DNA from: an uncultured Elusimicrobia bacterium
GTDB lineage: Bacteria > Elusimicrobiota > Elusimicrobia > UBA1565 > UBA9628
NCBI GenBank assembly: GCA_964358065.1
Contig: CAYHNV010000001.1
Coordinates: forward strand, 1-61,871
Length of the DNA: 61,871 bases
Direction of reading: 5' to 3'
Positions 1 through 61,871 of the stretch are shown here, one piece after another. The translations under genes and the position numbers were made by a program. The stretch's first letter is position 1. Each line of letters starts with the position of its first letter. Below the pieces are notes generated by a model. The model saw nothing but the letters and a program-made list of their open reading frames with translations, was not told the origin of the DNA and did no database searches.

Positions 1-309
1 ACGGAAGGCCGGATCGTGTTCATAGGTGCGGTCGTACAGGATTTCCTTGACTAAGCAGCAGGCGGCATAGATATCCAGCTCGAAGATCAAGCCATCCGCG
101 GTGCGCACGACGGCTGGACGGCGCGAGAAGCCGAGTCGCCCGAGAATGCCGAGGGCGCGCAGACGGCTCACGGCCTGGGTCGCCCCCCACGCGCGAGCGG
201 CGACGTACAGGGCATAGTAGAGGCTCACGCATGAAAGTCGCGAGAACAGGCTTCCCTTCAAACGGAATTGGAAGGCGAGATCTTCGACGATATTCCGGAG
301 AGCCTGCAT
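1..309 (-). CDS. FkbM-like SAM methyltransferase, N-terminal fragment (gene runs off the left edge)
   Basis: My own minus-strand translation from the ATG at 309-307 reads MQALRNIVEDLAFQFRLKGSLFSRLSCVSLYYALYVAARAW...RTADGLIFELDIYAACCLVKEILYDRTYEHDPAFR and stays open to base 1. It is absent from the ORF track because there is no stop in the window. The DIY..C..KEILYDRTYE segment resembles the pre-Rossmann region of the FkbM gene at 16723-17541 (ILYRPHDRCIIDEVYGRSVY). Confidence 0.45.
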   Translation of the reverse strand, partial: MQALRNIVEDLAFQFRLKGSLFSRLSCVSLYYALYVAARAWGATQAVSRLRALGILGRLGFSRRPAVVRTADGLIFELDIYAACCLVKEILYDRTYEHDPAFR

Positions 310-318
310 GTTTAGATT

Positions 319-1857
319 CTAACAGATTCGCTCATCCAGGCCGTTCGTTTTGATTGACTTTTTCTCCCGTCGGTTCAGGATGCTGATGGCCAGCTCGCGA
401 TCCTCGATGGACAGCAGACGCCAGACCAGGCCGTAGCACAGAAGCCCCCCCGCGCTCCCGAGAATGAACAGGCGCGACCAGGTCGAACCCAGGGGATGCA
501 GCAGCATTGCCGCAGCCAGCAGCGTGCCGCTGCTGGTGAACGGGATGACGAGACAGTCGGCCAGGAAGCGCCGCCAGTCCAAACCCAGGAACTTCGCCTG
601 CACGAAGGCCGCGTAGGCCAGGGCGGGCAGCGCCTGCCCCGCGGCCGCGCCCGCGGCCGCGCCGAGGATGCCCCAGCGCGGTACGAGCAGGATCCAAAGC
701 AGCAGGCTCAAGCCCGCCTGAATCCACGACAGGATCGGGGAGAACATCGGGCGCCCGATCCCGATGACGACCGAGTTCGGCACGTACGCCATCACTCCAA
801 ACGCTTGGCCGACCACGAGGAGGCGCGCGGGCCAGACCGAGTCGTCGCCGAAGCGCCCTCCCAGCCACAGGCTCAGCAGTTGTGGCATGAACGCGAACAG
901 GAGCGCATAGGCCGGCCATAGCAGTGTCAGCATGATCCGCACCACTCGCGAATAAATCCGGCGTAGCGTCTCCCCCGACTCGTCCCGGCTGGCGGCGCTG
1001 AGCGTCGGCAACAGGACTGCGGCGACCGACGCGGGAAGAACCTGCAGGCGCTGTAGCGCGGACATGGGCACGGCGTAGAGCGTCAGTGACGTGAGCTGCT
1101 GGACGCGCAGGACGAACAGCTTGTCCACCTGGCTGCTGACGATCCAGGCCAGCGGTCCCGGACAGAGGCTGAGGCCGAACAGGAGGAAAGAACGGATGTT
1201 CGCTCGGGGTCCGTCCGCGGGAAGCGCCGCCACTTGACGCAGAACCAGAGTCGCTCCGATGAGGAAGAACACCGCGTTCAACGCAGCATACCACCAGGAG
1301 ATCGCGACCACGCCATGCGCGTACGCCATAAGGGAAAGCGCGCCAAGAGGCATCAGCACGCCCTGCGTCACGGCCAGGAAGTTCTGCAGGTCGAAGCGGC
1401 GCAGGCCCTGCAAGGCGGCTTGCGCCCAGAGGGAGCAGGAGAGGAAGACGCCTCCCAGCGTGGCGGCGTGCAGGACCAGGATCACATCGGCCGACTGCGC
1501 GCCGGACGCGCGCAGGATCGTTGCCGCCAGGCGAGGGGCGAGCGCCCACAGCATGGCGCCGCCCAACGCCGCGGTCGCGAAATGCATCAACATTCCGACG
1601 CGGAGGATATCGCGCATGGCGCGGCCTTCCCCCGCCCCTTCATGCTCCGACAGATATTTCACCGTGGCGGAGCCTGCCCCGAGAGACAGCGCCGGCAGAT
1701 AGGACGCGGCCGAATTCAGCAGGATGTAAAGACCATAGCCTTCGACTCCCAGCCCCCGGATCATTGTCGGAATGACGGTGATGTTGACCAGCGCCAGTCC
1801 GATTTGGCCTCCGAGGCTCCAGGAAACGTCAGAAATGAAGCGTCTCGAGCGGCTCAT
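319..1857 (-). CDS. wzx: Polysaccharide/oligosaccharide flippase, MOP (Wzx-like) family
   Basis: 512 aa and highly hydrophobic with many predicted TM segments. The N-terminus (SWSLGGQIGLALVNITVIPTMIRGLGVEGYGLYILLNS) is typical of polysaccharide biosynthesis (PST/MOP) flippases. ATG start at 1857. Located inside a glycan locus. Confidence 0.8.
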   Translation of the reverse strand: MSRSRRFISDVSWSLGGQIGLALVNITVIPTMIRGLGVEGYGLYILLNSAASYLPALSLGAGSATVKYLSEHEGAGEGRAMRDILRVGMLMHFATAALGGAMLWALAPRLAATILRASGAQSADVILVLHAATLGGVFLSCSLWAQAALQGLRRFDLQNFLAVTQGVLMPLGALSLMAYAHGVVAISWWYAALNAVFFLIGATLVLRQVAALPADGPRANIRSFLLFGLSLCPGPLAWIVSSQVDKLFVLRVQQLTSLTLYAVPMSALQRLQVLPASVAAVLLPTLSAASRDESGETLRRIYSRVVRIMLTLLWPAYALLFAFMPQLLSLWLGGRFGDDSVWPARLLVVGQAFGVMAYVPNSVVIGIGRPMFSPILSWIQAGLSLLLWILLVPRWGILGAAAGAAAGQALPALAYAAFVQAKFLGLDWRRFLADCLVIPFTSSGTLLAAAMLLHPLGSTWSRLFILGSAGGLLCYGLVWRLLSIEDRELAISILNRREKKSIKTNGLDERIC

Positions 1858-1908
1858 GCGGCCTATTCTATTAAAATGAGAGTAGTTGCCGATTTGCTAA
1901 CATTCAAA

Positions 1909-2943
1909 ATGGCCCAAGGAAAGTCGCCGCGCAAAGTCGGCATTTTCGGCGCCGGATTGATGGGGAAATTTCACGCGGAGAGCGCGGCAAGCTACGGGGC
2001 CCGCATCGTCAGCGTCTATGACCCGAGGATTGAAGCGGCGCGGGCGGTCGCGGCCAAACACGGCGCGTATGCCGCGGAGGATCCGACTGATTTCTTCGAC
2101 CGGCAACTGGATCTCGTCATCATTGCAACCCCGCCTGCGGTGCGCGTCGAGCCGGTCAGGATGGCGTGTGAGCGCGGCATCCATCTGCTCATCGAAAAAC
2201 CGCCGGCTCTCCGTCTCCACGACGCGCGCACTTGTCTTGGTCTCATTGAGAAAGCCGGCGTCATGGCCGGCTGCGGTTTCCAGCTGCGTTACGGGTCCGC
2301 CTTTGAGAAACTGCGAGACATGCTTGCCGATCAGACCGTGCATCTCGTCCGCACGCTGTTGACCACGGGCTCTTATCTCAACGCTCCGGCGAACTCCTGG
2401 TACCTGCAAAAGCGCCATAGCGGCGGCAGTATCAGTTCGGATGCCATCCATCCCCTGGATGCCGTCCGCTATATGCTCAATAACGCCCGTTGCGTGAAGG
2501 CCCACGCCTTGGCCGTGAAGAACATGGCTCAGGATTGGCCCGACACGGACTGCGAGAACTCCGTCCAGGTGACTTATGAACTGGATAACGGCGTTTTTGG
2601 GACGCACATGAACCACAGCGGATGCGAGGCGGGCGATATCAACTTCGAATTCATCGGCCCGCACCTGCGCCTTTATACCATCGGTTGGGGGAACGGCAGC
2701 ATAAAAGGGCGCTATAAAGGCAAGGACGTTAAGGAGCCGGTGACCGAACAAAGCCGCCTTGGGCTGGACAAAACGGGAGCGATGCTGCGCGCCATCGAAA
2801 CGGGCGACACGTCCCTCATCCGCAGCCCTTTCAGCGACGCGATCCACACCATGGAACTCGTTGAGGCGGCCAATCGAAGCATTCTCACCGGCCAATTCGT
2901 GCGCACGGAAGGTCTCGGACGGGAACTTCCCGTGCCGTCATAG
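1909..2943 (+). CDS. Gfo/Idh/MocA-family NAD(P)-dependent sugar oxidoreductase
   Basis: The C-terminal two thirds of track ORF 1234-2943 are real. The upstream part overlaps wzx antisense and is R/G-rich junk. Rossmann motif KVGIFGAGLMGKFHAE, then DLVIIATPP and HLLIEKPPA (the EKP motif). Start taken at ATG 1909, with an alternative at ATG 1876. The AT-rich stretch 1861-1908 looks like a divergent promoter region. Confidence 0.8.
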   Translation: MAQGKSPRKVGIFGAGLMGKFHAESAASYGARIVSVYDPRIEAARAVAAKHGAYAAEDPTDFFDRQLDLVIIATPPAVRVEPVRMACERGIHLLIEKPPALRLHDARTCLGLIEKAGVMAGCGFQLRYGSAFEKLRDMLADQTVHLVRTLLTTGSYLNAPANSWYLQKRHSGGSISSDAIHPLDAVRYMLNNARCVKAHALAVKNMAQDWPDTDCENSVQVTYELDNGVFGTHMNHSGCEAGDINFEFIGPHLRLYTIGWGNGSIKGRYKGKDVKEPVTEQSRLGLDKTGAMLRAIETGDTSLIRSPFSDAIHTMELVEAANRSILTGQFVRTEGLGRELPVPS

Positions 2944-2959
2944 GCGGCAGCGCTCGAAC

Positions 2960-3952
2960 ATGAGGGTGTGCGTGCTCGGCGGCACCGGCAACATCAGTGC
3001 GGAGATCGTCAAGCTCCTGCTCCGGCTCGGCCATGAGGTTACGTGCTACAACCGCGGCCAGAGCGGCGAGCCGCCCCGGGGTGTTCGTGTGATCCACGGA
3101 GATCGCCAAGATCGCGAGCGCTTCGAACAAGCCATGCAGGCCCAGAGATTCGACGCTGCCATCGACATGATTTGTTTCTCAAAAGACGACGCATCATCAA
3201 GCATTCGCGCTTTCCGCGGCGTGAGGCACTTCGTCCATTGCTCGACGACGACGACGTATGGTCTCGCATTCGATTGGCTGCCGGTGACCGAGGACCATCC
3301 GTTGCGCCCGACCATGGACTCCTCGAAGAATAAAGTTGAGGCGGACAATACGTTCCTGGCCGAATATTACGCCTCAGGCTTCCCGGTCACGATCATCAAG
3401 CCATCGACGACCTACGGTCCCAAGTTAGGCTGGGTGCGGCAAGCGGCTTTTGATCTCTATTGGATAGACCGCGTGCGCAAGGGGAAGCCTATCCTTATTT
3501 GCGGCGATGGCACGGCGATCCATCAATTCCTCCACGTTGAGGATGCGGCCCTGGGCTTCGCGCATGTCCTTGGGAGAAGCCGTTGTGTCGGCCAGACTTA
3601 CAATTTGGTCCGCCGGGAGCATGTTACGTGGCTGGATTACCACAAAACGGCGATGAGGATTCTAGGGCGAGAAGTCGAACTTGTCGGCATTCCGCTGGTC
3701 GACATGGAAGCCATGAGCATTCCCAACCTCGAACTCTGCAAGAATCTATTCGCGCATAATGCGATCTACAGCCCGGAGAAGATTTTCCGCGACGTGCCTG
3801 AGTTCCAGCCCCGCGTCTCGCTCGAGGAGGGATTGCAGCGAGTTCTTGAAACTCTTGACAGGGATCAGCGGGTCCGAAATTCGGATAAATACGACTGGGA
3901 AGACCGTGCCATCGCCGCGCAGCGCAATACGCGAACCGTCGCGATTCGCTGA
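2960..3952 (+). CDS. NAD-dependent epimerase/dehydratase (extended SDR) family protein
   Basis: Internal ATG of ORF 2759-3952. The N-terminus MRVCVLGGTGNISAEIVKLLLRLGHEV carries the GxxGxxG Rossmann motif. About 330 aa. Substrate unknown. It could be the reductase or epimerase partner of Gmd. Confidence 0.75.
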   Translation: MRVCVLGGTGNISAEIVKLLLRLGHEVTCYNRGQSGEPPRGVRVIHGDRQDRERFEQAMQAQRFDAAIDMICFSKDDASSSIRAFRGVRHFVHCSTTTTYGLAFDWLPVTEDHPLRPTMDSSKNKVEADNTFLAEYYASGFPVTIIKPSTTYGPKLGWVRQAAFDLYWIDRVRKGKPILICGDGTAIHQFLHVEDAALGFAHVLGRSRCVGQTYNLVRREHVTWLDYHKTAMRILGREVELVGIPLVDMEAMSIPNLELCKNLFAHNAIYSPEKIFRDVPEFQPRVSLEEGLQRVLETLDRDQRVRNSDKYDWEDRAIAAQRNTRTVAIR

Positions 3953-3976
3953 TAGCGCCCCCCCTGCGCATTTCTC

Positions 3977-4642
3977 CTAGAGTCCTTTCCCCGCCCAAAC
4001 CGTGTGGATCGTGTGGAGGAGGATCTCCGCGTCATACAGGAATCTTCCCGGGGGTGAATAAGCGCGGCATGCGCTGATATATTCGCTGTCGAGGTCCACG
4101 TCCGTTTTCATCGTTTTGACGCCTTTATGGACCTGCGTGAGGCCGCTCAATCCCGCTCGGATGACTTTCTTTTGAAACAGACCGCGCCGCAGATCTTCTT
4201 CGTAATCATTGATCGGGAATGGTCTGGGGCCCACCCAACTCATCTCTCCCCGCAGGATATTGAAAATCTGGGGCAGCTCGTCGAGATACCATTTCTTAAG
4301 ATAGCGCCCGACGACCGTGCAGTATTGTTTCTGCTCCAATGTCTTAAATCGGTCGCGGCGGTGTCGGCTGGGCTCTTCGTTCAGGACGCTGTTTTTTGTG
4401 ATTCGAAACTTATAGAGTGGGAATTCGCGGCCCTCGCTGATCCTCATTTGATGGTAAATGACCGGCCCGCGTGCCGCTGGATTTAACAATCCCTCCACCT
4501 TTATGAGGACGATGATCAGAAGATAAATCGGAAGCAGCACGATCAGCGCTCCCAATGCCAGGATTTTGTCGAAGCTCGCCTTCAGTAGGTCGCAAGGCAC
4601 GTGGGGAGGTTCGTTGTCGAGTCTCTTCTGGCTGTCGGACAT
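3977..4642 (-). CDS. Small monotopic phosphoglycosyl transferase (bacterial sugar transferase, PglC/WbaP C-terminal type)
   Basis: Starts at the internal ATG 4642 (MSDSQKRL...) of ORF 3977-5110. The upstream extension overlaps gmd out of frame. It has a re-entrant helix (ILALGALIVLLPIYLLIIVLI) and the signature YLDELPQIFNILRGEMSWVGPRP. Confidence 0.88.
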   Translation of the reverse strand: MSDSQKRLDNEPPHVPCDLLKASFDKILALGALIVLLPIYLLIIVLIKVEGLLNPAARGPVIYHQMRISEGREFPLYKFRITKNSVLNEEPSRHRRDRFKTLEQKQYCTVVGRYLKKWYLDELPQIFNILRGEMSWVGPRPFPINDYEEDLRRGLFQKKVIRAGLSGLTQVHKGVKTMKTDVDLDSEYISACRAYSPPGRFLYDAEILLHTIHTVWAGKGL

Positions 4643-4646
4643 AGGC

Positions 4647-5654
4647 TTATCCTGCCCGGGGAGGAGTCCACGGTGCTGCGAGCGCGTCGGTGCGACCGGA
4701 GCGCAAGCACTCGAGGTCCCATCGGACCATCGACTTGACGAGTTCTCCAAATCCAACACGTGGTTCCCATCCGAGAAGTCGGCGGGCCTTGGCGGGGTCG
4801 CCGCGAGGCTCGACCGGCTCATGGGGACGGCGTAGGCTCTCCTCGAGGACCACGTGCCTCTTCCAGTCGAGGTCGGCGGCACCGAAAGCCGTCTCAACGA
4901 AATCCTGGACGGAATGGGTCGCGCCCGTGGCGATGACGAAGTCCTCCGGGCGGGCGTAGCGGAGCATGCGGCGCATCGCGTCGACGTAGTCCCCCGCGAA
5001 GCCCCAGTCGCGGCGGGCGGCCAGGTCGCCGAGCCGCAGTTCCGAGGCGCGCCCGAGCTTGATCGCGGCGACGGCACGCGTGATCTTGCGCGTGACGAAG
5101 ACCGGGTCACGGCGCGGAGACTCGTGGTTGAAGCATAGGCCGCTGACCGCGAAAAGGCCGTGGTGCTCGCGGTAGATGGAGACGATGTGGTGCGCGTAGA
5201 CCTTCGCGGCCCCGTAGGGGCTGCGCGGGTTCAGCGGCGTCGCCTCGTCTTGCGGGCTCTGTGCGGGGAGGCCGAACATCTCGGACGACGAGGACTGGTA
5301 GAACCGGGCCTGCGGCGCAAGTCGGCGCACGGACTCGAGGAGGCGGGTCACGCCAAGTCCCGCCACTTCGCCGGCCAGCGCCGCCTCATCCCAGGTTGCC
5401 GGCATGAAGGATTGGGACGCGAAGTTGTAGATCTCATCGGGCCGCGAGGCGTTGATCGCCCGGTCGACCGAGCCCTGGTCGGTCAGGTCGGCCTCGACCA
5501 GCCGGATCCGGCCGCGCACGGCGCCGAGGCGCGTCAGCCCCGTCCGGCCTCCGGGACGGACGAGACCGAGGACCTCGTCGCCGCCGGCGACCAGGAGTTC
5601 CGCCAGGTAGGAGCCGTCTTGGCCGGCCGCGCCGATGATCAGCGCCCTTGTCAT
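4647..5654 (-). CDS. gmd: GDP-mannose 4,6-dehydratase
   Basis: Starts at the internal ATG 5654 (MTRALIIGAAGQDGSYLAELL). Motifs: YGAAKVYA (YxxxK) and LCFNHESPRR (GMD signature). It shares a 4-nt overlap with the upstream methyltransferase stop. Confidence 0.92.
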   Translation of the reverse strand: MTRALIIGAAGQDGSYLAELLVAGGDEVLGLVRPGGRTGLTRLGAVRGRIRLVEADLTDQGSVDRAINASRPDEIYNFASQSFMPATWDEAALAGEVAGLGVTRLLESVRRLAPQARFYQSSSSEMFGLPAQSPQDEATPLNPRSPYGAAKVYAHHIVSIYREHHGLFAVSGLCFNHESPRRDPVFVTRKITRAVAAIKLGRASELRLGDLAARRDWGFAGDYVDAMRRMLRYARPEDFVIATGATHSVQDFVETAFGAADLDWKRHVVLEESLRRPHEPVEPRGDPAKARRLLGWEPRVGFGELVKSMVRWDLECLRSGRTDALAAPWTPPRAG

Positions 5655-6400
5655 CGAGGCGAAAGCGGTCTTTGCGCGCAGGTGATGAAGTTGTCCGTCA
5701 AGATGTGGGAGGAGTGGATGAGCCCCGAGCCCGTGGCGGCGTGCAGGTAGATGCGGGCGCCCTGCTCGATGACGCGCCACATCAGGCGGCGCAGCAAGGC
5801 GCGAAATCCATTGCCGCAAGGACGCGAGGGCAATGAGGCCGGGGAGGCGAAGCCGCAGGTCAACAGAACCTGAGACATGCTGCCCGGTGTAAAGGCGTTC
5901 TCATGAGTGAAGTCGCCATAGCGGATGCGGCCCCAGCCAAAGGCCTCGGCGTTCACTGTCTGAATGATGAGCTTTCCCCCCGGTCGCAGCGCGGCGAGAC
6001 AAGTATCCAAGAAGGGCAGGACCTCGTCCTTTCTCAGGTGCTCGAGCACGTCGATGGCGAAGATTCGCTCAAAACCACGCTCACGCTCCTTCAGGAAAGA
6101 GACGGCGTCACCCTGCGTGACTCCGGTTATGCCCAAACGTCCGGCCGTGGCCGCCATCTCGGAACTGCCGTCGACGCCGCAGGAGTTCTTGTAGCCGCAC
6201 TGCTGAAGCCAGTGCAGCAGGGGACCGTAGCCGCATCCGACATCAGCGATGGGAGCGTCGAGATCGGCAGGGAGATGGGAGCGAAAGAATACCTCGTAGG
6301 AACGACCAGAGAGGGCAAGCCCTCCCGGTGTGGGGTTGCCCACCGTTTTCATGTGCGTGCTGACATAGGCGTCGTACAGCCTTTTTCGGTAGTCGGCCAT
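5651..6400 (-). CDS. Class I SAM-dependent methyltransferase
   Basis: 249 aa. Motif I is IADVGCGYGPLLHWL. Post-motif segments are IFAIDVLEHL and LRPGGKLIIQT. ATG at 6400. Confidence 0.8.
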   Translation of the reverse strand: MADYRKRLYDAYVSTHMKTVGNPTPGGLALSGRSYEVFFRSHLPADLDAPIADVGCGYGPLLHWLQQCGYKNSCGVDGSSEMAATAGRLGITGVTQGDAVSFLKERERGFERIFAIDVLEHLRKDEVLPFLDTCLAALRPGGKLIIQTVNAEAFGWGRIRYGDFTHENAFTPGSMSQVLLTCGFASPASLPSRPCGNGFRALLRRLMWRVIEQGARIYLHAATGSGLIHSSHILTDNFITCAQRPLSPR

Positions 6401-6471
6401 AGGTTGATTCTATCTTTTTCTCATTCTTGAGGCTTCCAGTCCCGCTGCAAACTGTTATTATTCACGGAACG

Positions 6472-7728
6472 ATGGCCTCCTACGTCGATGTCGCGCGATG
6501 CCGGGTCTGCGGGAATCCGGAGATGACCCAGTTGATGGCTCTTGGCGTCCAGGCGCTGACCGGCGTGTTCCCGCGTTCCCGCGACGAGAAGGTCACCAGC
6601 GGGCCATTGGACCTCGTCAAGTGCTTGGAGTCCCCCGGGGGACAGTCCTGCGGCCTCGTCCAGCTCCGCCAAACCTACAGCAAGGTCGAGATGTACGGCG
6701 GCCGTTATGGCTACCATTCCGGCCTCAACGCGTCGATGGTGAGCCATCTGCGGGGCAAGGTTGCCGACATCCTGAAGCAGGTGGGCCTCGGCGCGGGCGA
6801 CCTCGTCTTGGACATTGGCTCCAACGACTGCACCCTGCTGAAGGCCTACCCGGAAAGCGGGGCGAGCTTGGTCGGCGTGGACCCCACCGGCGAGCAGTTC
6901 CGTCGCTTCTATCCGCCGCACGTCGAGCTGATCGCTGATTTTTTCTCGGCGGACCTCTTTCGTCGGCGCTTTCCAGGCCGCAAGGCGAAGGTCGTGACTT
7001 CGATCGCGATGTTCTACGATCTCGACGCGCCGATGGACTTCGTCGCGGACGTGCGCGACATCCTCTCCGACGACGGCATATGGGTCGTCGAGCAAAGCTA
7101 CCTGCCGGCGATGCTTGAGGCGAGCGCTTACGACACGATCTGCCACGAGCACCTTGAGTACTACGGCGCGCGTCAGATGCGCTGGATGATGGAGCGCTCC
7201 GGGCTCAAGATCGTCGGCATCGAGCGCAACGCGATCAACGGCGGCAGCTTTTCGTTGACGGTCGCCAAGAAGTCCGCGCCGTATCCCGAGTGCGCGCGTG
7301 AGCTGAAGGCGTTCCTGCGCGCGGAAGAGGCCTGCGCGGGCCTGGAGCCGTACCGCGCCTTCGCTTCAGCGGTCGCGCGCCACCGCGAGGAGCTTGTCGC
7401 CTTCCTGTCACGCGCGCGCTCCGAGGGGAAGACGACGCTCGGTTATGGCGCCTCGACGAAGGGCAACGTGATCCTACAGTACTGCGGGCTCACCGAGAAG
7501 GACATTCCCCTCATCGGCGAGGTGAACCCGGATAAGTTCGGGTCCTTTACGCCGGGCACGCGCATCCCTATCGTCCCGGAGGCCGAGGTGCGCGCCCGGA
7601 AGCCGGACTATTTGCTGGCCCTTCCTTGGCATTTCCGCGACTTTATCGTCGAGAAAGAAGCCGGGTATTTGCGCGCGGGCGGCAGGCTGGTGTTCCCGCT
7701 GCCCAAGCTTCAGGTCGTCACCCAGTGA
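6472..7728 (+). CDS. NDP-hexose C-methyltransferase-like protein (Zn-ribbon N-domain, SAM MTase core, C-methyltransferase C-domain; TylCIII-like architecture)
   Basis: Starts at ATG 6472 (MASYVDVARCRVCGNPEM...). Motifs: CxxC N-terminal knuckle, YGYHSGLNASM, SAM motif VLDIGSNDCTLL, then ICHEHLEYY and GYGASTKGNVILQY. These are characteristic of sugar C3-methyltransferase-type enzymes. Confidence 0.7.
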   Translation: MASYVDVARCRVCGNPEMTQLMALGVQALTGVFPRSRDEKVTSGPLDLVKCLESPGGQSCGLVQLRQTYSKVEMYGGRYGYHSGLNASMVSHLRGKVADILKQVGLGAGDLVLDIGSNDCTLLKAYPESGASLVGVDPTGEQFRRFYPPHVELIADFFSADLFRRRFPGRKAKVVTSIAMFYDLDAPMDFVADVRDILSDDGIWVVEQSYLPAMLEASAYDTICHEHLEYYGARQMRWMMERSGLKIVGIERNAINGGSFSLTVAKKSAPYPECARELKAFLRAEEACAGLEPYRAFASAVARHREELVAFLSRARSEGKTTLGYGASTKGNVILQYCGLTEKDIPLIGEVNPDKFGSFTPGTRIPIVPEAEVRARKPDYLLALPWHFRDFIVEKEAGYLRAGGRLVFPLPKLQVVTQ

Positions 7729-8918
7729 AGGCCGTGCCTGTCTCCGTGGTCCTGGAGTGCGGACTGAACGCGGACTTCAAGCGCGGCATCGACTACTACG
7801 TCGACAACATGGTCGACGGCCTGGTCGAGGTCGATCAAAGAAATCGCTACCTGCTGTTCTCGTTCTTCTTCCGCGAGCATGCCCGCAAGAGCGCCAGGAT
7901 GCCGCACCCGGTCGCTCCGAACTTCAAGACGCTCTACCGGCGCTTCCCCGAGTCTCTGGTGACCGCGCTTGATCTTGAGCGCGGCGTGCCGGTCGTGGAG
8001 AAGGCCCTGCTGCGTGGGCGACGCTTCGACGTCTACCATGCGCTTTCCGGCGGTCGCCTGCCGCATGTGCGCGGCGCGAAGACCGTGGTGACGTTCTTTG
8101 ATCTTGTCGTCGAGGCCCACCCGTTGGCGGGAGGGCGTCCTGATCCGGGCCGCGTGATCTCGGACCCGGACACCTATGAATATGCGCGGCGCGCGGACTG
8201 CCTGGTCGCGACCGGCGATCAGACGAAGAAGGATCTCATGCGCTTCTACGCGATCCCGGAAGAGAAGATCGTGGTGATCCCGACCGGGGTCAACCTGAAA
8301 GTCTTCCATGAAGTCGCCGATGAGGGGGAGCGCCGGCGCGTCCGCGCGCGCTACGGCCTGCCCGAGCGCTACCTGATGGTCATCGGACCATACGTGCCGC
8401 CCCAGCGGACCAACGCGGAGAGCACTCTGCGCGCTTATGCGGCCCTGCGCCGCGCGGGGACGATTGGAGACTGCCGTCTCGTCTTCGTCGGCGCGGAGAA
8501 CGATCACCTTCGCAAACTGCTGGGTCTGGCCGAGGATCTTGGGGTGCGCGCGCAGTGTTCGACGACGGGCTACGTGGCGCTCGAGGACTTGGCCGCGGTA
8601 TACGGTCTGTCGAGCGGCGTCGTGCACCCGACGAGCATCGAGGGCTTCGGCTACGGGCTGGAGGTCCTGGCCTGCGGCGTGCCGTTCATCACATCGAACT
8701 TGCCCGGCGTGCTCGAGTCGGTCGGCGGGATCGCGTGGACGGTGACGCCCAACGACGTGCCCGCCATCGAGAAGGCGATGGGCGACGTCCTCTTGAAGCC
8801 GGAACTGTGCCGTGAGATGCGGGAGAAAGGTTTGGCGCGCGCCGCGAAGTATTCGTACAGCGTGGTCGCGGGACGGCTGGCGTCGCTCTACGAGCGGCTT
8901 GGGGCTGAGGCGAACTGA
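7725..8918 (+). CDS. GT4-family (GT-B fold) glycosyltransferase
   Basis: The GTG at 7725 overlaps the upstream stop (GTGA). An alternative start lies further in. The C-terminal motif HPTSIEGFGYGLEVLACGVPFITSNLPGVLESVG corresponds to the E-x7-E region of GT4 enzymes. Confidence 0.8.
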   Translation: MKAVPVSVVLECGLNADFKRGIDYYVDNMVDGLVEVDQRNRYLLFSFFFREHARKSARMPHPVAPNFKTLYRRFPESLVTALDLERGVPVVEKALLRGRRFDVYHALSGGRLPHVRGAKTVVTFFDLVVEAHPLAGGRPDPGRVISDPDTYEYARRADCLVATGDQTKKDLMRFYAIPEEKIVVIPTGVNLKVFHEVADEGERRRVRARYGLPERYLMVIGPYVPPQRTNAESTLRAYAALRRAGTIGDCRLVFVGAENDHLRKLLGLAEDLGVRAQCSTTGYVALEDLAAVYGLSSGVVHPTSIEGFGYGLEVLACGVPFITSNLPGVLESVGGIAWTVTPNDVPAIEKAMGDVLLKPELCREMREKGLARAAKYSYSVVAGRLASLYERLGAEAN

Positions 8919-8919
8919 G

Positions 8920-10848
8920 ATGTGTGGTATCTGCGGGGTGGTTTACGGCGACGGTCGCGTTGCCGACCAGGCTCTGCTGAAGAGGGCCAACGCCCTCATC
9001 GCTCACCGCGGCCCTGACGACGAAGGCTATCACGTTGACGGTCCCGCCGGCTTGGCCATGCGCCGGCTGGCCATCATCGACCTTTCGACGGGGCATCAGC
9101 CCCTCTCTTATGCCGACGAGTCCCTGTGGGTCGTGCTCAACGGCGAGATCTACAACTACCTCGAACTGCGCGCGGAGCTGGAGGGCAGAGGCCACCGCTT
9201 CAAGACGAAGTCCGACACCGAGGTGGTGCTGGCCCTCTATCAGGAGATGGGGGGGGGCTGCGTGCAGAAGCTGCGGGGGATGTTCGCCTTCGCGGTTTGG
9301 GATCGCAAGAAGCAGAGGCTCTTCATCGCCCGCGACCGCATCGGCAAGAAGCCTCTGGTCTATGCCGAGCGCCCCGGCGGCGGGCTTCTCTTTGCTTCGG
9401 AGATCCGCTGTCTCTTCGCCCTTGACCGCGGGCTTTCCCGTCAGACGGACCCCGTGGCTGTCGACATGTACCTTTCCCTTCAGTACATTCCCTCGCCGAA
9501 GACGGTTTACCGTGATGTCAAAAAACTCCCGCCCGGTCATACCCTCACCTGGGAGAACGGGAATACAACCATCGAACGATATTGGGACCTGCCGGTCGGT
9601 CAGCCTCCCATCACCACGGACATCGAGGAAGCGAAGAGACTCCTGCGGAATAAATTGACCGAGTCGGTGCGGTTGAGGATGATTTCAGACGTCCCGTTAG
9701 GGGCGTTCCTTTCCGGGGGGGTGGACTCGTCGGTCATCGTGGCGTTGATGAGCGGGCTGTCCTCCAAGCCGGTTAAGACATTTTCCATCGGCTTCGACGA
9801 GGAGCGCTTCTCCGAGATTCACTACGCCAAGATGGTCGCCGACAAGTATCACACCGATCATACGGAGTTCATCGTCAAGCCCAAGATGGCGGACGTGCTT
9901 CCCAAGCTGGCTTGGCATTACGGCGAGCCCTACGCCGACCCTTCGGCCCTGCCCACGTATTACGTCTCGCGCGAGACGCGCAAGTTCGTGACCGTGGCCT
10001 TGAACGGCGACGGCGGCGACGAGAACTTCGGCGGCTACCTGCGCTACTTCGCGATGAAGGCGGCTCGCCTGAGCGACGCGCTGCCCGGGCCGCTGCGCTC
10101 GGCGCTGAAGGCGGGGGCCGAACTCCTGCCCGAGCACGACGCGCCGCACGGCAACGTCTGGCGCGTCAAGCGCTTCCTGCGCTCGACCCTCTTCAACGAC
10201 CTGCCCGGCCGGCATCTTAAGATGATCAGCTACTTCGCCGAGGACGACAAGCCCGGGCTCTACGCCCCGGAGTTCGTGAAGGTCCTGGGGCCGGGGATGG
10301 GTGCGGCCGTCGGCTACATGTCCGACGCCTTCAAGGCCTGCGAGGGCGAGGATTTCGTCAACCGGCTGCTCTACGTCGACTTCAAGACCTATCTTCCCGA
10401 ATGCCTGATGGCCAAGGTGGACATCGCGTCGATGGCCTGCTCGCTTGAGGGGCGTTCGCCGCTGCTTGACCACGAGTTCGTGGAGCTGGCCTATCGGATG
10501 CCGGGGAACTGGAAGCTCAAGGGCCTGCGGGGACACAAATGGATCTTCAAGGAGACCTTCAAGGACCTCCTTCCGCCGGAGATCCTGACGCGCGGCAAGA
10601 TGGGCTTCGGTATTCCGCTTGGCTCGTGGTTTCGCGGGCCGCTGAAGGAGTACTGGGCCGGCCATGCGCTGTCGCGCGAGGCGCTGGGCCGCGGCTATTT
10701 CACCGGGGAAGGCCTGCGCTCACTCTGGGATGAACACCAGAGCGGCCGGCGCGACCACGGCTACCGCTTATGGGCTTTGCTGATGCTGGAACTCTGGCAT
10801 CGCCACGCCGACGGTCCCGGCGCCGCTATGTGTTCTCGCACATCGTAG
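8920..10848 (+). CDS. Asparagine synthase (glutamine-hydrolysing)-like amidotransferase
   Basis: Internal ATG 8920. MCGICG is the Ntn Cys2 nucleophile and FLSGGVDSSVIVALM is the PP-loop. About 640 aa. Given the glycan context, it is probably a sugar-acid or acetamidino amidotransferase rather than housekeeping AsnB. Confidence 0.85.
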   Translation: MCGICGVVYGDGRVADQALLKRANALIAHRGPDDEGYHVDGPAGLAMRRLAIIDLSTGHQPLSYADESLWVVLNGEIYNYLELRAELEGRGHRFKTKSDTEVVLALYQEMGGGCVQKLRGMFAFAVWDRKKQRLFIARDRIGKKPLVYAERPGGGLLFASEIRCLFALDRGLSRQTDPVAVDMYLSLQYIPSPKTVYRDVKKLPPGHTLTWENGNTTIERYWDLPVGQPPITTDIEEAKRLLRNKLTESVRLRMISDVPLGAFLSGGVDSSVIVALMSGLSSKPVKTFSIGFDEERFSEIHYAKMVADKYHTDHTEFIVKPKMADVLPKLAWHYGEPYADPSALPTYYVSRETRKFVTVALNGDGGDENFGGYLRYFAMKAARLSDALPGPLRSALKAGAELLPEHDAPHGNVWRVKRFLRSTLFNDLPGRHLKMISYFAEDDKPGLYAPEFVKVLGPGMGAAVGYMSDAFKACEGEDFVNRLLYVDFKTYLPECLMAKVDIASMACSLEGRSPLLDHEFVELAYRMPGNWKLKGLRGHKWIFKETFKDLLPPEILTRGKMGFGIPLGSWFRGPLKEYWAGHALSREALGRGYFTGEGLRSLWDEHQSGRRDHGYRLWALLMLELWHRHADGPGAAMCSRTS

Positions 10849-10880
10849 CTCGCACCGGTGCCAGTTTAGGACCTTATGGT

Positions 10881-11831
10881 TCATTTGGCTGCGGCGAAGA
10901 GCACGATGCCTTCCCAGCCGAACGCCGCGTAGGCCGCCCGGAAGAATGGATAGGCCGTCCAGGCCGCGGCGTCGAGGAGGGTCTGCTTGACCCCCACAAG
11001 AGACTTCACGAGGGCGGCTCGCGCGCCCGGCGCGGCGTCTCCTGCGGGGGCGTGACGGAGCTGATCCACGTTCAGGGCCTTCACGGCCAAGCCCAGGCGC
11101 AGGGAGTTGCGCAGTATCAGTTGGAGTACCGGCAGGGGGTAGGCCAACGGGCGGCACTCGATCACCGTGAAGCCCCCTCGCGTGAGCAGTCTCGAGAGGG
11201 CTCGCGCGTTCCAGCGGGTCAGGTGGTGAGGAGGCATGTCGACGTCCGTGATGCTCGGGTCCTTGAAGGGATCGAAGGTCCGGTCGCGGTTGGGCGTGCC
11301 GACGACCAGCAGGCCGCCGGGCTTGAGCAGGGATTTCGCCGACTTCAGCCATGCGAGAGGGTCGTCGAGGTGTTCGATGACCTGGAAGATCGTGACCGCG
11401 TCGAAGGAGGCGGGCGTCGCCCCGCGCGTGAATTCAGGCAGGCCGCCGTGAAAGACGTCAAAACCGCCCGCCTTCAGAGCCCTCGCGCGCGCGGAGTTGA
11501 AGTCCAGTCCCGCGACGGAGAAGCCGGCGGCGCGCGCGCGGTGCAGGAAGCCGCCGGAACCGCAGCCGACGTCCAGCAGGCGGCCCCCGGAAGGCACCTC
11601 CCGCCTCAGCAGAGCCAGAGCCTCATCGTATTCGAAGGTCATCGGATCCGTTTTCTCCGAGACCGAGACCGCGTAGAGGTCGGATTTTTGCTCGTAATAT
11701 CCCGAGCCTGGGTTTTTGAATGGGTCGCAGAATCCCGCGCCGCAGTCTGGGCAGTCATAGAGGCGGTACTCCGCCCAGCGGCGGACGAAGATCATCGGCG
11801 CGCGGGCCGCGCAGAGCGGGCACTCATCCAT
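10881..11831 (-). CDS. Class I SAM methyltransferase with N-terminal Zn-ribbon
   Basis: Motifs: MDECPLC...CPDCG (two CxxC knuckles), SAM motif LLDVGCGSGGFL, then IFQVIEHLDDP and PPHHLTRWN. It is a paralog of 14111-15130. Confidence 0.8.
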   Translation of the reverse strand: MDECPLCAARAPMIFVRRWAEYRLYDCPDCGAGFCDPFKNPGSGYYEQKSDLYAVSVSEKTDPMTFEYDEALALLRREVPSGGRLLDVGCGSGGFLHRARAAGFSVAGLDFNSARARALKAGGFDVFHGGLPEFTRGATPASFDAVTIFQVIEHLDDPLAWLKSAKSLLKPGGLLVVGTPNRDRTFDPFKDPSITDVDMPPHHLTRWNARALSRLLTRGGFTVIECRPLAYPLPVLQLILRNSLRLGLAVKALNVDQLRHAPAGDAAPGARAALVKSLVGVKQTLLDAAAWTAYPFFRAAYAAFGWEGIVLFAAAK

Positions 11832-12873
11832 GGAAGTGGTCCAGCAGGCGCCAGACCCAGCCCTGCATCCAGGCGGGATAGATCGACTCGTAGCGCGTGC
11901 AGTCCCGGCAGGCCTTGGGATAATCCCCGCGCGCGTGGCGCTCGAGCAAACCTCGGATCGGGGCTCCGGACAGGATATCCGACAGCGGTTCGGCGTGCAC
12001 GTCGCCGATGATCAGCGTGGCTTCGATGTCCCGGCAGCAGCAGGCATTGACGCGGCCGTCGGCCAGGACCGTGGGGCCGGTGAGCAGGCGCCGGCAGGGA
12101 CCGCGGTGGATGGGCGGGGGCTTGGGGACCAGGCCGGCCTGCCGGAGGGTCGTCTCCGAGATGTCGCCGCCCCAGTTGTCGAAATCATCGACGGCGTCCA
12201 CGGTGAGGAGGCCTTCGCGTTCTCTCCTGATGAGATAGTCCCAGAACTCGCCGCTCTCGCTGCCCTTGGGCGCGCGCAGGTTGACCTGGATGGAGATCTT
12301 GGAGCGTTTAAGCTCCTTCGCGTCGATGAGGCCGCGGATATTGGCGACCGCCTCATCGAACTTGTCGACGCCCATGACCCGGTGGTAGGTCTTGCGGTCA
12401 AAGCCGCCGAAGGAGCAGAAGATCGTGAAGCGGCCGTCGTAAGCGACCAGGCGCTCGAGGATGTCCGGCTTCATCAGGATCGCGTTCGTGTAGAAATGGA
12501 AGCCCTTCACCTCGGCGCGGGAGGCGAGGAAGTCCAGCCTTTCTAAGAGATGCCGGTCCACGAACGGGTCGCCGACGATGGGAGTCAAGTCCACCTCGGC
12601 GTGTCCCAACGCCAGGTATTGCTCCACCACGCGCTGGAAGGTCTCCATCGGCATGGTCGCTTTCGAGCGTTTCATCTGCGGGTATGCGCAGAAGACGCAG
12701 CGCGCGTTGCAGATATTGGTCCCCTCGATGTAAAGGGTGTGCGGACGGATCCGCATCAGCGCGTAACTAAGCAAGTCCCCGACCCGCTCCCGGGCGTCGG
12801 AGACTTCCCCCCGCAGCCGCGTGGGGACCGCAGCGCGCCACGCGGCCCTGGCTATTTTTGAGAAGACAGCCAT
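11824..12873 (-). CDS. Radical SAM protein with C-terminal SPASM/twitch-like Cys-rich domain
   Basis: Motifs: LYIEGTNICNARCVFCAY (CxxxCxxC), then GPCRRLLTGPTVLADGRVNACCCRD...GDYPKACRDCTRY as the auxiliary-cluster-type Cys pattern. It overlaps the downstream gene by 8 nt and the upstream gene by 22 nt. Confidence 0.8.
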   Translation of the reverse strand: MAVFSKIARAAWRAAVPTRLRGEVSDARERVGDLLSYALMRIRPHTLYIEGTNICNARCVFCAYPQMKRSKATMPMETFQRVVEQYLALGHAEVDLTPIVGDPFVDRHLLERLDFLASRAEVKGFHFYTNAILMKPDILERLVAYDGRFTIFCSFGGFDRKTYHRVMGVDKFDEAVANIRGLIDAKELKRSKISIQVNLRAPKGSESGEFWDYLIRREREGLLTVDAVDDFDNWGGDISETTLRQAGLVPKPPPIHRGPCRRLLTGPTVLADGRVNACCCRDIEATLIIGDVHAEPLSDILSGAPIRGLLERHARGDYPKACRDCTRYESIYPAWMQGWVWRLLDHFHG

Positions 12874-14114
12874 TCGCTCAGAGCCTCCAGGACAATCTCA
12901 GGCGTCATTCGGTTGAGGCAGTCGTGGTGTCCGCAGTTGCGGGAATTGATGACCCCCGCCCCCTCGCTCGATAGGGCCAGCTGGATGCAGGGCTGGCAGG
13001 GCAGTTCCATTTGGACCTCGCGGTGCCTCTGCGGGTCCCAGAAGGCACCGTTGTCGCGGCGGCTCGATGGTCCCCAGACCGAGAATGTCGGCACTCCCAG
13101 GGCCATGGCCGCCTTGACCGGGCCCGTGTCGCAGCCGAGGAAGAACTCGCAGCGGCGGATCGTCGCGAGCGTCTGCAGCAGGCTTGCGCGGCCGACGAGA
13201 TCGACGCAAGGCCCCGTGAAGATGGAACGAAATCGCCCCAAGGCTTCCACTTCCGAAGGCCCGCCGAGGATGACGAGGACGCAGGGATGGGAGCGGATCA
13301 TTTTCTCGCAGACTCGAGCCCACTGCTCAGCGGACCAGATCTTCCGGTACGGGTCGCCGGCGCTCCCGGCGGCGCCGAGATGCAGGCCGACGATCCTGCG
13401 GCCGGCGTGGGAGGCGAGCGTCCTCTCGGCGAAGGCGTGGTCGGAGTCCAGCTCAGGCAGGGCCGGGCGGACGGCGAGGGCTTCTTGCGCGTCATGGGAG
13501 CCTCCCAAGGCCTCGATGAGGCGCAGATTGCGGCGCACGGCGTGCTCCCGGCCTTCAGCGAGCCAGATCTTGAGGTTCAATGCCAGCCTTCGTTCGAACT
13601 CGCCGCTGATCACGCCGCGCTTGAGGCGCCACAGGGCGTAGCGCAGTCGCGACCAGCCGGCGTGCGGCGCGCTGAGCGGCCGGCAATGACCCGTGCGCAG
13701 TGGGATGTTGAGGATGGGCTGAGCGAACGCACGCATCGGCGTGCCGTGGCTGACGACGACGGCGTCGAAGCGGGCCGAGCGGATGCGCCGGAAGATCTCG
13801 CGCCGGCAGCGCGACCGGCCAAGTTCCGCGTGCTCGTAGAGCCAGATGTCGTCGACAAGATTGGAGGCGGGCAGAAGCTCTTTGGTGCCCGCGTAGCGGT
13901 CGGCAAGGAAGGTGACGCAGGCCTGGGGAAAGGCCTTGCGCAGGAGGCGGAGGGTCGGCAGAAGAAAGATGAGGTCGCCGATGGCGGCGTAGCCCAAGAC
14001 CAGGATGCGCCGCGGCGCGGCCTCCGCCGCGGCCTCGGAGCGCAGCGGCCAGCGCAAGAGCAAGGCTGCGTAGCTTGCGGCCAACGACGCTGCCTGGAGG
14101 CATTTCCCGATCAT
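12852..14114 (-). CDS. GT9-family glycosyltransferase (heptosyltransferase-like)
   Basis: Motifs: ILVLGYAAIGDLIFLLPTLRLLRKAFP and DLVGRASLLQTLATIRRCEFFLGCDTGPVKAAMALGVPTFSVWGPS. These match the GT9 N- and C-terminal signatures by eye. Confidence 0.8.
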   Translation of the reverse strand: MIGKCLQAASLAASYAALLLRWPLRSEAAAEAAPRRILVLGYAAIGDLIFLLPTLRLLRKAFPQACVTFLADRYAGTKELLPASNLVDDIWLYEHAELGRSRCRREIFRRIRSARFDAVVVSHGTPMRAFAQPILNIPLRTGHCRPLSAPHAGWSRLRYALWRLKRGVISGEFERRLALNLKIWLAEGREHAVRRNLRLIEALGGSHDAQEALAVRPALPELDSDHAFAERTLASHAGRRIVGLHLGAAGSAGDPYRKIWSAEQWARVCEKMIRSHPCVLVILGGPSEVEALGRFRSIFTGPCVDLVGRASLLQTLATIRRCEFFLGCDTGPVKAAMALGVPTFSVWGPSSRRDNGAFWDPQRHREVQMELPCQPCIQLALSSEGAGVINSRNCGHHDCLNRMTPEIVLEALSEWLSSQK

Positions 14115-15130
14115 TGCTTCTCGTCCGGACGCAGACGTGCCAGGGTGTAAAGGTGGTTTCCGCAGTGCGGTCGGATGAGACGATAATACGTCTTCAGAAC
14201 AAGGGCCGCGGGAGCAAAAAGGACGAGGAAGACGGCTCGCGCCGCGTTCACGAGCTTCTGTCGGAACAGCTTATCGCTCCAAATTCCAGAGGGGGCTTTT
14301 GCGTCGCGGGCGTAGAGTTCGCTTAAAGTCGCGCCCTTTTGAGTCCCGCGGCCTCTGAAAAGGACCTGTTTTGCCAGCGCGATCAGGCCCGGCATCAAGC
14401 GGTAGAAGAAAAAATGATCCGAGAGGTAGCAGAGCTTGAGGGAGTCGGCTTCCTGGCGCAGCACCTCGAAGCCGGCGCGCTCCAGGAACCCTTTCAAGGC
14501 CTCGGGGGTCCAGCGCGTGAAGTGGTGCGGGGGATAGTCGTGTTCTTCGCGTCCCCAAGGCAGGGGCCGCAGACCGTTGGGCAGGGTGATCGCGACATGA
14601 GCACCGGGCCTGAGCAGGCTCTTGATCCGGCCCAGGAACCAGGATGGTTCCGGCGTGTGTTCGAGCACGTCGAAGAGGGTCGCCGTATCGAATTCGGCGG
14701 GCCGGCGGCCGGTGATGAAGTCGGAGAACTCCATGGCATGGATGTCGGCAAGGCCCTTGGCGCGGGCCTGGTCCGCGACGCGGTCGTCATAGTCGAAGCC
14801 CGTGACGGAGAATCCTCGTCGAGCGGCCAGTGTCAGGAAGCCGCCGTCGCCGCAGCCCACGTCCAGCAGACGTCCCCGGGGAAGTCGATCGGAGAAGAAC
14901 TGGCGGAAGCGCCAGTCCGTGTCCGGCGCGGGGCGTTTCTCCAGGCCGCGCAGCGGCGCGCAGGCGGCGTACCAATCAGCTCCGACCGCTTGCCGGGGTT
15001 CGGAGAAGACGACCCCGCAGGCGGGGCAGAGCAGAAGCCGGTAGGTCTTGGAGCCGATGCGGTCGAAGTGGTCCTCGACGAAGAGCGGTTGCGTCGTGGA
15101 GGAACAGGCCGGACACCCGGACGGTGTCAT
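14111..15130 (-). CDS. Class I SAM methyltransferase with N-terminal Zn-ribbon (paralog of 10881-11831)
   Basis: Motifs: CPAC...CPACG, LLDVGCGDGGFL, LFDVLEHTPEP and PPHHFTRWT. A hydrophobic C-terminal tail follows (AVFLVLFAPAALVL). Confidence 0.8.
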   Translation of the reverse strand: MTPSGCPACSSTTQPLFVEDHFDRIGSKTYRLLLCPACGVVFSEPRQAVGADWYAACAPLRGLEKRPAPDTDWRFRQFFSDRLPRGRLLDVGCGDGGFLTLAARRGFSVTGFDYDDRVADQARAKGLADIHAMEFSDFITGRRPAEFDTATLFDVLEHTPEPSWFLGRIKSLLRPGAHVAITLPNGLRPLPWGREEHDYPPHHFTRWTPEALKGFLERAGFEVLRQEADSLKLCYLSDHFFFYRLMPGLIALAKQVLFRGRGTQKGATLSELYARDAKAPSGIWSDKLFRQKLVNAARAVFLVLFAPAALVLKTYYRLIRPHCGNHLYTLARLRPDEKQ

Positions 15131-15738
15131 CCGATTTTGAGCGCGGAGAGGATGAACTGGACCCCGATGGCGGCCAGGAGAAGTCCCATCAGGCGCGTGA
15201 TGATGTTGATCAGCGTCGAGGAGATGCGGCTGGCGCCGCTGGCGGCCAAAGTCAGCGTGTAGTAGCTGATCAGGGCCACGGCGGCGATGCAGATGAAGAA
15301 GATGCCCTTGTGCGCCAGGGTGTCGGCCTTGCCGGCCAGCACGATGGAGGTGGTAATCGCGCCGGGACCTGCCAGCATGGGCACGGCCAGCGGAGTGATG
15401 GCGATGTCGTCCTTGCCGCGGCCCTCGGCGGTCTCCTCGGGAGTCTCGCGCAGGGCGGACTTCTGGGCGCGCAGCATGTCCAGCGCGGCGAGGAGCAGGA
15501 CCAGGCCGCCGGCCAGCTGGAAGGCGGCCAGAGTGATCCCGAAGAGCTTGAAGATTGAAGGCCCCAGCAGGGCGAAGATCGCCATCACTCCCGCGCAGGT
15601 CAGGCAGGCCGTGCGGGCCATGCGGCGGCGCTGGCCGGGCGTGTCTTTCTCCGTCATCGCGAGGAAGGTCGGGATGGCCGCGAAGGGGTCTACGATCGCG
15701 AACAGAGAACCGAAGGTCAGGAAGGCGTACTCAAGCAT
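15127..15738 (-). CDS. MarC-family (UPF0056) integral membrane protein
   Basis: Start taken at ATG 15738 (MLEYAFLTFGSLFAIVDPFAAIPTFLAMT, the typical MarC N-terminus). About 6 TM segments. It sits inside the glycan operon with 4- and 8-nt overlaps to its neighbours. Confidence 0.75.
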   Translation of the reverse strand: MLEYAFLTFGSLFAIVDPFAAIPTFLAMTEKDTPGQRRRMARTACLTCAGVMAIFALLGPSIFKLFGITLAAFQLAGGLVLLLAALDMLRAQKSALRETPEETAEGRGKDDIAITPLAVPMLAGPGAITTSIVLAGKADTLAHKGIFFICIAAVALISYYTLTLAASGASRISSTLINIITRLMGLLLAAIGVQFILSALKIG

Positions 15739-16726
15739 CGGTTCGACCGTTGCGCAGCCGGGCATAGACGTCCTGGAGGTCCAGGTACAGTTCCGGGCAG
15801 ACGAGGACCAGGGAAAGCGCTGCCGCTTTCATCAGCCGCCGCATCCCCCCATACTGCGCGACCGATTCGACCCAACGACGCTTGGCCGCGGGCCAGTCGC
15901 CGGCGTAGCGGGCCAGGAAGAGGTCGTCAAGGAGTTCCTCGGAGCGCCGGCGCCGCCGCGCCGCATCCGACAGATTCCGTCCGCTGCCCGAGAGAAGCCG
16001 GGCGAGTTCGCGGTCCAGCGCGGAGAGCGCCTTGCGATGCTCGCGGAGCTTCGCCGGGTCTTGTAATCGCCCCGCGTAGCGGTTGCCCGCGTGGACGCGG
16101 CGCCAAGCCAGGACCTCGGGGATGTTGCCGACCGGGGCATCGAGGATCGAGTTGTAAAGGTAGCTGTCGGCGCAGATGCGCAGGTCCTCGGGCACGGGGA
16201 GGAGCTTGCGCAGGACCGAGGCCCGGAAGCTCAAGCCCGTCGTGCCCGTGAAGACGCAGCTGCCCCGGAGGAAGTCCTCGGTGCTGAAGCGAGGCGGCAC
16301 GGAGGGGTAGTGCGCGCAGACCAGCTTGCCGTCCAGATCGACTTCCTGACACCAGTGCTGGACGATTCCCAGGTCCTTCTCGGCGTCGAAGCGCTCGAGG
16401 ACGCGGCTCAGTTTCGTTTCCTCCCACCAGTCGTCGCTGTCGAGCAGGCAGAAGATCTCCCCGCTTGCGGCGGCAAAGCCCGCGTTGAAGGCCGCAGCCT
16501 GTCCGCGGTTCTCCGTCAGGAGGACGGCGCGCACGCGGGGCGCGAACCGCGCCAGGACCTCGCGGGAGTCGTCAGTGGAGCCGTCGTCGACCGCGACGAT
16601 CTCGACTGTGTCCATCGGGAAGCGCTGGTCCAGCACGCTCTGGAGAGCATGGCCGAGGAAGCGGCCGTAGTTGTGGTTGTTGATGAGGACCGAGACCCGC
16701 GGTGCGTCATTGCCGAGTCCGCTCAT
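15731..16726 (-). CDS. GT2-family glycosyltransferase
   Basis: Motifs: VSVLINNHNYGRFLGHALQSVLDQ, VAVDDGSTDDS and CLLDSDDWW (DxD). Confidence 0.85.
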   Translation of the reverse strand: MSGLGNDAPRVSVLINNHNYGRFLGHALQSVLDQRFPMDTVEIVAVDDGSTDDSREVLARFAPRVRAVLLTENRGQAAAFNAGFAAASGEIFCLLDSDDWWEETKLSRVLERFDAEKDLGIVQHWCQEVDLDGKLVCAHYPSVPPRFSTEDFLRGSCVFTGTTGLSFRASVLRKLLPVPEDLRICADSYLYNSILDAPVGNIPEVLAWRRVHAGNRYAGRLQDPAKLREHRKALSALDRELARLLSGSGRNLSDAARRRRRSEELLDDLFLARYAGDWPAAKRRWVESVAQYGGMRRLMKAAALSLVLVCPELYLDLQDVYARLRNGRTDA

Positions 16727-17541
16727 GCCGCCGCCGCCCGGCGCGCGTCGAGGATCACGCTGTCCGCGCTCTCAGAGACGCTCCGGCAGGTGAAGCCAAG
16801 GGCCTCCAGACGTCGGCGGACCTCGGCGGGGTCCACGCGCGGGGGATGGACCTCCATTGCGATGCGGCGGGTCCGGGCCAGAGTTCGGGGCGCGCCGTCC
16901 AGCACGCGCAGTTCCGCGCCCTCCACATCGATCTTGAGGTGGTCGACGGAGAAGATGCCTTCCTCGGCCAAGACGTCGTCGAGGCGACGCAGGCGCACGG
17001 AGACCTTTCCTCGTCCCGGCGTGTCACTGAGCGTGTCGGCTGCCGGGTTATTGCCGGCGTCATCGGCCACGAAAAGATCAGCGGAACCTTCGGTCTCGGC
17101 CAGCGCGACGGCGTGGTGCCGGACCCAGGAGAGGCCGTTGGCCTCCAGGTTGCGGCGCAGAACCTCCGCCGCGCGCGGCGAGGGTTCGAAGCAGACCACG
17201 TGTCCCTTCGGCCCGACGCGCCGCGCGGCCATCAGGGAGAAAACGCCGATGTGCGCGCCAACGTCCACCACGGTCTGTCCAGGAGAGATTTCCGTGCCGG
17301 AATAGACGCTCCGGCCGTAGACCTCATCGATGATGCACCTGTCGTGTGGCCGGTAGAGGATGTCGCTGCCGTCCGGCGCCCGGAAGCGCTCGAGCCAGAC
17401 CCGGCTTTTGAGCCCGTGCAGGCCTGTCTTGTCGATGATGAGATCGAAGCGCTCGGCACCGAGGAGGGAGCGCCCGGCCATCCGGAAAAAAATCCAGACC
17501 GACTGCGCTGTCGCGAACACTACGACTTTAAAGCGTTCCAC
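16723..17541 (-). CDS. FkbM-family SAM methyltransferase
   Basis: Motifs: VVDVGAHIGVFSLMAARR, FEPSP, then DHLKIDVEGAELRVL, which is the FkbM hallmark. The track start at 17541 is a GTG. An alternative ATG lies at 17481. Confidence 0.82.
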   Translation of the reverse strand: MERFKVVVFATAQSVWIFFRMAGRSLLGAERFDLIIDKTGLHGLKSRVWLERFRAPDGSDILYRPHDRCIIDEVYGRSVYSGTEISPGQTVVDVGAHIGVFSLMAARRVGPKGHVVCFEPSPRAAEVLRRNLEANGLSWVRHHAVALAETEGSADLFVADDAGNNPAADTLSDTPGRGKVSVRLRRLDDVLAEEGIFSVDHLKIDVEGAELRVLDGAPRTLARTRRIAMEVHPPRVDPAEVRRRLEALGFTCRSVSESADSVILDARRAAAA

Positions 17542-17597
17542 GGAGGTAGTTTACTTGATTGTACAGCGGCCGATGCGTCGCGGAGGATTTTGGTACG

Positions 17598-20000
17598 ATG
17601 CCCCGACCGATGAGCCAAGCGCCGGAACTCTCCGTTGTCCTGCCGACCCTCGACGAGGCCCCGGGCCTGCGCGTCCTTCTGCCGCGTTTGAAGGCCCTTT
17701 TCGTGCGCCTCGGCGTGCGCGGGGAGGTTCTGGTCATCGACGGGGGCTCGCGCGACGAGACGACTGCGGTCGCCGCGGAGCACGGCGCGCGCGTGCTGCG
17801 TCAGAAGGGCCTCGGCTTCGGCTCGGCCGTGCGCGAGGGACTGCGGGCCGCCGGCGCCGAGTGGGTCGCGCTGATGGACGCGGACGGCTCCCACGCGCCC
17901 GAAGACCTCGAGCGCTTCTGGGCGCGGCGCCAGGAGGCGCGGCTGATCGTGGGCTCGCGCTACTGCCGGGGCGGCTCGGCGGACATGCCTTTGCTGCGCC
18001 AGGTCCTCAGCCGCACGCTCAATATGGTCACGCGGCGCGTGCTGGACCTGTCCGTGCGCGAGTCTTCGAGCGGCTTCCGGCTCTATCATGGGCCCTCCGC
18101 CCGGGCCGTGCCCAGCGTCGCGACGGATTTCGGGGTCCAGCAGGACCTCCTCGTCGGCATCCTCGCCGCGGGCGGACGGGTGGTCGAGGAGCCGATCCAT
18201 TACGCGCCGCGCGTGGGGGGGGGCTCGAAGGCGAACGCCTGGAAGCTGGCCCCGGCCTACATGTGTCTGCTCCTGCGTCTGAAGCCCCTGCGCGGCGGTT
18301 GGCGCGCCGAGGCGGGACTCTTCTGCGTGTTGGCCCTAGGGCTTGCCACGGGCCTGTGCGGCATCACAGGCGGCCTGCCGGGTCCGGCCCGCTGGCGGGC
18401 ACTTCCCGAGGGGCTTCATCAGTCTCCCGTCTTCGCGCGCAGCCTCGCCGACTCCTGGGGGCGTCTTTATCAGGAGATCAAAAAATCCCACAACGAGATG
18501 CGCGCCGACGAGCCTCGCACCTCGGTCCAAGGGGTCGTCGAGATCGCCCCGGGCTGGACCTTCCCTCCCGACGAGCTGGTCAATGCCGCGCGCGCCCTGC
18601 TGACACAGTCCGTGAATCCCGACGAGAAGAAGTCCTTCATCATCCTGGCGCAGATGCGGCCGTGGCGTCTGGAGTTCAAGCCCCTCTATGCCCAATACGG
18701 CGGCGCGTTCATCTATCCTCTCGGCGCCTTCCTGGGGGTGGCGCATCTGCTTCATCTGGCGCGACTGACGCCCGACCTGGCCTATTATCTGGCCGCGCCG
18801 GAGGCGATGGCCCGCCTCTACCTCCTCGGCCGCTTTTTCACGCTCTTCTTCCACCTGGGCACGCTCTGGTTGCTCTACGAGTTGGGACGCATCCTTTCCG
18901 GACGCCGGACCGGGACCGTGGCGGCCCTTCTTTGGGCCCTCGCCCCGGTCGCGATCGTCAACGTCCACGTCCTCAAGCCTCATCCTGTCGCGGCCTTCTT
19001 TTTCCTGGCCGGAGCCTTCTGCGTGGTGCGCGCGGTGGAGGAGGGGCGTTGGGTGGACTACCTCCTGGCCGGGCTCGGCATGGGGCTGGCGGCCGGCGGC
19101 AGCCTGGCCCTCGGCTACGGCCTCGCGGCACCTCTCATCGCGCGGGCGTGCCGCCGCGAGGGGCCCTGGCGAGCGCCCCTTCTCGGCACGGCCGTCGGGC
19201 TCGCGGTCGTGATCGTCACCAGTCCATTTCTCGTCTTCTCGCCTCGGGACTTCGCCTGGGAGCTCACCATCTACTCCCCGTCTCGTTTCGGCCTCTCTCT
19301 CGGGGGCTTGGCCGCCTTCATCTTCCGCGTCGTCCCGGAGGGGCTCGGGGCCGCGCTGGCCGCGCTGGCCGCGGCGGGCCTGGCGCGCGCCCTCTTCTCG
19401 GACGCGCGCCGCCGCGCAGCGGCCCTGCTCGCCCTCGGGGGGATTTTCGTCGTGCTGCTCCGCTTCCCGGAGATATCGGCCGGCACCGGTTGCCTGCGCC
19501 TGTACTACCCGGCCGCGGCCCTGGGCGTTCTCTTCGCCGCCGACCTCCTGTCCGCGCTCCACTCCCCGGCGCTGGCCGGGCTCCTGCTGGCGGGCGTCTT
19601 GGCCGACACGGGCCTGCGCGGTGCCGTCTATCTCGAGAACCTCCGCCGAGAGGCCGGGCCATCGTCGACGAAAGCCCTCGCCGCGGACTGGGTGGACGCG
19701 AACATCCAGGCCGGAGCCTCGGTCGGTCTCCTGCGTTATCCCGAACCCGCGCACACCCCGCCCTTCCGCTGGGACCGCCTGCGCCTAGTCGTCTTCGAGT
19801 CGTTCCGGGACCTAAAAGCGCGCCCCGTGCCGGAGTGGATCGTCGCCAGCGCCTCGGGTTGGGATGCCGTGGACGAGGGCCTGCGCAGCCGCTATGATGA
19901 GGCTCGGAGCTTCGCGCCGGCTCGCCTGCTGTGGGCTGCGCCGCGCGACGACTCCTTCTTTGCGGACGCCGGCATGACCGTCCAGAGGCGCCGACCATGA
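17598..20000 (+). CDS. Fusion protein: DPM1/GtrB-like GT2 polyprenyl-phosphate sugar synthase (N-terminal) plus GT-C-fold membrane glycosyltransferase (C-terminal)
   Basis: ATG 17598 (MPRPMSQAPELSVVLPTLDEAPG...). GT2 motifs are VIDGGSRDET and LMDADGSH. From about 18300 onward there are more than 10 hydrophobic segments, with an acidic first-loop motif (NPDEKKSF) and a PMT_2/ArnT-like look. The frame is uninterrupted throughout. Confidence 0.75.
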   Translation: MPRPMSQAPELSVVLPTLDEAPGLRVLLPRLKALFVRLGVRGEVLVIDGGSRDETTAVAAEHGARVLRQKGLGFGSAVREGLRAAGAEWVALMDADGSHAPEDLERFWARRQEARLIVGSRYCRGGSADMPLLRQVLSRTLNMVTRRVLDLSVRESSSGFRLYHGPSARAVPSVATDFGVQQDLLVGILAAGGRVVEEPIHYAPRVGGGSKANAWKLAPAYMCLLLRLKPLRGGWRAEAGLFCVLALGLATGLCGITGGLPGPARWRALPEGLHQSPVFARSLADSWGRLYQEIKKSHNEMRADEPRTSVQGVVEIAPGWTFPPDELVNAARALLTQSVNPDEKKSFIILAQMRPWRLEFKPLYAQYGGAFIYPLGAFLGVAHLLHLARLTPDLAYYLAAPEAMARLYLLGRFFTLFFHLGTLWLLYELGRILSGRRTGTVAALLWALAPVAIVNVHVLKPHPVAAFFFLAGAFCVVRAVEEGRWVDYLLAGLGMGLAAGGSLALGYGLAAPLIARACRREGPWRAPLLGTAVGLAVVIVTSPFLVFSPRDFAWELTIYSPSRFGLSLGGLAAFIFRVVPEGLGAALAALAAAGLARALFSDARRRAAALLALGGIFVVLLRFPEISAGTGCLRLYYPAAALGVLFAADLLSALHSPALAGLLLAGVLADTGLRGAVYLENLRREAGPSSTKALAADWVDANIQAGASVGLLRYPEPAHTPPFRWDRLRLVVFESFRDLKARPVPEWIVASASGWDAVDEGLRSRYDEARSFAPARLLWAAPRDDSFFADAGMTVQRRRP

Positions 20001-21880
20001 ACCGCCCTCTGAGCCTCGTCTCCCCGACTGAACCTTGCGTGACCCTGCGCGCGGCGGGGCCCGGCGACCTAGAACAGCTTCGTGTCTGGAAAAACGCCAA
20101 CAAGAATGGCTTCTTCTTCCAGGGAGACATCACCCCGGAGATGCAGAAGGCCTGGTATGGCTCGTACCTCCTGCGCCCCGAAGACTTCATGTTTGTCGTC
20201 GAGCATGAGGGCCGCAAGGTCGGGTGCATGGGCTTCCGGCTCCAGAAGGACGGCTCGGCCGATGTCTACAACATCATCGCCGCGCCCGGCGGCGCGGGCC
20301 GGGGGCTCATGAAGGCGGCGATGGCGCTGATGTGCGCCCACATCGCGGCGCATCACACCAAGGACATCGGCTGTCTGGTCGTGAAGGGCAACCCGGCCGC
20401 GGCTTTCTACGAGCATTGCGGCTTCAAGATCGTCGCCGACGGCGGCGACCACCACATCCTGAAGCTCGCCGAAGACCCCGTCGTCGTCCTCGGGGCGGGC
20501 TGCGCGGGCCTCATGGCCGCGCGCCGCCTGCGCGAGAAGGGACGGCCGGTCCTGCTTGTGGAGGCCGAGGACCATGTCGGGGGTCTGGCCGGGGGCATCG
20601 TGCTCGGAGGCGACGTCTACGAGTACGGTCCCCACGTCTTCCACACCACCGACGCCGAGATCCTCGCCGACATCAAGACCCTCATGGGGAAAGACCTTCT
20701 TCCATATGAACGGACGATCCAAATCAAGTTCCTGGGCAACTACTTCAAGTTTCCGCTCTCTATCCCCGACGTCCTGCTCAAGCTCCCGTTGACGACGGTC
20801 CTCCTCGCGGCGGGGAGCTTCGTCTATCACTTCGTCAAGGGCGCCTGGGCCAAGCCCGTGCAGGAGAACTCCGAGACCCTCCTCCAGCGCTACTACGGCG
20901 ACGTGCTCTACCGACTTTTTTTCAAGGACTACATCCAACGCGTTTGGGGCATTCCCCCTTCGGCCTTCTCCCCGTCATTCGCGCGCGAACGCATCCCGCG
21001 CCTGAACATTCTGGACTTTCTCGATAAGGTCGTTGCGGCGGCGCGCGATGTTTTCTCCTCCGGCGCGGTCATGAAGACGGAGGGCTACGTCGAGAAGTTG
21101 GAGGGGCAGCTCTGGACCACGAAGAAGGGCTTCTCCATGATCTGCGAGCGCATGGCCGCCGACGCCTTGAAGAAAGGCGCCCGGCTGCGTCTCTCCACCC
21201 GCGCCGTCGCGGTGCGCCGCGAAGGCGGGAAGGTCACGGCCGTCGAACTGGAGTATGGAGGCAAGAGAGAGATCGTGCCTTGCTCCGGGATCGTGAACAC
21301 GCTGGCCATCAACGACGCGGCGCGGATGTTCACGCCGCCCTTGGGGGACGCGGCGGCGGCGGCGGCCGAGGCGCTCCGCTTTCGGGCCATCGTCTTTGTC
21401 GGGCTCAAAGTCCGTCGGCCGAAGGTCCTGCGCGCCTCCTTCATGTACTTCCGCGAGCATTCCTTCAACCGCATCACGGACCTCGCGCACTTCGGCTTCC
21501 ACATGGACCCGCCCGGGACCACGCTGTTGGTGGCGGAGGTCGCCTGCGACACGAAGGACCCCATCTGGATGGACGAGGCCCTGGCGGTGGAGGCCGTGGT
21601 CGCCGACCTTGTCCGTGAGGGCATCCTCGCCCGCGCGGAGGTGGCCTCCTCGCATGTCTTCCGCGCCCGCCACGCCCACCCCATGTACACCCTGGGCTAC
21701 GAAGCGGCGCTCAAGACGCTTCTTGACGCCTTCGCGGGCCTGTCGAACGCCGAGACCGCGGGCCGCCAGGGGCGCTTCCAGTACGTGAACACGCACGTGG
21801 CCATGAAGATGGGCCTGGACGCCGCCGACCGCCTGGACGCGAAGCTTCCCCGCATGGACAATAACGGGGAAATGCGCTAG
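19997..21880 (+). CDS. Fusion protein: GNAT N-acetyltransferase (N-terminal) plus FAD/NAD(P)-binding oxidoreductase of the UGM/amine-oxidase type (C-terminal)
   Basis: The ATG at 19997 overlaps the upstream stop (ATGA). GNAT motifs are VVEHEGRKVGCMGF and GGAGRGLMKAAM...FYEHCGFKIV. The dinucleotide motif VVVLGAGCAGLMAARRL follows, then FFKDYIQRVWG (compare FxxYxxKxWG in UDP-galactopyranose mutases). Confidence 0.7.
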   Translation: MNRPLSLVSPTEPCVTLRAAGPGDLEQLRVWKNANKNGFFFQGDITPEMQKAWYGSYLLRPEDFMFVVEHEGRKVGCMGFRLQKDGSADVYNIIAAPGGAGRGLMKAAMALMCAHIAAHHTKDIGCLVVKGNPAAAFYEHCGFKIVADGGDHHILKLAEDPVVVLGAGCAGLMAARRLREKGRPVLLVEAEDHVGGLAGGIVLGGDVYEYGPHVFHTTDAEILADIKTLMGKDLLPYERTIQIKFLGNYFKFPLSIPDVLLKLPLTTVLLAAGSFVYHFVKGAWAKPVQENSETLLQRYYGDVLYRLFFKDYIQRVWGIPPSAFSPSFARERIPRLNILDFLDKVVAAARDVFSSGAVMKTEGYVEKLEGQLWTTKKGFSMICERMAADALKKGARLRLSTRAVAVRREGGKVTAVELEYGGKREIVPCSGIVNTLAINDAARMFTPPLGDAAAAAAEALRFRAIVFVGLKVRRPKVLRASFMYFREHSFNRITDLAHFGFHMDPPGTTLLVAEVACDTKDPIWMDEALAVEAVVADLVREGILARAEVASSHVFRARHAHPMYTLGYEAALKTLLDAFAGLSNAETAGRQGRFQYVNTHVAMKMGLDAADRLDAKLPRMDNNGEMR

Positions 21881-21891
21881 CCTATCGCCGG

Positions 21892-22995
21892 ATGATCAAC
21901 GTTTTCGGCTCTCTGATGGGCCCGGAGGAGCTCGAGGAGGTCCGCACCAGTCTTGAGGCCCAGTGGATCGGCATCGGACCCAAGACCGCCGCTTTCGAGC
22001 AGGGTTTCGCGCAGCGCCTGGGGCTTCCCGGCTTCGTCCTGCTTGATTCCGGCTCCAACGCCCTGCACCTGGCGGTCAAGCTCCTCGACCTGCCTCCGGG
22101 CTCGGACATCCTGGTCCCCTCCTTCACCTGGATCGCCTGCGCGCATGCGGTCGTCCTGTCCGGCCATCGTCCCGTCTTCGCGGACGTGGACCTCGACACA
22201 CACAACATCACGCTGAAGACGGCCTCGGCGGCGCTCACGCCCAAGACCAAGGCCGTCATGGTCGTCCACTACGGGGGCCTGCCGGTCCGCGTCGATGAGA
22301 TCAAAACCTTGGGCCTGCCGATCATCGAGGACGCCGCCCATGCCGTGGATTCCCGTCTCAAGGACGCGGCCTGCGGCGGCATGGGTGAGGTCGGCATCTT
22401 CAGTTTCGACGCGATCAAGAACCTCGCGATGGGCGAGGGGGGCGGACTGACCGCCAAGGACCCCCAGCGCCTGGCGCGCGCGCGGCAGCTGCGCTACTGC
22501 GGCATCGGCAAGTCCGGCTTCGAGGCTTCGGCGTCGAAGGATCGCTGGTGGGAATACAACGTCACCGACTTCTTCCCGAAGATGCTGCCCAGCGACATCG
22601 CGGCCTCCATCGGCTTGGCCCAGCTGCGCAAGTTGGGCGCCATGCAGGCTTACCGCCGGAAGATATGGGAGCTCTACCAGAAAGAGTTCGCCTCCCTCGG
22701 CTGGCTCGCGCGGCCCCAGGACGCTCCGGCCGACGCCACTCATTCTTTTTTCACCTACTGCGTGCGGGTTCCGGCGGGCCGGCGAGACGCCTTCGCAAAA
22801 TACCTCTACCAGAACGGGATTTACACCACCTTGCGCTACCACCCGCTGCACATGAACAAGATATACGGCTCCTCAGCCCGGTTGCCGGTCTGTGAGCGCT
22901 TGAACGAGGAAGCCTTGAGCCTGCCTCTCCATCCGGGCCTCAAGGACGGCGATGTCGCCAAGATCGTGGACATGGTCAAGGCTTGGAAGGGATGA
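21892..22995 (+). CDS. DegT/DnrJ/EryC1/StrS-family PLP-dependent sugar aminotransferase
   Basis: Motifs: FEQGFAQRLG, DSGSNALHLA, PIIEDAAHAV and FSFDAIKNL (the PLP lysine). Confidence 0.88.
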   Translation: MINVFGSLMGPEELEEVRTSLEAQWIGIGPKTAAFEQGFAQRLGLPGFVLLDSGSNALHLAVKLLDLPPGSDILVPSFTWIACAHAVVLSGHRPVFADVDLDTHNITLKTASAALTPKTKAVMVVHYGGLPVRVDEIKTLGLPIIEDAAHAVDSRLKDAACGGMGEVGIFSFDAIKNLAMGEGGGLTAKDPQRLARARQLRYCGIGKSGFEASASKDRWWEYNVTDFFPKMLPSDIAASIGLAQLRKLGAMQAYRRKIWELYQKEFASLGWLARPQDAPADATHSFFTYCVRVPAGRRDAFAKYLYQNGIYTTLRYHPLHMNKIYGSSARLPVCERLNEEALSLPLHPGLKDGDVAKIVDMVKAWKG

Positions 22996-23015
22996 ACCTG
23001 TCAAGGAGTCGATCA

Positions 23016-23474
23016 ATGGGAAAGAAGATGTTTGTCGGCGGCTTGCCTTACGAAGTGACGGAGAGTCAATTGAGCGAGATGTTCTCCGCCTGCGGGCAGG
23101 TCGTGAGCGCGAAAGTGATCAAGGACCGCGACACCGGCCTCTCCAAGGGCTTCGGCTTCGTGGAGATGGGCAGTGACGCCGAGGCGGCGGCCGCGATTAT
23201 GAAGCTCCATAACAGTCCCGTGGGAGCGCGGCGCATCATCGTCAACGAAGCCCGTCCCATGGAGGCGCGCCCGAGCGGCGGTTTCGGCGAAAAGAAGAGC
23301 TTCGCCGGGCGGCCCGGGGGTTTTGCTCCCCGTCCCGGCGACGACAAGCCCGGAGGCCGCGGCGACCGCGGCGACCGCGGCGGCAAACGGGGCGGCTTCG
23401 ATGGCAAGCGCGGCGGCTTTGGCGGCAAGAAGGGCGGCAAGGGCCGCCGGGATGAGAGCGGCGACTCTTGGTGA
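23016..23474 (+). CDS. RRM-type RNA-binding protein with RGG/Gly-rich C-terminal tail
   Basis: AAGGAG at 23003-23008 lies 7 nt upstream of ATG 23016. MFVGGLPY is RNP-2 and KGFGFVEM is RNP-1. The tail reads GGRGDRGDRGGKRGGFDGKRGGFGGKKGGKG. Confidence 0.85.
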   Translation: MGKKMFVGGLPYEVTESQLSEMFSACGQVVSAKVIKDRDTGLSKGFGFVEMGSDAEAAAAIMKLHNSPVGARRIIVNEARPMEARPSGGFGEKKSFAGRPGGFAPRPGDDKPGGRGDRGDRGGKRGGFDGKRGGFGGKKGGKGRRDESGDSW

Positions 23475-23480
23475 GTTTGC

Positions 23481-24635
23481 TTATTTGACGCGGTGGTAGA
23501 AGAGGCCGAGGGCGAAGGAGACGAACACGCACTGGACTCCGGTCAGTACCGCGGCGATGGCGAGGATGGCCGCATCCAAGCGGAGCGTGTCGGGACCGCG
23601 AGGAAGGCGGTGGCCGTAGTATGAGATCGGCAGGTAGAAGAGGACGGCGCCGCCGAGCAGCGCCAACGCGCAGCCCAGGATGAGCCCTTTCTCCAGGCTG
23701 AAGGTCCGGTGCAGGAAGGCGCGGAGATGGCTGCGCGCGTCGTAGCGCTCCTGGTAGTCTGCTTCCTGGGCCACCACTCCAAGACCCAGGATGCTCGTGC
23801 CCATGAGCCAGAAGAGGAGCGCGGTCAGCATGTGCCGTGAGGTCAGCCAACCGAGCGCGTTCGGGGCCGCCCAATCGCGCGCCGTCAGTCCCAGCAGCAG
23901 CAGTCCGCCCACGGCCGAGCAGAAGACACCAGGGAAGAAGAACGTTCCCATGGGCGAGAAGAGGAGTATAAAGCGCAGATGACGCCAGCCGTCGCGCCAG
24001 GTGCGCAGATGCGGGGGCCGGTCGCGCAGATCCTTATAAAGATTGCAGGGGACCTCGGCGATCTTGAGGCTGATGAGAGAGGCTTTCACCAGCATCTCGG
24101 TGGCGAACTCCATGCCGTCGGCCTTCAGGCCCATGCGTTCGAAAGCATCGCGGCGCAGCGCGCGCATGCCGCAGTTGGTATCGCCCAGGCCCGCGCCGAA
24201 GAGCAGGTTCATGACGGCGGTCAGGACCGGGGTGCCCAGGTAGCGGTGCAGGAAGGGCATGGCCCCCGGGGCGATCACGCCCTGGAAGCGGTTGCCGACC
24301 ACGAGGTCGAAGCCCGCGCGCAGTTTCTCCACGTAAGCGCCGCATTCCTCGAAATCGTAGGAGCCGTCCGCATCCGCCATCAAAAGGAAGCGACCGCGCG
24401 CGGCGGAAAAACCGCCGCGCAGGGCCCGGCCGTAACCTCGGCCCTCGACCGGCACGACCCGGGCGCCCAGGGACTCGGAGATCTCCCGCGTCCGGTCGGT
24501 CGAGCCGTTGTCGGCGACCACGACTTCGCCGGGGACGGCGAGCGATGAGATCGCCTTGAGCGCCTTCTTGACGCAATGGGAGATCGTCTTCTCTTCATCG
24601 AGCGCGGGGATCACGATGGACAGCTCGATTTCCAT
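23481..24635 (-). CDS. DPM1/GtrB-like GT2 polyprenyl-phosphate sugar synthase with C-terminal TM helices
   Basis: Internal ATG 24635 (MEIELSIVIPALDEE). Motifs are VADNGSTDRT and LMADADGSYD, followed by about 4 C-terminal TM segments. It is a clear paralog of the N-domain of 17598-20000. Confidence 0.85.
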   Translation of the reverse strand: MEIELSIVIPALDEEKTISHCVKKALKAISSLAVPGEVVVADNGSTDRTREISESLGARVVPVEGRGYGRALRGGFSAARGRFLLMADADGSYDFEECGAYVEKLRAGFDLVVGNRFQGVIAPGAMPFLHRYLGTPVLTAVMNLLFGAGLGDTNCGMRALRRDAFERMGLKADGMEFATEMLVKASLISLKIAEVPCNLYKDLRDRPPHLRTWRDGWRHLRFILLFSPMGTFFFPGVFCSAVGGLLLLGLTARDWAAPNALGWLTSRHMLTALLFWLMGTSILGLGVVAQEADYQERYDARSHLRAFLHRTFSLEKGLILGCALALLGGAVLFYLPISYYGHRLPRGPDTLRLDAAILAIAAVLTGVQCVFVSFALGLFYHRVK

Positions 24636-24696
24636 AAGAATGAGGTTTCTCCGGTGGGCCGTGGAACGAATGCACTTTAGTATACTGGGGCCCAGA

Positions 24697-26385
24697 ATGA
24701 AATTCAAGCGCGCTTTTGTCGCCGGGTTGAAGCGCCATCGCGCCTTCCTGACGGTCGTTCCCCCGGCGGCGCTGCTGCGGCTGGTGGGGATCGGCTACGG
24801 TCTGCCGGCGGTGTTCAACGGCGACGAACCCCATCACGTCAACGTGGCCATGTCCTTCGGCCGCGGCAGCCTCAACCCAGGGATATTCAAATATCCGACG
24901 CTGTGGATGTACGTCCTGTTCGCGGCCTATGCGGGCGGGTTTATCCTGTGGTCGGGAGCGGGGTTGCTGGGATCCGCGCAGGAATTCGGGGAGCTGTTCG
25001 TCTGGCGCCACTCGGGTTTCTACCTTGCCGGCCGCCTGCTTTCGACCGCGTTCTCCCTGGGGGGATTATGGTGGGTCTATCGCGCGGCCGGCCTGGCGGG
25101 GGGCCGCCCGTCGGGAGTGTTGGCCGCCGCTCTTCTCGCCGTCTCCGCCCCGATGATCGAGTCGGCTCATTCGGTCAAGCCGGACTGTCTGATGTTCTTC
25201 TTCGCCGCCTGGTCCTGGTGGCAGGCGATGGCGTACTTGGAACTCGGCGGCTGCCGTCGACTGCTGCTGTGCGCGGCGGCGGTGGGGCTGTCCGTATCGA
25301 GCCAGTACACGGCGGCGCCGCTGGCCGTTCTAGTCCCGGTGGTCTGGCTGGCGCGCCGCCGCCTGCGTCCCGGCCGGGCCGATGGAGCGGGAGTTCTGGC
25401 GGCGGCTCTGGCGGTCGTGGGACTGCTCTTCTTGGCGGGGACTCCATTCGCCCTGCTGGACGCGCCGACTTTCGCTCGGGATGTGCGAGACAGTTGGGCC
25501 GCGCACGGTGCGGGCCAAGCCATGACGGCGGGCTGGCGTCCGTTGTTCAATCTGATGGGATTCTCCGCGTCTTGGCCGCTGGGGGCCGTCGTGCTGTCGG
25601 CGGGGATCGTCCGGCTTGGGCGGCGCAGTCCGGCGCACGCCTTGTGCCTGTTGCTGCCTTGCGCGGCGACCGTCCTCTTCTTCTCCCGTCAGGCCGTCGG
25701 GGGCAACGCCCGGTATCTGTACAGCGTATTTCCCGCCGTCGCGATCCTTTCCGCGTTGGGGGTTCGGACGTTGGTCGGACGTGGAGGAGTCTTCCCGGTG
25801 GGCATTCGGCTGAGGTGGGTGGTCTTCCTTCTGCTGTTGTTGCCGGGAGCCCGGGCGAGTTGGAGCTTCGACCGGGAACTCCTTCTTCCCGACACGCGTA
25901 CGTTGGCATCCCTATGGGTTGGTGAGAACCTGCCGGCCGGCACGAGGATCCTCTCCGATCATGAGGCGGACGCGCCGCGCATCGCGATGAGCCGCGATTT
26001 CGCGCTTCACCTTTATGAACTGATGAAGGCCTCCGGTCATCCGCGCCGGCGGTACTATCAGTTGATGGCCTCCGGCCATCCGGGCGGCGGCTATGAGGTC
26101 TATCAGGTCCATCGGGCGGCGGCGGAGCTGTTAAGCGGGCCCTGGCACGCGCAGTGGTCCGCGGCCGGGCGACCGGTGATGGATGTCCGGGAGGGACTCG
26201 ACGTCGCTCGGAAGGCCGGCGTCGAGGTGGTGATCCTGACCAGCTTCGGCTTGGCCAGGAACGAGAGCGAGCCTTACGTGCTTCAGACCCGCTCACAGGG
26301 GCGTCTGCTGTCCGAGTTCCGGCCCGAGACGGGGAAGATCCGTGGTCCCCATATCGAGATCTACCGCGTCGGGTCGGAGAGATGA
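24697..26385 (+). CDS. GT-C-fold membrane glycosyltransferase (ArnT/PMT_2-like)
   Basis: ATG 24697 (MKFKRAFVAGL...), with an alternative ATG at 24670. It has the first-loop motif VFNGDEPHHVN, more than 10 TM segments, and a soluble C-terminal domain. It is divergent from the GT2 at 23481-24635. Confidence 0.75.
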   Translation: MKFKRAFVAGLKRHRAFLTVVPPAALLRLVGIGYGLPAVFNGDEPHHVNVAMSFGRGSLNPGIFKYPTLWMYVLFAAYAGGFILWSGAGLLGSAQEFGELFVWRHSGFYLAGRLLSTAFSLGGLWWVYRAAGLAGGRPSGVLAAALLAVSAPMIESAHSVKPDCLMFFFAAWSWWQAMAYLELGGCRRLLLCAAAVGLSVSSQYTAAPLAVLVPVVWLARRRLRPGRADGAGVLAAALAVVGLLFLAGTPFALLDAPTFARDVRDSWAAHGAGQAMTAGWRPLFNLMGFSASWPLGAVVLSAGIVRLGRRSPAHALCLLLPCAATVLFFSRQAVGGNARYLYSVFPAVAILSALGVRTLVGRGGVFPVGIRLRWVVFLLLLLPGARASWSFDRELLLPDTRTLASLWVGENLPAGTRILSDHEADAPRIAMSRDFALHLYELMKASGHPRRRYYQLMASGHPGGGYEVYQVHRAAAELLSGPWHAQWSAAGRPVMDVREGLDVARKAGVEVVILTSFGLARNESEPYVLQTRSQGRLLSEFRPETGKIRGPHIEIYRVGSER

Positions 26386-27848
26386 ACGAAGCAGCCTCCG
26401 AGCGCCGTCTCGTCGGCGTGGTCTTTATTTCCTGCCTGCTGCTGTATCTTTCTTTCCGCTCGCTGTACTTCAACTTCGACGGGATCGCCTGCGCCACCGC
26501 GGTCGAACTTTCCGATTTCAAGCACCTGGTCCATGGCAACCATCTGGTTTACGGGGTGCTGGGGTGGCTTTTCGATCAAGGGTGGCGCCTCCTCGGTTAC
26601 GGCGGCCGCGCCATCCTCTCGCTCCAGGTCCTGGATGGAATTCTTGGCGCGGCCGCAGCCGCGGTCTTCGCCTCGATCCTGCACCGCGCCGGGCGCGGCG
26701 AGCGCGAGGCGGCGCTCGGCGCGGCCGCGCTGGCGGTCTCGCAGGCCTGGTGGTTCTGGAGCCTGGAGGCGCAGGTCTACATGCTGGGAGCGCTCTTTGC
26801 CGCACTCTCCGCGCGTGAGGCCCTGGCCGACAGTCCGAGTCCGGAACGTCTCGGACTCTGGCATGCGGGCGCGGTGTTGGGACACGTCGGGCACGTGATG
26901 GCGCTTCCGGCGCTGATCTTCATCCTGACGCGCAAGCGCGGGTGGGCGAGCGTTGTCCCCTATGGCGGCGTCCTGGCCGGGGCGGTGCTTGCTTCTTACG
27001 CGCTCGCGGGCGTCTTCGCCGTACGCCCCCAAGCCCTCGCGGAACTATGGTTGTGGCTGGTGGGCAGCGCCGCGCTCGGTCCCGACCGGGCCTTCTCCTG
27101 GCATGCACCGACCTTTGTCGCCGCCTTCCCGGATTGGGGCCGGATGACACTGCGAATCTTCTGCGATTTTGTCGGGAGCTCGGGTGCCGTCTGGTGCGCC
27201 GGCGTCATCCTGGCGGCGCTGCCGTTGGCCGCCGCCGTCGTCGGGGCCGTCCGGGGAGGGCTTGTGGGGCGCTTCTGGATCCTCTGGCTGGGCGGCTACG
27301 CGGCGCTTTACCTGACCTGGGAACCAGCCACGGTCGTCTATCGTGTCAGCGACCTGCTCGCACTATGGGCCTTGGGGCAAATTGCCATCGCGCGCCGGCC
27401 TTCTTGGATGCGCAGCGGCGCGCTTGCAGCCTGGGTCGCGGCGGCCTTCGCCTACAACCTCATCTTCCTCGTGCGCCCGTCCGCCGATCCGGCGTCCAAC
27501 GCGGACCTCGTCGAAGCGCGTTGGACCGGGGAGCACGTGCCCGAGGACGCATGGGTGTTGGCCAACAGCCGCGGCGCCATCTACCTGCCGTACTTCATGG
27601 GTCTTAAGCCCCTGAACCTGCGCTACTTCATGGCTGGGGATGCCCTCTTTGCCCGGCTCGACGCGCTGGCGAAGAACGGCGAAGCCGTTTATGCGACGGA
27701 TCGCACGATGGAGCATGTCGGGGTGCGTGAAGCGCTGGGGCGCTATGGGTTGGAGGATGCTGTTTCCGGCGAAGGGCTTAGGCTCTACCGCGTCAGGCGA
27801 AAGGCGGGCAAACGCGAGCACCATCGATATGGTAAAGTAAAAAAATGA
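26382..27848 (+). CDS. Polytopic membrane protein, probable GT-C-like (DUF2723/TMEM260-like appearance)
   Basis: The ATG at 26382 overlaps the upstream stop (ATGA). The N-terminus SLYFNFDGIACATAVELSDFKHLVHGNHLVYGVLGWLF is followed by many TM segments and a soluble C-terminal region. Confidence 0.5.
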   Translation: MNEAASERRLVGVVFISCLLLYLSFRSLYFNFDGIACATAVELSDFKHLVHGNHLVYGVLGWLFDQGWRLLGYGGRAILSLQVLDGILGAAAAAVFASILHRAGRGEREAALGAAALAVSQAWWFWSLEAQVYMLGALFAALSAREALADSPSPERLGLWHAGAVLGHVGHVMALPALIFILTRKRGWASVVPYGGVLAGAVLASYALAGVFAVRPQALAELWLWLVGSAALGPDRAFSWHAPTFVAAFPDWGRMTLRIFCDFVGSSGAVWCAGVILAALPLAAAVVGAVRGGLVGRFWILWLGGYAALYLTWEPATVVYRVSDLLALWALGQIAIARRPSWMRSGALAAWVAAAFAYNLIFLVRPSADPASNADLVEARWTGEHVPEDAWVLANSRGAIYLPYFMGLKPLNLRYFMAGDALFARLDALAKNGEAVYATDRTMEHVGVREALGRYGLEDAVSGEGLRLYRVRRKAGKREHHRYGKVKK

Positions 27849-28624
27849 CCATAAAGGTGGCCATTTTAGCCGGCGGTCTTGGCTCCAGACTCTCCGAGAT
27901 GACGGATCGCCTCCCCAAGCCCATGGTCGAGATCGGCGGCCGGCCGATCCTCTGGCACATCATGAAGCATTACGCCCACTTCGGCATGCGCGACTTTGTG
28001 ATCGCGTTGGGATATAAGGGAGAGGTCATCAAGGACTATTTCGTCAACTATCACCTCCACAGCAATCATCTCACCGTTCGCCTCAAGACGGGCGCCGTCG
28101 AGGTTTCGGAAGGCGGCCATGAGGATTGGAAGGTCCATCTTCTCGATACCGGGGAAAAAACACAGACCGGCGGGCGCGTGCGGCGGGTCATGCAGTCCGT
28201 GGGCCGGGAGCCCTTGATGCTGGCCTATGGCGACGGGGTTTCCAATGTGGATATCGGGAAACTCCTCAAGTTCCATCGCGCTCACGGCAAGCTTGCGACG
28301 GTGACCGCGATGCGGCCCCCCGCGCGCTTCGGCGCGCTGCAGCTCAAGGCCGACAGGGTCACGCGCTTCATCGAAAAGCCCCAGGCCGGCGACGGCTGGA
28401 TCAACGGCGGTTTTTTTGTGCTCGAGCCGGGCGTCATCGATTATATCGAGGGAGACCTCACCCTTTTCGAGAAGGAGCCGCTGGAGCGTTTGGCGCGCGC
28501 GGGGCAGCTCGTCGCCTACCGCCATGATGATTTCTGGCAGTGCATGGACACCGTCCGGGATGTGCGGCTGCTCGAGGACCTCTGGGGCGGGGGCAAGGCC
28601 CCATGGAAACTGTGGAAGCGATGA
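27845..28624 (+). CDS. rfbF: Glucose-1-phosphate cytidylyltransferase
   Basis: Motifs: ILAGGLGSRLSEMTDRLPKPMVEIGGRPILWHIMKHY, GGRV and INGGFFVLEP. Length is about 259 aa. ATGA overlaps at both ends. Confidence 0.92.
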   Translation: MTIKVAILAGGLGSRLSEMTDRLPKPMVEIGGRPILWHIMKHYAHFGMRDFVIALGYKGEVIKDYFVNYHLHSNHLTVRLKTGAVEVSEGGHEDWKVHLLDTGEKTQTGGRVRRVMQSVGREPLMLAYGDGVSNVDIGKLLKFHRAHGKLATVTAMRPPARFGALQLKADRVTRFIEKPQAGDGWINGGFFVLEPGVIDYIEGDLTLFEKEPLERLARAGQLVAYRHDDFWQCMDTVRDVRLLEDLWGGGKAPWKLWKR

Positions 28625-29604
28625 AGGATCCCTGGTCCAAGAGCCGCGTGCTTGTCACGGGCGCCACCGGCATGGTCGGCGCATGGCTCGTCAAGGAGCT
28701 CCTCCGGCGGGGCGCTTACGTCGCGGCCCTGGTCATGGACGGCGACCCGCAATCCGAACTCTATCGCAGCGGCGATGTCCAACGAACGTCGGTCGTCAAC
28801 GGCCGTCTGGAGGATTTTAGGACGCTTGAGAGAGCCGTCAGCCTCCATGAGATCGACACCGTGTTCCACCTGGGCGCACAGGCGATCGTGGGGGCCGCCC
28901 AGCGCATCCCCCTGGCCACCTTCGAGGCGAACATCCGAGGCACCTACAACCTGCTCGAGGCCTGCCGCCTGCACCGAGACCTGGTCCGGCGCGTCGTGAT
29001 CGCCTCCAGCGACAAGGCATACGGCGATCAGGGCAAGAAGCCCTACGAAGAAACGATGGAGCTCAGGGGCCGCCGTCCCTACGAGGTATCCAAGAGCTGC
29101 GCGGACCTGCTCGCGCAGAGCTACCACCACAGCTACGGGTCGCCCGTCGCCATCGCGCGCTGCGGCAACATCTATGGGGGAGGCGATCTCAATTGGAGCC
29201 GCATCGTCCCCGGCACAATCCGCAGTCTTCTGCGCGGTGAGCGTCCCCTCATCCGCAGCAACGGCGCCTATGTGCGGGACTATTTCTTCGTGAAGGACGC
29301 CGTCGCCGCTTATCTGGGATTGGCGGAGAACTTGGCGGACAGCCGCGTGCGCGGGGAGTGCTTCAACTTCGGGCCGAAGAAGCCGTCGACCGTCACGGAG
29401 ATCGTCGCCGAGATCCAGAGACTGATGGGAACCCGCCTCAAACCCGACATCCGTGACCAGGTGCGCGGCGAGCTTGTGAGCCAGCATGTCTGTTCAGCCA
29501 AGGCGGAAGCCTTGCTCGGCTGGAAGACAGGGTATGGGCTCGAGCAGGGTCTGGCGGAGACCATCGCGTGGTACAAAGATTTCCTGCAGGGTCCCCTCAG
29601 ATGA
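28621..29604 (+). CDS. rfbG: CDP-glucose 4,6-dehydratase
   Basis: ATG 28621 (MKDPWSKSRVLVTGATGMVGAWL). YEVSKSCAD is the YxxxK motif, and WSRIVPG is also present. It sits directly downstream of rfbF. Confidence 0.85.
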   Translation: MKDPWSKSRVLVTGATGMVGAWLVKELLRRGAYVAALVMDGDPQSELYRSGDVQRTSVVNGRLEDFRTLERAVSLHEIDTVFHLGAQAIVGAAQRIPLATFEANIRGTYNLLEACRLHRDLVRRVVIASSDKAYGDQGKKPYEETMELRGRRPYEVSKSCADLLAQSYHHSYGSPVAIARCGNIYGGGDLNWSRIVPGTIRSLLRGERPLIRSNGAYVRDYFFVKDAVAAYLGLAENLADSRVRGECFNFGPKKPSTVTEIVAEIQRLMGTRLKPDIRDQVRGELVSQHVCSAKAEALLGWKTGYGLEQGLAETIAWYKDFLQGPLR

Positions 29605-30050
29605 TCGACGGCGTCACCATCCGCCCCTTACGCCAGATCCCGGACGAGCGCGGCAAGGTCATGCACATGCTGAGGCGCGACGATCCATGGTATGAAGAGT
29701 TCGGAGAGATCTATTTCTCCTGCGTCTATCCGGGCGCGATCAAGGCGTGGCATCTGCACAGGAGCATGATCCTCTCTTACGCGGTCGTCAGCGGTGCGAT
29801 CAAGCTGGTCTTATACGATGCCCGCTCCCGCTCCAAGACCAAGGGGATGCTTCAGGAGGTATTCACCGGAGAGTCCCAGTACTCGCTGATCCGGGTCCCT
29901 CCCGGCGTCTGGAACGGCTTCAAAGGGCTCGGCGAGACGATGTCGATCGTGGCCAACTGCGCCTCCGAGCCTCACGATCCCCAAGAGATCGTCCGTCTCG
30001 ACCCCTCGTCCAAGAAGATCCCCTACGACTGGGCGCTCAAGAATGGGTAA
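29601..30050 (+). CDS. RmlC-like cupin sugar-nucleotide epimerase (dTDP-4-dehydrorhamnose 3,5-epimerase family, short form)
   Basis: ATG 29601 (MIDGVTIRPLRQIPDERGKVMHMLR). Motif: IKAWHLHRSMILSYAVVSGAIKLVLYDARSRSKTKG. About 149 aa. Confidence 0.75.
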   Translation: MIDGVTIRPLRQIPDERGKVMHMLRRDDPWYEEFGEIYFSCVYPGAIKAWHLHRSMILSYAVVSGAIKLVLYDARSRSKTKGMLQEVFTGESQYSLIRVPPGVWNGFKGLGETMSIVANCASEPHDPQEIVRLDPSSKKIPYDWALKNG

Positions 30051-32274
30051 GGCGCTGGTCATCGGCGTCTCCGGTCAGGTGGGCTCCGCGATCAAGGCCG
30101 TTCTAGAGCGAGAGGGCATCGAGACGGTCGGGACCCATGGCCGCCGCCCCGAGTCGGGCTCTCGGAGCCTCGACGTGCGCGACGGCCGAGCGGTGGAGCT
30201 CTGTTTCAACGACGTCAAGCCGAGCGTCGCCTTCATCGCGGTCAATCCTCCAGGAGGCGTCGACCACTGCGAGAGAAATCCCGAGGAATGTTTCGCGACG
30301 ATCGTCGCGGGAACGCGGAACATCGTCGCGTCGGCGGCGAAACACAAGACCAAACTCGTCTACTACTCCAGCGATTATGTCTTCGACGGCGCGTCGGGGC
30401 CCAATTCCGAAGAAGACCCGCCTCGACCGCTCAACGTCTACGGACAGGCCAAAGTGCGGGCGGAAGAGGCGGTGCGCGAGGATTCCCCCGAGCATCTGAT
30501 CCTGAGGACCACGGCGGTGTTCAGCTGGAAGCGTCCCTCCGCCAACTTCGCCATGCAGGTATGGGAGACCCTCCAGGCGGGTAAGCCGCTGAGAGTCCCG
30601 AGCGACCAATGGGGCAACCCCACTCTCGCTGAATACCTCGCCGAAGCCACCCTTCGCCTGGTGTCCGCCGGAGAGAAAGGGACGTTCAACGTGGTCGGCA
30701 AGGACCGCATACCCCGCTCGGAACTGGCGGCGTTGCTCGCCAAGGCGATGGGTCTCGATCCACGACTGATCGTCCTGGTCGCCACGACCACGCTGGGTCA
30801 GGCCGCCGCGCGCCCGCTCCAAGGGGGGCTCAAGACCGAGAAAATGCGGCGCGTGCTGGGGACCGAACCTCTCGCCCTCGACGAGGCTCTCAAGCGCCTG
30901 ACCCGCCAATGGCGCCGCGACACCCACGTCAAGCCCGCCGGAGGGGCGTCGACCGCGCAGCGGACGCTCAAGGATGAGATCCTCCAGGCGGTCAAACGCT
31001 ACCATGCGGCCGCCCACCGGCCGGACGGATTCATCCCATTCAAAAGCCGCGTCCAATACGCCGGTCGGGTGTTCGGCGAGACCGAACTCGTGAACCTCGT
31101 CGACAGCTCGCTCGATTTCTGGCTGACGCTGGGTCCTTATGGCGACCTTTTCGAGCAAAAGATGCGGGGGTTCTTCGGCTCGCGGGATTTCATCATGGTG
31201 AACTCCGGCTCGACGGCCAATCTGACCGCGGTGATGGCGCTGATGTCCGCGCAACGCGAGCGCGCCCTCAAGCCCGGCGACGAAGTGATCACGCCGGCCG
31301 TCACCTTTCCGACGACGGTCGCCCCCCTGGTGCACAGCGGGTTGATCCCCGTGTTCGTCGACTGCGAGGTCGGGACGTACAACATCGATCCGCGGCGTAT
31401 CGAAGGAGCGATCTCCTCCAAGACGCGTGCGCTGTTCATCCCGCACACCCTCGGCAACCCATGCGACATGGATGCCATCATGGACATTGCCCGCCGCCGC
31501 CGCCTGTTCCTCATCGAGGATGCCTGCGACGCGCTCGGCTCGCGATTCCGGGGCAAACTCGTGGGGACCTTCGGGGAGCTGGCGACGCTGAGCTTTTTCC
31601 CCGCCCATCACATCACGACCGGGGAGGGCGGCGGCGTCATCGTCAACGATCCCGCGCTGTCGCGCATCGTCCGTTCGGTGCGCGATTGGGGACGCGATTG
31701 TTGGTGCGCTCCGGGCGAGACGAACACCTGCGGCAAGCGGTTCGGGTGGGAGCTGGGCGGTCTTCCCTGCGGGTACGACCACAAATACATCTACTCCAAC
31801 CTCGGCTACAACTTCAAACCCACGGACATGCAGGCCGCCATCGGGGCCGCCCAAGCCGACCGCATCCCCGATTTCACGCAAGCCCGCCGCCGCAACTTCA
31901 ACCGTCTTTATCAGGGGCTCGAGAGATTCTCGGACCACCTGGTGCTCCCGACGCTCGATCCAAGATCAGAGCCGTCGTGGTTCGGCTTGCCGATCACGGT
32001 CAGGGGCGTCGCGCGCGGAGAGCTCGTCGGGTGGCTGGAGAACGCCAATATCGAGACACGACAGGTCTTCGGCGGCAATATCCTCAAGCAGCCGGGATAT
32101 CGGAACATCCAGATGCGTCAATCCGGGACCCTCGAGCAGACGGATCGGATCATGAGGGACACATTCTTCATCGGCGTCTACCCGGGTCTGACCGAGGAGA
32201 TGATCGATTTCGTCTTGGAACGCTTCACGGGATTCTTCGCCGCGAGGGCGCATCACTCGAATGCCGGGATCTAA
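30043..32274 (+). CDS. Fusion protein: RmlD-like NAD(P)H sugar 4-ketoreductase (N-terminal) plus CDP-6-deoxy-4-keto-hexose 3-dehydrase E1 (RfbH/DdhC/AscC-like, C-terminal)
   Basis: N-terminal motifs: KALVIGVSGQVGSAI, VYYSSDYVFDG and YGQAKVRAEE (YxxxK). C-terminal motifs: NSGSTANL, EDACDALGS, and SFFPAHHITTGEGGG, where His replaces the PLP Lys as in E1. DCWCAPGETNTC (31699-31731) has C-x1-C-x7-C spacing like the E1 2Fe-2S site. GYDHKYIYSNLGYNFKPTDMQAA is also present. Confidence 0.85.
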   Translation: MGKALVIGVSGQVGSAIKAVLEREGIETVGTHGRRPESGSRSLDVRDGRAVELCFNDVKPSVAFIAVNPPGGVDHCERNPEECFATIVAGTRNIVASAAKHKTKLVYYSSDYVFDGASGPNSEEDPPRPLNVYGQAKVRAEEAVREDSPEHLILRTTAVFSWKRPSANFAMQVWETLQAGKPLRVPSDQWGNPTLAEYLAEATLRLVSAGEKGTFNVVGKDRIPRSELAALLAKAMGLDPRLIVLVATTTLGQAAARPLQGGLKTEKMRRVLGTEPLALDEALKRLTRQWRRDTHVKPAGGASTAQRTLKDEILQAVKRYHAAAHRPDGFIPFKSRVQYAGRVFGETELVNLVDSSLDFWLTLGPYGDLFEQKMRGFFGSRDFIMVNSGSTANLTAVMALMSAQRERALKPGDEVITPAVTFPTTVAPLVHSGLIPVFVDCEVGTYNIDPRRIEGAISSKTRALFIPHTLGNPCDMDAIMDIARRRRLFLIEDACDALGSRFRGKLVGTFGELATLSFFPAHHITTGEGGGVIVNDPALSRIVRSVRDWGRDCWCAPGETNTCGKRFGWELGGLPCGYDHKYIYSNLGYNFKPTDMQAAIGAAQADRIPDFTQARRRNFNRLYQGLERFSDHLVLPTLDPRSEPSWFGLPITVRGVARGELVGWLENANIETRQVFGGNILKQPGYRNIQMRQSGTLEQTDRIMRDTFFIGVYPGLTEEMIDFVLERFTGFFAARAHHSNAGI

Positions 32275-33046
32275 GATCGCGATCTTCATTCCCGCCTACA
32301 ACGCGGCCTATACATTGCCGGTGGTCCTCGACCGCATCCCACCCGAGATCAAGGAGAAGGTCCAGAAAATCTTCGTCATCGACAACGCCAGTCCCGACAA
32401 CACCTATCTGATCGGCATCGGATATCGGCAGGCCAAGGGCCTCGATAAGCTGGAGGTGTTCCGCAACGACAAGAATCGCGGCTATGGGGGCAGCCAGAAG
32501 ATCGCTTACCGCTACGCCATCGACAACGGCTTCGACATCGTCGTGATGCTTCACGGGGACGCCCAATACGCCCCGGAAAAGATCCCCGCCCTGCTCGAAC
32601 CACTGGAACTCGGCCAGGCGGACATGGTCTTCGGGTCCCGCATCGCGGGCCTCCCGCTCAAGGGCGGCATGCCGCTCTACAAGTTCCTCGGCAACAAGTT
32701 CCTGACCTGGGTCCAGAACAGGGTGCTCGGCATGGATTTAAGCGAGTTCCATTCCGGCTTCCGCCTTTTTAGCTGTGCGGCGCTGGCGCAACTTCCGTTC
32801 GATCTTTGCGCCGATGACTATCATTTTGACACCGACATCCTCCTGCAGTTCAAGATCAAGAGACTGCGTATCGTGGAATTGCCGATACCGACCTACTATG
32901 GAAAGGAAAAATGCGGCGTCAACGTGATCAGCTATGGCCTGAACGTCTTAAAATCGACGCTGGAGTACTGGCTCTGGTCGAAGGGCCTGCTCCGGGCCAA
33001 AAAATTCACGGCATGCCTTCGTCCGGCCGAGGTCCTGGCGCGATGA
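32261..33046 (+). CDS. DPM1-like GT2 polyprenyl-phosphate sugar synthase (soluble type)
   Basis: Motifs: IAIFIPAYNAAYTL, VIDNASPDNT, GYGGSQK and MLHGDAQYAPE. It is a paralog of 54524-55291 and is followed by a GT-C gene with an ATGA overlap. Confidence 0.82.
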   Translation: MPGSKIAIFIPAYNAAYTLPVVLDRIPPEIKEKVQKIFVIDNASPDNTYLIGIGYRQAKGLDKLEVFRNDKNRGYGGSQKIAYRYAIDNGFDIVVMLHGDAQYAPEKIPALLEPLELGQADMVFGSRIAGLPLKGGMPLYKFLGNKFLTWVQNRVLGMDLSEFHSGFRLFSCAALAQLPFDLCADDYHFDTDILLQFKIKRLRIVELPIPTYYGKEKCGVNVISYGLNVLKSTLEYWLWSKGLLRAKKFTACLRPAEVLAR

Positions 33047-34260
33047 GCCGCGGCCGGCTGTTGCTGGCACTCGGGGCTCTCGGCTTGATGCTTCGCGTCG
33101 GCTATGCGAGTCATGTTTATTTCAGCGGCGTCAGCCACCCGGCGATGGATGAGTATGAGACGATCGCGCGCCAGCTTGTCGCGCACGGGCGCTACGATTG
33201 CGAGCCGGGCGTGCCGACCGCGGCCCGAGAGCCGGCCTATCCGTTCTTCATCGCTTTGGTCTACGTTGTCGCAGGACTCAATCCCTATGCGATCTTCCTT
33301 GCGCACGCCCTTCTCGGCCTGCTGACTTGCGTCTTCATCCGGTTGACCGCCCGGAGAGTCTTCGGGGAGACGGCCGGCGACGTTGCGTTCGCGATATCTC
33401 TATTCTACCCGTACTTCATCTTCTACACGGGCTACACCTACCGGGAGACCTTCCTGTGCTTTGCCGTCTCGGCGGCGCTCTTTCTTCTGGGGCGCCTCGT
33501 CGAGAGTCCGGGGCTGGGCAGGGCGGCGCTCGCCGGCGGCGCGGTCGGGCTTTGCTCCGTGACACTCTCGACCTGGGTGCCGGTCTGCGCCGTGATGGGT
33601 GCCTGGACGGCCTGGAACCTCCGGAACGCGCGCCGGGCACTCATGGCTTTCCTGCTCATCGCCGCGCTTCTGCCCTCGGCGTGGCTGCTTCGCAATATCG
33701 TCACCTTTAGACGCTTTATACCGGGCAGCACGCTGGGGGGCTTTAATCTCTACACGGCGCTCATCGTTCCTGAGGATTTTCGCGGCACCGAGCGCGAGCA
33801 CGAGTTCGAGGCCTCCGACCCGCATTGGAGCCGTATCCTTGCCATGAGCACGCTCTACGCCGATGATGGGCACCAGCAGGAGGCCTTCGTGGCCGCGGCC
33901 GGCGCGCGCATCCGCGAGCGCCCGGGCGAGTACCTTGCGCATGTGCGGCGCCAGGCGGTCAAGCTCTGGCGCCCATATCCGTACCCGCGTCAATACCAAC
34001 ATTCATACGTCTGGATCAAGCTCCTGAGTCTCATCTCCGATGGGTGGTTGATCCCGCTCGGGTTCTGGGGCCTGTGGATCCAGCGCAAGAAATCCCCCGA
34101 ACTCGCGCTGCTCATTGCCGTGCCGCTCAGCGCGACGGCTGTCTGCGCCCTTATTTCAGCGATTCTGCGCTACCGCCTGCCGCTGATGATCCCGTTGATC
34201 ATCGCGTCCTCGGCCGTCATCGGATCTTTCCTCGACAGGAGATCAGCCGTGAAGTCTTAA
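33043..34260 (+). CDS. GT-C-fold membrane glycosyltransferase (ArnT/PMT_2-like)
   Basis: ATG 33043 (MSRGRLLLALGALGLMLRVGYA...). It has the first-loop motif HPAMDEYETIA and about 10 or more TM segments. Confidence 0.75.
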   Translation: MSRGRLLLALGALGLMLRVGYASHVYFSGVSHPAMDEYETIARQLVAHGRYDCEPGVPTAAREPAYPFFIALVYVVAGLNPYAIFLAHALLGLLTCVFIRLTARRVFGETAGDVAFAISLFYPYFIFYTGYTYRETFLCFAVSAALFLLGRLVESPGLGRAALAGGAVGLCSVTLSTWVPVCAVMGAWTAWNLRNARRALMAFLLIAALLPSAWLLRNIVTFRRFIPGSTLGGFNLYTALIVPEDFRGTEREHEFEASDPHWSRILAMSTLYADDGHQQEAFVAAAGARIRERPGEYLAHVRRQAVKLWRPYPYPRQYQHSYVWIKLLSLISDGWLIPLGFWGLWIQRKKSPELALLIAVPLSATAVCALISAILRYRLPLMIPLIIASSAVIGSFLDRRSAVKS

Positions 34261-34281
34261 GGATTAGTACAATGACCGCCC

Positions 34282-36903
34282 ATGGCTGACGCCCGCAAAG
34301 GGACCTTTAAGGAAACCCGTCTTGGCCCCGAGATCTTTGCCCACAAGGCGATCACCCTCTGGCTTCCCGTCCTTTATTTCCTAATTTCCTCGCTGTTCTT
34401 CCTGCGCACCTACGATTCCGCCCAGGTCAAGATCACGATGATGCAGATGGGCGGCGTGGGCCTGCTGACCTTATGGCTGTGCCGTCTGGTCTTGGCCGGA
34501 CGCCGGGCCCTCAACAAAGACGACCTGATCTGTCTTGCCCCGTTTCTGGCCTATCTGCTCGTCGGTATCCTGTCCTTCCTGCACGCTCCCTACCGCATGG
34601 CGAGCATGGACTTCTTCATCCGCCAGATGTTCTACATGCTCGTGGCTCTCATCGTCATCTACGAGCTCGACGAGGCCGCGGTCCACCATCTGTTCAAGTG
34701 GCTTATCTGGACGGCCTGGGTTGCCATCGGCTACGGCATGCTCCAGTTCATTGATACCCGGTGGTTTCCGCCCGGCGCCGGCAAAGGACTCGATCCCTTC
34801 GTGTGGCGGGGCGCCTTCGGTTCCCGTGTCTTCTCGACTTACGGCAACCCAAACTTCTACGGCGATTTCCTCGTCATCATGTTCCCCATCCTGCTGACCC
34901 AGTTCCTAAAGACCAGGCGCTGGAGCCTGGTGCCGCTCTTGGCCATGCTCCTGATCAGCCTCGTGGCGACCGGGACCAAGGGCGCCTGGCTTGGCTTCGC
35001 CATGGTCTGCGTTCTTTTCGGGGCCGCCTCCCTCGTCTACTTCAAGGAGTTCAGCCGCCCCTATCGGGCTCGGATCCTCGGCGTCGCCGCTTTCTGCGCC
35101 CTGGGCCTTATCGGCTACACGGCCAAGGACCTGCAGACGCGCGTCGTCTCGATCAACTTCCGCCTCTTCACCTGGGAGGCCGCCTGGGAGCTTATCCGCA
35201 CCCAGCCGCTGATCGGCTCCGGGGTCGGGGCCTTCCCGCCTCTCTACCCCGCTTTCCGTCGTCCTTCGATCTTCCACATCGAAGGCAAGCATAACACCGA
35301 GACCGACCACGCCGAGAACGAGTACATCGAACAACTCCTCGACAACGGCATCATCGGCTTCGGCATCTTCCTGTGGCTCATTGTCAGCACCCTCTTCATC
35401 GGCTGCAGGTCCCTGGGGCAGTTGACCACCTCCCTGGCGCTCAAGGACGGCCGCCCGCCGCCTCGCGCTTATGACCTGACGGGACTGCTCGTTTCCTTCT
35501 GCGGGATGCTCGGACACAACTTCTTCGACGTGAGCCTGCGCTTCGTGTCCTCGGGCGTCTACCTGGGGCTCTTGGCCGGCCTCATCGTCAACGTGGCCCG
35601 CGGCCGAGCCCTGTACGAGCGCCATAGCGTCCCGGACGCGCTTTCTTCCGCCCAGGCGGCCTCCGCGGAACCTTCGATCTGGCGGACTCTCTCGGAGTTC
35701 ATCCTCTGGCCCGCGCGGCTGGCCGCGCTCGGCGGCGTCCTCTATTGCGCTTTCCTGATGGATTGGGGCCGTCTTGGGCGCCTGATCGGTTTCGGCGGTT
35801 TCTTCGGCGATTTCGCGGCCCTGCTGGGGCCGCTCTCCCGCGTATCGCCCAACGGCGACCTCCTGCAGTGGTGGGCGGCCTGGGGGGTCTTCGCGGGCTG
35901 CATGTTCAGCCTCGGTTATGCCGTCCTCCGTCTCTGCTTCATGTCCGAGAACCCCGTGATCTCGCTGCTGGTCCTGGCCATGCTCGCCCCCTTAAACCTC
36001 TTTTGGGGCTACTTCAAGGCCGACATCCATCATAATGTCGCCATCTATTTCTCGAAGGCGCGCAATTGGGACGCGGCCGTGGCCAACTACCTCATCGTCA
36101 ATAAGCTCAACCGCGACTTTGTCATGGCGAAGTACTTCCTGGGGAACGTCTTTAACGACCGCTTCAACATGACGAAGGTCTACAACCCGAACTGGGGAGA
36201 CAAGGACGACGTTGCGATGGATGACTACGAGCGCGCCTTATACTGGTACAACGAGGTCCGGCGCCTGTCTCCGAACTATGTCCAGATGCATCACCAGGTC
36301 GGCAATCTCCACCTGCGGCGCGCCCAGTGGGCCACGGACAACAAGCGTCCGGAGGAAGCCGCGAAGTACCTGGACCTGGCGGTCAATCGCTACCGCCTCT
36401 ACCAGGCGATAGACCCCGTCTTCGCGCCCAACTACTACCGCATGGGCCAGCTCTATATGATGCGCCAGCAGTACGACGAGGCGACCAAGGTCTACGAGGA
36501 TCTGATCAATGCTCCGCAGTGCGAAGTGGCCGACTCGATCCTTTCAAAAAACATCCTGCGCGGCACCATCCTGTCCTACCAGCAGTACGTTCTGGAGGAC
36601 GGGCGCTGGGCCCATCGCCACGCCATCCCGCGAGAACCGCACATCCGAGAGGGCGCTGAGGCCTACACGAGCCTGGCCAACGCCCATTTCATGGCGGGCC
36701 GTCTCGAGGAGTCCGAAAAGTTCTACAAGAAGGCCCTGTCTTTCGACCCGGCTTTCGAACAGGCCAAGCGCAACCTCGAAGTGGCCTATCGGAAGGCTCA
36801 GTCGGAAGGTCGTCTGAAACAACTGCCTCCGCCCGCCAAGCTGCCGGGTCCCGGGGAGAGTCCCTTCACCGGCTATGAAGTCGCTCCAAAACCTAGGAAG
36901 TAG
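34282..36903 (+). CDS. O-antigen ligase/polymerase-like (Wzy_C domain) membrane protein with C-terminal TPR repeats
   Basis: The N-terminal half has more than 10 TM segments. The HNTETDHAENEYIEQLLDNGIIGFGIF loop is a Wzy_C-type H..N.Y...L.e.G motif. The C-terminal roughly 300 aa are TPR-like (YERALYWYNEVRRLSPNY, YDEATKVYEDLI, LEESEKFYKKALSFDPAF). Confidence 0.8.
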   Translation: MADARKGTFKETRLGPEIFAHKAITLWLPVLYFLISSLFFLRTYDSAQVKITMMQMGGVGLLTLWLCRLVLAGRRALNKDDLICLAPFLAYLLVGILSFLHAPYRMASMDFFIRQMFYMLVALIVIYELDEAAVHHLFKWLIWTAWVAIGYGMLQFIDTRWFPPGAGKGLDPFVWRGAFGSRVFSTYGNPNFYGDFLVIMFPILLTQFLKTRRWSLVPLLAMLLISLVATGTKGAWLGFAMVCVLFGAASLVYFKEFSRPYRARILGVAAFCALGLIGYTAKDLQTRVVSINFRLFTWEAAWELIRTQPLIGSGVGAFPPLYPAFRRPSIFHIEGKHNTETDHAENEYIEQLLDNGIIGFGIFLWLIVSTLFIGCRSLGQLTTSLALKDGRPPPRAYDLTGLLVSFCGMLGHNFFDVSLRFVSSGVYLGLLAGLIVNVARGRALYERHSVPDALSSAQAASAEPSIWRTLSEFILWPARLAALGGVLYCAFLMDWGRLGRLIGFGGFFGDFAALLGPLSRVSPNGDLLQWWAAWGVFAGCMFSLGYAVLRLCFMSENPVISLLVLAMLAPLNLFWGYFKADIHHNVAIYFSKARNWDAAVANYLIVNKLNRDFVMAKYFLGNVFNDRFNMTKVYNPNWGDKDDVAMDDYERALYWYNEVRRLSPNYVQMHHQVGNLHLRRAQWATDNKRPEEAAKYLDLAVNRYRLYQAIDPVFAPNYYRMGQLYMMRQQYDEATKVYEDLINAPQCEVADSILSKNILRGTILSYQQYVLEDGRWAHRHAIPREPHIREGAEAYTSLANAHFMAGRLEESEKFYKKALSFDPAFEQAKRNLEVAYRKAQSEGRLKQLPPPAKLPGPGESPFTGYEVAPKPRK

Positions 36904-38148
36904 CGCCGCAACGCTTGCCTTGGGAGCGCTCCTTTGCGCGGGAGCCGCCGTCGCCGAGCCCCTGGGCAGCGAGCCTGTCCCCCCAAACCGCATCTTTCGT
37001 GCGCTTGAAGCAGAGATGGCGCGCAGCCTCAGGTTTCTCAAGCAAGATCGCTTCGGCCCGCCCTATTTCCTGGCCTACCGGCTCCATGACGCGCGCCGCT
37101 ACGATGTTACGGCCTCTCTCGGCGCCATCGTCGGAAACGAGGACGCCGATTACCGCCTCGCCTACGCGGAGGCGCGCTACGGCGGCCGCGACATCGACAA
37201 TACGGACCTTAACTATCAGGGAGCCGCCTCCAGCGCGCCCTCGGACCCGGAGGTCCTGCGTCAGACCTTCTGGCAGTTGACCGATACGGTCTACAAGGGC
37301 GCTCTCTCCGGCTGGCTTGAGAAGAAGGCCAAACGCGCCACGGAACTCATCACGGATCCGCTCGACGACTTCACGCTTGAAGCCTCCACGGTCGCCGTCG
37401 CGGTCCCGACTTCTCCCGTTTACGACGGCCGCAAGCTCCGGGCCTTGGTTCTGCGTTTGAGCGATGTCTTCCGCGCCTATCCCGATATCCAGGAATCCAA
37501 CGCCTCGGCGACCGTTTCCTGGGCGCGCCGCTCCACGGCTCTTATGACTTCGACTCCGAAGGCTCGCCTTCTCGTCGGACGACCCTCGTGTCGCGCGGAC
37601 TGCTGCGCGAGTTTCTGATGTCGCGCTGGCCGGTAAAGGGATTTGCGCGGACGAACGGCCACGGACGCTCCGATGGGAGGTCTCATCCCACGGGCCGCAT
37701 GGCCAATCTGATCGTCTCGGCGGAGGGCGCGGTCCCGCTCGCGCGGCTGGAAGATCGCCTGCTTGAGCTGACGCGCCTTGCCGGCAAGCCCTATGGGTTT
37801 CTCCTCGTGGGGGCATTCGGCGGGGAGAACCCCACGACGCGCGACTCGGCGCAGACCCTGGAGGTGCGGCCGCGGCTGGTCTATCGCGTGGACGCCAAGA
37901 CCGGCGCGAAGACCCTCGTGCGCGGCGTCAAGCTTGTCGGCACTCCGATTGTGGTCCTTAACCGCATCGTGGCGGCCGGCGACGACATGAGGATCTCGAA
38001 CGGCTTCTCGTGCGGCGCCGAGTCAGGCTGGGTTCCGGTCAGCCAGACCGCGCCGAGCCTGCTCTTCTCCGAAGTCGAACTCCAGCGTCTGCCCGAGGAC
38101 CGTTCGCGGCCGCCGATCCTGCCTTCTCCGCTCCATGACCCTCGCTAG
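36875..38148 (+). pseudogene. Secreted TldD/PmbA-fold protein, disrupted copy (internal deletion plus frameshift near 37530)
   Basis: ORF 36875-37618 has a signal peptide (MKSLQNLGSSAATLALGALLCAGAAVA) and parallels the N-terminal third of gene 38135-39781. A second frame (track ORF 37588-38148, open from further upstream) reads GSYDFDSEGSPSRRTTLVSRGLLREFLMSRWPVKGFARTNGHGR... and parallels the paralog's C-terminal third (GRYEYDDQGVPARRTVLVERGVLKGFLLSRYPVKGFVRSNGHGRG). The middle, about 150 aa, is missing, and the two halves are out of frame. Confidence 0.5.
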
Positions 38149-39781
38149 CATCCTCGTCCTCCTCTTGTCGCCCGTCGCGGCCGCCCCGGCCGCCGACGAG
38201 GCGCTCGAGCGCGCCGTCGCGACGGAGCTGGGGCGGGCCAAGCAGGAGCTGAAGGACGATGGTTATCCCCCGGTCTATCACGCCGCGCTGAATCTTTGGG
38301 ACTTCGACGATTGGGACCGTTGGGGGGCCATGGGGGCCACGCGGGCCGAGGCCACGATGAGTCAACGCATTCTTCTTCCGGATATTCGCGTGGGCGGGCC
38401 CGAACTTGACAATCATCCCGTCACTGCGAAGACGGAATATCTCGGAATCGCCGTTTCCCTGGAGAGCGACGAGTTCGCCTTGCGCCACGCGCTGTGGCGC
38501 GCGCTTGACGGCGCCTATAAGACGGCTTCCGCGGACTACCTGCGCAAGCAGGCTCAGGTGGTCACGCGCGGCAAGGCCGAGTACGACACCGATGATTTGT
38601 CCGCCGAGGCCGCGCTCGCGTGCCGGGCTTCTCGTCCGGCCTCGTCTTGGGACTTGGACCGCCTGCGTCGGCTCGAGGACGCGATTTCCGGTCCGTTTTC
38701 GCGGGTTCCGTGGCTTCTGCACGCGGAGTCGCATGTCGGCCTGCGCCGCCTCTGGACGCGGCGCCGCGACACCGACGGCACGGCGGTGGACAAGGCGGAG
38801 GACTGGGCGCGCGTGGACATGGAGGCCGCGGCGCTGTCCGCGGACGGCCTGCGCCAGAGCGTCTACCGCGAGTTCTACGCCCGCACGCCCGCCGATCTTC
38901 CCTCGGAGGGCACGGTCCGCGCGGCGGCCGACGACATGCTCAAGGACTTGGGCGAGATGCGCGCGGCGGTCACGACCTCACCTTTCAACGCTCCGGCGCT
39001 GGTGGACCCCTCGGTCGCGGCGGCCCTGGTCTTCGCCCTCGGCCAGCGCCTGTCTGGAGAGGAGCAGCGCAACCCCGCCGGCGCGCAGACTTTCCGAGGC
39101 CGGCTCATGGAGAAGATCCTGCCGGAGGAGTTGACGCTCGTCGACGATCCGACGCGGAACGCTTTCCGCGGCCGCGCTCTCTTCGGGCGCTACGAGTACG
39201 ACGACCAGGGCGTGCCCGCCCGTCGCACGGTGCTCGTGGAGCGCGGCGTGCTCAAGGGCTTCCTGCTGTCGCGCTATCCCGTGAAAGGCTTCGTTCGCTC
39301 CAACGGCCACGGCCGCGGTCCCATCGGGCAGATGCCTGTCGGTACGCCCGGCAACCTTTTCCTGAGCTCCGAGCGGCCGCGTTCCGCCGCCGACCTCCTG
39401 GCGCGCCTGCGCGCCGAGTGCCGCCGCGCGGGCAAGTCCCACGGCCTTTGGGTGCGCAAGCTGCGCGCGTATGTCCAGCAGCAGAGCGGCAGCGCCCAGG
39501 GCTCGATCCGTTTCCTGGCGCAGGTCTTCCTTGTCGACGCGGAGAGCGGCAAGACACTGCGGGTGCGCGATCTGGACTTGGTCGGCACGCCCTTGGTGAT
39601 GGCCGGCGGCATCCTGGAGGCCGGCGCGGACGCGGAGGTCAACGAGGCCTACCAGGGGTCTCCCGTGGCGGTGGTCTCGCCGAGCCTCCTGCTCGCAGAC
39701 GTCGAGCTCCAACGCTCGCAGACCAAGCCCGAGAAAGCCCCCCTCCTGCCTCCGCCCACAGCGCCTCCCGTGCGGCCGTGA
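38135..39781 (+). CDS. Secreted TldD/PmbA-family (metallopeptidase-fold) protein lacking an HExxxH motif
   Basis: Signal-like N-terminus MTLASILVLLLSPVAAAPAADE. The C-terminal family-like block reads YEYDDQGVPARRTVLVERGVLKGFLLSRYPVKGFVRSNGHGRG...PGNLFL...VGTPLVM. No HE dipeptide occurs anywhere in the translation. Confidence 0.65.
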   Translation: MTLASILVLLLSPVAAAPAADEALERAVATELGRAKQELKDDGYPPVYHAALNLWDFDDWDRWGAMGATRAEATMSQRILLPDIRVGGPELDNHPVTAKTEYLGIAVSLESDEFALRHALWRALDGAYKTASADYLRKQAQVVTRGKAEYDTDDLSAEAALACRASRPASSWDLDRLRRLEDAISGPFSRVPWLLHAESHVGLRRLWTRRRDTDGTAVDKAEDWARVDMEAAALSADGLRQSVYREFYARTPADLPSEGTVRAAADDMLKDLGEMRAAVTTSPFNAPALVDPSVAAALVFALGQRLSGEEQRNPAGAQTFRGRLMEKILPEELTLVDDPTRNAFRGRALFGRYEYDDQGVPARRTVLVERGVLKGFLLSRYPVKGFVRSNGHGRGPIGQMPVGTPGNLFLSSERPRSAADLLARLRAECRRAGKSHGLWVRKLRAYVQQQSGSAQGSIRFLAQVFLVDAESGKTLRVRDLDLVGTPLVMAGGILEAGADAEVNEAYQGSPVAVVSPSLLLADVELQRSQTKPEKAPLLPPPTAPPVRP

Positions 39782-39800
39782 AACGGGCTGGCGGCCCAAC

Positions 39801-39829
39801 TTGACGCCGGGCGCCAATGCGGATAGACT
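39801..39829 (+). promoter_or_regulatory. Putative sigma70-like promoter (TTGACG-N17-TAGACT) for the GT2/radical-SAM genes
   Basis: TTGACG at 39801-39806, a 17-nt spacer, then TAGACT at 39824-39829. The ATG at 39840 has no Shine-Dalgarno sequence, which implies a very short leader or a leaderless mRNA. Confidence 0.3.
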
Positions 39830-39839
39830 TCCATCTGTT

Positions 39840-40853
39840 ATGACGAGCGCGGAACCACTTTTTTCCATCATTGTCCCGACCTACAACCGCGCCCGCATGC
39901 TGCCCGGCGCGTTGCAGACGGTCAAGGACCAGACCTGCGCAGACTACGAGGTCCTGATCGTCGACGACGGCTCGACCGACGACACCGCCCGCGTGATGCA
40001 GGACTGGGTCAAGGATTCACGCTTCAAGTATCGCCGCCTTGAGAAGAACATCGGCAACATGGCCTGCCGCAACCTGGCCCTGGGCATGGCGGGCGGCAGA
40101 TGGATCACGAATATCGACTCCGATGATTACTGGCTTCCCGAACGCTTGCAGGAGTTCGCTCATTTCATCAAGACGCGTCCCCAGGTCGGCTTTCTGTTCT
40201 CCAACGGATACCTCTACCGCTACGGCCGCATCATCGGCATGGCCTTCGATCCGGCGCGCCCCATCGCCGAGGGGAAGGTTCCCGGACACTACGCCGTTGG
40301 CGAGGAGTTCCTTCCGTACCTGACGACCAACCTCGCCATCCCCCGCGCGCTGTACCAGAAGTACGGACACTATCGCAAGGACATGATCATCCTCGACAAC
40401 GAGCTGTACGCCCGCATGCTCGCCGACGGCGTCGAGGTGGGCGTGATTCGCCGGCCCCTCGCGGTCCGGCGCATCCACGGCGGGCAGGTCACGCACAAGT
40501 GGATTGAGGAGTATCCCGAGGCGGTGGAGGCGCTGAAGGCCGGCGGCGCACCGCCCGAGGTTTTTGCCGCCGAGAAGATCAAGCTCGTGCTGGAGGTCGC
40601 CAAATACCTCTGGCGCAACATCCAACCCCGGAAGGCCCGCGAGTTCATGGAGAAGGAACTGGGGTCCGCCGCCCAGGGGCACTCACTCTATCTCAAGACC
40701 TTCCTGCCTGCTTCGGTCCTGAGCCTGGCCAAAACCCTGCGTCAAGGCGGTCTGATGCTGCGGCATCACCCCCTCTGGGCGTCCGAGGATGAGCAACGAG
40801 TCTACCGGATCATCAACCCGCTGATTGCGCGGGAGACGGCGCCCAGGTCCTAG
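39840..40853 (+). CDS. GT2-family glycosyltransferase
   Basis: ATG 39840 (MTSAEPLFSIIVPTYNRARML). Motifs are LIVDDGSTDDT and NIDSDDYW (DxD). Confidence 0.85.
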   Translation: MTSAEPLFSIIVPTYNRARMLPGALQTVKDQTCADYEVLIVDDGSTDDTARVMQDWVKDSRFKYRRLEKNIGNMACRNLALGMAGGRWITNIDSDDYWLPERLQEFAHFIKTRPQVGFLFSNGYLYRYGRIIGMAFDPARPIAEGKVPGHYAVGEEFLPYLTTNLAIPRALYQKYGHYRKDMIILDNELYARMLADGVEVGVIRRPLAVRRIHGGQVTHKWIEEYPEAVEALKAGGAPPEVFAAEKIKLVLEVAKYLWRNIQPRKAREFMEKELGSAAQGHSLYLKTFLPASVLSLAKTLRQGGLMLRHHPLWASEDEQRVYRIINPLIARETAPRS

Positions 40854-40854
40854 C

Positions 40855-43779
40855 GTGCGGACGATCTGCCTGATCATACCGCCCTCGGTCTTCCTGCTCG
40901 ACGAGCGGGTGTTCATGGCCCTGGGCATCCTCAAGGTGGCCGCGGTGCTTGAGAAGACCGGCCATGCCGTCGAGCTGCTCGACCTCTCCGGCGTCGAGAA
41001 CTTCGAAGAGGTCGTCACACGGCACGCCTCATCCTCCAAAGCCTCCGTGTTCGGCCTGACGGCCACGACCCCCCAACTGCCGGCCGCGGCGAAGATCGTC
41101 GCCGCGCTGCGACGCGCGCGCCCCGACGCGCGCGCTATCCTGGGCGGGCCGCACGTGACCCTCGTCAACGCCGCCTGCAAGCGTGAGACGGCCGCGGGCC
41201 ATGAGGGCCGGGCCGCGACCGCCTTCCAGAAGCTCCAGACGATGTTCGACGTGCTGGTCGCCGGCGACGGCGAGGAGTCCATCCTGCTCGCCGTCAAGGA
41301 CGACGCCCCCAAGCTGATCGACGCCGATGACCCGGCTTCGCCGCTGTTCCTGACGAGCGCGAGGCTGACCGAACTCCCGTTTCCGGCACGCCACCTGGTC
41401 GACGTGGGCAGCTACCGCTATCAGATCGAGGGCCTGCCGGCCATCTCCCTGATCGCCCAGCTCGGCTGCCCGTTTGAATGCGGCTTCTGCGGCGGCCGCC
41501 AGTCCCCGATGCTGCGGCGCATCCGCATGCGCACGACCGAGAACATCGTCGCCGAGATCGAGATGCTGCACCGCGCCTACGGCGTGCGCGGCTTTATGCT
41601 CTACGACGACGAACTCAACGTCAACACGCGCATGATCGAGCTGATGCGCGCGATCCGAGCCCTGCAGGACCGTCTCGGCGTCGAGTTCCGCCTGCGCGGC
41701 TTCGTCAAATCCGAATTATTCAACGACGAGCAGGCCGAGGCCATGCGCCAGGCGGGCTTCCGCTGGATCCTCACCGGCTTTGAGTCCGGCTCGCCGCGCA
41801 TCCTGAAGAACATCAACAAGAAGGCCACGCGAGAGGAGAACACCCGTTGCGTGGAGATCGCGCACAAGCATGGCCTCAAGGTGAAGGCCCTGATGTCGAT
41901 CGGCCATCCGGGAGAGTCGGAGCAGACGATCGCCGAGACGCGAGATTGGCTGCTCTCGGCCAAGCCCGAGGACTTCGACGTGACCATCATCACCACCTAT
42001 CCCGGCACGCCCTACTACGACCGCGCCGTTCCCGTGCCGGGAAAGCCCGGACTCTGGTCCTACACTTATGAGAAGACCGGCGACCGCCTTTTTTCGCAGG
42101 AGGTCGACTATACCGAGGTCGCCGACTACTACAAGGGAAGCCCGGACGGCGGATATAAGTCCTTCGTCTATACCGACCACCTGAGCGCGGAGAAGATCGT
42201 CGAGCTGCGCGACCAGACCGAGCGCGACGTCCGCCGAATTCTCGGCATCCCGTTCAACCCCTGCCGCGTCGCCCACCGCTATGAGCACTCGATGGGCCAG
42301 ACGGAGCTATCCGCCGAGGTGCTGCGCGTCAGCCGCCCCGGCCGGAATTACAGGATACGCTTTGTGGCGCTGCTGCTTGTCGTTGTCGCCCTTTGGCTCG
42401 GGCGGTCGCGGCAGGTCCGCGTGACCCCTCCGCCGGCCAGGCCCGAACCGAGCCCACTTTCCAGGCTCGCAAAAACCCCCCCGCCTCGACCTGCGCCGCA
42501 GCCGCCTGCCGCTCCACCGGCGGCGCCCATTGCTTCCCCGCCGGTCGCGGACATCCCGGCGACTGCCCCGGAGCCGAAGACCGAACTTCATCAAAATCTC
42601 ATCCCAAAGGATATCAGCATTATCCGCAGCTATTACTCTCAAGAGATCTTGGCGCCGGGCTCATCGTTCGGATTGGACATCAACGGTTCTGGATTCACCT
42701 CGGAGTTCGGGCGGATGATCACGATTGATCCAGGCGGCGCGGACATGGCGGTCAAGGACCTGCGCCTGGTGACGGCCAACCAGATCAACGCGAGCATCGA
42801 GGTCGGCACCGATGCGAAAACGGCTTTCTATTACCCCCAAGTCATGATCAAGGGATTGCCGGTCTTCCGCGCCACGCAGCCGTTTGGCGTGGTTCGGCGG
42901 GGGGAGGTTCTGGCGATTAGACAGTTGTCGGTGGCCGAGGACAGCCGCTCGATGCGATTTAGCGTGATCACGAATTTAACCGAGAACATGGTTAAGCAGT
43001 TCTGGGTCGCGCCGACCAAGCCGGACCTGGAAATATCCTCCTTGGAACCGAAACTGCCGTTTGCCGTGGAAGGCACGCTGCGCATCGGCAAGGCCTCGGA
43101 GAGCGGCGCCTCCGGGCTCATCGTTTTTCTCTTCTCCCGTGAAATTTACAGGAGCCGCGACATGGTCAATCTTGCGCTGCCCAACTTGGGCAAGGCCGGA
43201 TTGACGCGAGGAATCAGCGCCGTCGATGCGTTCCATCGCCCGGGCGATACGATCTCTCTTTGGGTGCGAGGCGCTGGTTTTACACCTTCCGATGCGGGCC
43301 TGCTGACTGGTCGCATCGATGGTCTTGACGCGGGTCCGGCCTCGTTCGTCTACGCCTCGCCGACTGAAATATCATTCTCTTTTATTCTGCCGGCGACCGC
43401 TCCAGAGGGTTCCTATGGCGTAACGGTTAATGACGCCGCGGGGAAGGTCCTGGCACGGGCTCAAGACGCCTTGACCATCGTTGCCCCGCTGTGGCTGCGA
43501 GGGGTGGAGGTTTCCCCAAAGGCCCTGGCGGGGCGGACGGCCGTTCTCCATGTCTCAGGACGCGATTTCACCCCCGAGTTCGCCCGGGGCTTCCAGGCCG
43601 CATCCGAGGAACCGGGGATACGCATTTCGCGATTTACGCTGGCCGATCCCTCGACGCTCTCGGCCGAAATCACGATCGGTCCTTCGGTCGCGGCGGGAGA
43701 CTATTGGCTGACGTTCAGCTCCCTCGGCAAACCGGTCCAGCCCCAGTTTCCCGGCTTGATCAAGATTTCGGCCCCATGA
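40855..43779 (+). CDS. B12-binding-domain radical SAM enzyme fused to a TM helix, Pro-rich linker and C-terminal Ig/IPT-like repeats
   Basis: GTG 40855 lies 1 nt after the GT2 stop, with an alternative TTG at 40825. The N-terminal Rossmann-like region reads ICLIIPPSVFLLDERVFMALGILKVAAVLEKTGHAV. The radical SAM motif CPFECGFC is at 41467-41490. The hydrophobic helix FVALLLVVVALWLG lies at about 42358-42402. The Pro-rich segment lies at about 42420-42560. The remainder is beta-rich repeats (INGSGFTSEF, VRGAGFTPSD...GSYGVTVND, VSGRDFTPEF...GDYWLTFSS). Confidence 0.7.
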   Translation: MRTICLIIPPSVFLLDERVFMALGILKVAAVLEKTGHAVELLDLSGVENFEEVVTRHASSSKASVFGLTATTPQLPAAAKIVAALRRARPDARAILGGPHVTLVNAACKRETAAGHEGRAATAFQKLQTMFDVLVAGDGEESILLAVKDDAPKLIDADDPASPLFLTSARLTELPFPARHLVDVGSYRYQIEGLPAISLIAQLGCPFECGFCGGRQSPMLRRIRMRTTENIVAEIEMLHRAYGVRGFMLYDDELNVNTRMIELMRAIRALQDRLGVEFRLRGFVKSELFNDEQAEAMRQAGFRWILTGFESGSPRILKNINKKATREENTRCVEIAHKHGLKVKALMSIGHPGESEQTIAETRDWLLSAKPEDFDVTIITTYPGTPYYDRAVPVPGKPGLWSYTYEKTGDRLFSQEVDYTEVADYYKGSPDGGYKSFVYTDHLSAEKIVELRDQTERDVRRILGIPFNPCRVAHRYEHSMGQTELSAEVLRVSRPGRNYRIRFVALLLVVVALWLGRSRQVRVTPPPARPEPSPLSRLAKTPPPRPAPQPPAAPPAAPIASPPVADIPATAPEPKTELHQNLIPKDISIIRSYYSQEILAPGSSFGLDINGSGFTSEFGRMITIDPGGADMAVKDLRLVTANQINASIEVGTDAKTAFYYPQVMIKGLPVFRATQPFGVVRRGEVLAIRQLSVAEDSRSMRFSVITNLTENMVKQFWVAPTKPDLEISSLEPKLPFAVEGTLRIGKASESGASGLIVFLFSREIYRSRDMVNLALPNLGKAGLTRGISAVDAFHRPGDTISLWVRGAGFTPSDAGLLTGRIDGLDAGPASFVYASPTEISFSFILPATAPEGSYGVTVNDAAGKVLARAQDALTIVAPLWLRGVEVSPKALAGRTAVLHVSGRDFTPEFARGFQAASEEPGIRISRFTLADPSTLSAEITIGPSVAAGDYWLTFSSLGKPVQPQFPGLIKISAP

Positions 43780-43807
43780 GCCTGGAGTCAAGGGCAGCGC
43801 CAGCATG

Positions 43808-44641
43808 TTATTCGTCAGCGGCGGGCAGGGGGGTGAGTATACCTTTGTGGTGCAGGAATCCGCTGGATCGGGGGTAGTCGTAGCAATTGGCCAACCCGCA
43901 CTTGTTTAATATTTTTTCGCTGAAATGACTGCAGTTATTGCTCAGATAACCAAATCTAAAGGCCTTTTTTGTATAGACTTTGGCCCTGCCATCCAAGCAA
44001 TCCTTGTACCAAGCAAGAGATTCTCGCGGCTCTTTACCATTCAGGCAAACAGGCATTGAAGACAGGTGCGGGTTCCATGCTTCCAAGCTTTTCCGTTCGT
44101 CAGCGTCTTCATAAAGAATAACATCGCCCTTCCCCGAGGAAACAGAATACCCCATGAGCGTCGCCTTGATCCCATATCGGGTAAATTGAGGTTCTTTGAT
44201 GCGGTTGTATTCGTTGCTGTCTTGAAGTTCCAGCTGCCAAAAAGAACCATCTTCGTCTACGATTCGAACAGCGGCATGGCTCAAAATGCGCAATGCCTGG
44301 TAAAATTCCAGACTGATGCCCGGAACAATTATTGAAAAATCGCCATCAACGCGAGCGGGCGAGGTCGCGCTGGTCTGGGGGGCGGCAGGGGCCTTGATTG
44401 CTCCGGCTTCAGACAGGAACTCGTCGACAGCCAGGCTCTGCCCCGCGCCAAATCCCGCATCTTGCCCCCAGGAGGACCCCGCGGAAACGGCGATCAGACA
44501 AAGAAATCCCGCCGCCACGACTCCGGCTCGATTTTTCTCCACTCGTTCAGCCCCCCACCGTCGAATGTTGTGAGTATAGCCTGGGCGCCGGCTTTCGTGT
44601 CTGGGCCGGAGGACCCACAGAAGAAGCGCTAAGAGGCCCAT
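43808..44641 (-). CDS. Secreted hypothetical protein with LRAT/NlpC-P60-like (NCxHF) C-terminal domain
   Basis: ATG 44641, with an alternative GTG at 44542 just before the signal-like AGVVAAGFLCLIAVSAGSSWG. The C-terminal motif FGYLSNNCSHFSEKILNKCG resembles the NCEHF catalytic-Cys motif of LRAT/H-rev107 enzymes. An upstream His lies in ILSHAAVRIVDEDG. The gene body is conspicuously AT-richer than its flanks. Confidence 0.5.
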   Translation of the reverse strand: MGLLALLLWVLRPRHESRRPGYTHNIRRWGAERVEKNRAGVVAAGFLCLIAVSAGSSWGQDAGFGAGQSLAVDEFLSEAGAIKAPAAPQTSATSPARVDGDFSIIVPGISLEFYQALRILSHAAVRIVDEDGSFWQLELQDSNEYNRIKEPQFTRYGIKATLMGYSVSSGKGDVILYEDADERKSLEAWNPHLSSMPVCLNGKEPRESLAWYKDCLDGRAKVYTKKAFRFGYLSNNCSHFSEKILNKCGLANCYDYPRSSGFLHHKGILTPLPAADE

Positions 44642-44706
44642 CCTTTTTACTTGCGCGTCGCCATGTATCAGGCCCCGTAATTTGCCATACTAGGGGCAGG
44701 TAGAAA

Positions 44707-45732
44707 ATGCCACAACCTTGGGACGATCCCGCAGAAGAGATCAGCAACATGCTGAAGGAGCTTTCGGCGAAGTTGAATGCAAACTTCCCGGGACAGGGGC
44801 TCGTGGTGGCGGTCGTGGCGGTGTTCGGGGCGGTACTCCTGTTCAGCTCGGTCTACACCGTCGAGCCCAGTGAGCAGGCGGTCATCATTCGCTTCGGTCG
44901 ATACGTCTCCACGGAAGCCCCCGGGCTTCATTTCAAGCTGCCCTTCGCCATCGACCGGGCGATCAAGGTCAAGACCAAGGTCATCCTGCAAGAGGAATTC
45001 GGGTTCCGGTCGTCCGGGCAGGTCGGTGCCCGAACCGACTACGCCGACCAAGACTTCAAGCAGGAATCCCTGACCCTGACAGGCGACCTGAACGTGGCCA
45101 ACGTCGAGTGGATTGTGCAGTATCAGATATCAGACCCCAAGAAATACCTTTTCAACGCGCGGGAGGTGCTGAAAAACCTGAGAGACGTTTCTCAATCGGT
45201 CCTGCGCCGCGTGGTGGGGGACCGTATCGTCAATGAGGTTTTGACCACCGGCCGCGTTGAGATTGCGGAGGAAGCCCACCGCTTGACCCAGGAGGTGCTC
45301 GACCGCTACGACATCGGCATCCGCATCGTGACGGTGAAGCTCCAGGACGTGAACCCGCCCGAGTCGGTGCGCCCGGCTTTCAACGAGGTCAACGCCGCCA
45401 AGCAGGAGCAGGAACAGGCCATCAACCAAGCCGAGCAAGGCTACAACAAGGTCATCCCCGAGGCCAGCGGCAATGCCGAAAAGAGCATCCGCGACGCGCA
45501 GGGCTATGCCACGGCGGCGGTCAACCGGGCCCAGGGGGACGCGGCGCGTTTCCGATTTATGCTGGAGGCCTATCGCGCTGCCCCCGCCGTCACCCGGACC
45601 AGGCTCTATCTGGAATCGATGGAGGAGCTGTACAGCCGCTTTAAGACACTGACCATCGTGGACAAGGGGGTGCAGGGGCTTTTGCCGGTTTTCTCCCAGC
45701 CCCAGACGCCTTCTTCGGAGGCTTCCCGATGA
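44707..45732 (+). CDS. hflK: FtsH protease modulator HflK (SPFH/band-7 family)
   Basis: A single N-terminal TM segment is followed by VYTVEPSEQAVIIRFGRYV...GLHFKLPF and by DVNPPESVRPAFNEVNAAKQEQEQ. A 4-nt overlap joins it to hflC. Confidence 0.9.
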   Translation: MPQPWDDPAEEISNMLKELSAKLNANFPGQGLVVAVVAVFGAVLLFSSVYTVEPSEQAVIIRFGRYVSTEAPGLHFKLPFAIDRAIKVKTKVILQEEFGFRSSGQVGARTDYADQDFKQESLTLTGDLNVANVEWIVQYQISDPKKYLFNAREVLKNLRDVSQSVLRRVVGDRIVNEVLTTGRVEIAEEAHRLTQEVLDRYDIGIRIVTVKLQDVNPPESVRPAFNEVNAAKQEQEQAINQAEQGYNKVIPEASGNAEKSIRDAQGYATAAVNRAQGDAARFRFMLEAYRAAPAVTRTRLYLESMEELYSRFKTLTIVDKGVQGLLPVFSQPQTPSSEASR

Positions 45733-46703
45733 GTCCCGATCGGAGATTGGCGACGATCGCGGGCGCCGTTGCGGCCTTTTTTCTGCTGAACGCATCGGTG
45801 TACACCCTGTCGGAATGGGAGCAGGTCGTCATCACTCAATTCGGGCGTCCCGTTGGATCTCCCGTCAACACGGCCGGGCTCCATTTCAAGCTGCCGTTCA
45901 TCCAGATGGTGCGCCGCCTGGACAAGCGCATTCTCAACTGGGACGGCTATCCCAACCAGATACCCACCAAAGACAAGAAGTACATCGTGGTCGACACGAC
46001 TGCCCGCTGGCGCATCATCAATCCCCTGCTCTTCATCCAGACCGTTCAGACGGAAGCCGGGGCGCGCTTGCGGCTGGACGGCATCCTGGACGCCGTGACG
46101 CGCGACACCATCTCCAACCACAATCTGGTGGAGGCGGTCCGCAACTCCAACGCCATCCTGGAAAGGGTGCGAAAGAAATCGCAAGCCCTGAAGACTCAGG
46201 AGCTCCAGCCCGGCGCCGAGGAAGAGGAGGTGACCGGCGAGGTTGAGGGCATTGCCGTTGGACGGGAGGCCTTGAGCGGCATCATCATCGAAAAGGCCCG
46301 CGCCGGCCTTAAGGAATTCGGCATTGAGATCATCGACGTGCAGTTGCGGCGCATCGCCTATGAGGCCAGCGTGGAGGCCAAGGTCTACGAGCGCATGATC
46401 TCCGAACGCCAAAGAATCGCCCAGAAGATTCGCTCGGTGGGGTTGGGCGAGCAGGCCAAGATCCAGGGCAAGACAAACAAGGACCTGCAGGGCATCGAGT
46501 CGGAGGCTTACCGTAAAGTCCAATCCATCAAAGGGGAGGCGGACGCCAAGGCCATCCGCATCTACGCGCAGGCCATGAATGCCGACCCCGGCTTCTACGA
46601 GTTCGTCCGAACGCTGGAGGCCTACCGGAAGGCCATCCCCGCCGGCAGCACGCTCATCTTATCCACGGACAACAAATTCCTGGAACTTATGCGCAAGCGC
46701 TGA
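45729..46703 (+). CDS. hflC: FtsH protease modulator HflC (SPFH/band-7 family)
   Basis: Motifs: VYTLSEWEQVVITQFGRPV...GLHFKLPFIQ and IIDVQLRRIAY...ERMISERQRIA. Pairing with hflK supports the call. Confidence 0.9.
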   Translation: MSPDRRLATIAGAVAAFFLLNASVYTLSEWEQVVITQFGRPVGSPVNTAGLHFKLPFIQMVRRLDKRILNWDGYPNQIPTKDKKYIVVDTTARWRIINPLLFIQTVQTEAGARLRLDGILDAVTRDTISNHNLVEAVRNSNAILERVRKKSQALKTQELQPGAEEEEVTGEVEGIAVGREALSGIIIEKARAGLKEFGIEIIDVQLRRIAYEASVEAKVYERMISERQRIAQKIRSVGLGEQAKIQGKTNKDLQGIESEAYRKVQSIKGEADAKAIRIYAQAMNADPGFYEFVRTLEAYRKAIPAGSTLILSTDNKFLELMRKR

Positions 46704-46714
46704 GTGCTGCGCGC

Positions 46715-46966
46715 TCAGTCCCGGCTTCGTGCCGCGTGCGTCGCCGCGCAGTCCGGGCCGCAGAAGTAGAGGACACTGCCTCGGATGTGCCGGGTCACGG
46801 CGCGATTCTTCAGGACATAGACCCGGCATTCGTGATCAAGAACCATCTCCCCGTCGGCCGAGTCCGGCCGAGTCGGCTTCGGCGGCGTCCGGCGCAGCCG
46901 ACGGAGGACGGCCCGGACCGCGTAGTAGACGAGGATGAGGTAGACGGCGAGCATGATGGCACGCAT
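46715..46966 (-). CDS. Small membrane-anchored protein with Cys-containing C-terminal domain (PP0621-like appearance)
   Basis: 83 aa. TM segment AIMLAVYLILVYYAV, basic stretch RRLRRTPPKP, then DHECRVYVLKNRAV...LYFCGPDCAATH. Confidence 0.45.
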   Translation of the reverse strand: MRAIMLAVYLILVYYAVRAVLRRLRRTPPKPTRPDSADGEMVLDHECRVYVLKNRAVTRHIRGSVLYFCGPDCAATHAARSRD

Positions 46967-47106
46967 GGTCTTGCCCCCATCTTATCAAAGAGCGCGCGGC
47001 TTGTTTCCCCCGCCTGAACGGGCTGTAAGTCCCGCCGGGGATAGGACGAAATCCGGCCTTCTCTTGGGTCCCTTGGCCCATCTTCGTCCGACGGGGCCGT
47101 GATAGG

Positions 47107-49335
47107 ATGCTCCCGATGCTGATCCTAGCGCTCCTTCACCTCCTGTCCGCCTCACCCGTCCACGCGGCAGGCGTCGTCGGCCAGACCCGAGTCCAGGCCC
47201 ACGCGACGCAAACCGGGCCGATCCCGCTTCCCTCATGGGTTGGAAACCACGCGCCCATCGGCTTGCCGGGTGCCAGCCTCGGCCTCCAGACCAATCTTCC
47301 GGGCTTTCAGGCTCCGGCCATCGTCCGCTCGCAGGCCGCTCCCATCCCGGCCGCCGCAGTCCTGGCGGGCCCTCTTCCGGCTGCCGCGTTCTTCGACCGC
47401 GCCCGGCCCGACAGCCGGGCCGAGGCGGTCCGGCTGGACTACTCCCGGTTCCTCGGGGAGGTGGGGTTCCGCGACTATCCTTCGGCGATCTCCGCGAACC
47501 TTGCCAAGCCCGGCCTCACGGATCTCCAACGCAAGGTGCTTGGGTTCAACGCCAAGCGCTATCGCGTCATGATCGCCGCGCGCGACCTCGCCTCCGAGGT
47601 CATGGCGGGCCTGGTGGAGCAGGACTATGCCCCGGAGGCCGTCGAGACCGCGGCGGAGCTGGCCGCGAGGCTCTTGAGCCTCCAGCCGCTCGACCCGCCT
47701 TCGAGCCTTCCCGCGGACATCGCCCGCACGGACAAAGACTCCATTCGTGGCTGGCTGGTGGCGGTCACGGTCCAGAAGCTCACCGCCCAGTTGGGCCAGG
47801 TCGTTTCGGACGTCTCCAAGGCCGCGGTCCCCTCCGTCCTGTTGAAGCAGGGGCTCAAGGACTTCTCAGAGGGCCGCAGGGAGTCCACAGCGGCGCGCGA
47901 GGTCGCGGGCCGGGTGGGCAGGATCAAGGACCTGGCCGAGGTCCTCCTGGTCGCGGCCTACACCGACGCCGAAGCGGGGCAGACTCGCTACGCCGGCCGC
48001 GCCCTGGCCGCGTCCCTTGTCCGCTACTCACGCATGAACGAGAGACCGCAGGTTGAGGAGCTTCTTCGAGCGAAGGTCTCGCAGCGGGGCCAGCACCTGG
48101 AGAATTTCATCGGCGACACCCTCGTTGTCCCGGACCGGAGCTCATCTGCGGGCGTGAAGCGCCTCAAGCTCCACACCGGCGACTTTCTCGGTGAGCGCAG
48201 CGGCGGACGGGAAGCCGCGGAGATCACCTTCGGCGTGCGCCCCCCGCTCAAGCTGTGGTGGAAGGCGCTGCGGTCCAGGCTCCTCGGCCACCCTCTCGGG
48301 CTCTGGGCGAACCCGAAGGAGGGAGTCAAGCTCAAGCCCGGCCAGCCCGTTCGCAACCGGCTCAGGCAGCTCTTGGCGGGCTTCCAGCGCTGGTTGGCGA
48401 ACCGGCGGTTTCTGCACAACGGCTACTCGCACGTGGGCATGGCCTCTCTTGAAGAGTCCGACGGCGTGGTCATGGCCTGGGCGCTCGACAACTACCCCAA
48501 TGCCGGGGAGGGCGGCATCCGCAAAATCGGCATCGCGGAGGAGTTCGCCCAGCATGGGCCGTTCGTCAAGCTTGGGGTGGCCCATCTGGACGCGGACCGG
48601 GTCTGGGATTCCTTCCAAGCCCAGGCGGCCCGGGACGGATACAGGGAAGCTGTCTACAGATCGGGGGACGGCTATTGGCCTTCGCTGATGACTCCGGAGG
48701 AGCACCGGGCCCTGCTCGCCATTCCGCGCTCGGATTCGGCCCGCCTCCTGGCCGAGCTTGCCCGCCGCGCCGCGGCCTCGATCGAGGATTTGATGACGCG
48801 TCTGGGCACGGGCTTCGCCTACGGATTCGTCAATGAGATCTGGCGCGCTTACTGCAGCTCGACGATGATGCTCGCTTACCGCATGGGCGGGCAGTTCGAG
48901 ATCCAGGCCGCGCCCGACCATTTTCACCCCCTGGTCCTCCTCATGAAGAAGCTCGGCCTTCCGGGCGCCAAAGACCAGAACACCGATGGCCGCATCATCT
49001 GGCCGGGCAGCCTCTTCATCGATCCCAAGGTCGCCAGCCACCAGACGGCGGACTACACCGAGTACCGCGAGGTCGGCAAGATCACCAACCCCTATACGGT
49101 TGCCGCCTACGTCGAGATGGATCCGGCCCTGACCCGGGACATCATGGTCCTGGCGAGGCTCTCGGGTCTGGAGATCACGCCGGACAAGGGTCTCATCGCG
49201 GCCGTGCTCATCAATCACCTCGACAATCGGGCCCAGAAGGCGCGGTCCAAGACCGGCTACGCGACGGGCGCAGCCCCGGCGACCGGCTACTCGTCGGGGC
49301 TTGAGGGTCTTCTTGAGGATCTCGGCGGGGACTGA
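47107..49335 (+). CDS. Large secreted hypothetical protein. The C-terminal half has a possible permuted papain-like amidase (YaeF/YiiX-like) domain
   Basis: Signal peptide MLPMLILALLHLLSASPVHAAG. The motif NGYSHVGMA, followed about 130 aa later by WRAYCSSTMMLAY, resembles the His-then-Cys order and local motifs (ySHvGi ... yCSelv..ay) of the YiiX family. Confidence 0.5.
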   Translation: MLPMLILALLHLLSASPVHAAGVVGQTRVQAHATQTGPIPLPSWVGNHAPIGLPGASLGLQTNLPGFQAPAIVRSQAAPIPAAAVLAGPLPAAAFFDRARPDSRAEAVRLDYSRFLGEVGFRDYPSAISANLAKPGLTDLQRKVLGFNAKRYRVMIAARDLASEVMAGLVEQDYAPEAVETAAELAARLLSLQPLDPPSSLPADIARTDKDSIRGWLVAVTVQKLTAQLGQVVSDVSKAAVPSVLLKQGLKDFSEGRRESTAAREVAGRVGRIKDLAEVLLVAAYTDAEAGQTRYAGRALAASLVRYSRMNERPQVEELLRAKVSQRGQHLENFIGDTLVVPDRSSSAGVKRLKLHTGDFLGERSGGREAAEITFGVRPPLKLWWKALRSRLLGHPLGLWANPKEGVKLKPGQPVRNRLRQLLAGFQRWLANRRFLHNGYSHVGMASLEESDGVVMAWALDNYPNAGEGGIRKIGIAEEFAQHGPFVKLGVAHLDADRVWDSFQAQAARDGYREAVYRSGDGYWPSLMTPEEHRALLAIPRSDSARLLAELARRAAASIEDLMTRLGTGFAYGFVNEIWRAYCSSTMMLAYRMGGQFEIQAAPDHFHPLVLLMKKLGLPGAKDQNTDGRIIWPGSLFIDPKVASHQTADYTEYREVGKITNPYTVAAYVEMDPALTRDIMVLARLSGLEITPDKGLIAAVLINHLDNRAQKARSKTGYATGAAPATGYSSGLEGLLEDLGGD

Positions 49336-49351
49336 GCAATTCAGCCCCCTA

Positions 49352-49379
49352 TTGACAGCCCGCCGAGGCCTGTTATACT
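49352..49379 (+). promoter_or_regulatory. Near-consensus sigma70 promoter with extended -10, predicting a leaderless mRNA
   Basis: TTGACA at 49352-49357, a 16-nt spacer ending in TGT, then TATACT at 49374-49379. The ATG of the next gene begins at 49386, 7 nt after the -10 element. No Shine-Dalgarno sequence is present. Confidence 0.45.
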
Positions 49380-49385
49380 CACGTT

Positions 49386-49979
49386 ATGAAACCCTCGAAC
49401 GCGCTATTGCTTCTCGGCCTTTTCCTTTGCTGGCCCATCGTCGCCCGCGCAGCCGGCCGGCACAACGGCGAGGCGGATAAAATACGAGCAACCATCATTT
49501 TTATCAATCCGTATGGGCAGACCACGGCTGACGGTTCCGGCACGACCTATAACATTCCTCAATGGAACTGGCGGTACTACGACAGCTCCCTGATCTACGC
49601 TCCGCAATGCCGCGGCACTGTGCCGCTCTACATCGTGGGTCTGCCGATGAGCTTTGATGTCACGCTGACCAATCTCGCGCCTCACGGCGACAAACCCTTC
49701 AAGATCCGCGTCCAGGCTCTCAGCAATGTATTGGAAACCAGCTGCTCCGCGGGCCAATCGCTGGGCAGCCAGGAGTTCCTCGTCGAGGATTTGCGCCCCG
49801 GCGAGACGCGGACGCTGCACTACTCGCTGAACATCAACGATCCGAACCTTCCGAGCGGCCTTGACGTCACCAAAATACGCATCCTACATCTGAACCAGGG
49901 CAATAATGAAGATGCCGGGGTGATTCTTGAAAGCTCCGCCTACTGGTGTCCGCCCAGCCTCAGGCTCAGCCATCCGTAG
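49386..49979 (+). CDS. Secreted hypothetical protein, CARDB/Ig-like beta-sandwich appearance
   Basis: Signal peptide MKPSNALLLLGLFLCWPIVARAAG. The pattern FDVTLTNLAPHGDKPFKIRVQAL...VEDLRPGETRTLHYSL is typical of CARDB-like domains. It is AT-richer than the window average by eye. Confidence 0.55.
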   Translation: MKPSNALLLLGLFLCWPIVARAAGRHNGEADKIRATIIFINPYGQTTADGSGTTYNIPQWNWRYYDSSLIYAPQCRGTVPLYIVGLPMSFDVTLTNLAPHGDKPFKIRVQALSNVLETSCSAGQSLGSQEFLVEDLRPGETRTLHYSLNINDPNLPSGLDVTKIRILHLNQGNNEDAGVILESSAYWCPPSLRLSHP

Positions 49980-49982
49980 GCG

Positions 49983-50507
49983 CTAAGGACCGGGGGGCTG
50001 CTTCCTCAGCGCGGCCTGAACGTCGCGTTCGACTTCCACCATGTCCTTCGCGCCGAACCAGCGCCGGAGCACCATGCCGTCCCGGCCGATCAGGTAGGCC
50101 GTGGGAAATCCGGGGGTCGACCAGCCGGTCGGCGGACGTTCGCTGTCGTTGAGGATCACGGGGTAGGCGATATCATGCTTGGCCCTGAACCGCTTGACCG
50201 CCTTCTCGCCTTCATCGTCCATCGAGACGCCAAGGACGGTAAAGCCCTTGGTCTGGAACTTCTTATGGAGGGCGTCGAGGTCCGGGATCTCGGCCACGCA
50301 CGGGTCGCACCAGGTAGCCCAGAAGTCCACGAGCACGACCTTGCCCGCGTAGTCGGAGAGCGCGGCTTTGCCGCCGCCGGAGAGCGGGCCCGCGAGCGCG
50401 GGAGCCTTCATGGAGCCCTTCGGCGCCTGAGACGGCGGGCCGGCGATGAGGAGGTAGACGAGCGCTGCGATTGCCGTCAGCGCGGCGCAAATTCCCAGTT
50501 TTTTCAT
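49983..50507 (-). CDS. TlpA/ResA-family membrane-anchored thiol-disulfide oxidoreductase
   Basis: ATG 50507 (MKKLGICAALTAIAALVYLL). The track start at 50516 is a GTG. Motif: VLVDFWATWCDPCVAEIP (CxxC). Confidence 0.88.
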   Translation of the reverse strand: MKKLGICAALTAIAALVYLLIAGPPSQAPKGSMKAPALAGPLSGGGKAALSDYAGKVVLVDFWATWCDPCVAEIPDLDALHKKFQTKGFTVLGVSMDDEGEKAVKRFRAKHDIAYPVILNDSERPPTGWSTPGFPTAYLIGRDGMVLRRWFGAKDMVEVERDVQAALRKQPPGP

Positions 50508-50512
50508 GACGC

Positions 50513-51250
50513 TCACATGGCCAGCCGGGTCATGCCCGTGGGCATGAGGCGGATGAGCGCGGTCAGGCGGTTGGAGAAGATGAGGATGCCCACGATGACA
50601 AGGAGAAGGCCTGCGCAGACCTCGCCGGCGCGGATGTATTTTTTATACCGGGAGAAAAAGCGCATGAACGCCCCGACCGCGAAGCCCGTGACGATGAAGG
50701 GGATGCCCAGGCCCATGGAATAGACGAAGAGCAGGCGCATGCCCTGGCCCACGGTCTCGCGCGTGGCGGCCAGGGCGAGGATGCCGGAGAGGATGGGCCC
50801 GATGCAGGGTGTCCAACCGCAGGCGAAGGCCAATCCCATCAAAAAGGAGCCGAGGTAGCCCGATTTGAAGGCTCCGGCGTCGGCGCGCTTGTGGTAGTAA
50901 AGGATGGGGATGTGGATGATCCCGGTCATATGCAGGCCGAAGAGCACGATGAGCCCGCCCGCGACCTTGGTCACGATGGGCATGTTGGCGGCCAGGAAGG
51001 CGCCTGCGGCCGAGGCGCTGGCCCCCAGGGCCGTGAAGACCACGGAAAAGCCCAACACAAAGAAGACGGACTCCCAGCCCGCGTGTCGGAAGGTCGTGCC
51101 GGATTTGGCGCCGTGGCCGAGTTCTTCCAAGGAAAGCCCGGACATGAAGGAGATGTAGCCGGGCACCAGCGGGAGCACGCAGGGCGACAGGAAGGAGACG
51201 ATCCCCGCGAGGAGTGCCGCGCCATAGCCGACGGTATCGACTTGGTTCAT
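50513..51250 (-). CDS. ccdA: Cytochrome c biogenesis/thiol-disulfide electron transporter CcdA (DsbD beta-domain family)
   Basis: Motifs: [17 protein letters not shown] and [16 protein letters not shown], the two conserved Cys-Pro motifs. 6 TM segments. Confidence 0.9.
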
Positions 51251-51355
51251 GAGGGGGATACTAGCAATTCATTTGCAGGTCCGTTCGAGTCGCCGGTGAT
51301 GGGCGCCGGTCCGGCGCGAATTGTTACACTTGCGCGTGGGTGGACGGAGGGTAAT

Positions 51356-52390
51356 ATGACAATAAGAATCTTGCTCGCGCTGGTGTTGTCTTTAGTCGGG
51401 GCTCACGCCGACATCTTCGCCCAGGAGGCGTCTCGGATGAAAAAGAAGCATCAGGAATATCGCCGGCCTTCTGACGCGGAGTTGCGCAAGAAACTGACCC
51501 CGGAGCAGTACGCGGTCGCCTGCAACGCCGACACCGAGCCCGCCTTCCAGAACGCTTTCTGGAACAACCACGCCGCGGGCATCTACGTCGATATCGTCAG
51601 CGGCGAGCCCCTTTTCTCCTCGCTCGACAAGTTCGACTCCGGCTCGGGCTGGCCCAGCTTCACCAAGCCCCTGCTGCCGGGCAACGTCAAGGAGAAGTCC
51701 GACCGCCAGTTCGGCATGACCCGCACCGAGGTCCGCTCCGTTCACGGCGACAGCCACCTCGGCCACGTCTTCCCGGACGGGCCGAAGGACAAGGGCGGCC
51801 TTCGTTTTTGCATCAACTCCGCGTCCCTGCGCTTCATCCCGGCCGAGAAGCTGGAGGCCGAGGGCTACGGCGAGTTCCTGCCGCTCTTCGCCAAAGAGTC
51901 CAAGGAGACCGTCGAATTGGCGGGGGGGTGTTTCTGGGGGATGCAGCACATCCTGCGCAAGATCCCCGGCGTGCTGCGCACCGAGGCCGGTTACGCCGGC
52001 GGCAAGGTCGAGCATGCGACCTACAAGAACCACGAAGGCCACGCCGAGGCGGTCCAAGTGGTCTATGACCCGAAGAAACTGCCTTTCGAAGAGCTCCTGC
52101 GCTGGTATTTCCGGATGCACGACCCGACGACCTTGAACCGGCAGGGCAACGACACCGGCACTTCCTACCGCTCGGCCGTCTTCTACCACACCGAGGAGCA
52201 GCGCAAGGCCGCCGCGGCGATGAAGGAGAGGCTCAACAAGAAGGGCAAGTGGGGCGGCCCGCTCGTGACGGAGATCACCAAGGCGGGAGCCTTCTGGAAG
52301 GCCGAAGAGGACCATCAGGACTATCTGGTGAAGTATCCGACCGGCTACACCTGTCACTTCCTAAGGCCCGAGTCCGTTCTCGGGGACTAA
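51356..52390 (+). CDS. Secreted bifunctional methionine sulfoxide reductase MsrB-MsrA
   Basis: GGAGG lies 5 nt upstream of ATG 51356. Signal peptide [18 protein letters not shown]. MsrB motifs are GWPSF and RFCINSASL. MsrA motifs are GGCFWG and RSAVFY. Confidence 0.9.
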
Positions 52391-52446
52391 TCGAGGGCCC
52401 GGCCATTTTGTATCATCGGCTCGTCTAGATATCGGAGGAGCCTGCC

Positions 52447-53859
52447 ATGACCATGACCGCCGCCAAGACCCGCGTCGAGAAGGACACCATGGGAGAGATC
52501 CCGGTGGCCGCCGACCGCTACTGGGGCGCCCAGACCGAGCGCTCTCTCCACCATTTCCAGGCTGGCGCCGGCCGCGACACGCTCACCCGCGAGTTGATCC
52601 GCGCCATGGGCGTCTTAAAAAAAGCCGCCGCCATGGCCAACGCCGAATTGGGTCTGCTCCCCAAGGAGAAGGAGAAGCTCATCCTTGCCGCCGCCGAGGA
52701 GGTCATCGAAGGCAAACTCGATACACATTTCCCGCTGGTGGTCTGGCAGACGGGCTCCGGTACTCAGTCGAACATGAATTCCAATGAAGTGATCTCCAAC
52801 CGTGCCATCGAGCTAGCCGGCGGGGCCCTGGGCTCCAAGAAGCCCATCCATCCCAACGACGATGTGAACAAGTCCCAGTCCTCCAACGACACCTTCCCGA
52901 CGGCTATGCACATTGCGGCGGCTGAGGTGCTCGTCCATGAATTGGTGCCCGCGGCGAAAGGCCTTCGCGACGCGCTGAAGAAAAAATCCATTGAATTTAA
53001 ATCGATCGTCAAGATCGGCCGCACCCATTTGATGGACGCCGTGCCCCTCACCCTCGGCCAGGAGGTCGGCGGCTGGGTCGCGCACCTGGACGCCGACCTT
53101 GCCCGCATCGAGATGGTCCTGCCCGGCATCTACGAGCTCGCCATTGGCGGCACCGCCGTCGGGACCGGCCTCAACACCCATCCGGACTTCGATCGGAAGG
53201 CCTCGGCTCATATCGCCAAGCTGACCAAGCTCCCCTTCAAGCCCGCCCCCAATAAGTTCGAGGCCTTGGCCGGCCACGACGCCCTCGTTTTCGCTCATGG
53301 CGCGTTGAAGACCCTGGCCTGCTCCCTGATGAAGATCGCCAACGATGTGCGCTGGCTGGCCTCCGGTCCACGCGCCGGCCTGGCCGAACTGCGCATCCCG
53401 GAAAACGAGCCCGGCAGCTCCATCATGCCCGGCAAGGTCAATCCCACCCAGTGCGAGGCGCTCACCATGATCGCCGCCCAGGTCCTGGGCAACGACGTCG
53501 CCATCAACATCGGCGGCGCCTCGGGAAACTTCGAGCTCAACGTCTTCAAGCCCCTGATCATCCACAACTTCCTGAACTCGGCCAAGCTCCTGGCGGCCGG
53601 CTGCCGTGGTTTCACCGAGCACTGCGCCGTCGGCATCCAGGCCGACGAGAAACGCATCGACGAGCTGATGCGCAGGAGCCTGATGCTGGTGACCGCGCTG
53701 AACACCCACATCGGCTACGACAGCTCGGCCAAGATCGCCAAGACCGCCCACGCCGAGGGCCTGACGCTCAAGGAAGCGGCGCTCAAGTTGGGCCTTGTCA
53801 CCGAGGGCCAGTTCGCCGATTGGATCAAGCCCGAAGAGATGTGCAAGCCGGGGCTCTGA
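52447..53859 (+). CDS. fumC: Class II fumarate hydratase
   Basis: Motifs: [35 protein letters not shown] and [16 protein letters not shown] (fumarate lyase signature). Confidence 0.95.
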
Positions 53860-53860
53860 C

Positions 53861-54523
53861 ATGGACGATGCCCAGGCCGATTTGATCCGCCGCATCGCCT
53901 CCGTCGTCGGTCACGAGCTGCGCAATCCGATGGCCGTGATCAATAATTCCGCCTACTTCGTGAAAGCGAAGCTTGGGCAGGGGGCGCTCGACCCGAAGGT
54001 CGAGAAGCACCTGAAGATCATCGAGAGCGAGATCGCCCGCGCCGACGGCCTTATCAGCGACATCTTGGCCTACTCGCGCAAGTGCGAGCCGACGGCCGAC
54101 ATCCGCGCCATGGACTTGACCGTGAAGGAAGCCGTGGACTCCTTCAAGACGCCCGCGGGCTGTCGGCTCGACTTCAAGCCGGGAGCCAAGGACGCGAAGG
54201 TAAAAACCGATGCGCAAATGCTCTCGGATTCGCTCCAGCGTCTCATCGACAACGCGTTCGCCGCACAGGACGGAAAGGGGACCGTGAAGGTCGCCACCGG
54301 CGCGGGCAAGGAAGGCGTCTGGGTCTCCGTGTCGGATACCGGAACCGGCGTTGACACGAAGGTCAAGGATAACCTCTTCGAGCCCTTCGTCACCACCAAG
54401 CCCCGCGGCCTCGGCCTGGGGCTGGCCCTGGTCAAGAAGCTTATCACGGCCAACGGCGGCTCGGCCCACTGCGAATCCGGGCCCCAGGGTTCGACCTTTC
54501 GCCTGATCCTGCCGAAGGCTTAG
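53861..54523 (+). CDS. Cytoplasmic histidine kinase core (HisKA plus HATPase_c) without a sensor or TM domain
   Basis: ATG 53861 lies 1 nt after the fumC stop. H-box VVGHELRNPMAVI, N-box RLIDNAFAA, G1 SDTGTGV, G2 GLGLGLALVKKL. Only about 220 aa. Confidence 0.8.
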   Translation: MDDAQADLIRRIASVVGHELRNPMAVINNSAYFVKAKLGQGALDPKVEKHLKIIESEIARADGLISDILAYSRKCEPTADIRAMDLTVKEAVDSFKTPAGCRLDFKPGAKDAKVKTDAQMLSDSLQRLIDNAFAAQDGKGTVKVATGAGKEGVWVSVSDTGTGVDTKVKDNLFEPFVTTKPRGLGLGLALVKKLITANGGSAHCESGPQGSTFRLILPKA

Positions 54524-55291
54524 ATGACCCCCGAGACCATGGCCAAGCCCAAAGTCATCGTCGTCATGCCGGCCTATAACGCCGAGAAGACTCTGGAGAG
54601 GACCATCAAGGACATCCCCGCCGGTGTCGTGGACGAGATCATCCTTGTCGACGATTGCTCGCGCGATGGGACCGTCGCGCTCGCCAAGAGGCTGGGCTTG
54701 ACCGTCATCCAGCATGAAAAGAACAAAGGCTACGGCGGCAACCAGAAGACCTGCTACACCGAGGCACTGAAGCGCGGCGCCGAGGTGGTCGTCATGGTCC
54801 ACCCGGACTACCAGTACGACGCGCGACTGGTGCCCATCATGGCGGCGCTGATCACCAGCGACATCTGCGACATGGTCTGCGGCAACCGGATCCGCACCCG
54901 CTGGGAAGCGCTCCAAGGGGGGATGCCGGTCTACAAGTACCTCTTCAACCGTCTTCTCACCGGGCTGGAGAACGAGGTGATGGGGCAGAATCTGGGCGAG
55001 TGGCATTCCGGCCTGCGCGCCTACTCGCGCCGGTGCCTGGAGACGGTGCCGTGGGAGAATAACTCCGACGATTTCGTCTTCGACCAGCAGTTTCTGATCC
55101 AGGCCGCCATGCTCAAACAGCGCCTGGGCGACGTGCCCGTGCCTGCGCGCTACTTCTCGGAGGCCTCCTCCATCAACTTCCGCCGCTCCTGCGTCTACGG
55201 GCTGTCGGCCCTCTACTATCTGGCCCTTTCCGTGGTCCAACGCCTGGGACTTGCGAGCTTCGACCTCTTTAAGTCCAAGCAGGCGCGATGA
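54524..55291 (+). CDS. DPM1-like GT2 polyprenyl-phosphate sugar synthase (soluble type)
   Basis: Motifs: [31 protein letters not shown] and [10 protein letters not shown]. It is a paralog of 32261-33046 and is followed by a GT-C gene with an ATGA overlap. Confidence 0.82.
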
Positions 55292-57228
55292 CCGCCGCTC
55301 TCTTCGCCGTTCTGACGGCCGCAATCGCCGCGGCGGTCGCCGCGGACGGACCTCTGCCTGCCTTGCGGCCGGGGATCCTTCCGCTGCTCCTGCTGGTCCT
55401 CTCGGGCACGGCCGCGGCCGGCGCGGGTCGGCGACTGGTCGGCCTTCTGACAAACGATTTGGATGAGGAAGAGAAGACGGTCGCGGGGGCGACGCTCGGA
55501 CTAGGATGTTTGTCGGTTGGGGTGTTTGCCCTCGGAGCCGTCGGCCTTTTCAAGCCGTGGGCCTGTTCGATGTTGTTGGGGGTGTTCTGGCTCGCCGCCT
55601 GGCCTGAAATCCAGCCGATGACGGATTCACTCCGTGCCGGGGTAAACCGTGCCGCTGAGAAACCGTGGCTGTGCGCGCTGATCGGCTTGCCGCTGCTCCT
55701 CGTGCTGTGGGCGTGCCTGGTGCCCCCGCACCAGTACGACTCGCTCGTCTACCATTTGGAGCTCCCTCAGGAGTATCTCCGCGCGGGTCGTTTGCACGCT
55801 CCTGAGGGCTTGGTGTATGCGCACTTCCCTCAGAACGGCGAGATGTTGTTCACCCTCGCTCTCCTCCTCGGTTCAGACGTCTTGGCTCAGATGTTCGTCT
55901 GGCTCTCCACGGCGTTGACCGTGGGTTGGCTGCTCACTTTCGGCCGTCGCCTCACGATCGCCGCCCCCTGGGCCGCCGTGCTCGTCGCCACGCATTCCGC
56001 AGTCCTGGCCATGTCCTCGACGACGTATGTCGAACCCCTGGTGATGCTGTGGTGCACCGCCGCGATCCTGGCCTTTGAGGCCTCCGATGTCGGCGCCAAG
56101 AAAGGCCTCCTCATCTTGTCGGCGGCGTTCACCGGCCTGGCCCTGGGCACCAAGTATTACGCGGGCCTGACGGCTATTCTGCTTGTTGCTCGTCTGGTCT
56201 ACCGTGACCGCCTGCGCGAGAGCGTGCTGTTTACACTCATCGCCACGGCGGTGTTCTCCCCGTGGCTGATCAAGAATGCCGTTCTCATCGGCAATCCGGT
56301 TTTTCCGTTTCTTTACCAGATTTTTCCAGCGACTTCTCTCGGTTGGACCGCTGATCTTGCCTCCGGTTATTTCTCGGTCCTGAGCGAGTACGGCCACGCG
56401 CATGGCTGGCTCCGCGATCTGGCGTCTTTGCCCATACTTCTTTTCCGCAATCCCCTGCGCTTCGGCGGCGGCATGGATGTCCTGGGAGACATCGGCTGGG
56501 ATCTGACGCTCTGGCTGTGGCCCGTCGGCTTATGGGCGGCGTGGCGGGGGAAGGCGCCCAAAGGTCTGGCGGTGTTCAGCGTTCTCTACTTCGCGGGCTG
56601 GTTTGCGACGGGCGTGGTCCTGCGCTTCCTGACCGCGGTCGCACCCGTGCTGGCGCTGCTGGGTGCTGCGGGCGGCGCGGGCATCTTCGAGCGGGGCTCC
56701 GCGCCTTTGCGCGGCCTCGCCGCGGCCGCGGTCGGCGTGATGATTGCCTCGCACCTCTTCCTCGTCTTGTTCGTTCACGGCGTCTTCGGCTCGGGATCCT
56801 TCCTGCTGGCCCTCGAGGACCGCGAGACGTTCCTCTCGCGGCGGCTGGACTACTATCCGTGCGCGGCCTACCTCGCGCGCGGCCCAGCAAGCGGCGGCAA
56901 GACTCTCATCGTGGGCGAGCAGCGCGGCTACTACTTCTCCACGGCGCATCGGACCAGCACGGTGCATGCTCCCAACCCCTATTTTCTCCGTGCCGATGCG
57001 GCCGCTTCCCCCGAGGACCTGGTCCGCGCCTTGCGCTCCGACGGCTACGCGCGCCTGGTCTTCGTGCCGCGCGAGACGCGCCGCCTGAACGCCGGACTGG
57101 GGACTTTGAGCGAGCGCGGCAAGGCCAACTGGCTCGGCATGCAACCCCTGCTGAAGACGGAGTTCCGCGGCAGCGCTTGCCTGGTCGCTTCCTTGGGGAG
57201 CGCGCCATATGAGGTGCTCCCAAAATGA
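55288..57228 (+). CDS. GT-C-fold membrane glycosyltransferase (PMT_2-like)
   Basis: More than 12 TM segments. Early-loop motif [18 protein letters not shown]. Soluble C-terminal domain. Pairing with the GT2 supports the call. Confidence 0.7.
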
Positions 57229-58259
57229 AAGCCGACTTCGGCCTCTATGCCGCCTGCTTCGCGGTGGCGGCCACGATCTCGTTTTTTTTGACGCCCTTCG
57301 TGCGCTTCTTTGCGGTCCGTTTCGGTTTTCTGGACGCCCCCAGTTCCGAGGTCAAGACGCACAAGTCGCCCACGCCCGTCTTCGGCGGGGTGGCCATCTA
57401 CGCGGGTTTTGCGGGCGCGGTCCTGCTCATGCGCCTGACCACGAATTTCCCCTCCGGCACGCTCTACAACCTGCGTGCCCTCTTGATGGGGGCGACGCTG
57501 GTCTTCGCGCTCGGCCTCATCGACGACCTCAGGCGCCCGCAGGGTTTGGATTACAAGCCCAAATTCGTCGTCCAGTTCCTGGCCACCGCGATCCTGGTGC
57601 TCTTCGGTCTGCGCATCCGTTTCATCAGCCCGACCTGGGTCGCGGGAATCATCACCGCCGTCTGGGTGGTCGGGGTTACAAACTCCTTCAACATCATCGA
57701 CATCATGGACGGCCTGGCGACGAGCCAGGCCGCCGTCGCCGCCTTCGGCTTCCTGCTCATCTCCCTGCCCTCCGAGGAACTTTACGTCAATTTCGCCGCC
57801 GCCGCCCTTGCGGGTGCGGCGTTGGGCTTCCTGCCGTGGAATCTTTCCAAGAGACATAAGATCTTCATGGGAGATTGCGGCAGCCTGACGCTCGGCTTCC
57901 TGCTGGCGGGCCTTTCCCTGGGCGTGCGCTATTCGGATGTCAACGACGTGGGCGTCTTCGCGCCTCTGGTCATCCTTTTCGTGCCCATCTTCGACACTTT
58001 TTTCGTGAGCATCCTGCGCCTCAACCAGGGCCGCTCGCCTTTTCTAGGCTCGCGCGACCATTTCGCCCTGCGGCTGGAGCGCATGGGCTTTCTGCGCGGC
58101 CACGTCGTGCTGATGGCCACGCTGGCGGCCAGCTTCTTCTCTTTCTGCGCGTTCCTGGCGACCATCTATCCCCTCAAGGGCGCTCTTGCCATGTACGCCT
58201 TGGTTGCCGCGGCGGTATACTGGCTGGGACGGCGGATGGCGCTCATCGACATGCGATGA
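57225..58259 (+). CDS. Polyprenyl-phosphate N-acetylhexosamine-1-phosphate transferase (MraY/WecA, glycosyltransferase 4 family)
   Basis: Motifs: LGLIDDL, VTNSFNIIDIMDGL (NxxNxxDGxDGL-type), LPWN and FMGDCGSLTLGF. Confidence 0.88.
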   Translation: MKADFGLYAACFAVAATISFFLTPFVRFFAVRFGFLDAPSSEVKTHKSPTPVFGGVAIYAGFAGAVLLMRLTTNFPSGTLYNLRALLMGATLVFALGLIDDLRRPQGLDYKPKFVVQFLATAILVLFGLRIRFISPTWVAGIITAVWVVGVTNSFNIIDIMDGLATSQAAVAAFGFLLISLPSEELYVNFAAAALAGAALGFLPWNLSKRHKIFMGDCGSLTLGFLLAGLSLGVRYSDVNDVGVFAPLVILFVPIFDTFFVSILRLNQGRSPFLGSRDHFALRLERMGFLRGHVVLMATLAASFFSFCAFLATIYPLKGALAMYALVAAAVYWLGRRMALIDMR

Positions 58260-59614
58260 AGACCGACGTTCTCATCCTGGGCGGAGGCTTGGCCGGCCTC
58301 TCGACGGCCTATCACCTGGGCCGCCTCGGCGCACGCTCGCGTCTGGTCCTTGAGGCCCAGCCGACCATCGGCGGCGCCGCGAGTTCCGTTTCCCAGGACG
58401 GCTTCATCTTCGATCACACAGGGCATCTCCTCCACCTGCACGACCTGTATGGCAAGAAGCTGATCCTGGATCTGCTGAAAGGCAATCTTGCCGTCCACGA
58501 GCGTCGGGCGGCCATCTTCTCCAAGGGGACGCTGACCCGTTATCCATTCCAGGCCAACACGAAAGGCCTGCCGCGCAGCGTGATCGTCGATTGCGTCGCC
58601 GGTTTCCTGGAGACAGTCCACCGTCCGCGCCCCCTGCCTCGCGCCCCCGATTTTCTCTCCTGGTGCCGCGTCGTTTTCGGAAACGGCATCACTCATCACT
58701 TCCTGAAGCCCTACAACGAGAAGCTCTGGCAGATGAGCCTCGCGAAAATGACGACGGAGTGGCAGGGCCGCTTCGTGCCCAAGCCTACCTCCTCCGAGGT
58801 TCTTTATGGGGCCCTGACCGACTCCAACAAGCTCTTCGGCTACAATGCGACCTTTCGTTATCCCCTGCGCGGCGGCATCCAATGTCTGCCCGACGCCCTG
58901 GCCGGGCGCCTGGAGGAGGGGGTTGTCAGGACAAACTGCCGCGTCACGGACGTCGACTTGAGGGAGAAGACCGTCCGGGTCGCGGGATTAGGCGAAGTGC
59001 ATTACGACCGGCTGGTGAACACCTTGCCCTTGTCGTCGTTTTTGGACATGATCGGGGCGCTGCCGGCCCCCGTGCGGGACGCGCGGCGCCGGCTGCGCTG
59101 GACCACCGTCTGGAACCTCAACCTCGGCGTGGCCCGGAGGGCTGTCACCGACAAGCACTGGATTTATTTCCCCGAGAAGAAGTTCCCGTTCTATCGCGTC
59201 GGCTCATCCAGCAATTTCTCATCCTCCGTCGCTCCGGCGGGCCACAGCGCGCTCTATGTCGAGGTCGCGCGGCCGCAAGGCGCGCGCGTGGACAAGGCCC
59301 GTCTCGAAGAGGATATCCTCGGCGGCCTGCGTGAGTGCGGCTTGCTTAGAAGGACCGACGAGCTCTCGGCGCGGATCTGGATGCCGATCGAGGTCGGGTA
59401 TGTCGTGTACGACTTCGCGCGCACGCCGTCGGTGAAGACCATCTTCCGCCATCTGGACGGCCTCTGCGTGGAGTCCATCGGCCGCTACGGGGCGTGGAAG
59501 TATTCCTTCATGGAAGAGACGTTGCTTGACGGCAAACGCTGCGCCGAACGCCTGGCCGGCGTCGCCTCCTCTTCCGTGGCCGTGGAAGACGGGGAGTTGC
59601 GCGTCCTCAAATGA
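58256..59614 (+). CDS. FAD/NAD(P)-binding oxidoreductase, UGM/amine-oxidase-like (paralog of the C-domain of 19997-21880)
   Basis: The ATG at 58256 overlaps the upstream stop. Motifs: DVLILGGGLAGLSTAYHL, FLKPYNEKLW and GRYGAWKY. Confidence 0.75.
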   Translation: MKTDVLILGGGLAGLSTAYHLGRLGARSRLVLEAQPTIGGAASSVSQDGFIFDHTGHLLHLHDLYGKKLILDLLKGNLAVHERRAAIFSKGTLTRYPFQANTKGLPRSVIVDCVAGFLETVHRPRPLPRAPDFLSWCRVVFGNGITHHFLKPYNEKLWQMSLAKMTTEWQGRFVPKPTSSEVLYGALTDSNKLFGYNATFRYPLRGGIQCLPDALAGRLEEGVVRTNCRVTDVDLREKTVRVAGLGEVHYDRLVNTLPLSSFLDMIGALPAPVRDARRRLRWTTVWNLNLGVARRAVTDKHWIYFPEKKFPFYRVGSSSNFSSSVAPAGHSALYVEVARPQGARVDKARLEEDILGGLRECGLLRRTDELSARIWMPIEVGYVVYDFARTPSVKTIFRHLDGLCVESIGRYGAWKYSFMEETLLDGKRCAERLAGVASSSVAVEDGELRVLK

Positions 59615-59997
59615 GACGCTTGGTCCTCCCGCTTTGCGTCGGCGTGTTCCTCTCGGCCTGCGTGGCCGAGAGCGTGGAGCGCCGTCGTCCGCGCAAAGGG
59701 CCGATCAAAGAGGTCGGTTACGTGGACTACGGCGGAGGCTCCGTGCGCTACGCCCTGTCGGGCTGGTCATGGTTCGTCAAGGGCCGTCGGCGCGACGCCC
59801 TGCGCCGCATGCGCAAGAACTGCGGCAGGGATCTGGAGCCGCTCGTGATCGATGAGTACGCGCGGACGGATGCCGACGCGTCCTATGTGGGCGACGACCT
59901 CGCCGTCAGCATCCAGCTGGGGGGTGAGCATTATAAAATCGAGCCCTTCGTCCACCTCCTCTATGAATGCCGTCCGCGCTCGGAGACACCCCAATGA
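59611..59997 (+). CDS. Hypothetical lipoprotein
   Basis: MRRLVLPLCVGVFLSAC carries the lipobox LSAC. 128 aa. ATGA overlaps at both ends. Confidence 0.6.
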   Translation: MRRLVLPLCVGVFLSACVAESVERRRPRKGPIKEVGYVDYGGGSVRYALSGWSWFVKGRRRDALRRMRKNCGRDLEPLVIDEYARTDADASYVGDDLAVSIQLGGEHYKIEPFVHLLYECRPRSETPQ

Positions 59998-60797
59998 TTA
60001 AGCCAACTTCAATAATGAAGCTCGACCGTCCGCTCTGCGTTTTCGATCTGGAAGCCACCGGCACCGATCCGCTCAATGACCGCATCGTCGATGTCTGCGT
60101 CCTGCGCCACGACCTGGACGGCAAGGAGACGCTCCTGTCGTCTCTCGTCGACCCCGGCGTGCCGATTCCCGCCGAATCCACGGCGATCCATCGGATCACC
60201 GACGCGATGGTTCGCGGCGAACCGACCCTCAAGGACCTGGCTCCCAGGCTTCTGGAGATCTTCGAGGGGGCCGACCTCTCCGGCTTCAACGCGGCTCGCT
60301 ATGACATCCCTCTGCTGACGACGGAGCTCAAGCGCGCGGGTTTCGACTGGCCGTTGGCGGGCAAGCGGGTGGTGGATTGCTACACCATCTTCGCGCGCAA
60401 GGAGCGCCGCGACCTGAGCGCCGCCTATCGGTTCTATTGCGGCAAGGACCATTCCGGCGCCCACCGCGCGGAGGCCGACGCGCGCGCCACCGCCGAGATT
60501 CTCTTCGCCCAGGTGGAGCGCTACCCCGACCTCCCGAAGGATGTGGCGGGCCTCGACGCCTTCTGCTCGCAGATCGACCCCAGCCGCGTCGACGCGGAGG
60601 GCAAGTTCGTCTGGAAGAACGGCGAGGCCGCCTTCAACTTCGGCAACAAGCACAAGGGCAAGACCCTGCGCGAGGTTGTCGCGCGGGACCGCGCCTACAT
60701 CAACTGGATGGTGGATAAGGGCAATTTCTCGGCCGACGTGATCCGAATCTGCCGCGAGGCGCTCGAAGGGAAGTTCCCGGCGAAGAAAGCTCCATGA
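59994..60797 (+). CDS. DEDDh 3'-5' exonuclease (DnaQ/epsilon-like) with C-terminal extension
   Basis: Exo I is FDLEATGTD, Exo II is GFNAARYDIPLL and Exo III is HRAEADARAT. Start at ATG 59994, or at ATG 60015 (MKLDRP). Confidence 0.85.
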   Translation: MIKPTSIMKLDRPLCVFDLEATGTDPLNDRIVDVCVLRHDLDGKETLLSSLVDPGVPIPAESTAIHRITDAMVRGEPTLKDLAPRLLEIFEGADLSGFNAARYDIPLLTTELKRAGFDWPLAGKRVVDCYTIFARKERRDLSAAYRFYCGKDHSGAHRAEADARATAEILFAQVERYPDLPKDVAGLDAFCSQIDPSRVDAEGKFVWKNGEAAFNFGNKHKGKTLREVVARDRAYINWMVDKGNFSADVIRICREALEGKFPAKKAP

Positions 60798-61462
60798 AGA
60801 AGACGGCGATCATCCTCCTGTCGGGCGGTCTGGACTCGACGACGTGTCTCTTCTGGGCGCTCAAGAAAGGCTATGCCCCCATTGCGCTGTCGATCCGCTA
60901 CGGTCAAAGGCACGACCGAGAACTCTGTGCCGCGCGCGCGGTGGCCAAGAAGGCGGGGGTGCCGATCCATGAACTGTCGTTCATGCTTCCATGGTTGGCG
61001 GGATCGTCGTTGACGAACCGCCGTTTGAAGCTCCCGCGCTTGAGGCTGTCCCGGATCGGTCGCGGTGGGATTCCTTCCACCTACGTCCCGGGCCGCAACA
61101 CGATCTTCCTTTCCCTGGCGACGTCCCTCGCGGATTCGGTCGGCGCGGAGGCGATTGTCATCGGAGCCAATGCCTTGGATTATTCCGGCTATCCCGACTG
61201 CAGACCTCCATTTCTCAGCGCCTTTGCCGAAGTCGCCCGGCTGGGAACCAAGCGCGGGACTGAGAAGAAGCCGCTGCGGGTCTTGGCGCCGTTGCTTCGT
61301 CTCGACAAGAAGGGCGTCGTCCGTCTGGCGAAGAGGGTCGGAGTGCCGCTCTCGCTGACCTGGTCATGCTACGCCGGCGGCTCTCGCCCGTGCGGACGAT
61401 GTGATTCTTGCCAGCTCCGAGCCAAGGGCTTTCGAGAGGCCGGCGTCGTCGATCCGGCGTAA
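60794..61462 (+). CDS. queC: 7-cyano-7-deazaguanine synthase
   Basis: LLSGGLDSTT is the PP-loop. GANALDYSGYPDCR is present, and the C-terminal Zn site reads SCY...CGRCDSCQLR. Confidence 0.92.
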   Translation: MKKTAIILLSGGLDSTTCLFWALKKGYAPIALSIRYGQRHDRELCAARAVAKKAGVPIHELSFMLPWLAGSSLTNRRLKLPRLRLSRIGRGGIPSTYVPGRNTIFLSLATSLADSVGAEAIVIGANALDYSGYPDCRPPFLSAFAEVARLGTKRGTEKKPLRVLAPLLRLDKKGVVRLAKRVGVPLSLTWSCYAGGSRPCGRCDSCQLRAKGFREAGVVDPA

Positions 61463-61607
61463 CGCCGAGGATAATCCGAAGACACGATCAACCAGATCGG
61501 CACGTCGCGTAGCAAGACGTTGGTGAAAAATACGCCATTGGATTGATCCGCCAGCGCGTCGGCACAAGCGCATGGTTATGCGCCGACGCTGGTGCTAAAG
61601 CGGTTAT

Positions 61608-61871
61608 TCAACGGAGTTGGATTACAAGATTACGGTCAAGCGCGCTGGCTATTTTTGACAGAGTTGCGAGCGTCAAATTCTGATCCGCCCGCTCGATGCG
61701 CGAAATCACAGACTGTGTTGTGCCAATCGCTTTCGCGAGCTGATTTTGCGTCAAATGCGCGTGGTCCCGGGCTTTTGCAATATCGATGGCCATGCGCACT
61801 TCAATATCAGCCTTGGCATAGGCAGCCTTCCATGCGGGGCTCTTCTCCGCTTTTGAAAAAACTTCATCCAG
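61608..61871 (-). CDS. XRE-family HTH protein, antitoxin-like (HigA/HipB-type); 5' end beyond the right edge
   Basis: The track ORF starts at GTG 61799. My own translation shows the frame stays open to base 61871: LDEVFSKAEKSPAWKAAYAKADIEVRMAIDIAKARDHAHLTQNQLAKAIGTTQSVISRIERADQNLTLATLSKIASAL. This layout is typical of TA-antitoxin XRE proteins. Confidence 0.65.
   Translation of the reverse strand: MDEVFSKAEKSPAWKAAYAKADIEVRMAIDIAKARDHAHLTQNQLAKAIGTTQSVISRIERADQNLTLATLSKIASALDRNLVIQLR

Follow-up and report, generated by a model that had tools for sequence, protein, structure and literature searches.

A single open reading frame in a 61,871-nt stretch of DNA from an uncultured Elusimicrobia bacterium (this whole stretch is hereafter the window) encodes a radical SAM (rSAM) enzyme that continues into a membrane anchor, a Pro-rich linker and an array of Ig-like domains. 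We consider this frame to be probably the product of an event in which two unrelated genes were recently fused in frame, in one Elusimicrobiota population of the Hainich H41 groundwater well. The first gene would have encoded a cytoplasmic class-B rSAM enzyme of a glycan-associated family. The second would have encoded an envelope protein in which a signal anchor with its N-terminus inside is followed by a Pro-rich spacer and by four Ig-like domains.

The frame runs on the forward strand from a GTG codon at position 40855 to a stop codon at 43777–43779 and encodes 974 amino acids. It had been predicted to be uninterrupted and to hold five parts in order, namely a B12-binding-type domain, an rSAM core, a hydrophobic helix, a Pro-rich linker and Ig-like repeats, and each part was found where it had been placed. 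An alternative upstream start, TTG at 40825, would add ten codons; GTG 40855 was favoured because a ~90%-identical relative likewise starts with GTG, 1 nt past its GT2 glycosyltransferase gene. The window has the same arrangement, with the GT2 stop 1 nt before the fused frame as the original prediction described, and GT2 plus the rSAM part form a two-gene cassette common to the window and this closest relative.

Also in line with that prediction, the fused gene is the last of a glycan gene cluster that includes PMT_2 (PF13231), Wzy_C-TPR and GT2 genes. Two TldD/PmbA-fold genes had been expected upstream. Both are there, one of them intact (38135–39781), but the other (36875–38148) is split over two reading frames, so the contig has at least one indel error or a pseudogene. 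When conservation of the GT2 and TldD-like neighbourhood was checked, the TldD/PmbA genes were found not to be kept beside the rSAM gene in four rSAM loci. The next ORF downstream resembled neither the CYTH (PF01928) gene adjoining the Ig-module homologue P0124 nor anything in 19 Ig-module loci.

Table 1 Features of the fused reading frame and its immediate neighbours, in window positions
Feature	Positions	Strand	Basis or remark
GT2 glycosyltransferase gene	39801–40853	+	Pfam PF00535, 102.9 bits
Fused ORF, 974 codons + stop	40855–43779	+	identical in assemblies L001 and L030 over the shared stretch
rSAM-derived part, aa 1–493	40855–42333	+	complete conserved core of the stand-alone rSAM family
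B12-binding-type Rossmann domain, aa 22–125	40918–41229	+	PF02310, 53.8 bits (cut-off 32.1)
Radical SAM core, aa 202–366	41458–41952	+	PF04055, 98.5 bits (cut-off 29.5)
Fusion junction, S493 (AGC) / R494 (CGC)	42331–42336	+	homology to L002/P0121 stops at 42333
Former N-terminal signal anchor of the Ig gene, now internal TM segment	42334–42402	+	aligned to homologue N-termini; hydropathy
Pro-rich linker, aa 517–587	42403–42615	+	length and sequence vary among homologues
Ig-like domain 1, aa 588–679	42616–42891	+	AlphaFold2 model residues 14–105, pLDDT >90
Ig-like domain 2, aa 685–773	42907–43173	+	AlphaFold2 model residues 111–199
Ig-like domain 3, aa 782–875, IPT/TIG-like	43198–43479	+	AlphaFold2 model residues 208–301
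Ig-like domain 4, aa 881–972, IPT/TIG-like	43495–43770	+	AlphaFold2 model residues 307–398
Next ORF downstream of the fusion	43808–44641	-	unlike the CYTH gene beside P0124

The rSAM half and its glycan-associated family

The B12-binding and Radical_SAM domains that the original prediction expected from a Pfam search both scored above their cut-offs (Table 1), and the CxxxCxxC motif was found as CPFECGFC (aa 205–212) at exactly the predicted positions, 41467–41490. The motif, the PF04055 score and the fold match place the protein in the radical SAM superfamily, and the PF02310 domain ahead of the core places it in class B. AlphaFold2 modelled the rSAM core with high confidence. Its top Foldseek matches were TsrM (6wtf), AprD4 (6fd2) and MgmA/QCMT (9ccb), with TokK and OxsB also matched; these enzymes and CysS have the same N-terminal Rossmann domain and CxxxCxxC barrel. 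Matches to class-B structures had E values of 1e-21 to 1e-13 and query-normalised TM-scores of 0.50–0.63. Sequence matches to solved structures were found for AprD4 (7.5e-17), MgmA (4.3e-15) and, weakly, TsrM (4.2e-05), with identities to solved class-B enzymes of only 15–20%. None of the named NCBIfam rSAM families (PhpK, HpnJ, BchE, ApyD, AprD4, HpnR, BzaD and MgmA among them) was reached, and no equivalog cut-off was approached; the best scores were 110.7 bits for PhpK (cut-off 600), 106.7 for HpnJ (577.6) and 100.2 for BchE (481).

AprD4 and ArsL share the class-B fold, yet bind no cobalamin (PMC12931638). For the window protein, B12-binding therefore names a domain type assigned from profile and fold, and cobalamin binding itself is putative. 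The class-B enzymes compared above have no transmembrane helix and no extracytoplasmic domain, whereas the window protein continues into both. The words membrane, transmembrane, fused and polysaccharide are absent from a review that covered B12-dependent rSAM enzymes in 2026 (PMC12931638). Our literature search found no B12-rSAM enzyme that has been characterised and either belongs to a polysaccharide cluster or is membrane-anchored.

The rSAM half belongs to a widespread family of roughly 500–550 aa. The listed homologues are 56–69% identical over aa 1–493 and cover the first half of the query only, their alignment stopping at ..EVLRVS. All 96 invariant family columns are kept, and the half departs from the consensus at one of 212 nearly invariant positions. 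A missed stop or frameshift within the conserved core was ruled out, family homology continuing in frame to the last conserved motif. The closest relative, P0121, is a stand-alone protein of 500 aa in the same 90%-identity cluster. It ends with ..EVLRVSDLPPAA and a stop; past the point that corresponds to the junction it has DLPPAA and then the stop, 7 codons after the junction. A soluble, stand-alone member of the family would be expected to end 7–40 residues after the ..ILRxS motif, but the window protein runs on for a further 481 residues.

The C-terminal tail of the family is variable, and some members carry an NTP-transferase domain there. Non-fused, intein-free homologues among those listed had 535–601 aa, the longest (P0002, 601 aa) with an N-terminal extension, and the checked homologues of 764–957 aa had a C-terminal NTP-transferase domain or an intein. 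Further C-terminal fusions were sought among the homologues of 814–957 aa, where the two checked turned out to have inteins or insertions instead.

All five rSAM loci read lay in glycan or polysaccharide gene neighbourhoods. In the three distant loci, Bac_transf (PF02397, sugar transferase) occurred alongside Wza-type export genes, with Wzy, Wzz, flippase, GT4, NTP-transferase or epimerase genes in at least one of them as well; in the locus of the closest relative (L002), GT2 is directly upstream of the rSAM gene. Members of this unnamed polysaccharide-cluster family (P0121, P0009 and P0011 among them) share with the window protein the core, the upstream glycosyltransferase gene and the glycan setting, but they are stand-alone or bear an NTP-transferase domain or an intein, and the TM helix and Ig array are found in the window protein only. 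The uncharacterised family is most likely cytoplasmic, with a sugar nucleotide or lipid-linked sugar as the likeliest class of substrate for a radical modification.

The anchor, the linker and the Ig-like array

A single hydrophobic helix flanked by Arg and followed by a Pro-rich linker had been predicted, and both are present. The anchor consists of a positively charged stretch, RPGRNYRIR, and the 14-residue apolar helix FVALLLVVVALWLG (aa 503–516, 42361–42402), with R497, R500 and R502 before the helix and R517, R519 and R522 after it. The helix is the top 19-residue Kyte-Doolittle window of the protein (1.67). AlphaFold2 also placed a helix at 499–517, at low confidence and with no alignment depth there. 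RPGRNYRIR and the helix align with the MNRNERN-plus-hydrophobic N-termini of stand-alone homologues. Unlike these homologues, which have their own start directly before the anchor, the Ig module in the window has lost its start codon, with no ATG, GTG or TTG from 42334 to 42363.

Hydropathy and comparative architecture support a topology in which the rSAM enzyme would lie at the cytoplasmic face of the membrane, while the linker and the Ig-like domains would be periplasmic. This agrees with the enzyme-inside, Ig-outside arrangement proposed originally, as stand-alone homologues start with the same charged and hydrophobic segment and others carry a receiver (REC) or REC-GGDEF domain before it. 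TonB has an N-terminal membrane anchor, a Pro-rich periplasm-spanning spacer and a C-terminal domain; the anchor and spacer of the window protein may be likened to it in architecture alone.

The AlphaFold2 model of the C-terminal region, built from a 27-sequence alignment (mean pLDDT 92.9), showed four beta-sandwich domains of ~90 residues each, preceded by a conserved LIPKD motif at the end of the linker. Its Foldseek matches included the tandem-Ig proteins titin, FdeC, invasin, SGBP-B and SbsC. By fold, invasin, FdeC and SbsC have a tandem beta-sandwich array like that of the window protein, which, unlike IPT/TIG-repeat adhesins, has no outer-membrane barrel or adhesin tip domain. Three clear and one degenerate Ig/IPT repeats had been described. 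The four Ig-like folds bear this out in structure but not in sequence, since a BLASTP self-comparison did not detect the domains as repeats of one another and Pfam TIG (PF01833) had no direct match at E up to 1. The family profile, however, matched proteins with eight TIG repeats (1e-33 and 1e-27) via domains 3–4, at profile positions ~312–488.

The Ig half has 26 homologues with 38–53% identity over the ~400-aa module, and the named records of the family are all from Elusimicrobiota. Conserved in the module are LIPKD..., NGSGF, TANQI, PVF.A..PF.VVR, HRPGD, GRD and GDY. The window protein retains all 42 invariant columns and departs from the consensus at 6 of 71 nearly invariant positions (family range 0–23%). 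The anchored four-Ig family (P0123–P0148, loci L011–L029) has the same layout of anchor, Pro-rich linker and LIPKD. The 26 direct homologues and the inspected full-length profile matches begin with a signal anchor, REC or REC-GGDEF, and no rSAM domain was found in the inspected homologues. Where REC or REC-GGDEF is fused (P0135, P0157, P0165), a cytoplasmic domain stands ahead of the anchor, as in the window protein, although these partners are signalling domains and that of the window protein is an enzyme of a different pathway. The recurrent REC and REC-GGDEF partners hint that the module may be a general localisation or sensing device and not a passive passenger.

The junction and the proposed origin of the fusion

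Window positions 39845–42333 and L002 positions 1299–3790 were 88.8% identical in DNA, with no homology on either flank, and from R494 on the protein aligned with the N-termini of stand-alone Ig-module proteins. Replicate samples of the same well (R1 and R3) gave two more assemblies with the same junction, gap-free across it; all three assemblies represent one site and one population. L001 had seven mismatches, all near the contig end, and L030 differed at three bases; two of the three assemblies are short contigs of low coverage, as their names show (cov_5 and cov_2). To either side of the junction, the genes had a GC3 of ~0.7–0.87 and thus gave no lasting composition shift across it. Locally, GC3 went from ~0.90 in the rSAM part to 0.62–0.81 across the Ig part, with 0.57 for the ORF that follows; this drop fits a recently inserted segment, and a local mis-join would look alike. 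The junction shared by three assemblies and the absence of a lasting composition shift indicate that the fusion is probably real, recent and population-specific. A chimera of two genomes is unlikely, given the similar GC3 far upstream and downstream, the lack of a junction repeat and the agreement of the three assemblies.

Neither a word-indexed search covering 5.8 billion protein clusters nor a profile search against 1.84 billion representatives turned up another fused rSAM-Ig protein, in line with the original remark that no characterised member anchored to such an array was known. No rSAM, GT2, TldD-like or Wzy gene was present within the flanks read (5–8 kb where the contig allowed) at 24 Ig-module loci, 19 of them in Elusimicrobia genomes and examined by tblastn alongside a positive control, and no Ig module was present in four rSAM loci. 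Promoter and terminator signals at the junction did not exceed the shuffled expectation, and no long repeat was found there. A point-mutated stop codon was ruled out, the sequence past 42333 being unrelated to the relative's tail. A simple deletion between ancestral neighbours was not supported, as no relative has the Ig module next to the rSAM gene. No relative showed the pre-fusion state, in which the genes would lie side by side as distinct frames, and the rearrangement is therefore inferred rather than observed.

Such a rearrangement would have joined the rSAM gene right after its last conserved core residue, S493, to the Ig gene about two codons past its start, with loss of the short variable tail and stop of the former and the start codon of the latter. 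Translation from 40855 would then yield an rSAM enzyme tethered at the cytoplasmic face by the former signal anchor of the Ig protein. The junction lies at the permissive end of each partner, the Ig family having REC or REC-GGDEF at its N-terminus in other members, and hence would probably be tolerated.

Alternative readings and significance

The Ig protein might still be made from an internal in-frame start, leaving the 974-aa form as a minor or unstable by-product. GTG 42319 and ATG 42292 are in-frame candidates that precede the helix by 14 and 23 codons, a GGAG motif occurs 12 nt upstream of the GTG, and initiation there would restore an N-terminal signal anchor (MLRVSRPGRNYRIRF...) like that of stand-alone homologues. 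Both codons, however, are in rSAM-derived DNA and thus fortuitous, not the original start of the Ig module. The GGAG spacing is long, and the motif says little because Shine-Dalgarno motifs are rare among the window genes. Nor was a promoter-like site found close by, and ribosomes translating the rSAM part meet no stop and must read through. We regard this reading as unlikely.

Quite unlikely, too, is a fusion that was selected for functional coupling, with the Ig array positioning, scaffolding or sensing the rSAM enzyme where glycans are assembled in the periplasm or at the surface, and cytoplasmic precursor modification linked to export. The place of the gene at the end of the glycan cluster, the glycan neighbourhoods of all rSAM loci read, whose machinery is membrane-bound, and the intactness of both halves would suit it. 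So would the fusions of the same Ig module to REC and REC-GGDEF in other Elusimicrobiota, which show that the module can form the outside part of two-compartment proteins. Against this, the fusion occurs only once among billions of proteins, the relative that shares its 90%-identity cluster has no Ig array, the two families share no neighbourhood in the 28 loci read, and the rSAM-NTP-transferase fusions point to soluble sugar-nucleotide chemistry. The original proposal that a cytoplasmic glycan step is coupled to a surface scaffold accordingly found no support, as the families are separate elsewhere and were never neighbours in the loci read; nor was there any sign of a substrate common to both halves. 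A broader form of the idea seems similarly unlikely: the four-Ig module would serve generally to dock or sense in the periplasm and so place cytoplasmic domains such as REC, REC-GGDEF or rSAM at an envelope site, and the fusion would have been selected. If true, radical modification of a glycan precursor would be coupled to the site of polymer assembly or export, and no class-B rSAM enzyme tethered to a membrane and reaching into two compartments would have been known before.

A neutral, tolerated accident is more likely than functional coupling. The absence of a conserved neighbourhood is compatible with a function gained after the fusion, and membrane tethering of a glycan-pathway enzyme could be useful.

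Very unlikely is an assembly or sequencing artefact, that is, two genes with a mis-join at 42333/42334 or a missing stop: the GC3 fall at the junction, the low coverage of the supporting contigs and the indel error or pseudogene at 36875–38148 would fit it, but the replicate assemblies agree, no long repeat is present, composition returns to the window norm downstream, a random mis-join would seldom keep the frame and at the same time fall exactly at the core end and about two codons into the partner, and the unrelated sequence after 42333 argues against a mutated stop.

The fusion, found in a single uncultured population and probably a tolerated joining of two genes, matters little by itself and mainly shows that the rSAM C-terminal tail and the cytoplasmic N-terminus of the Ig module accept additions. 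Were it to have a function, it would give a rare 'Rosetta stone' connection of the two families. The families that it exposes are more useful. That of the Ig module is without annotation, restricted to Elusimicrobiota in its named homologues and repeatedly joined to c-di-GMP or receiver domains. The rSAM family is strongly conserved as well as widespread, and is sometimes fused to an NTP-transferase; among the cultured bacteria that carry it are Rhodoplanes sp. Z2-YC6860 and Azospirillum fermentarium, which makes its chemistry open to experiment. Members of this family are often interrupted by an intein, placed at the first Cys of the motif that binds the cluster.

Architecture and setting of the fused protein

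The fused gene proved to be a single uninterrupted frame, as the original prediction had it, and most of the predicted parts were recovered. Pfam recognized the B12-binding-type N-domain (PF02310, aa 22–125, 53.8 bits) and the radical SAM (rSAM) core (PF04055, aa 202–366, 98.5 bits), and the CPFECGFC motif was found at the predicted position, 41467–41490. The hydrophobic helix is FVALLLVVVALWLG (42361–42402, aa 503–516), which is flanked by three Arg on each side and forms the hydropathy peak of the whole protein; the Pro-rich linker runs from this apolar stretch to about aa 587. The Ig repeat array stood in part. Pfam gave no match in the last ~480 residues, and an AlphaFold2 model of aa 575–974, computed from a 27-sequence alignment, showed four beta-sandwich domains of ~90 residues each (mean pLDDT 92.9) that were not recognizable as sequence repeats of one another. 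In Foldseek this model resembled tandem-Ig proteins such as titin, FdeC, invasin, SGBP-B, and SbsC. No direct match to Pfam TIG was found in this part; the profile of the module family matched proteins with eight TIG repeats, via domains 3–4.

The gap of 1 nt between the end of the GT2 gene and the start of the fused gene was as predicted. The other 5′ neighbours in the window include Wzy_C-TPR, PMT_2 (PF13231), and TldD/PmbA-like genes (Pfam). The first TldD/PmbA-like gene (36875–38148, +) was broken into two reading frames, and is either a frameshifted pseudogene or the product of an indel error in the contig.

Coordinates of the fused gene and the split TldD/PmbA-like gene
Feature	Position	Strand	Description
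Fused ORF	40855–43779	+	GTG start at 40855, stop at 43777–43779, 974 aa, single open frame
First TldD/PmbA-like gene, N-terminal part	36875–37618	+	ORF bearing a signal peptide
First TldD/PmbA-like gene, C-terminal part	37588–38148	+	ORF with the C-terminal part of PF19289 (30 bits)

No fused homologue with the rSAM–TM–Ig architecture was found in protein cluster and profile searches, and the words membrane, transmembrane, and fused are absent from a 2026 review of B12-dependent rSAM enzymes (PMC12931638). The architecture is therefore new, and it is also a singleton without comparative support.

The radical SAM family and its loci

Of 5.8 billion protein clusters searched, 340 matched; the 120 listed were 56–69% identical. 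Among these 120, the non-fused, intein-free homologues had 535–601 aa and spanned the first 48–52% of the query, while the only full-length matches listed were the protein of the window itself and a partial copy identical to it. In the alignment, family homology ended at ..EVLRVS (aa 493), and all that members have beyond this point is a tail, short and variable. These homologues place the N-terminal half, as an ordinary member, in a large family of stand-alone proteins. The closest stand-alone relative, P0121, joins the window protein and its partial copy in one 90%-identity cluster, as the third member; its 500 aa end in ..AEVLRVSDLPPAA followed by a stop codon, and the genes 3′ of it are unrelated. 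Longer homologues carried a C-terminal NTP-transferase domain (PF00483; P0003, P0008, P0016, and P0041) or, otherwise, an intein or insertion, whereas the window protein carries a TM helix and an Ig array.

The rSAM half departs from the family consensus at one of 212 nearly invariant positions, and its core appears to be intact. The AlphaFold2 model of the core was similar in Foldseek to the class-B enzymes TsrM, AprD4, MgmA, TokK, OxsB, and CysS, and among solved structures the closest in sequence was the aminoglycoside diol-dehydratase AprD4. NCBIfam offered no named equivalog for the fused protein (best score 110 bits, cut-off 600), which by its domains is a radical SAM superfamily member with class-B architecture.

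We read four rSAM neighbourhoods, three distant and one from the close relative. The three distant loci contained polysaccharide genes, all with Bac_transf (PF02397, sugar transferase) and Wza-type export genes, and at least one with GT4, Wzy, Wzz, flippase, NTP-transferase, epimerase, or a second B12-rSAM; the close-relative locus had GT2 upstream. Neither the four-Ig module nor a TldD-like gene occurred in any of the four. Since members lie in glycan clusters and some are fused to an NTP-transferase, the enzyme probably acts on a sugar nucleotide or lipid-linked sugar, and may do so by methylation or by other radical chemistry. In one locus (L008, 7001–13254) an NTP-transferase-fused rSAM has as neighbours another NTP-transferase, an epimerase/dehydratase, and another B12-rSAM of 692 aa; together with the NTP-transferase fusions, this setting suggests that the family acts at the sugar-nucleotide level.

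This widespread, uncharacterized family is also present in cultured Rhodoplanes and Azospirillum. Many members, themselves ~814–957 aa long, carry an intein (P0026, P0023, P0028–P0030, P0034, P0044, P0045, P0052, P0053, and others). In P0026 the intein follows ..AQLG and directly precedes the first Cys of CPFxCGFC (the CxxxCxxC motif), so that this cysteine, a cluster ligand, is also the +1 nucleophile of splicing.

The four-Ig module family

Searching with aa 497–974 retrieved 26 proteins, 38–53% identical and all annotated as hypothetical, in none of which Pfam had a match within the module itself. By these homologues the C-terminal half belongs to a family of its own, which is without annotation anywhere. 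Against 1.84 billion representatives, the family profile had 475 matches at E ≤ 0.001, 47 of them reaching 1e-30. Homologues with a called start begin with an MNRNERN-like positive stretch, followed by a hydrophobic segment whose last residue is W; a Pro-rich linker leads from there to LHKELIPKDI..., and the window's ...SRPGRNYRIRFVALLLVVVALWLG aligns to these N-termini. The module of the fused protein appears to be intact, departing from consensus at 6 of 71 nearly invariant positions, inside the family range.

Three kinds of start were seen among the long full-length members inspected: the anchor alone; the anchor ahead of a duplicated module or of other repeats; and REC or REC-GGDEF ahead of the anchor (P0135, P0157, and P0165), the place taken by rSAM in the window protein. 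An rSAM domain was found in none of them. The module has been fused repeatedly behind cytoplasmic REC or REC-GGDEF, P0135 being encoded at 5001–7358 of contig L010. In GTDB species-representative genomes, 19 module loci were found, all in Elusimicrobia or Elusimicrobiota MAGs, often with two copies per genome, which in L013 stand in tandem (about 2920–4116 and 4989–6188). In five gene-called loci the neighbours varied: genes for a UPRTase (PF14681) and a CYTH protein (PF01928), for a hydrolase and a 5′-nucleotidase, for a class II tRNA synthetase, and for a lysine-decarboxylase family member (PF03641), as well as a two-component operon. Using tblastn, we detected none of the window's rSAM, GT2, TldD-like, Wzy, PMT_2, downstream ORF, and Band_7 proteins in the 19 loci, where the module itself, as positive control, was detected. 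The rSAM and module families were never neighbours in the loci read.

The junction and its probable origin

Window 39845–42333 matched 1299–3790 of L002, the contig of P0121, at 88.8% DNA identity. The match covers the GT2–rSAM cassette only and ends at the S493 codon, with neither flank common to both, and the pair behaves as a two-gene cassette in otherwise unrelated surroundings in the two relatives. On its 3′ side in L002 lies a small gene (3840–4408), apparently split between two overlapping frames, which by eye resembles an ORF6N-type DNA-binding gene. This flank and the unrelated surroundings hint at an insertion-prone site.

The junction recurs without gaps in two further contigs from replicate samples of one Hainich groundwater well (H41), a site with published metatranscriptome data (PMC12960796): ERZ1292624 Hain_H41_01um_R3 (3366 nt; all seven mismatches near its contig end) and ERZ1292625 Hain-H41-01um-R1 (2330 nt; three bases differ), and for this reason the fusion is probably real in the H41 population. 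The join appears to have cost the rSAM gene its last few variable residues and stop codon, and the module gene about two codons. Since no ATG, GTG, or TTG occurs between 42334 and 42363, the module gene no longer has a start codon of its own. The closest candidates in frame are ATG 42292 and GTG 42319, both within rSAM-derived DNA, and the module may be translated separately from GTG 42319. Neither a repeat at the junction nor a pre-fusion state of the two genes was found.

Translated from 40855, the product would be a cytoplasmic rSAM enzyme, a ~9-residue linker, and a single N-in, C-out helix, with the Pro-rich spacer and Ig array in the periplasm. This topology is proposed because the homologous stretch in stand-alone module members is their N-terminal signal anchor, because cytoplasmic REC and GGDEF domains precede it in others, and because radical SAM chemistry requires the cytoplasm. 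The fusion may bring a gain of function, for example by placing the enzyme at the membrane. Given that both partners were joined at ends that take additions elsewhere, and that their families are otherwise without association, the simplest reading would be a tolerated, recent accident.

GC3 was ~0.90 in the rSAM part, 0.62–0.81 in the module, and 0.78–0.87 in genes further downstream. A join between two genomes is disfavoured, as this downstream recovery fits a locally inserted segment of ~2.4 kb better. Directly 3′ of the fused gene lies a convergent ORF of 277 aa (43808–44641, −), with no Pfam match and a GC3 of 0.57 against ~0.8 in its neighbours; it and the Ig module form a lower-GC stretch of ~2.4 kb, perhaps acquired in one piece.
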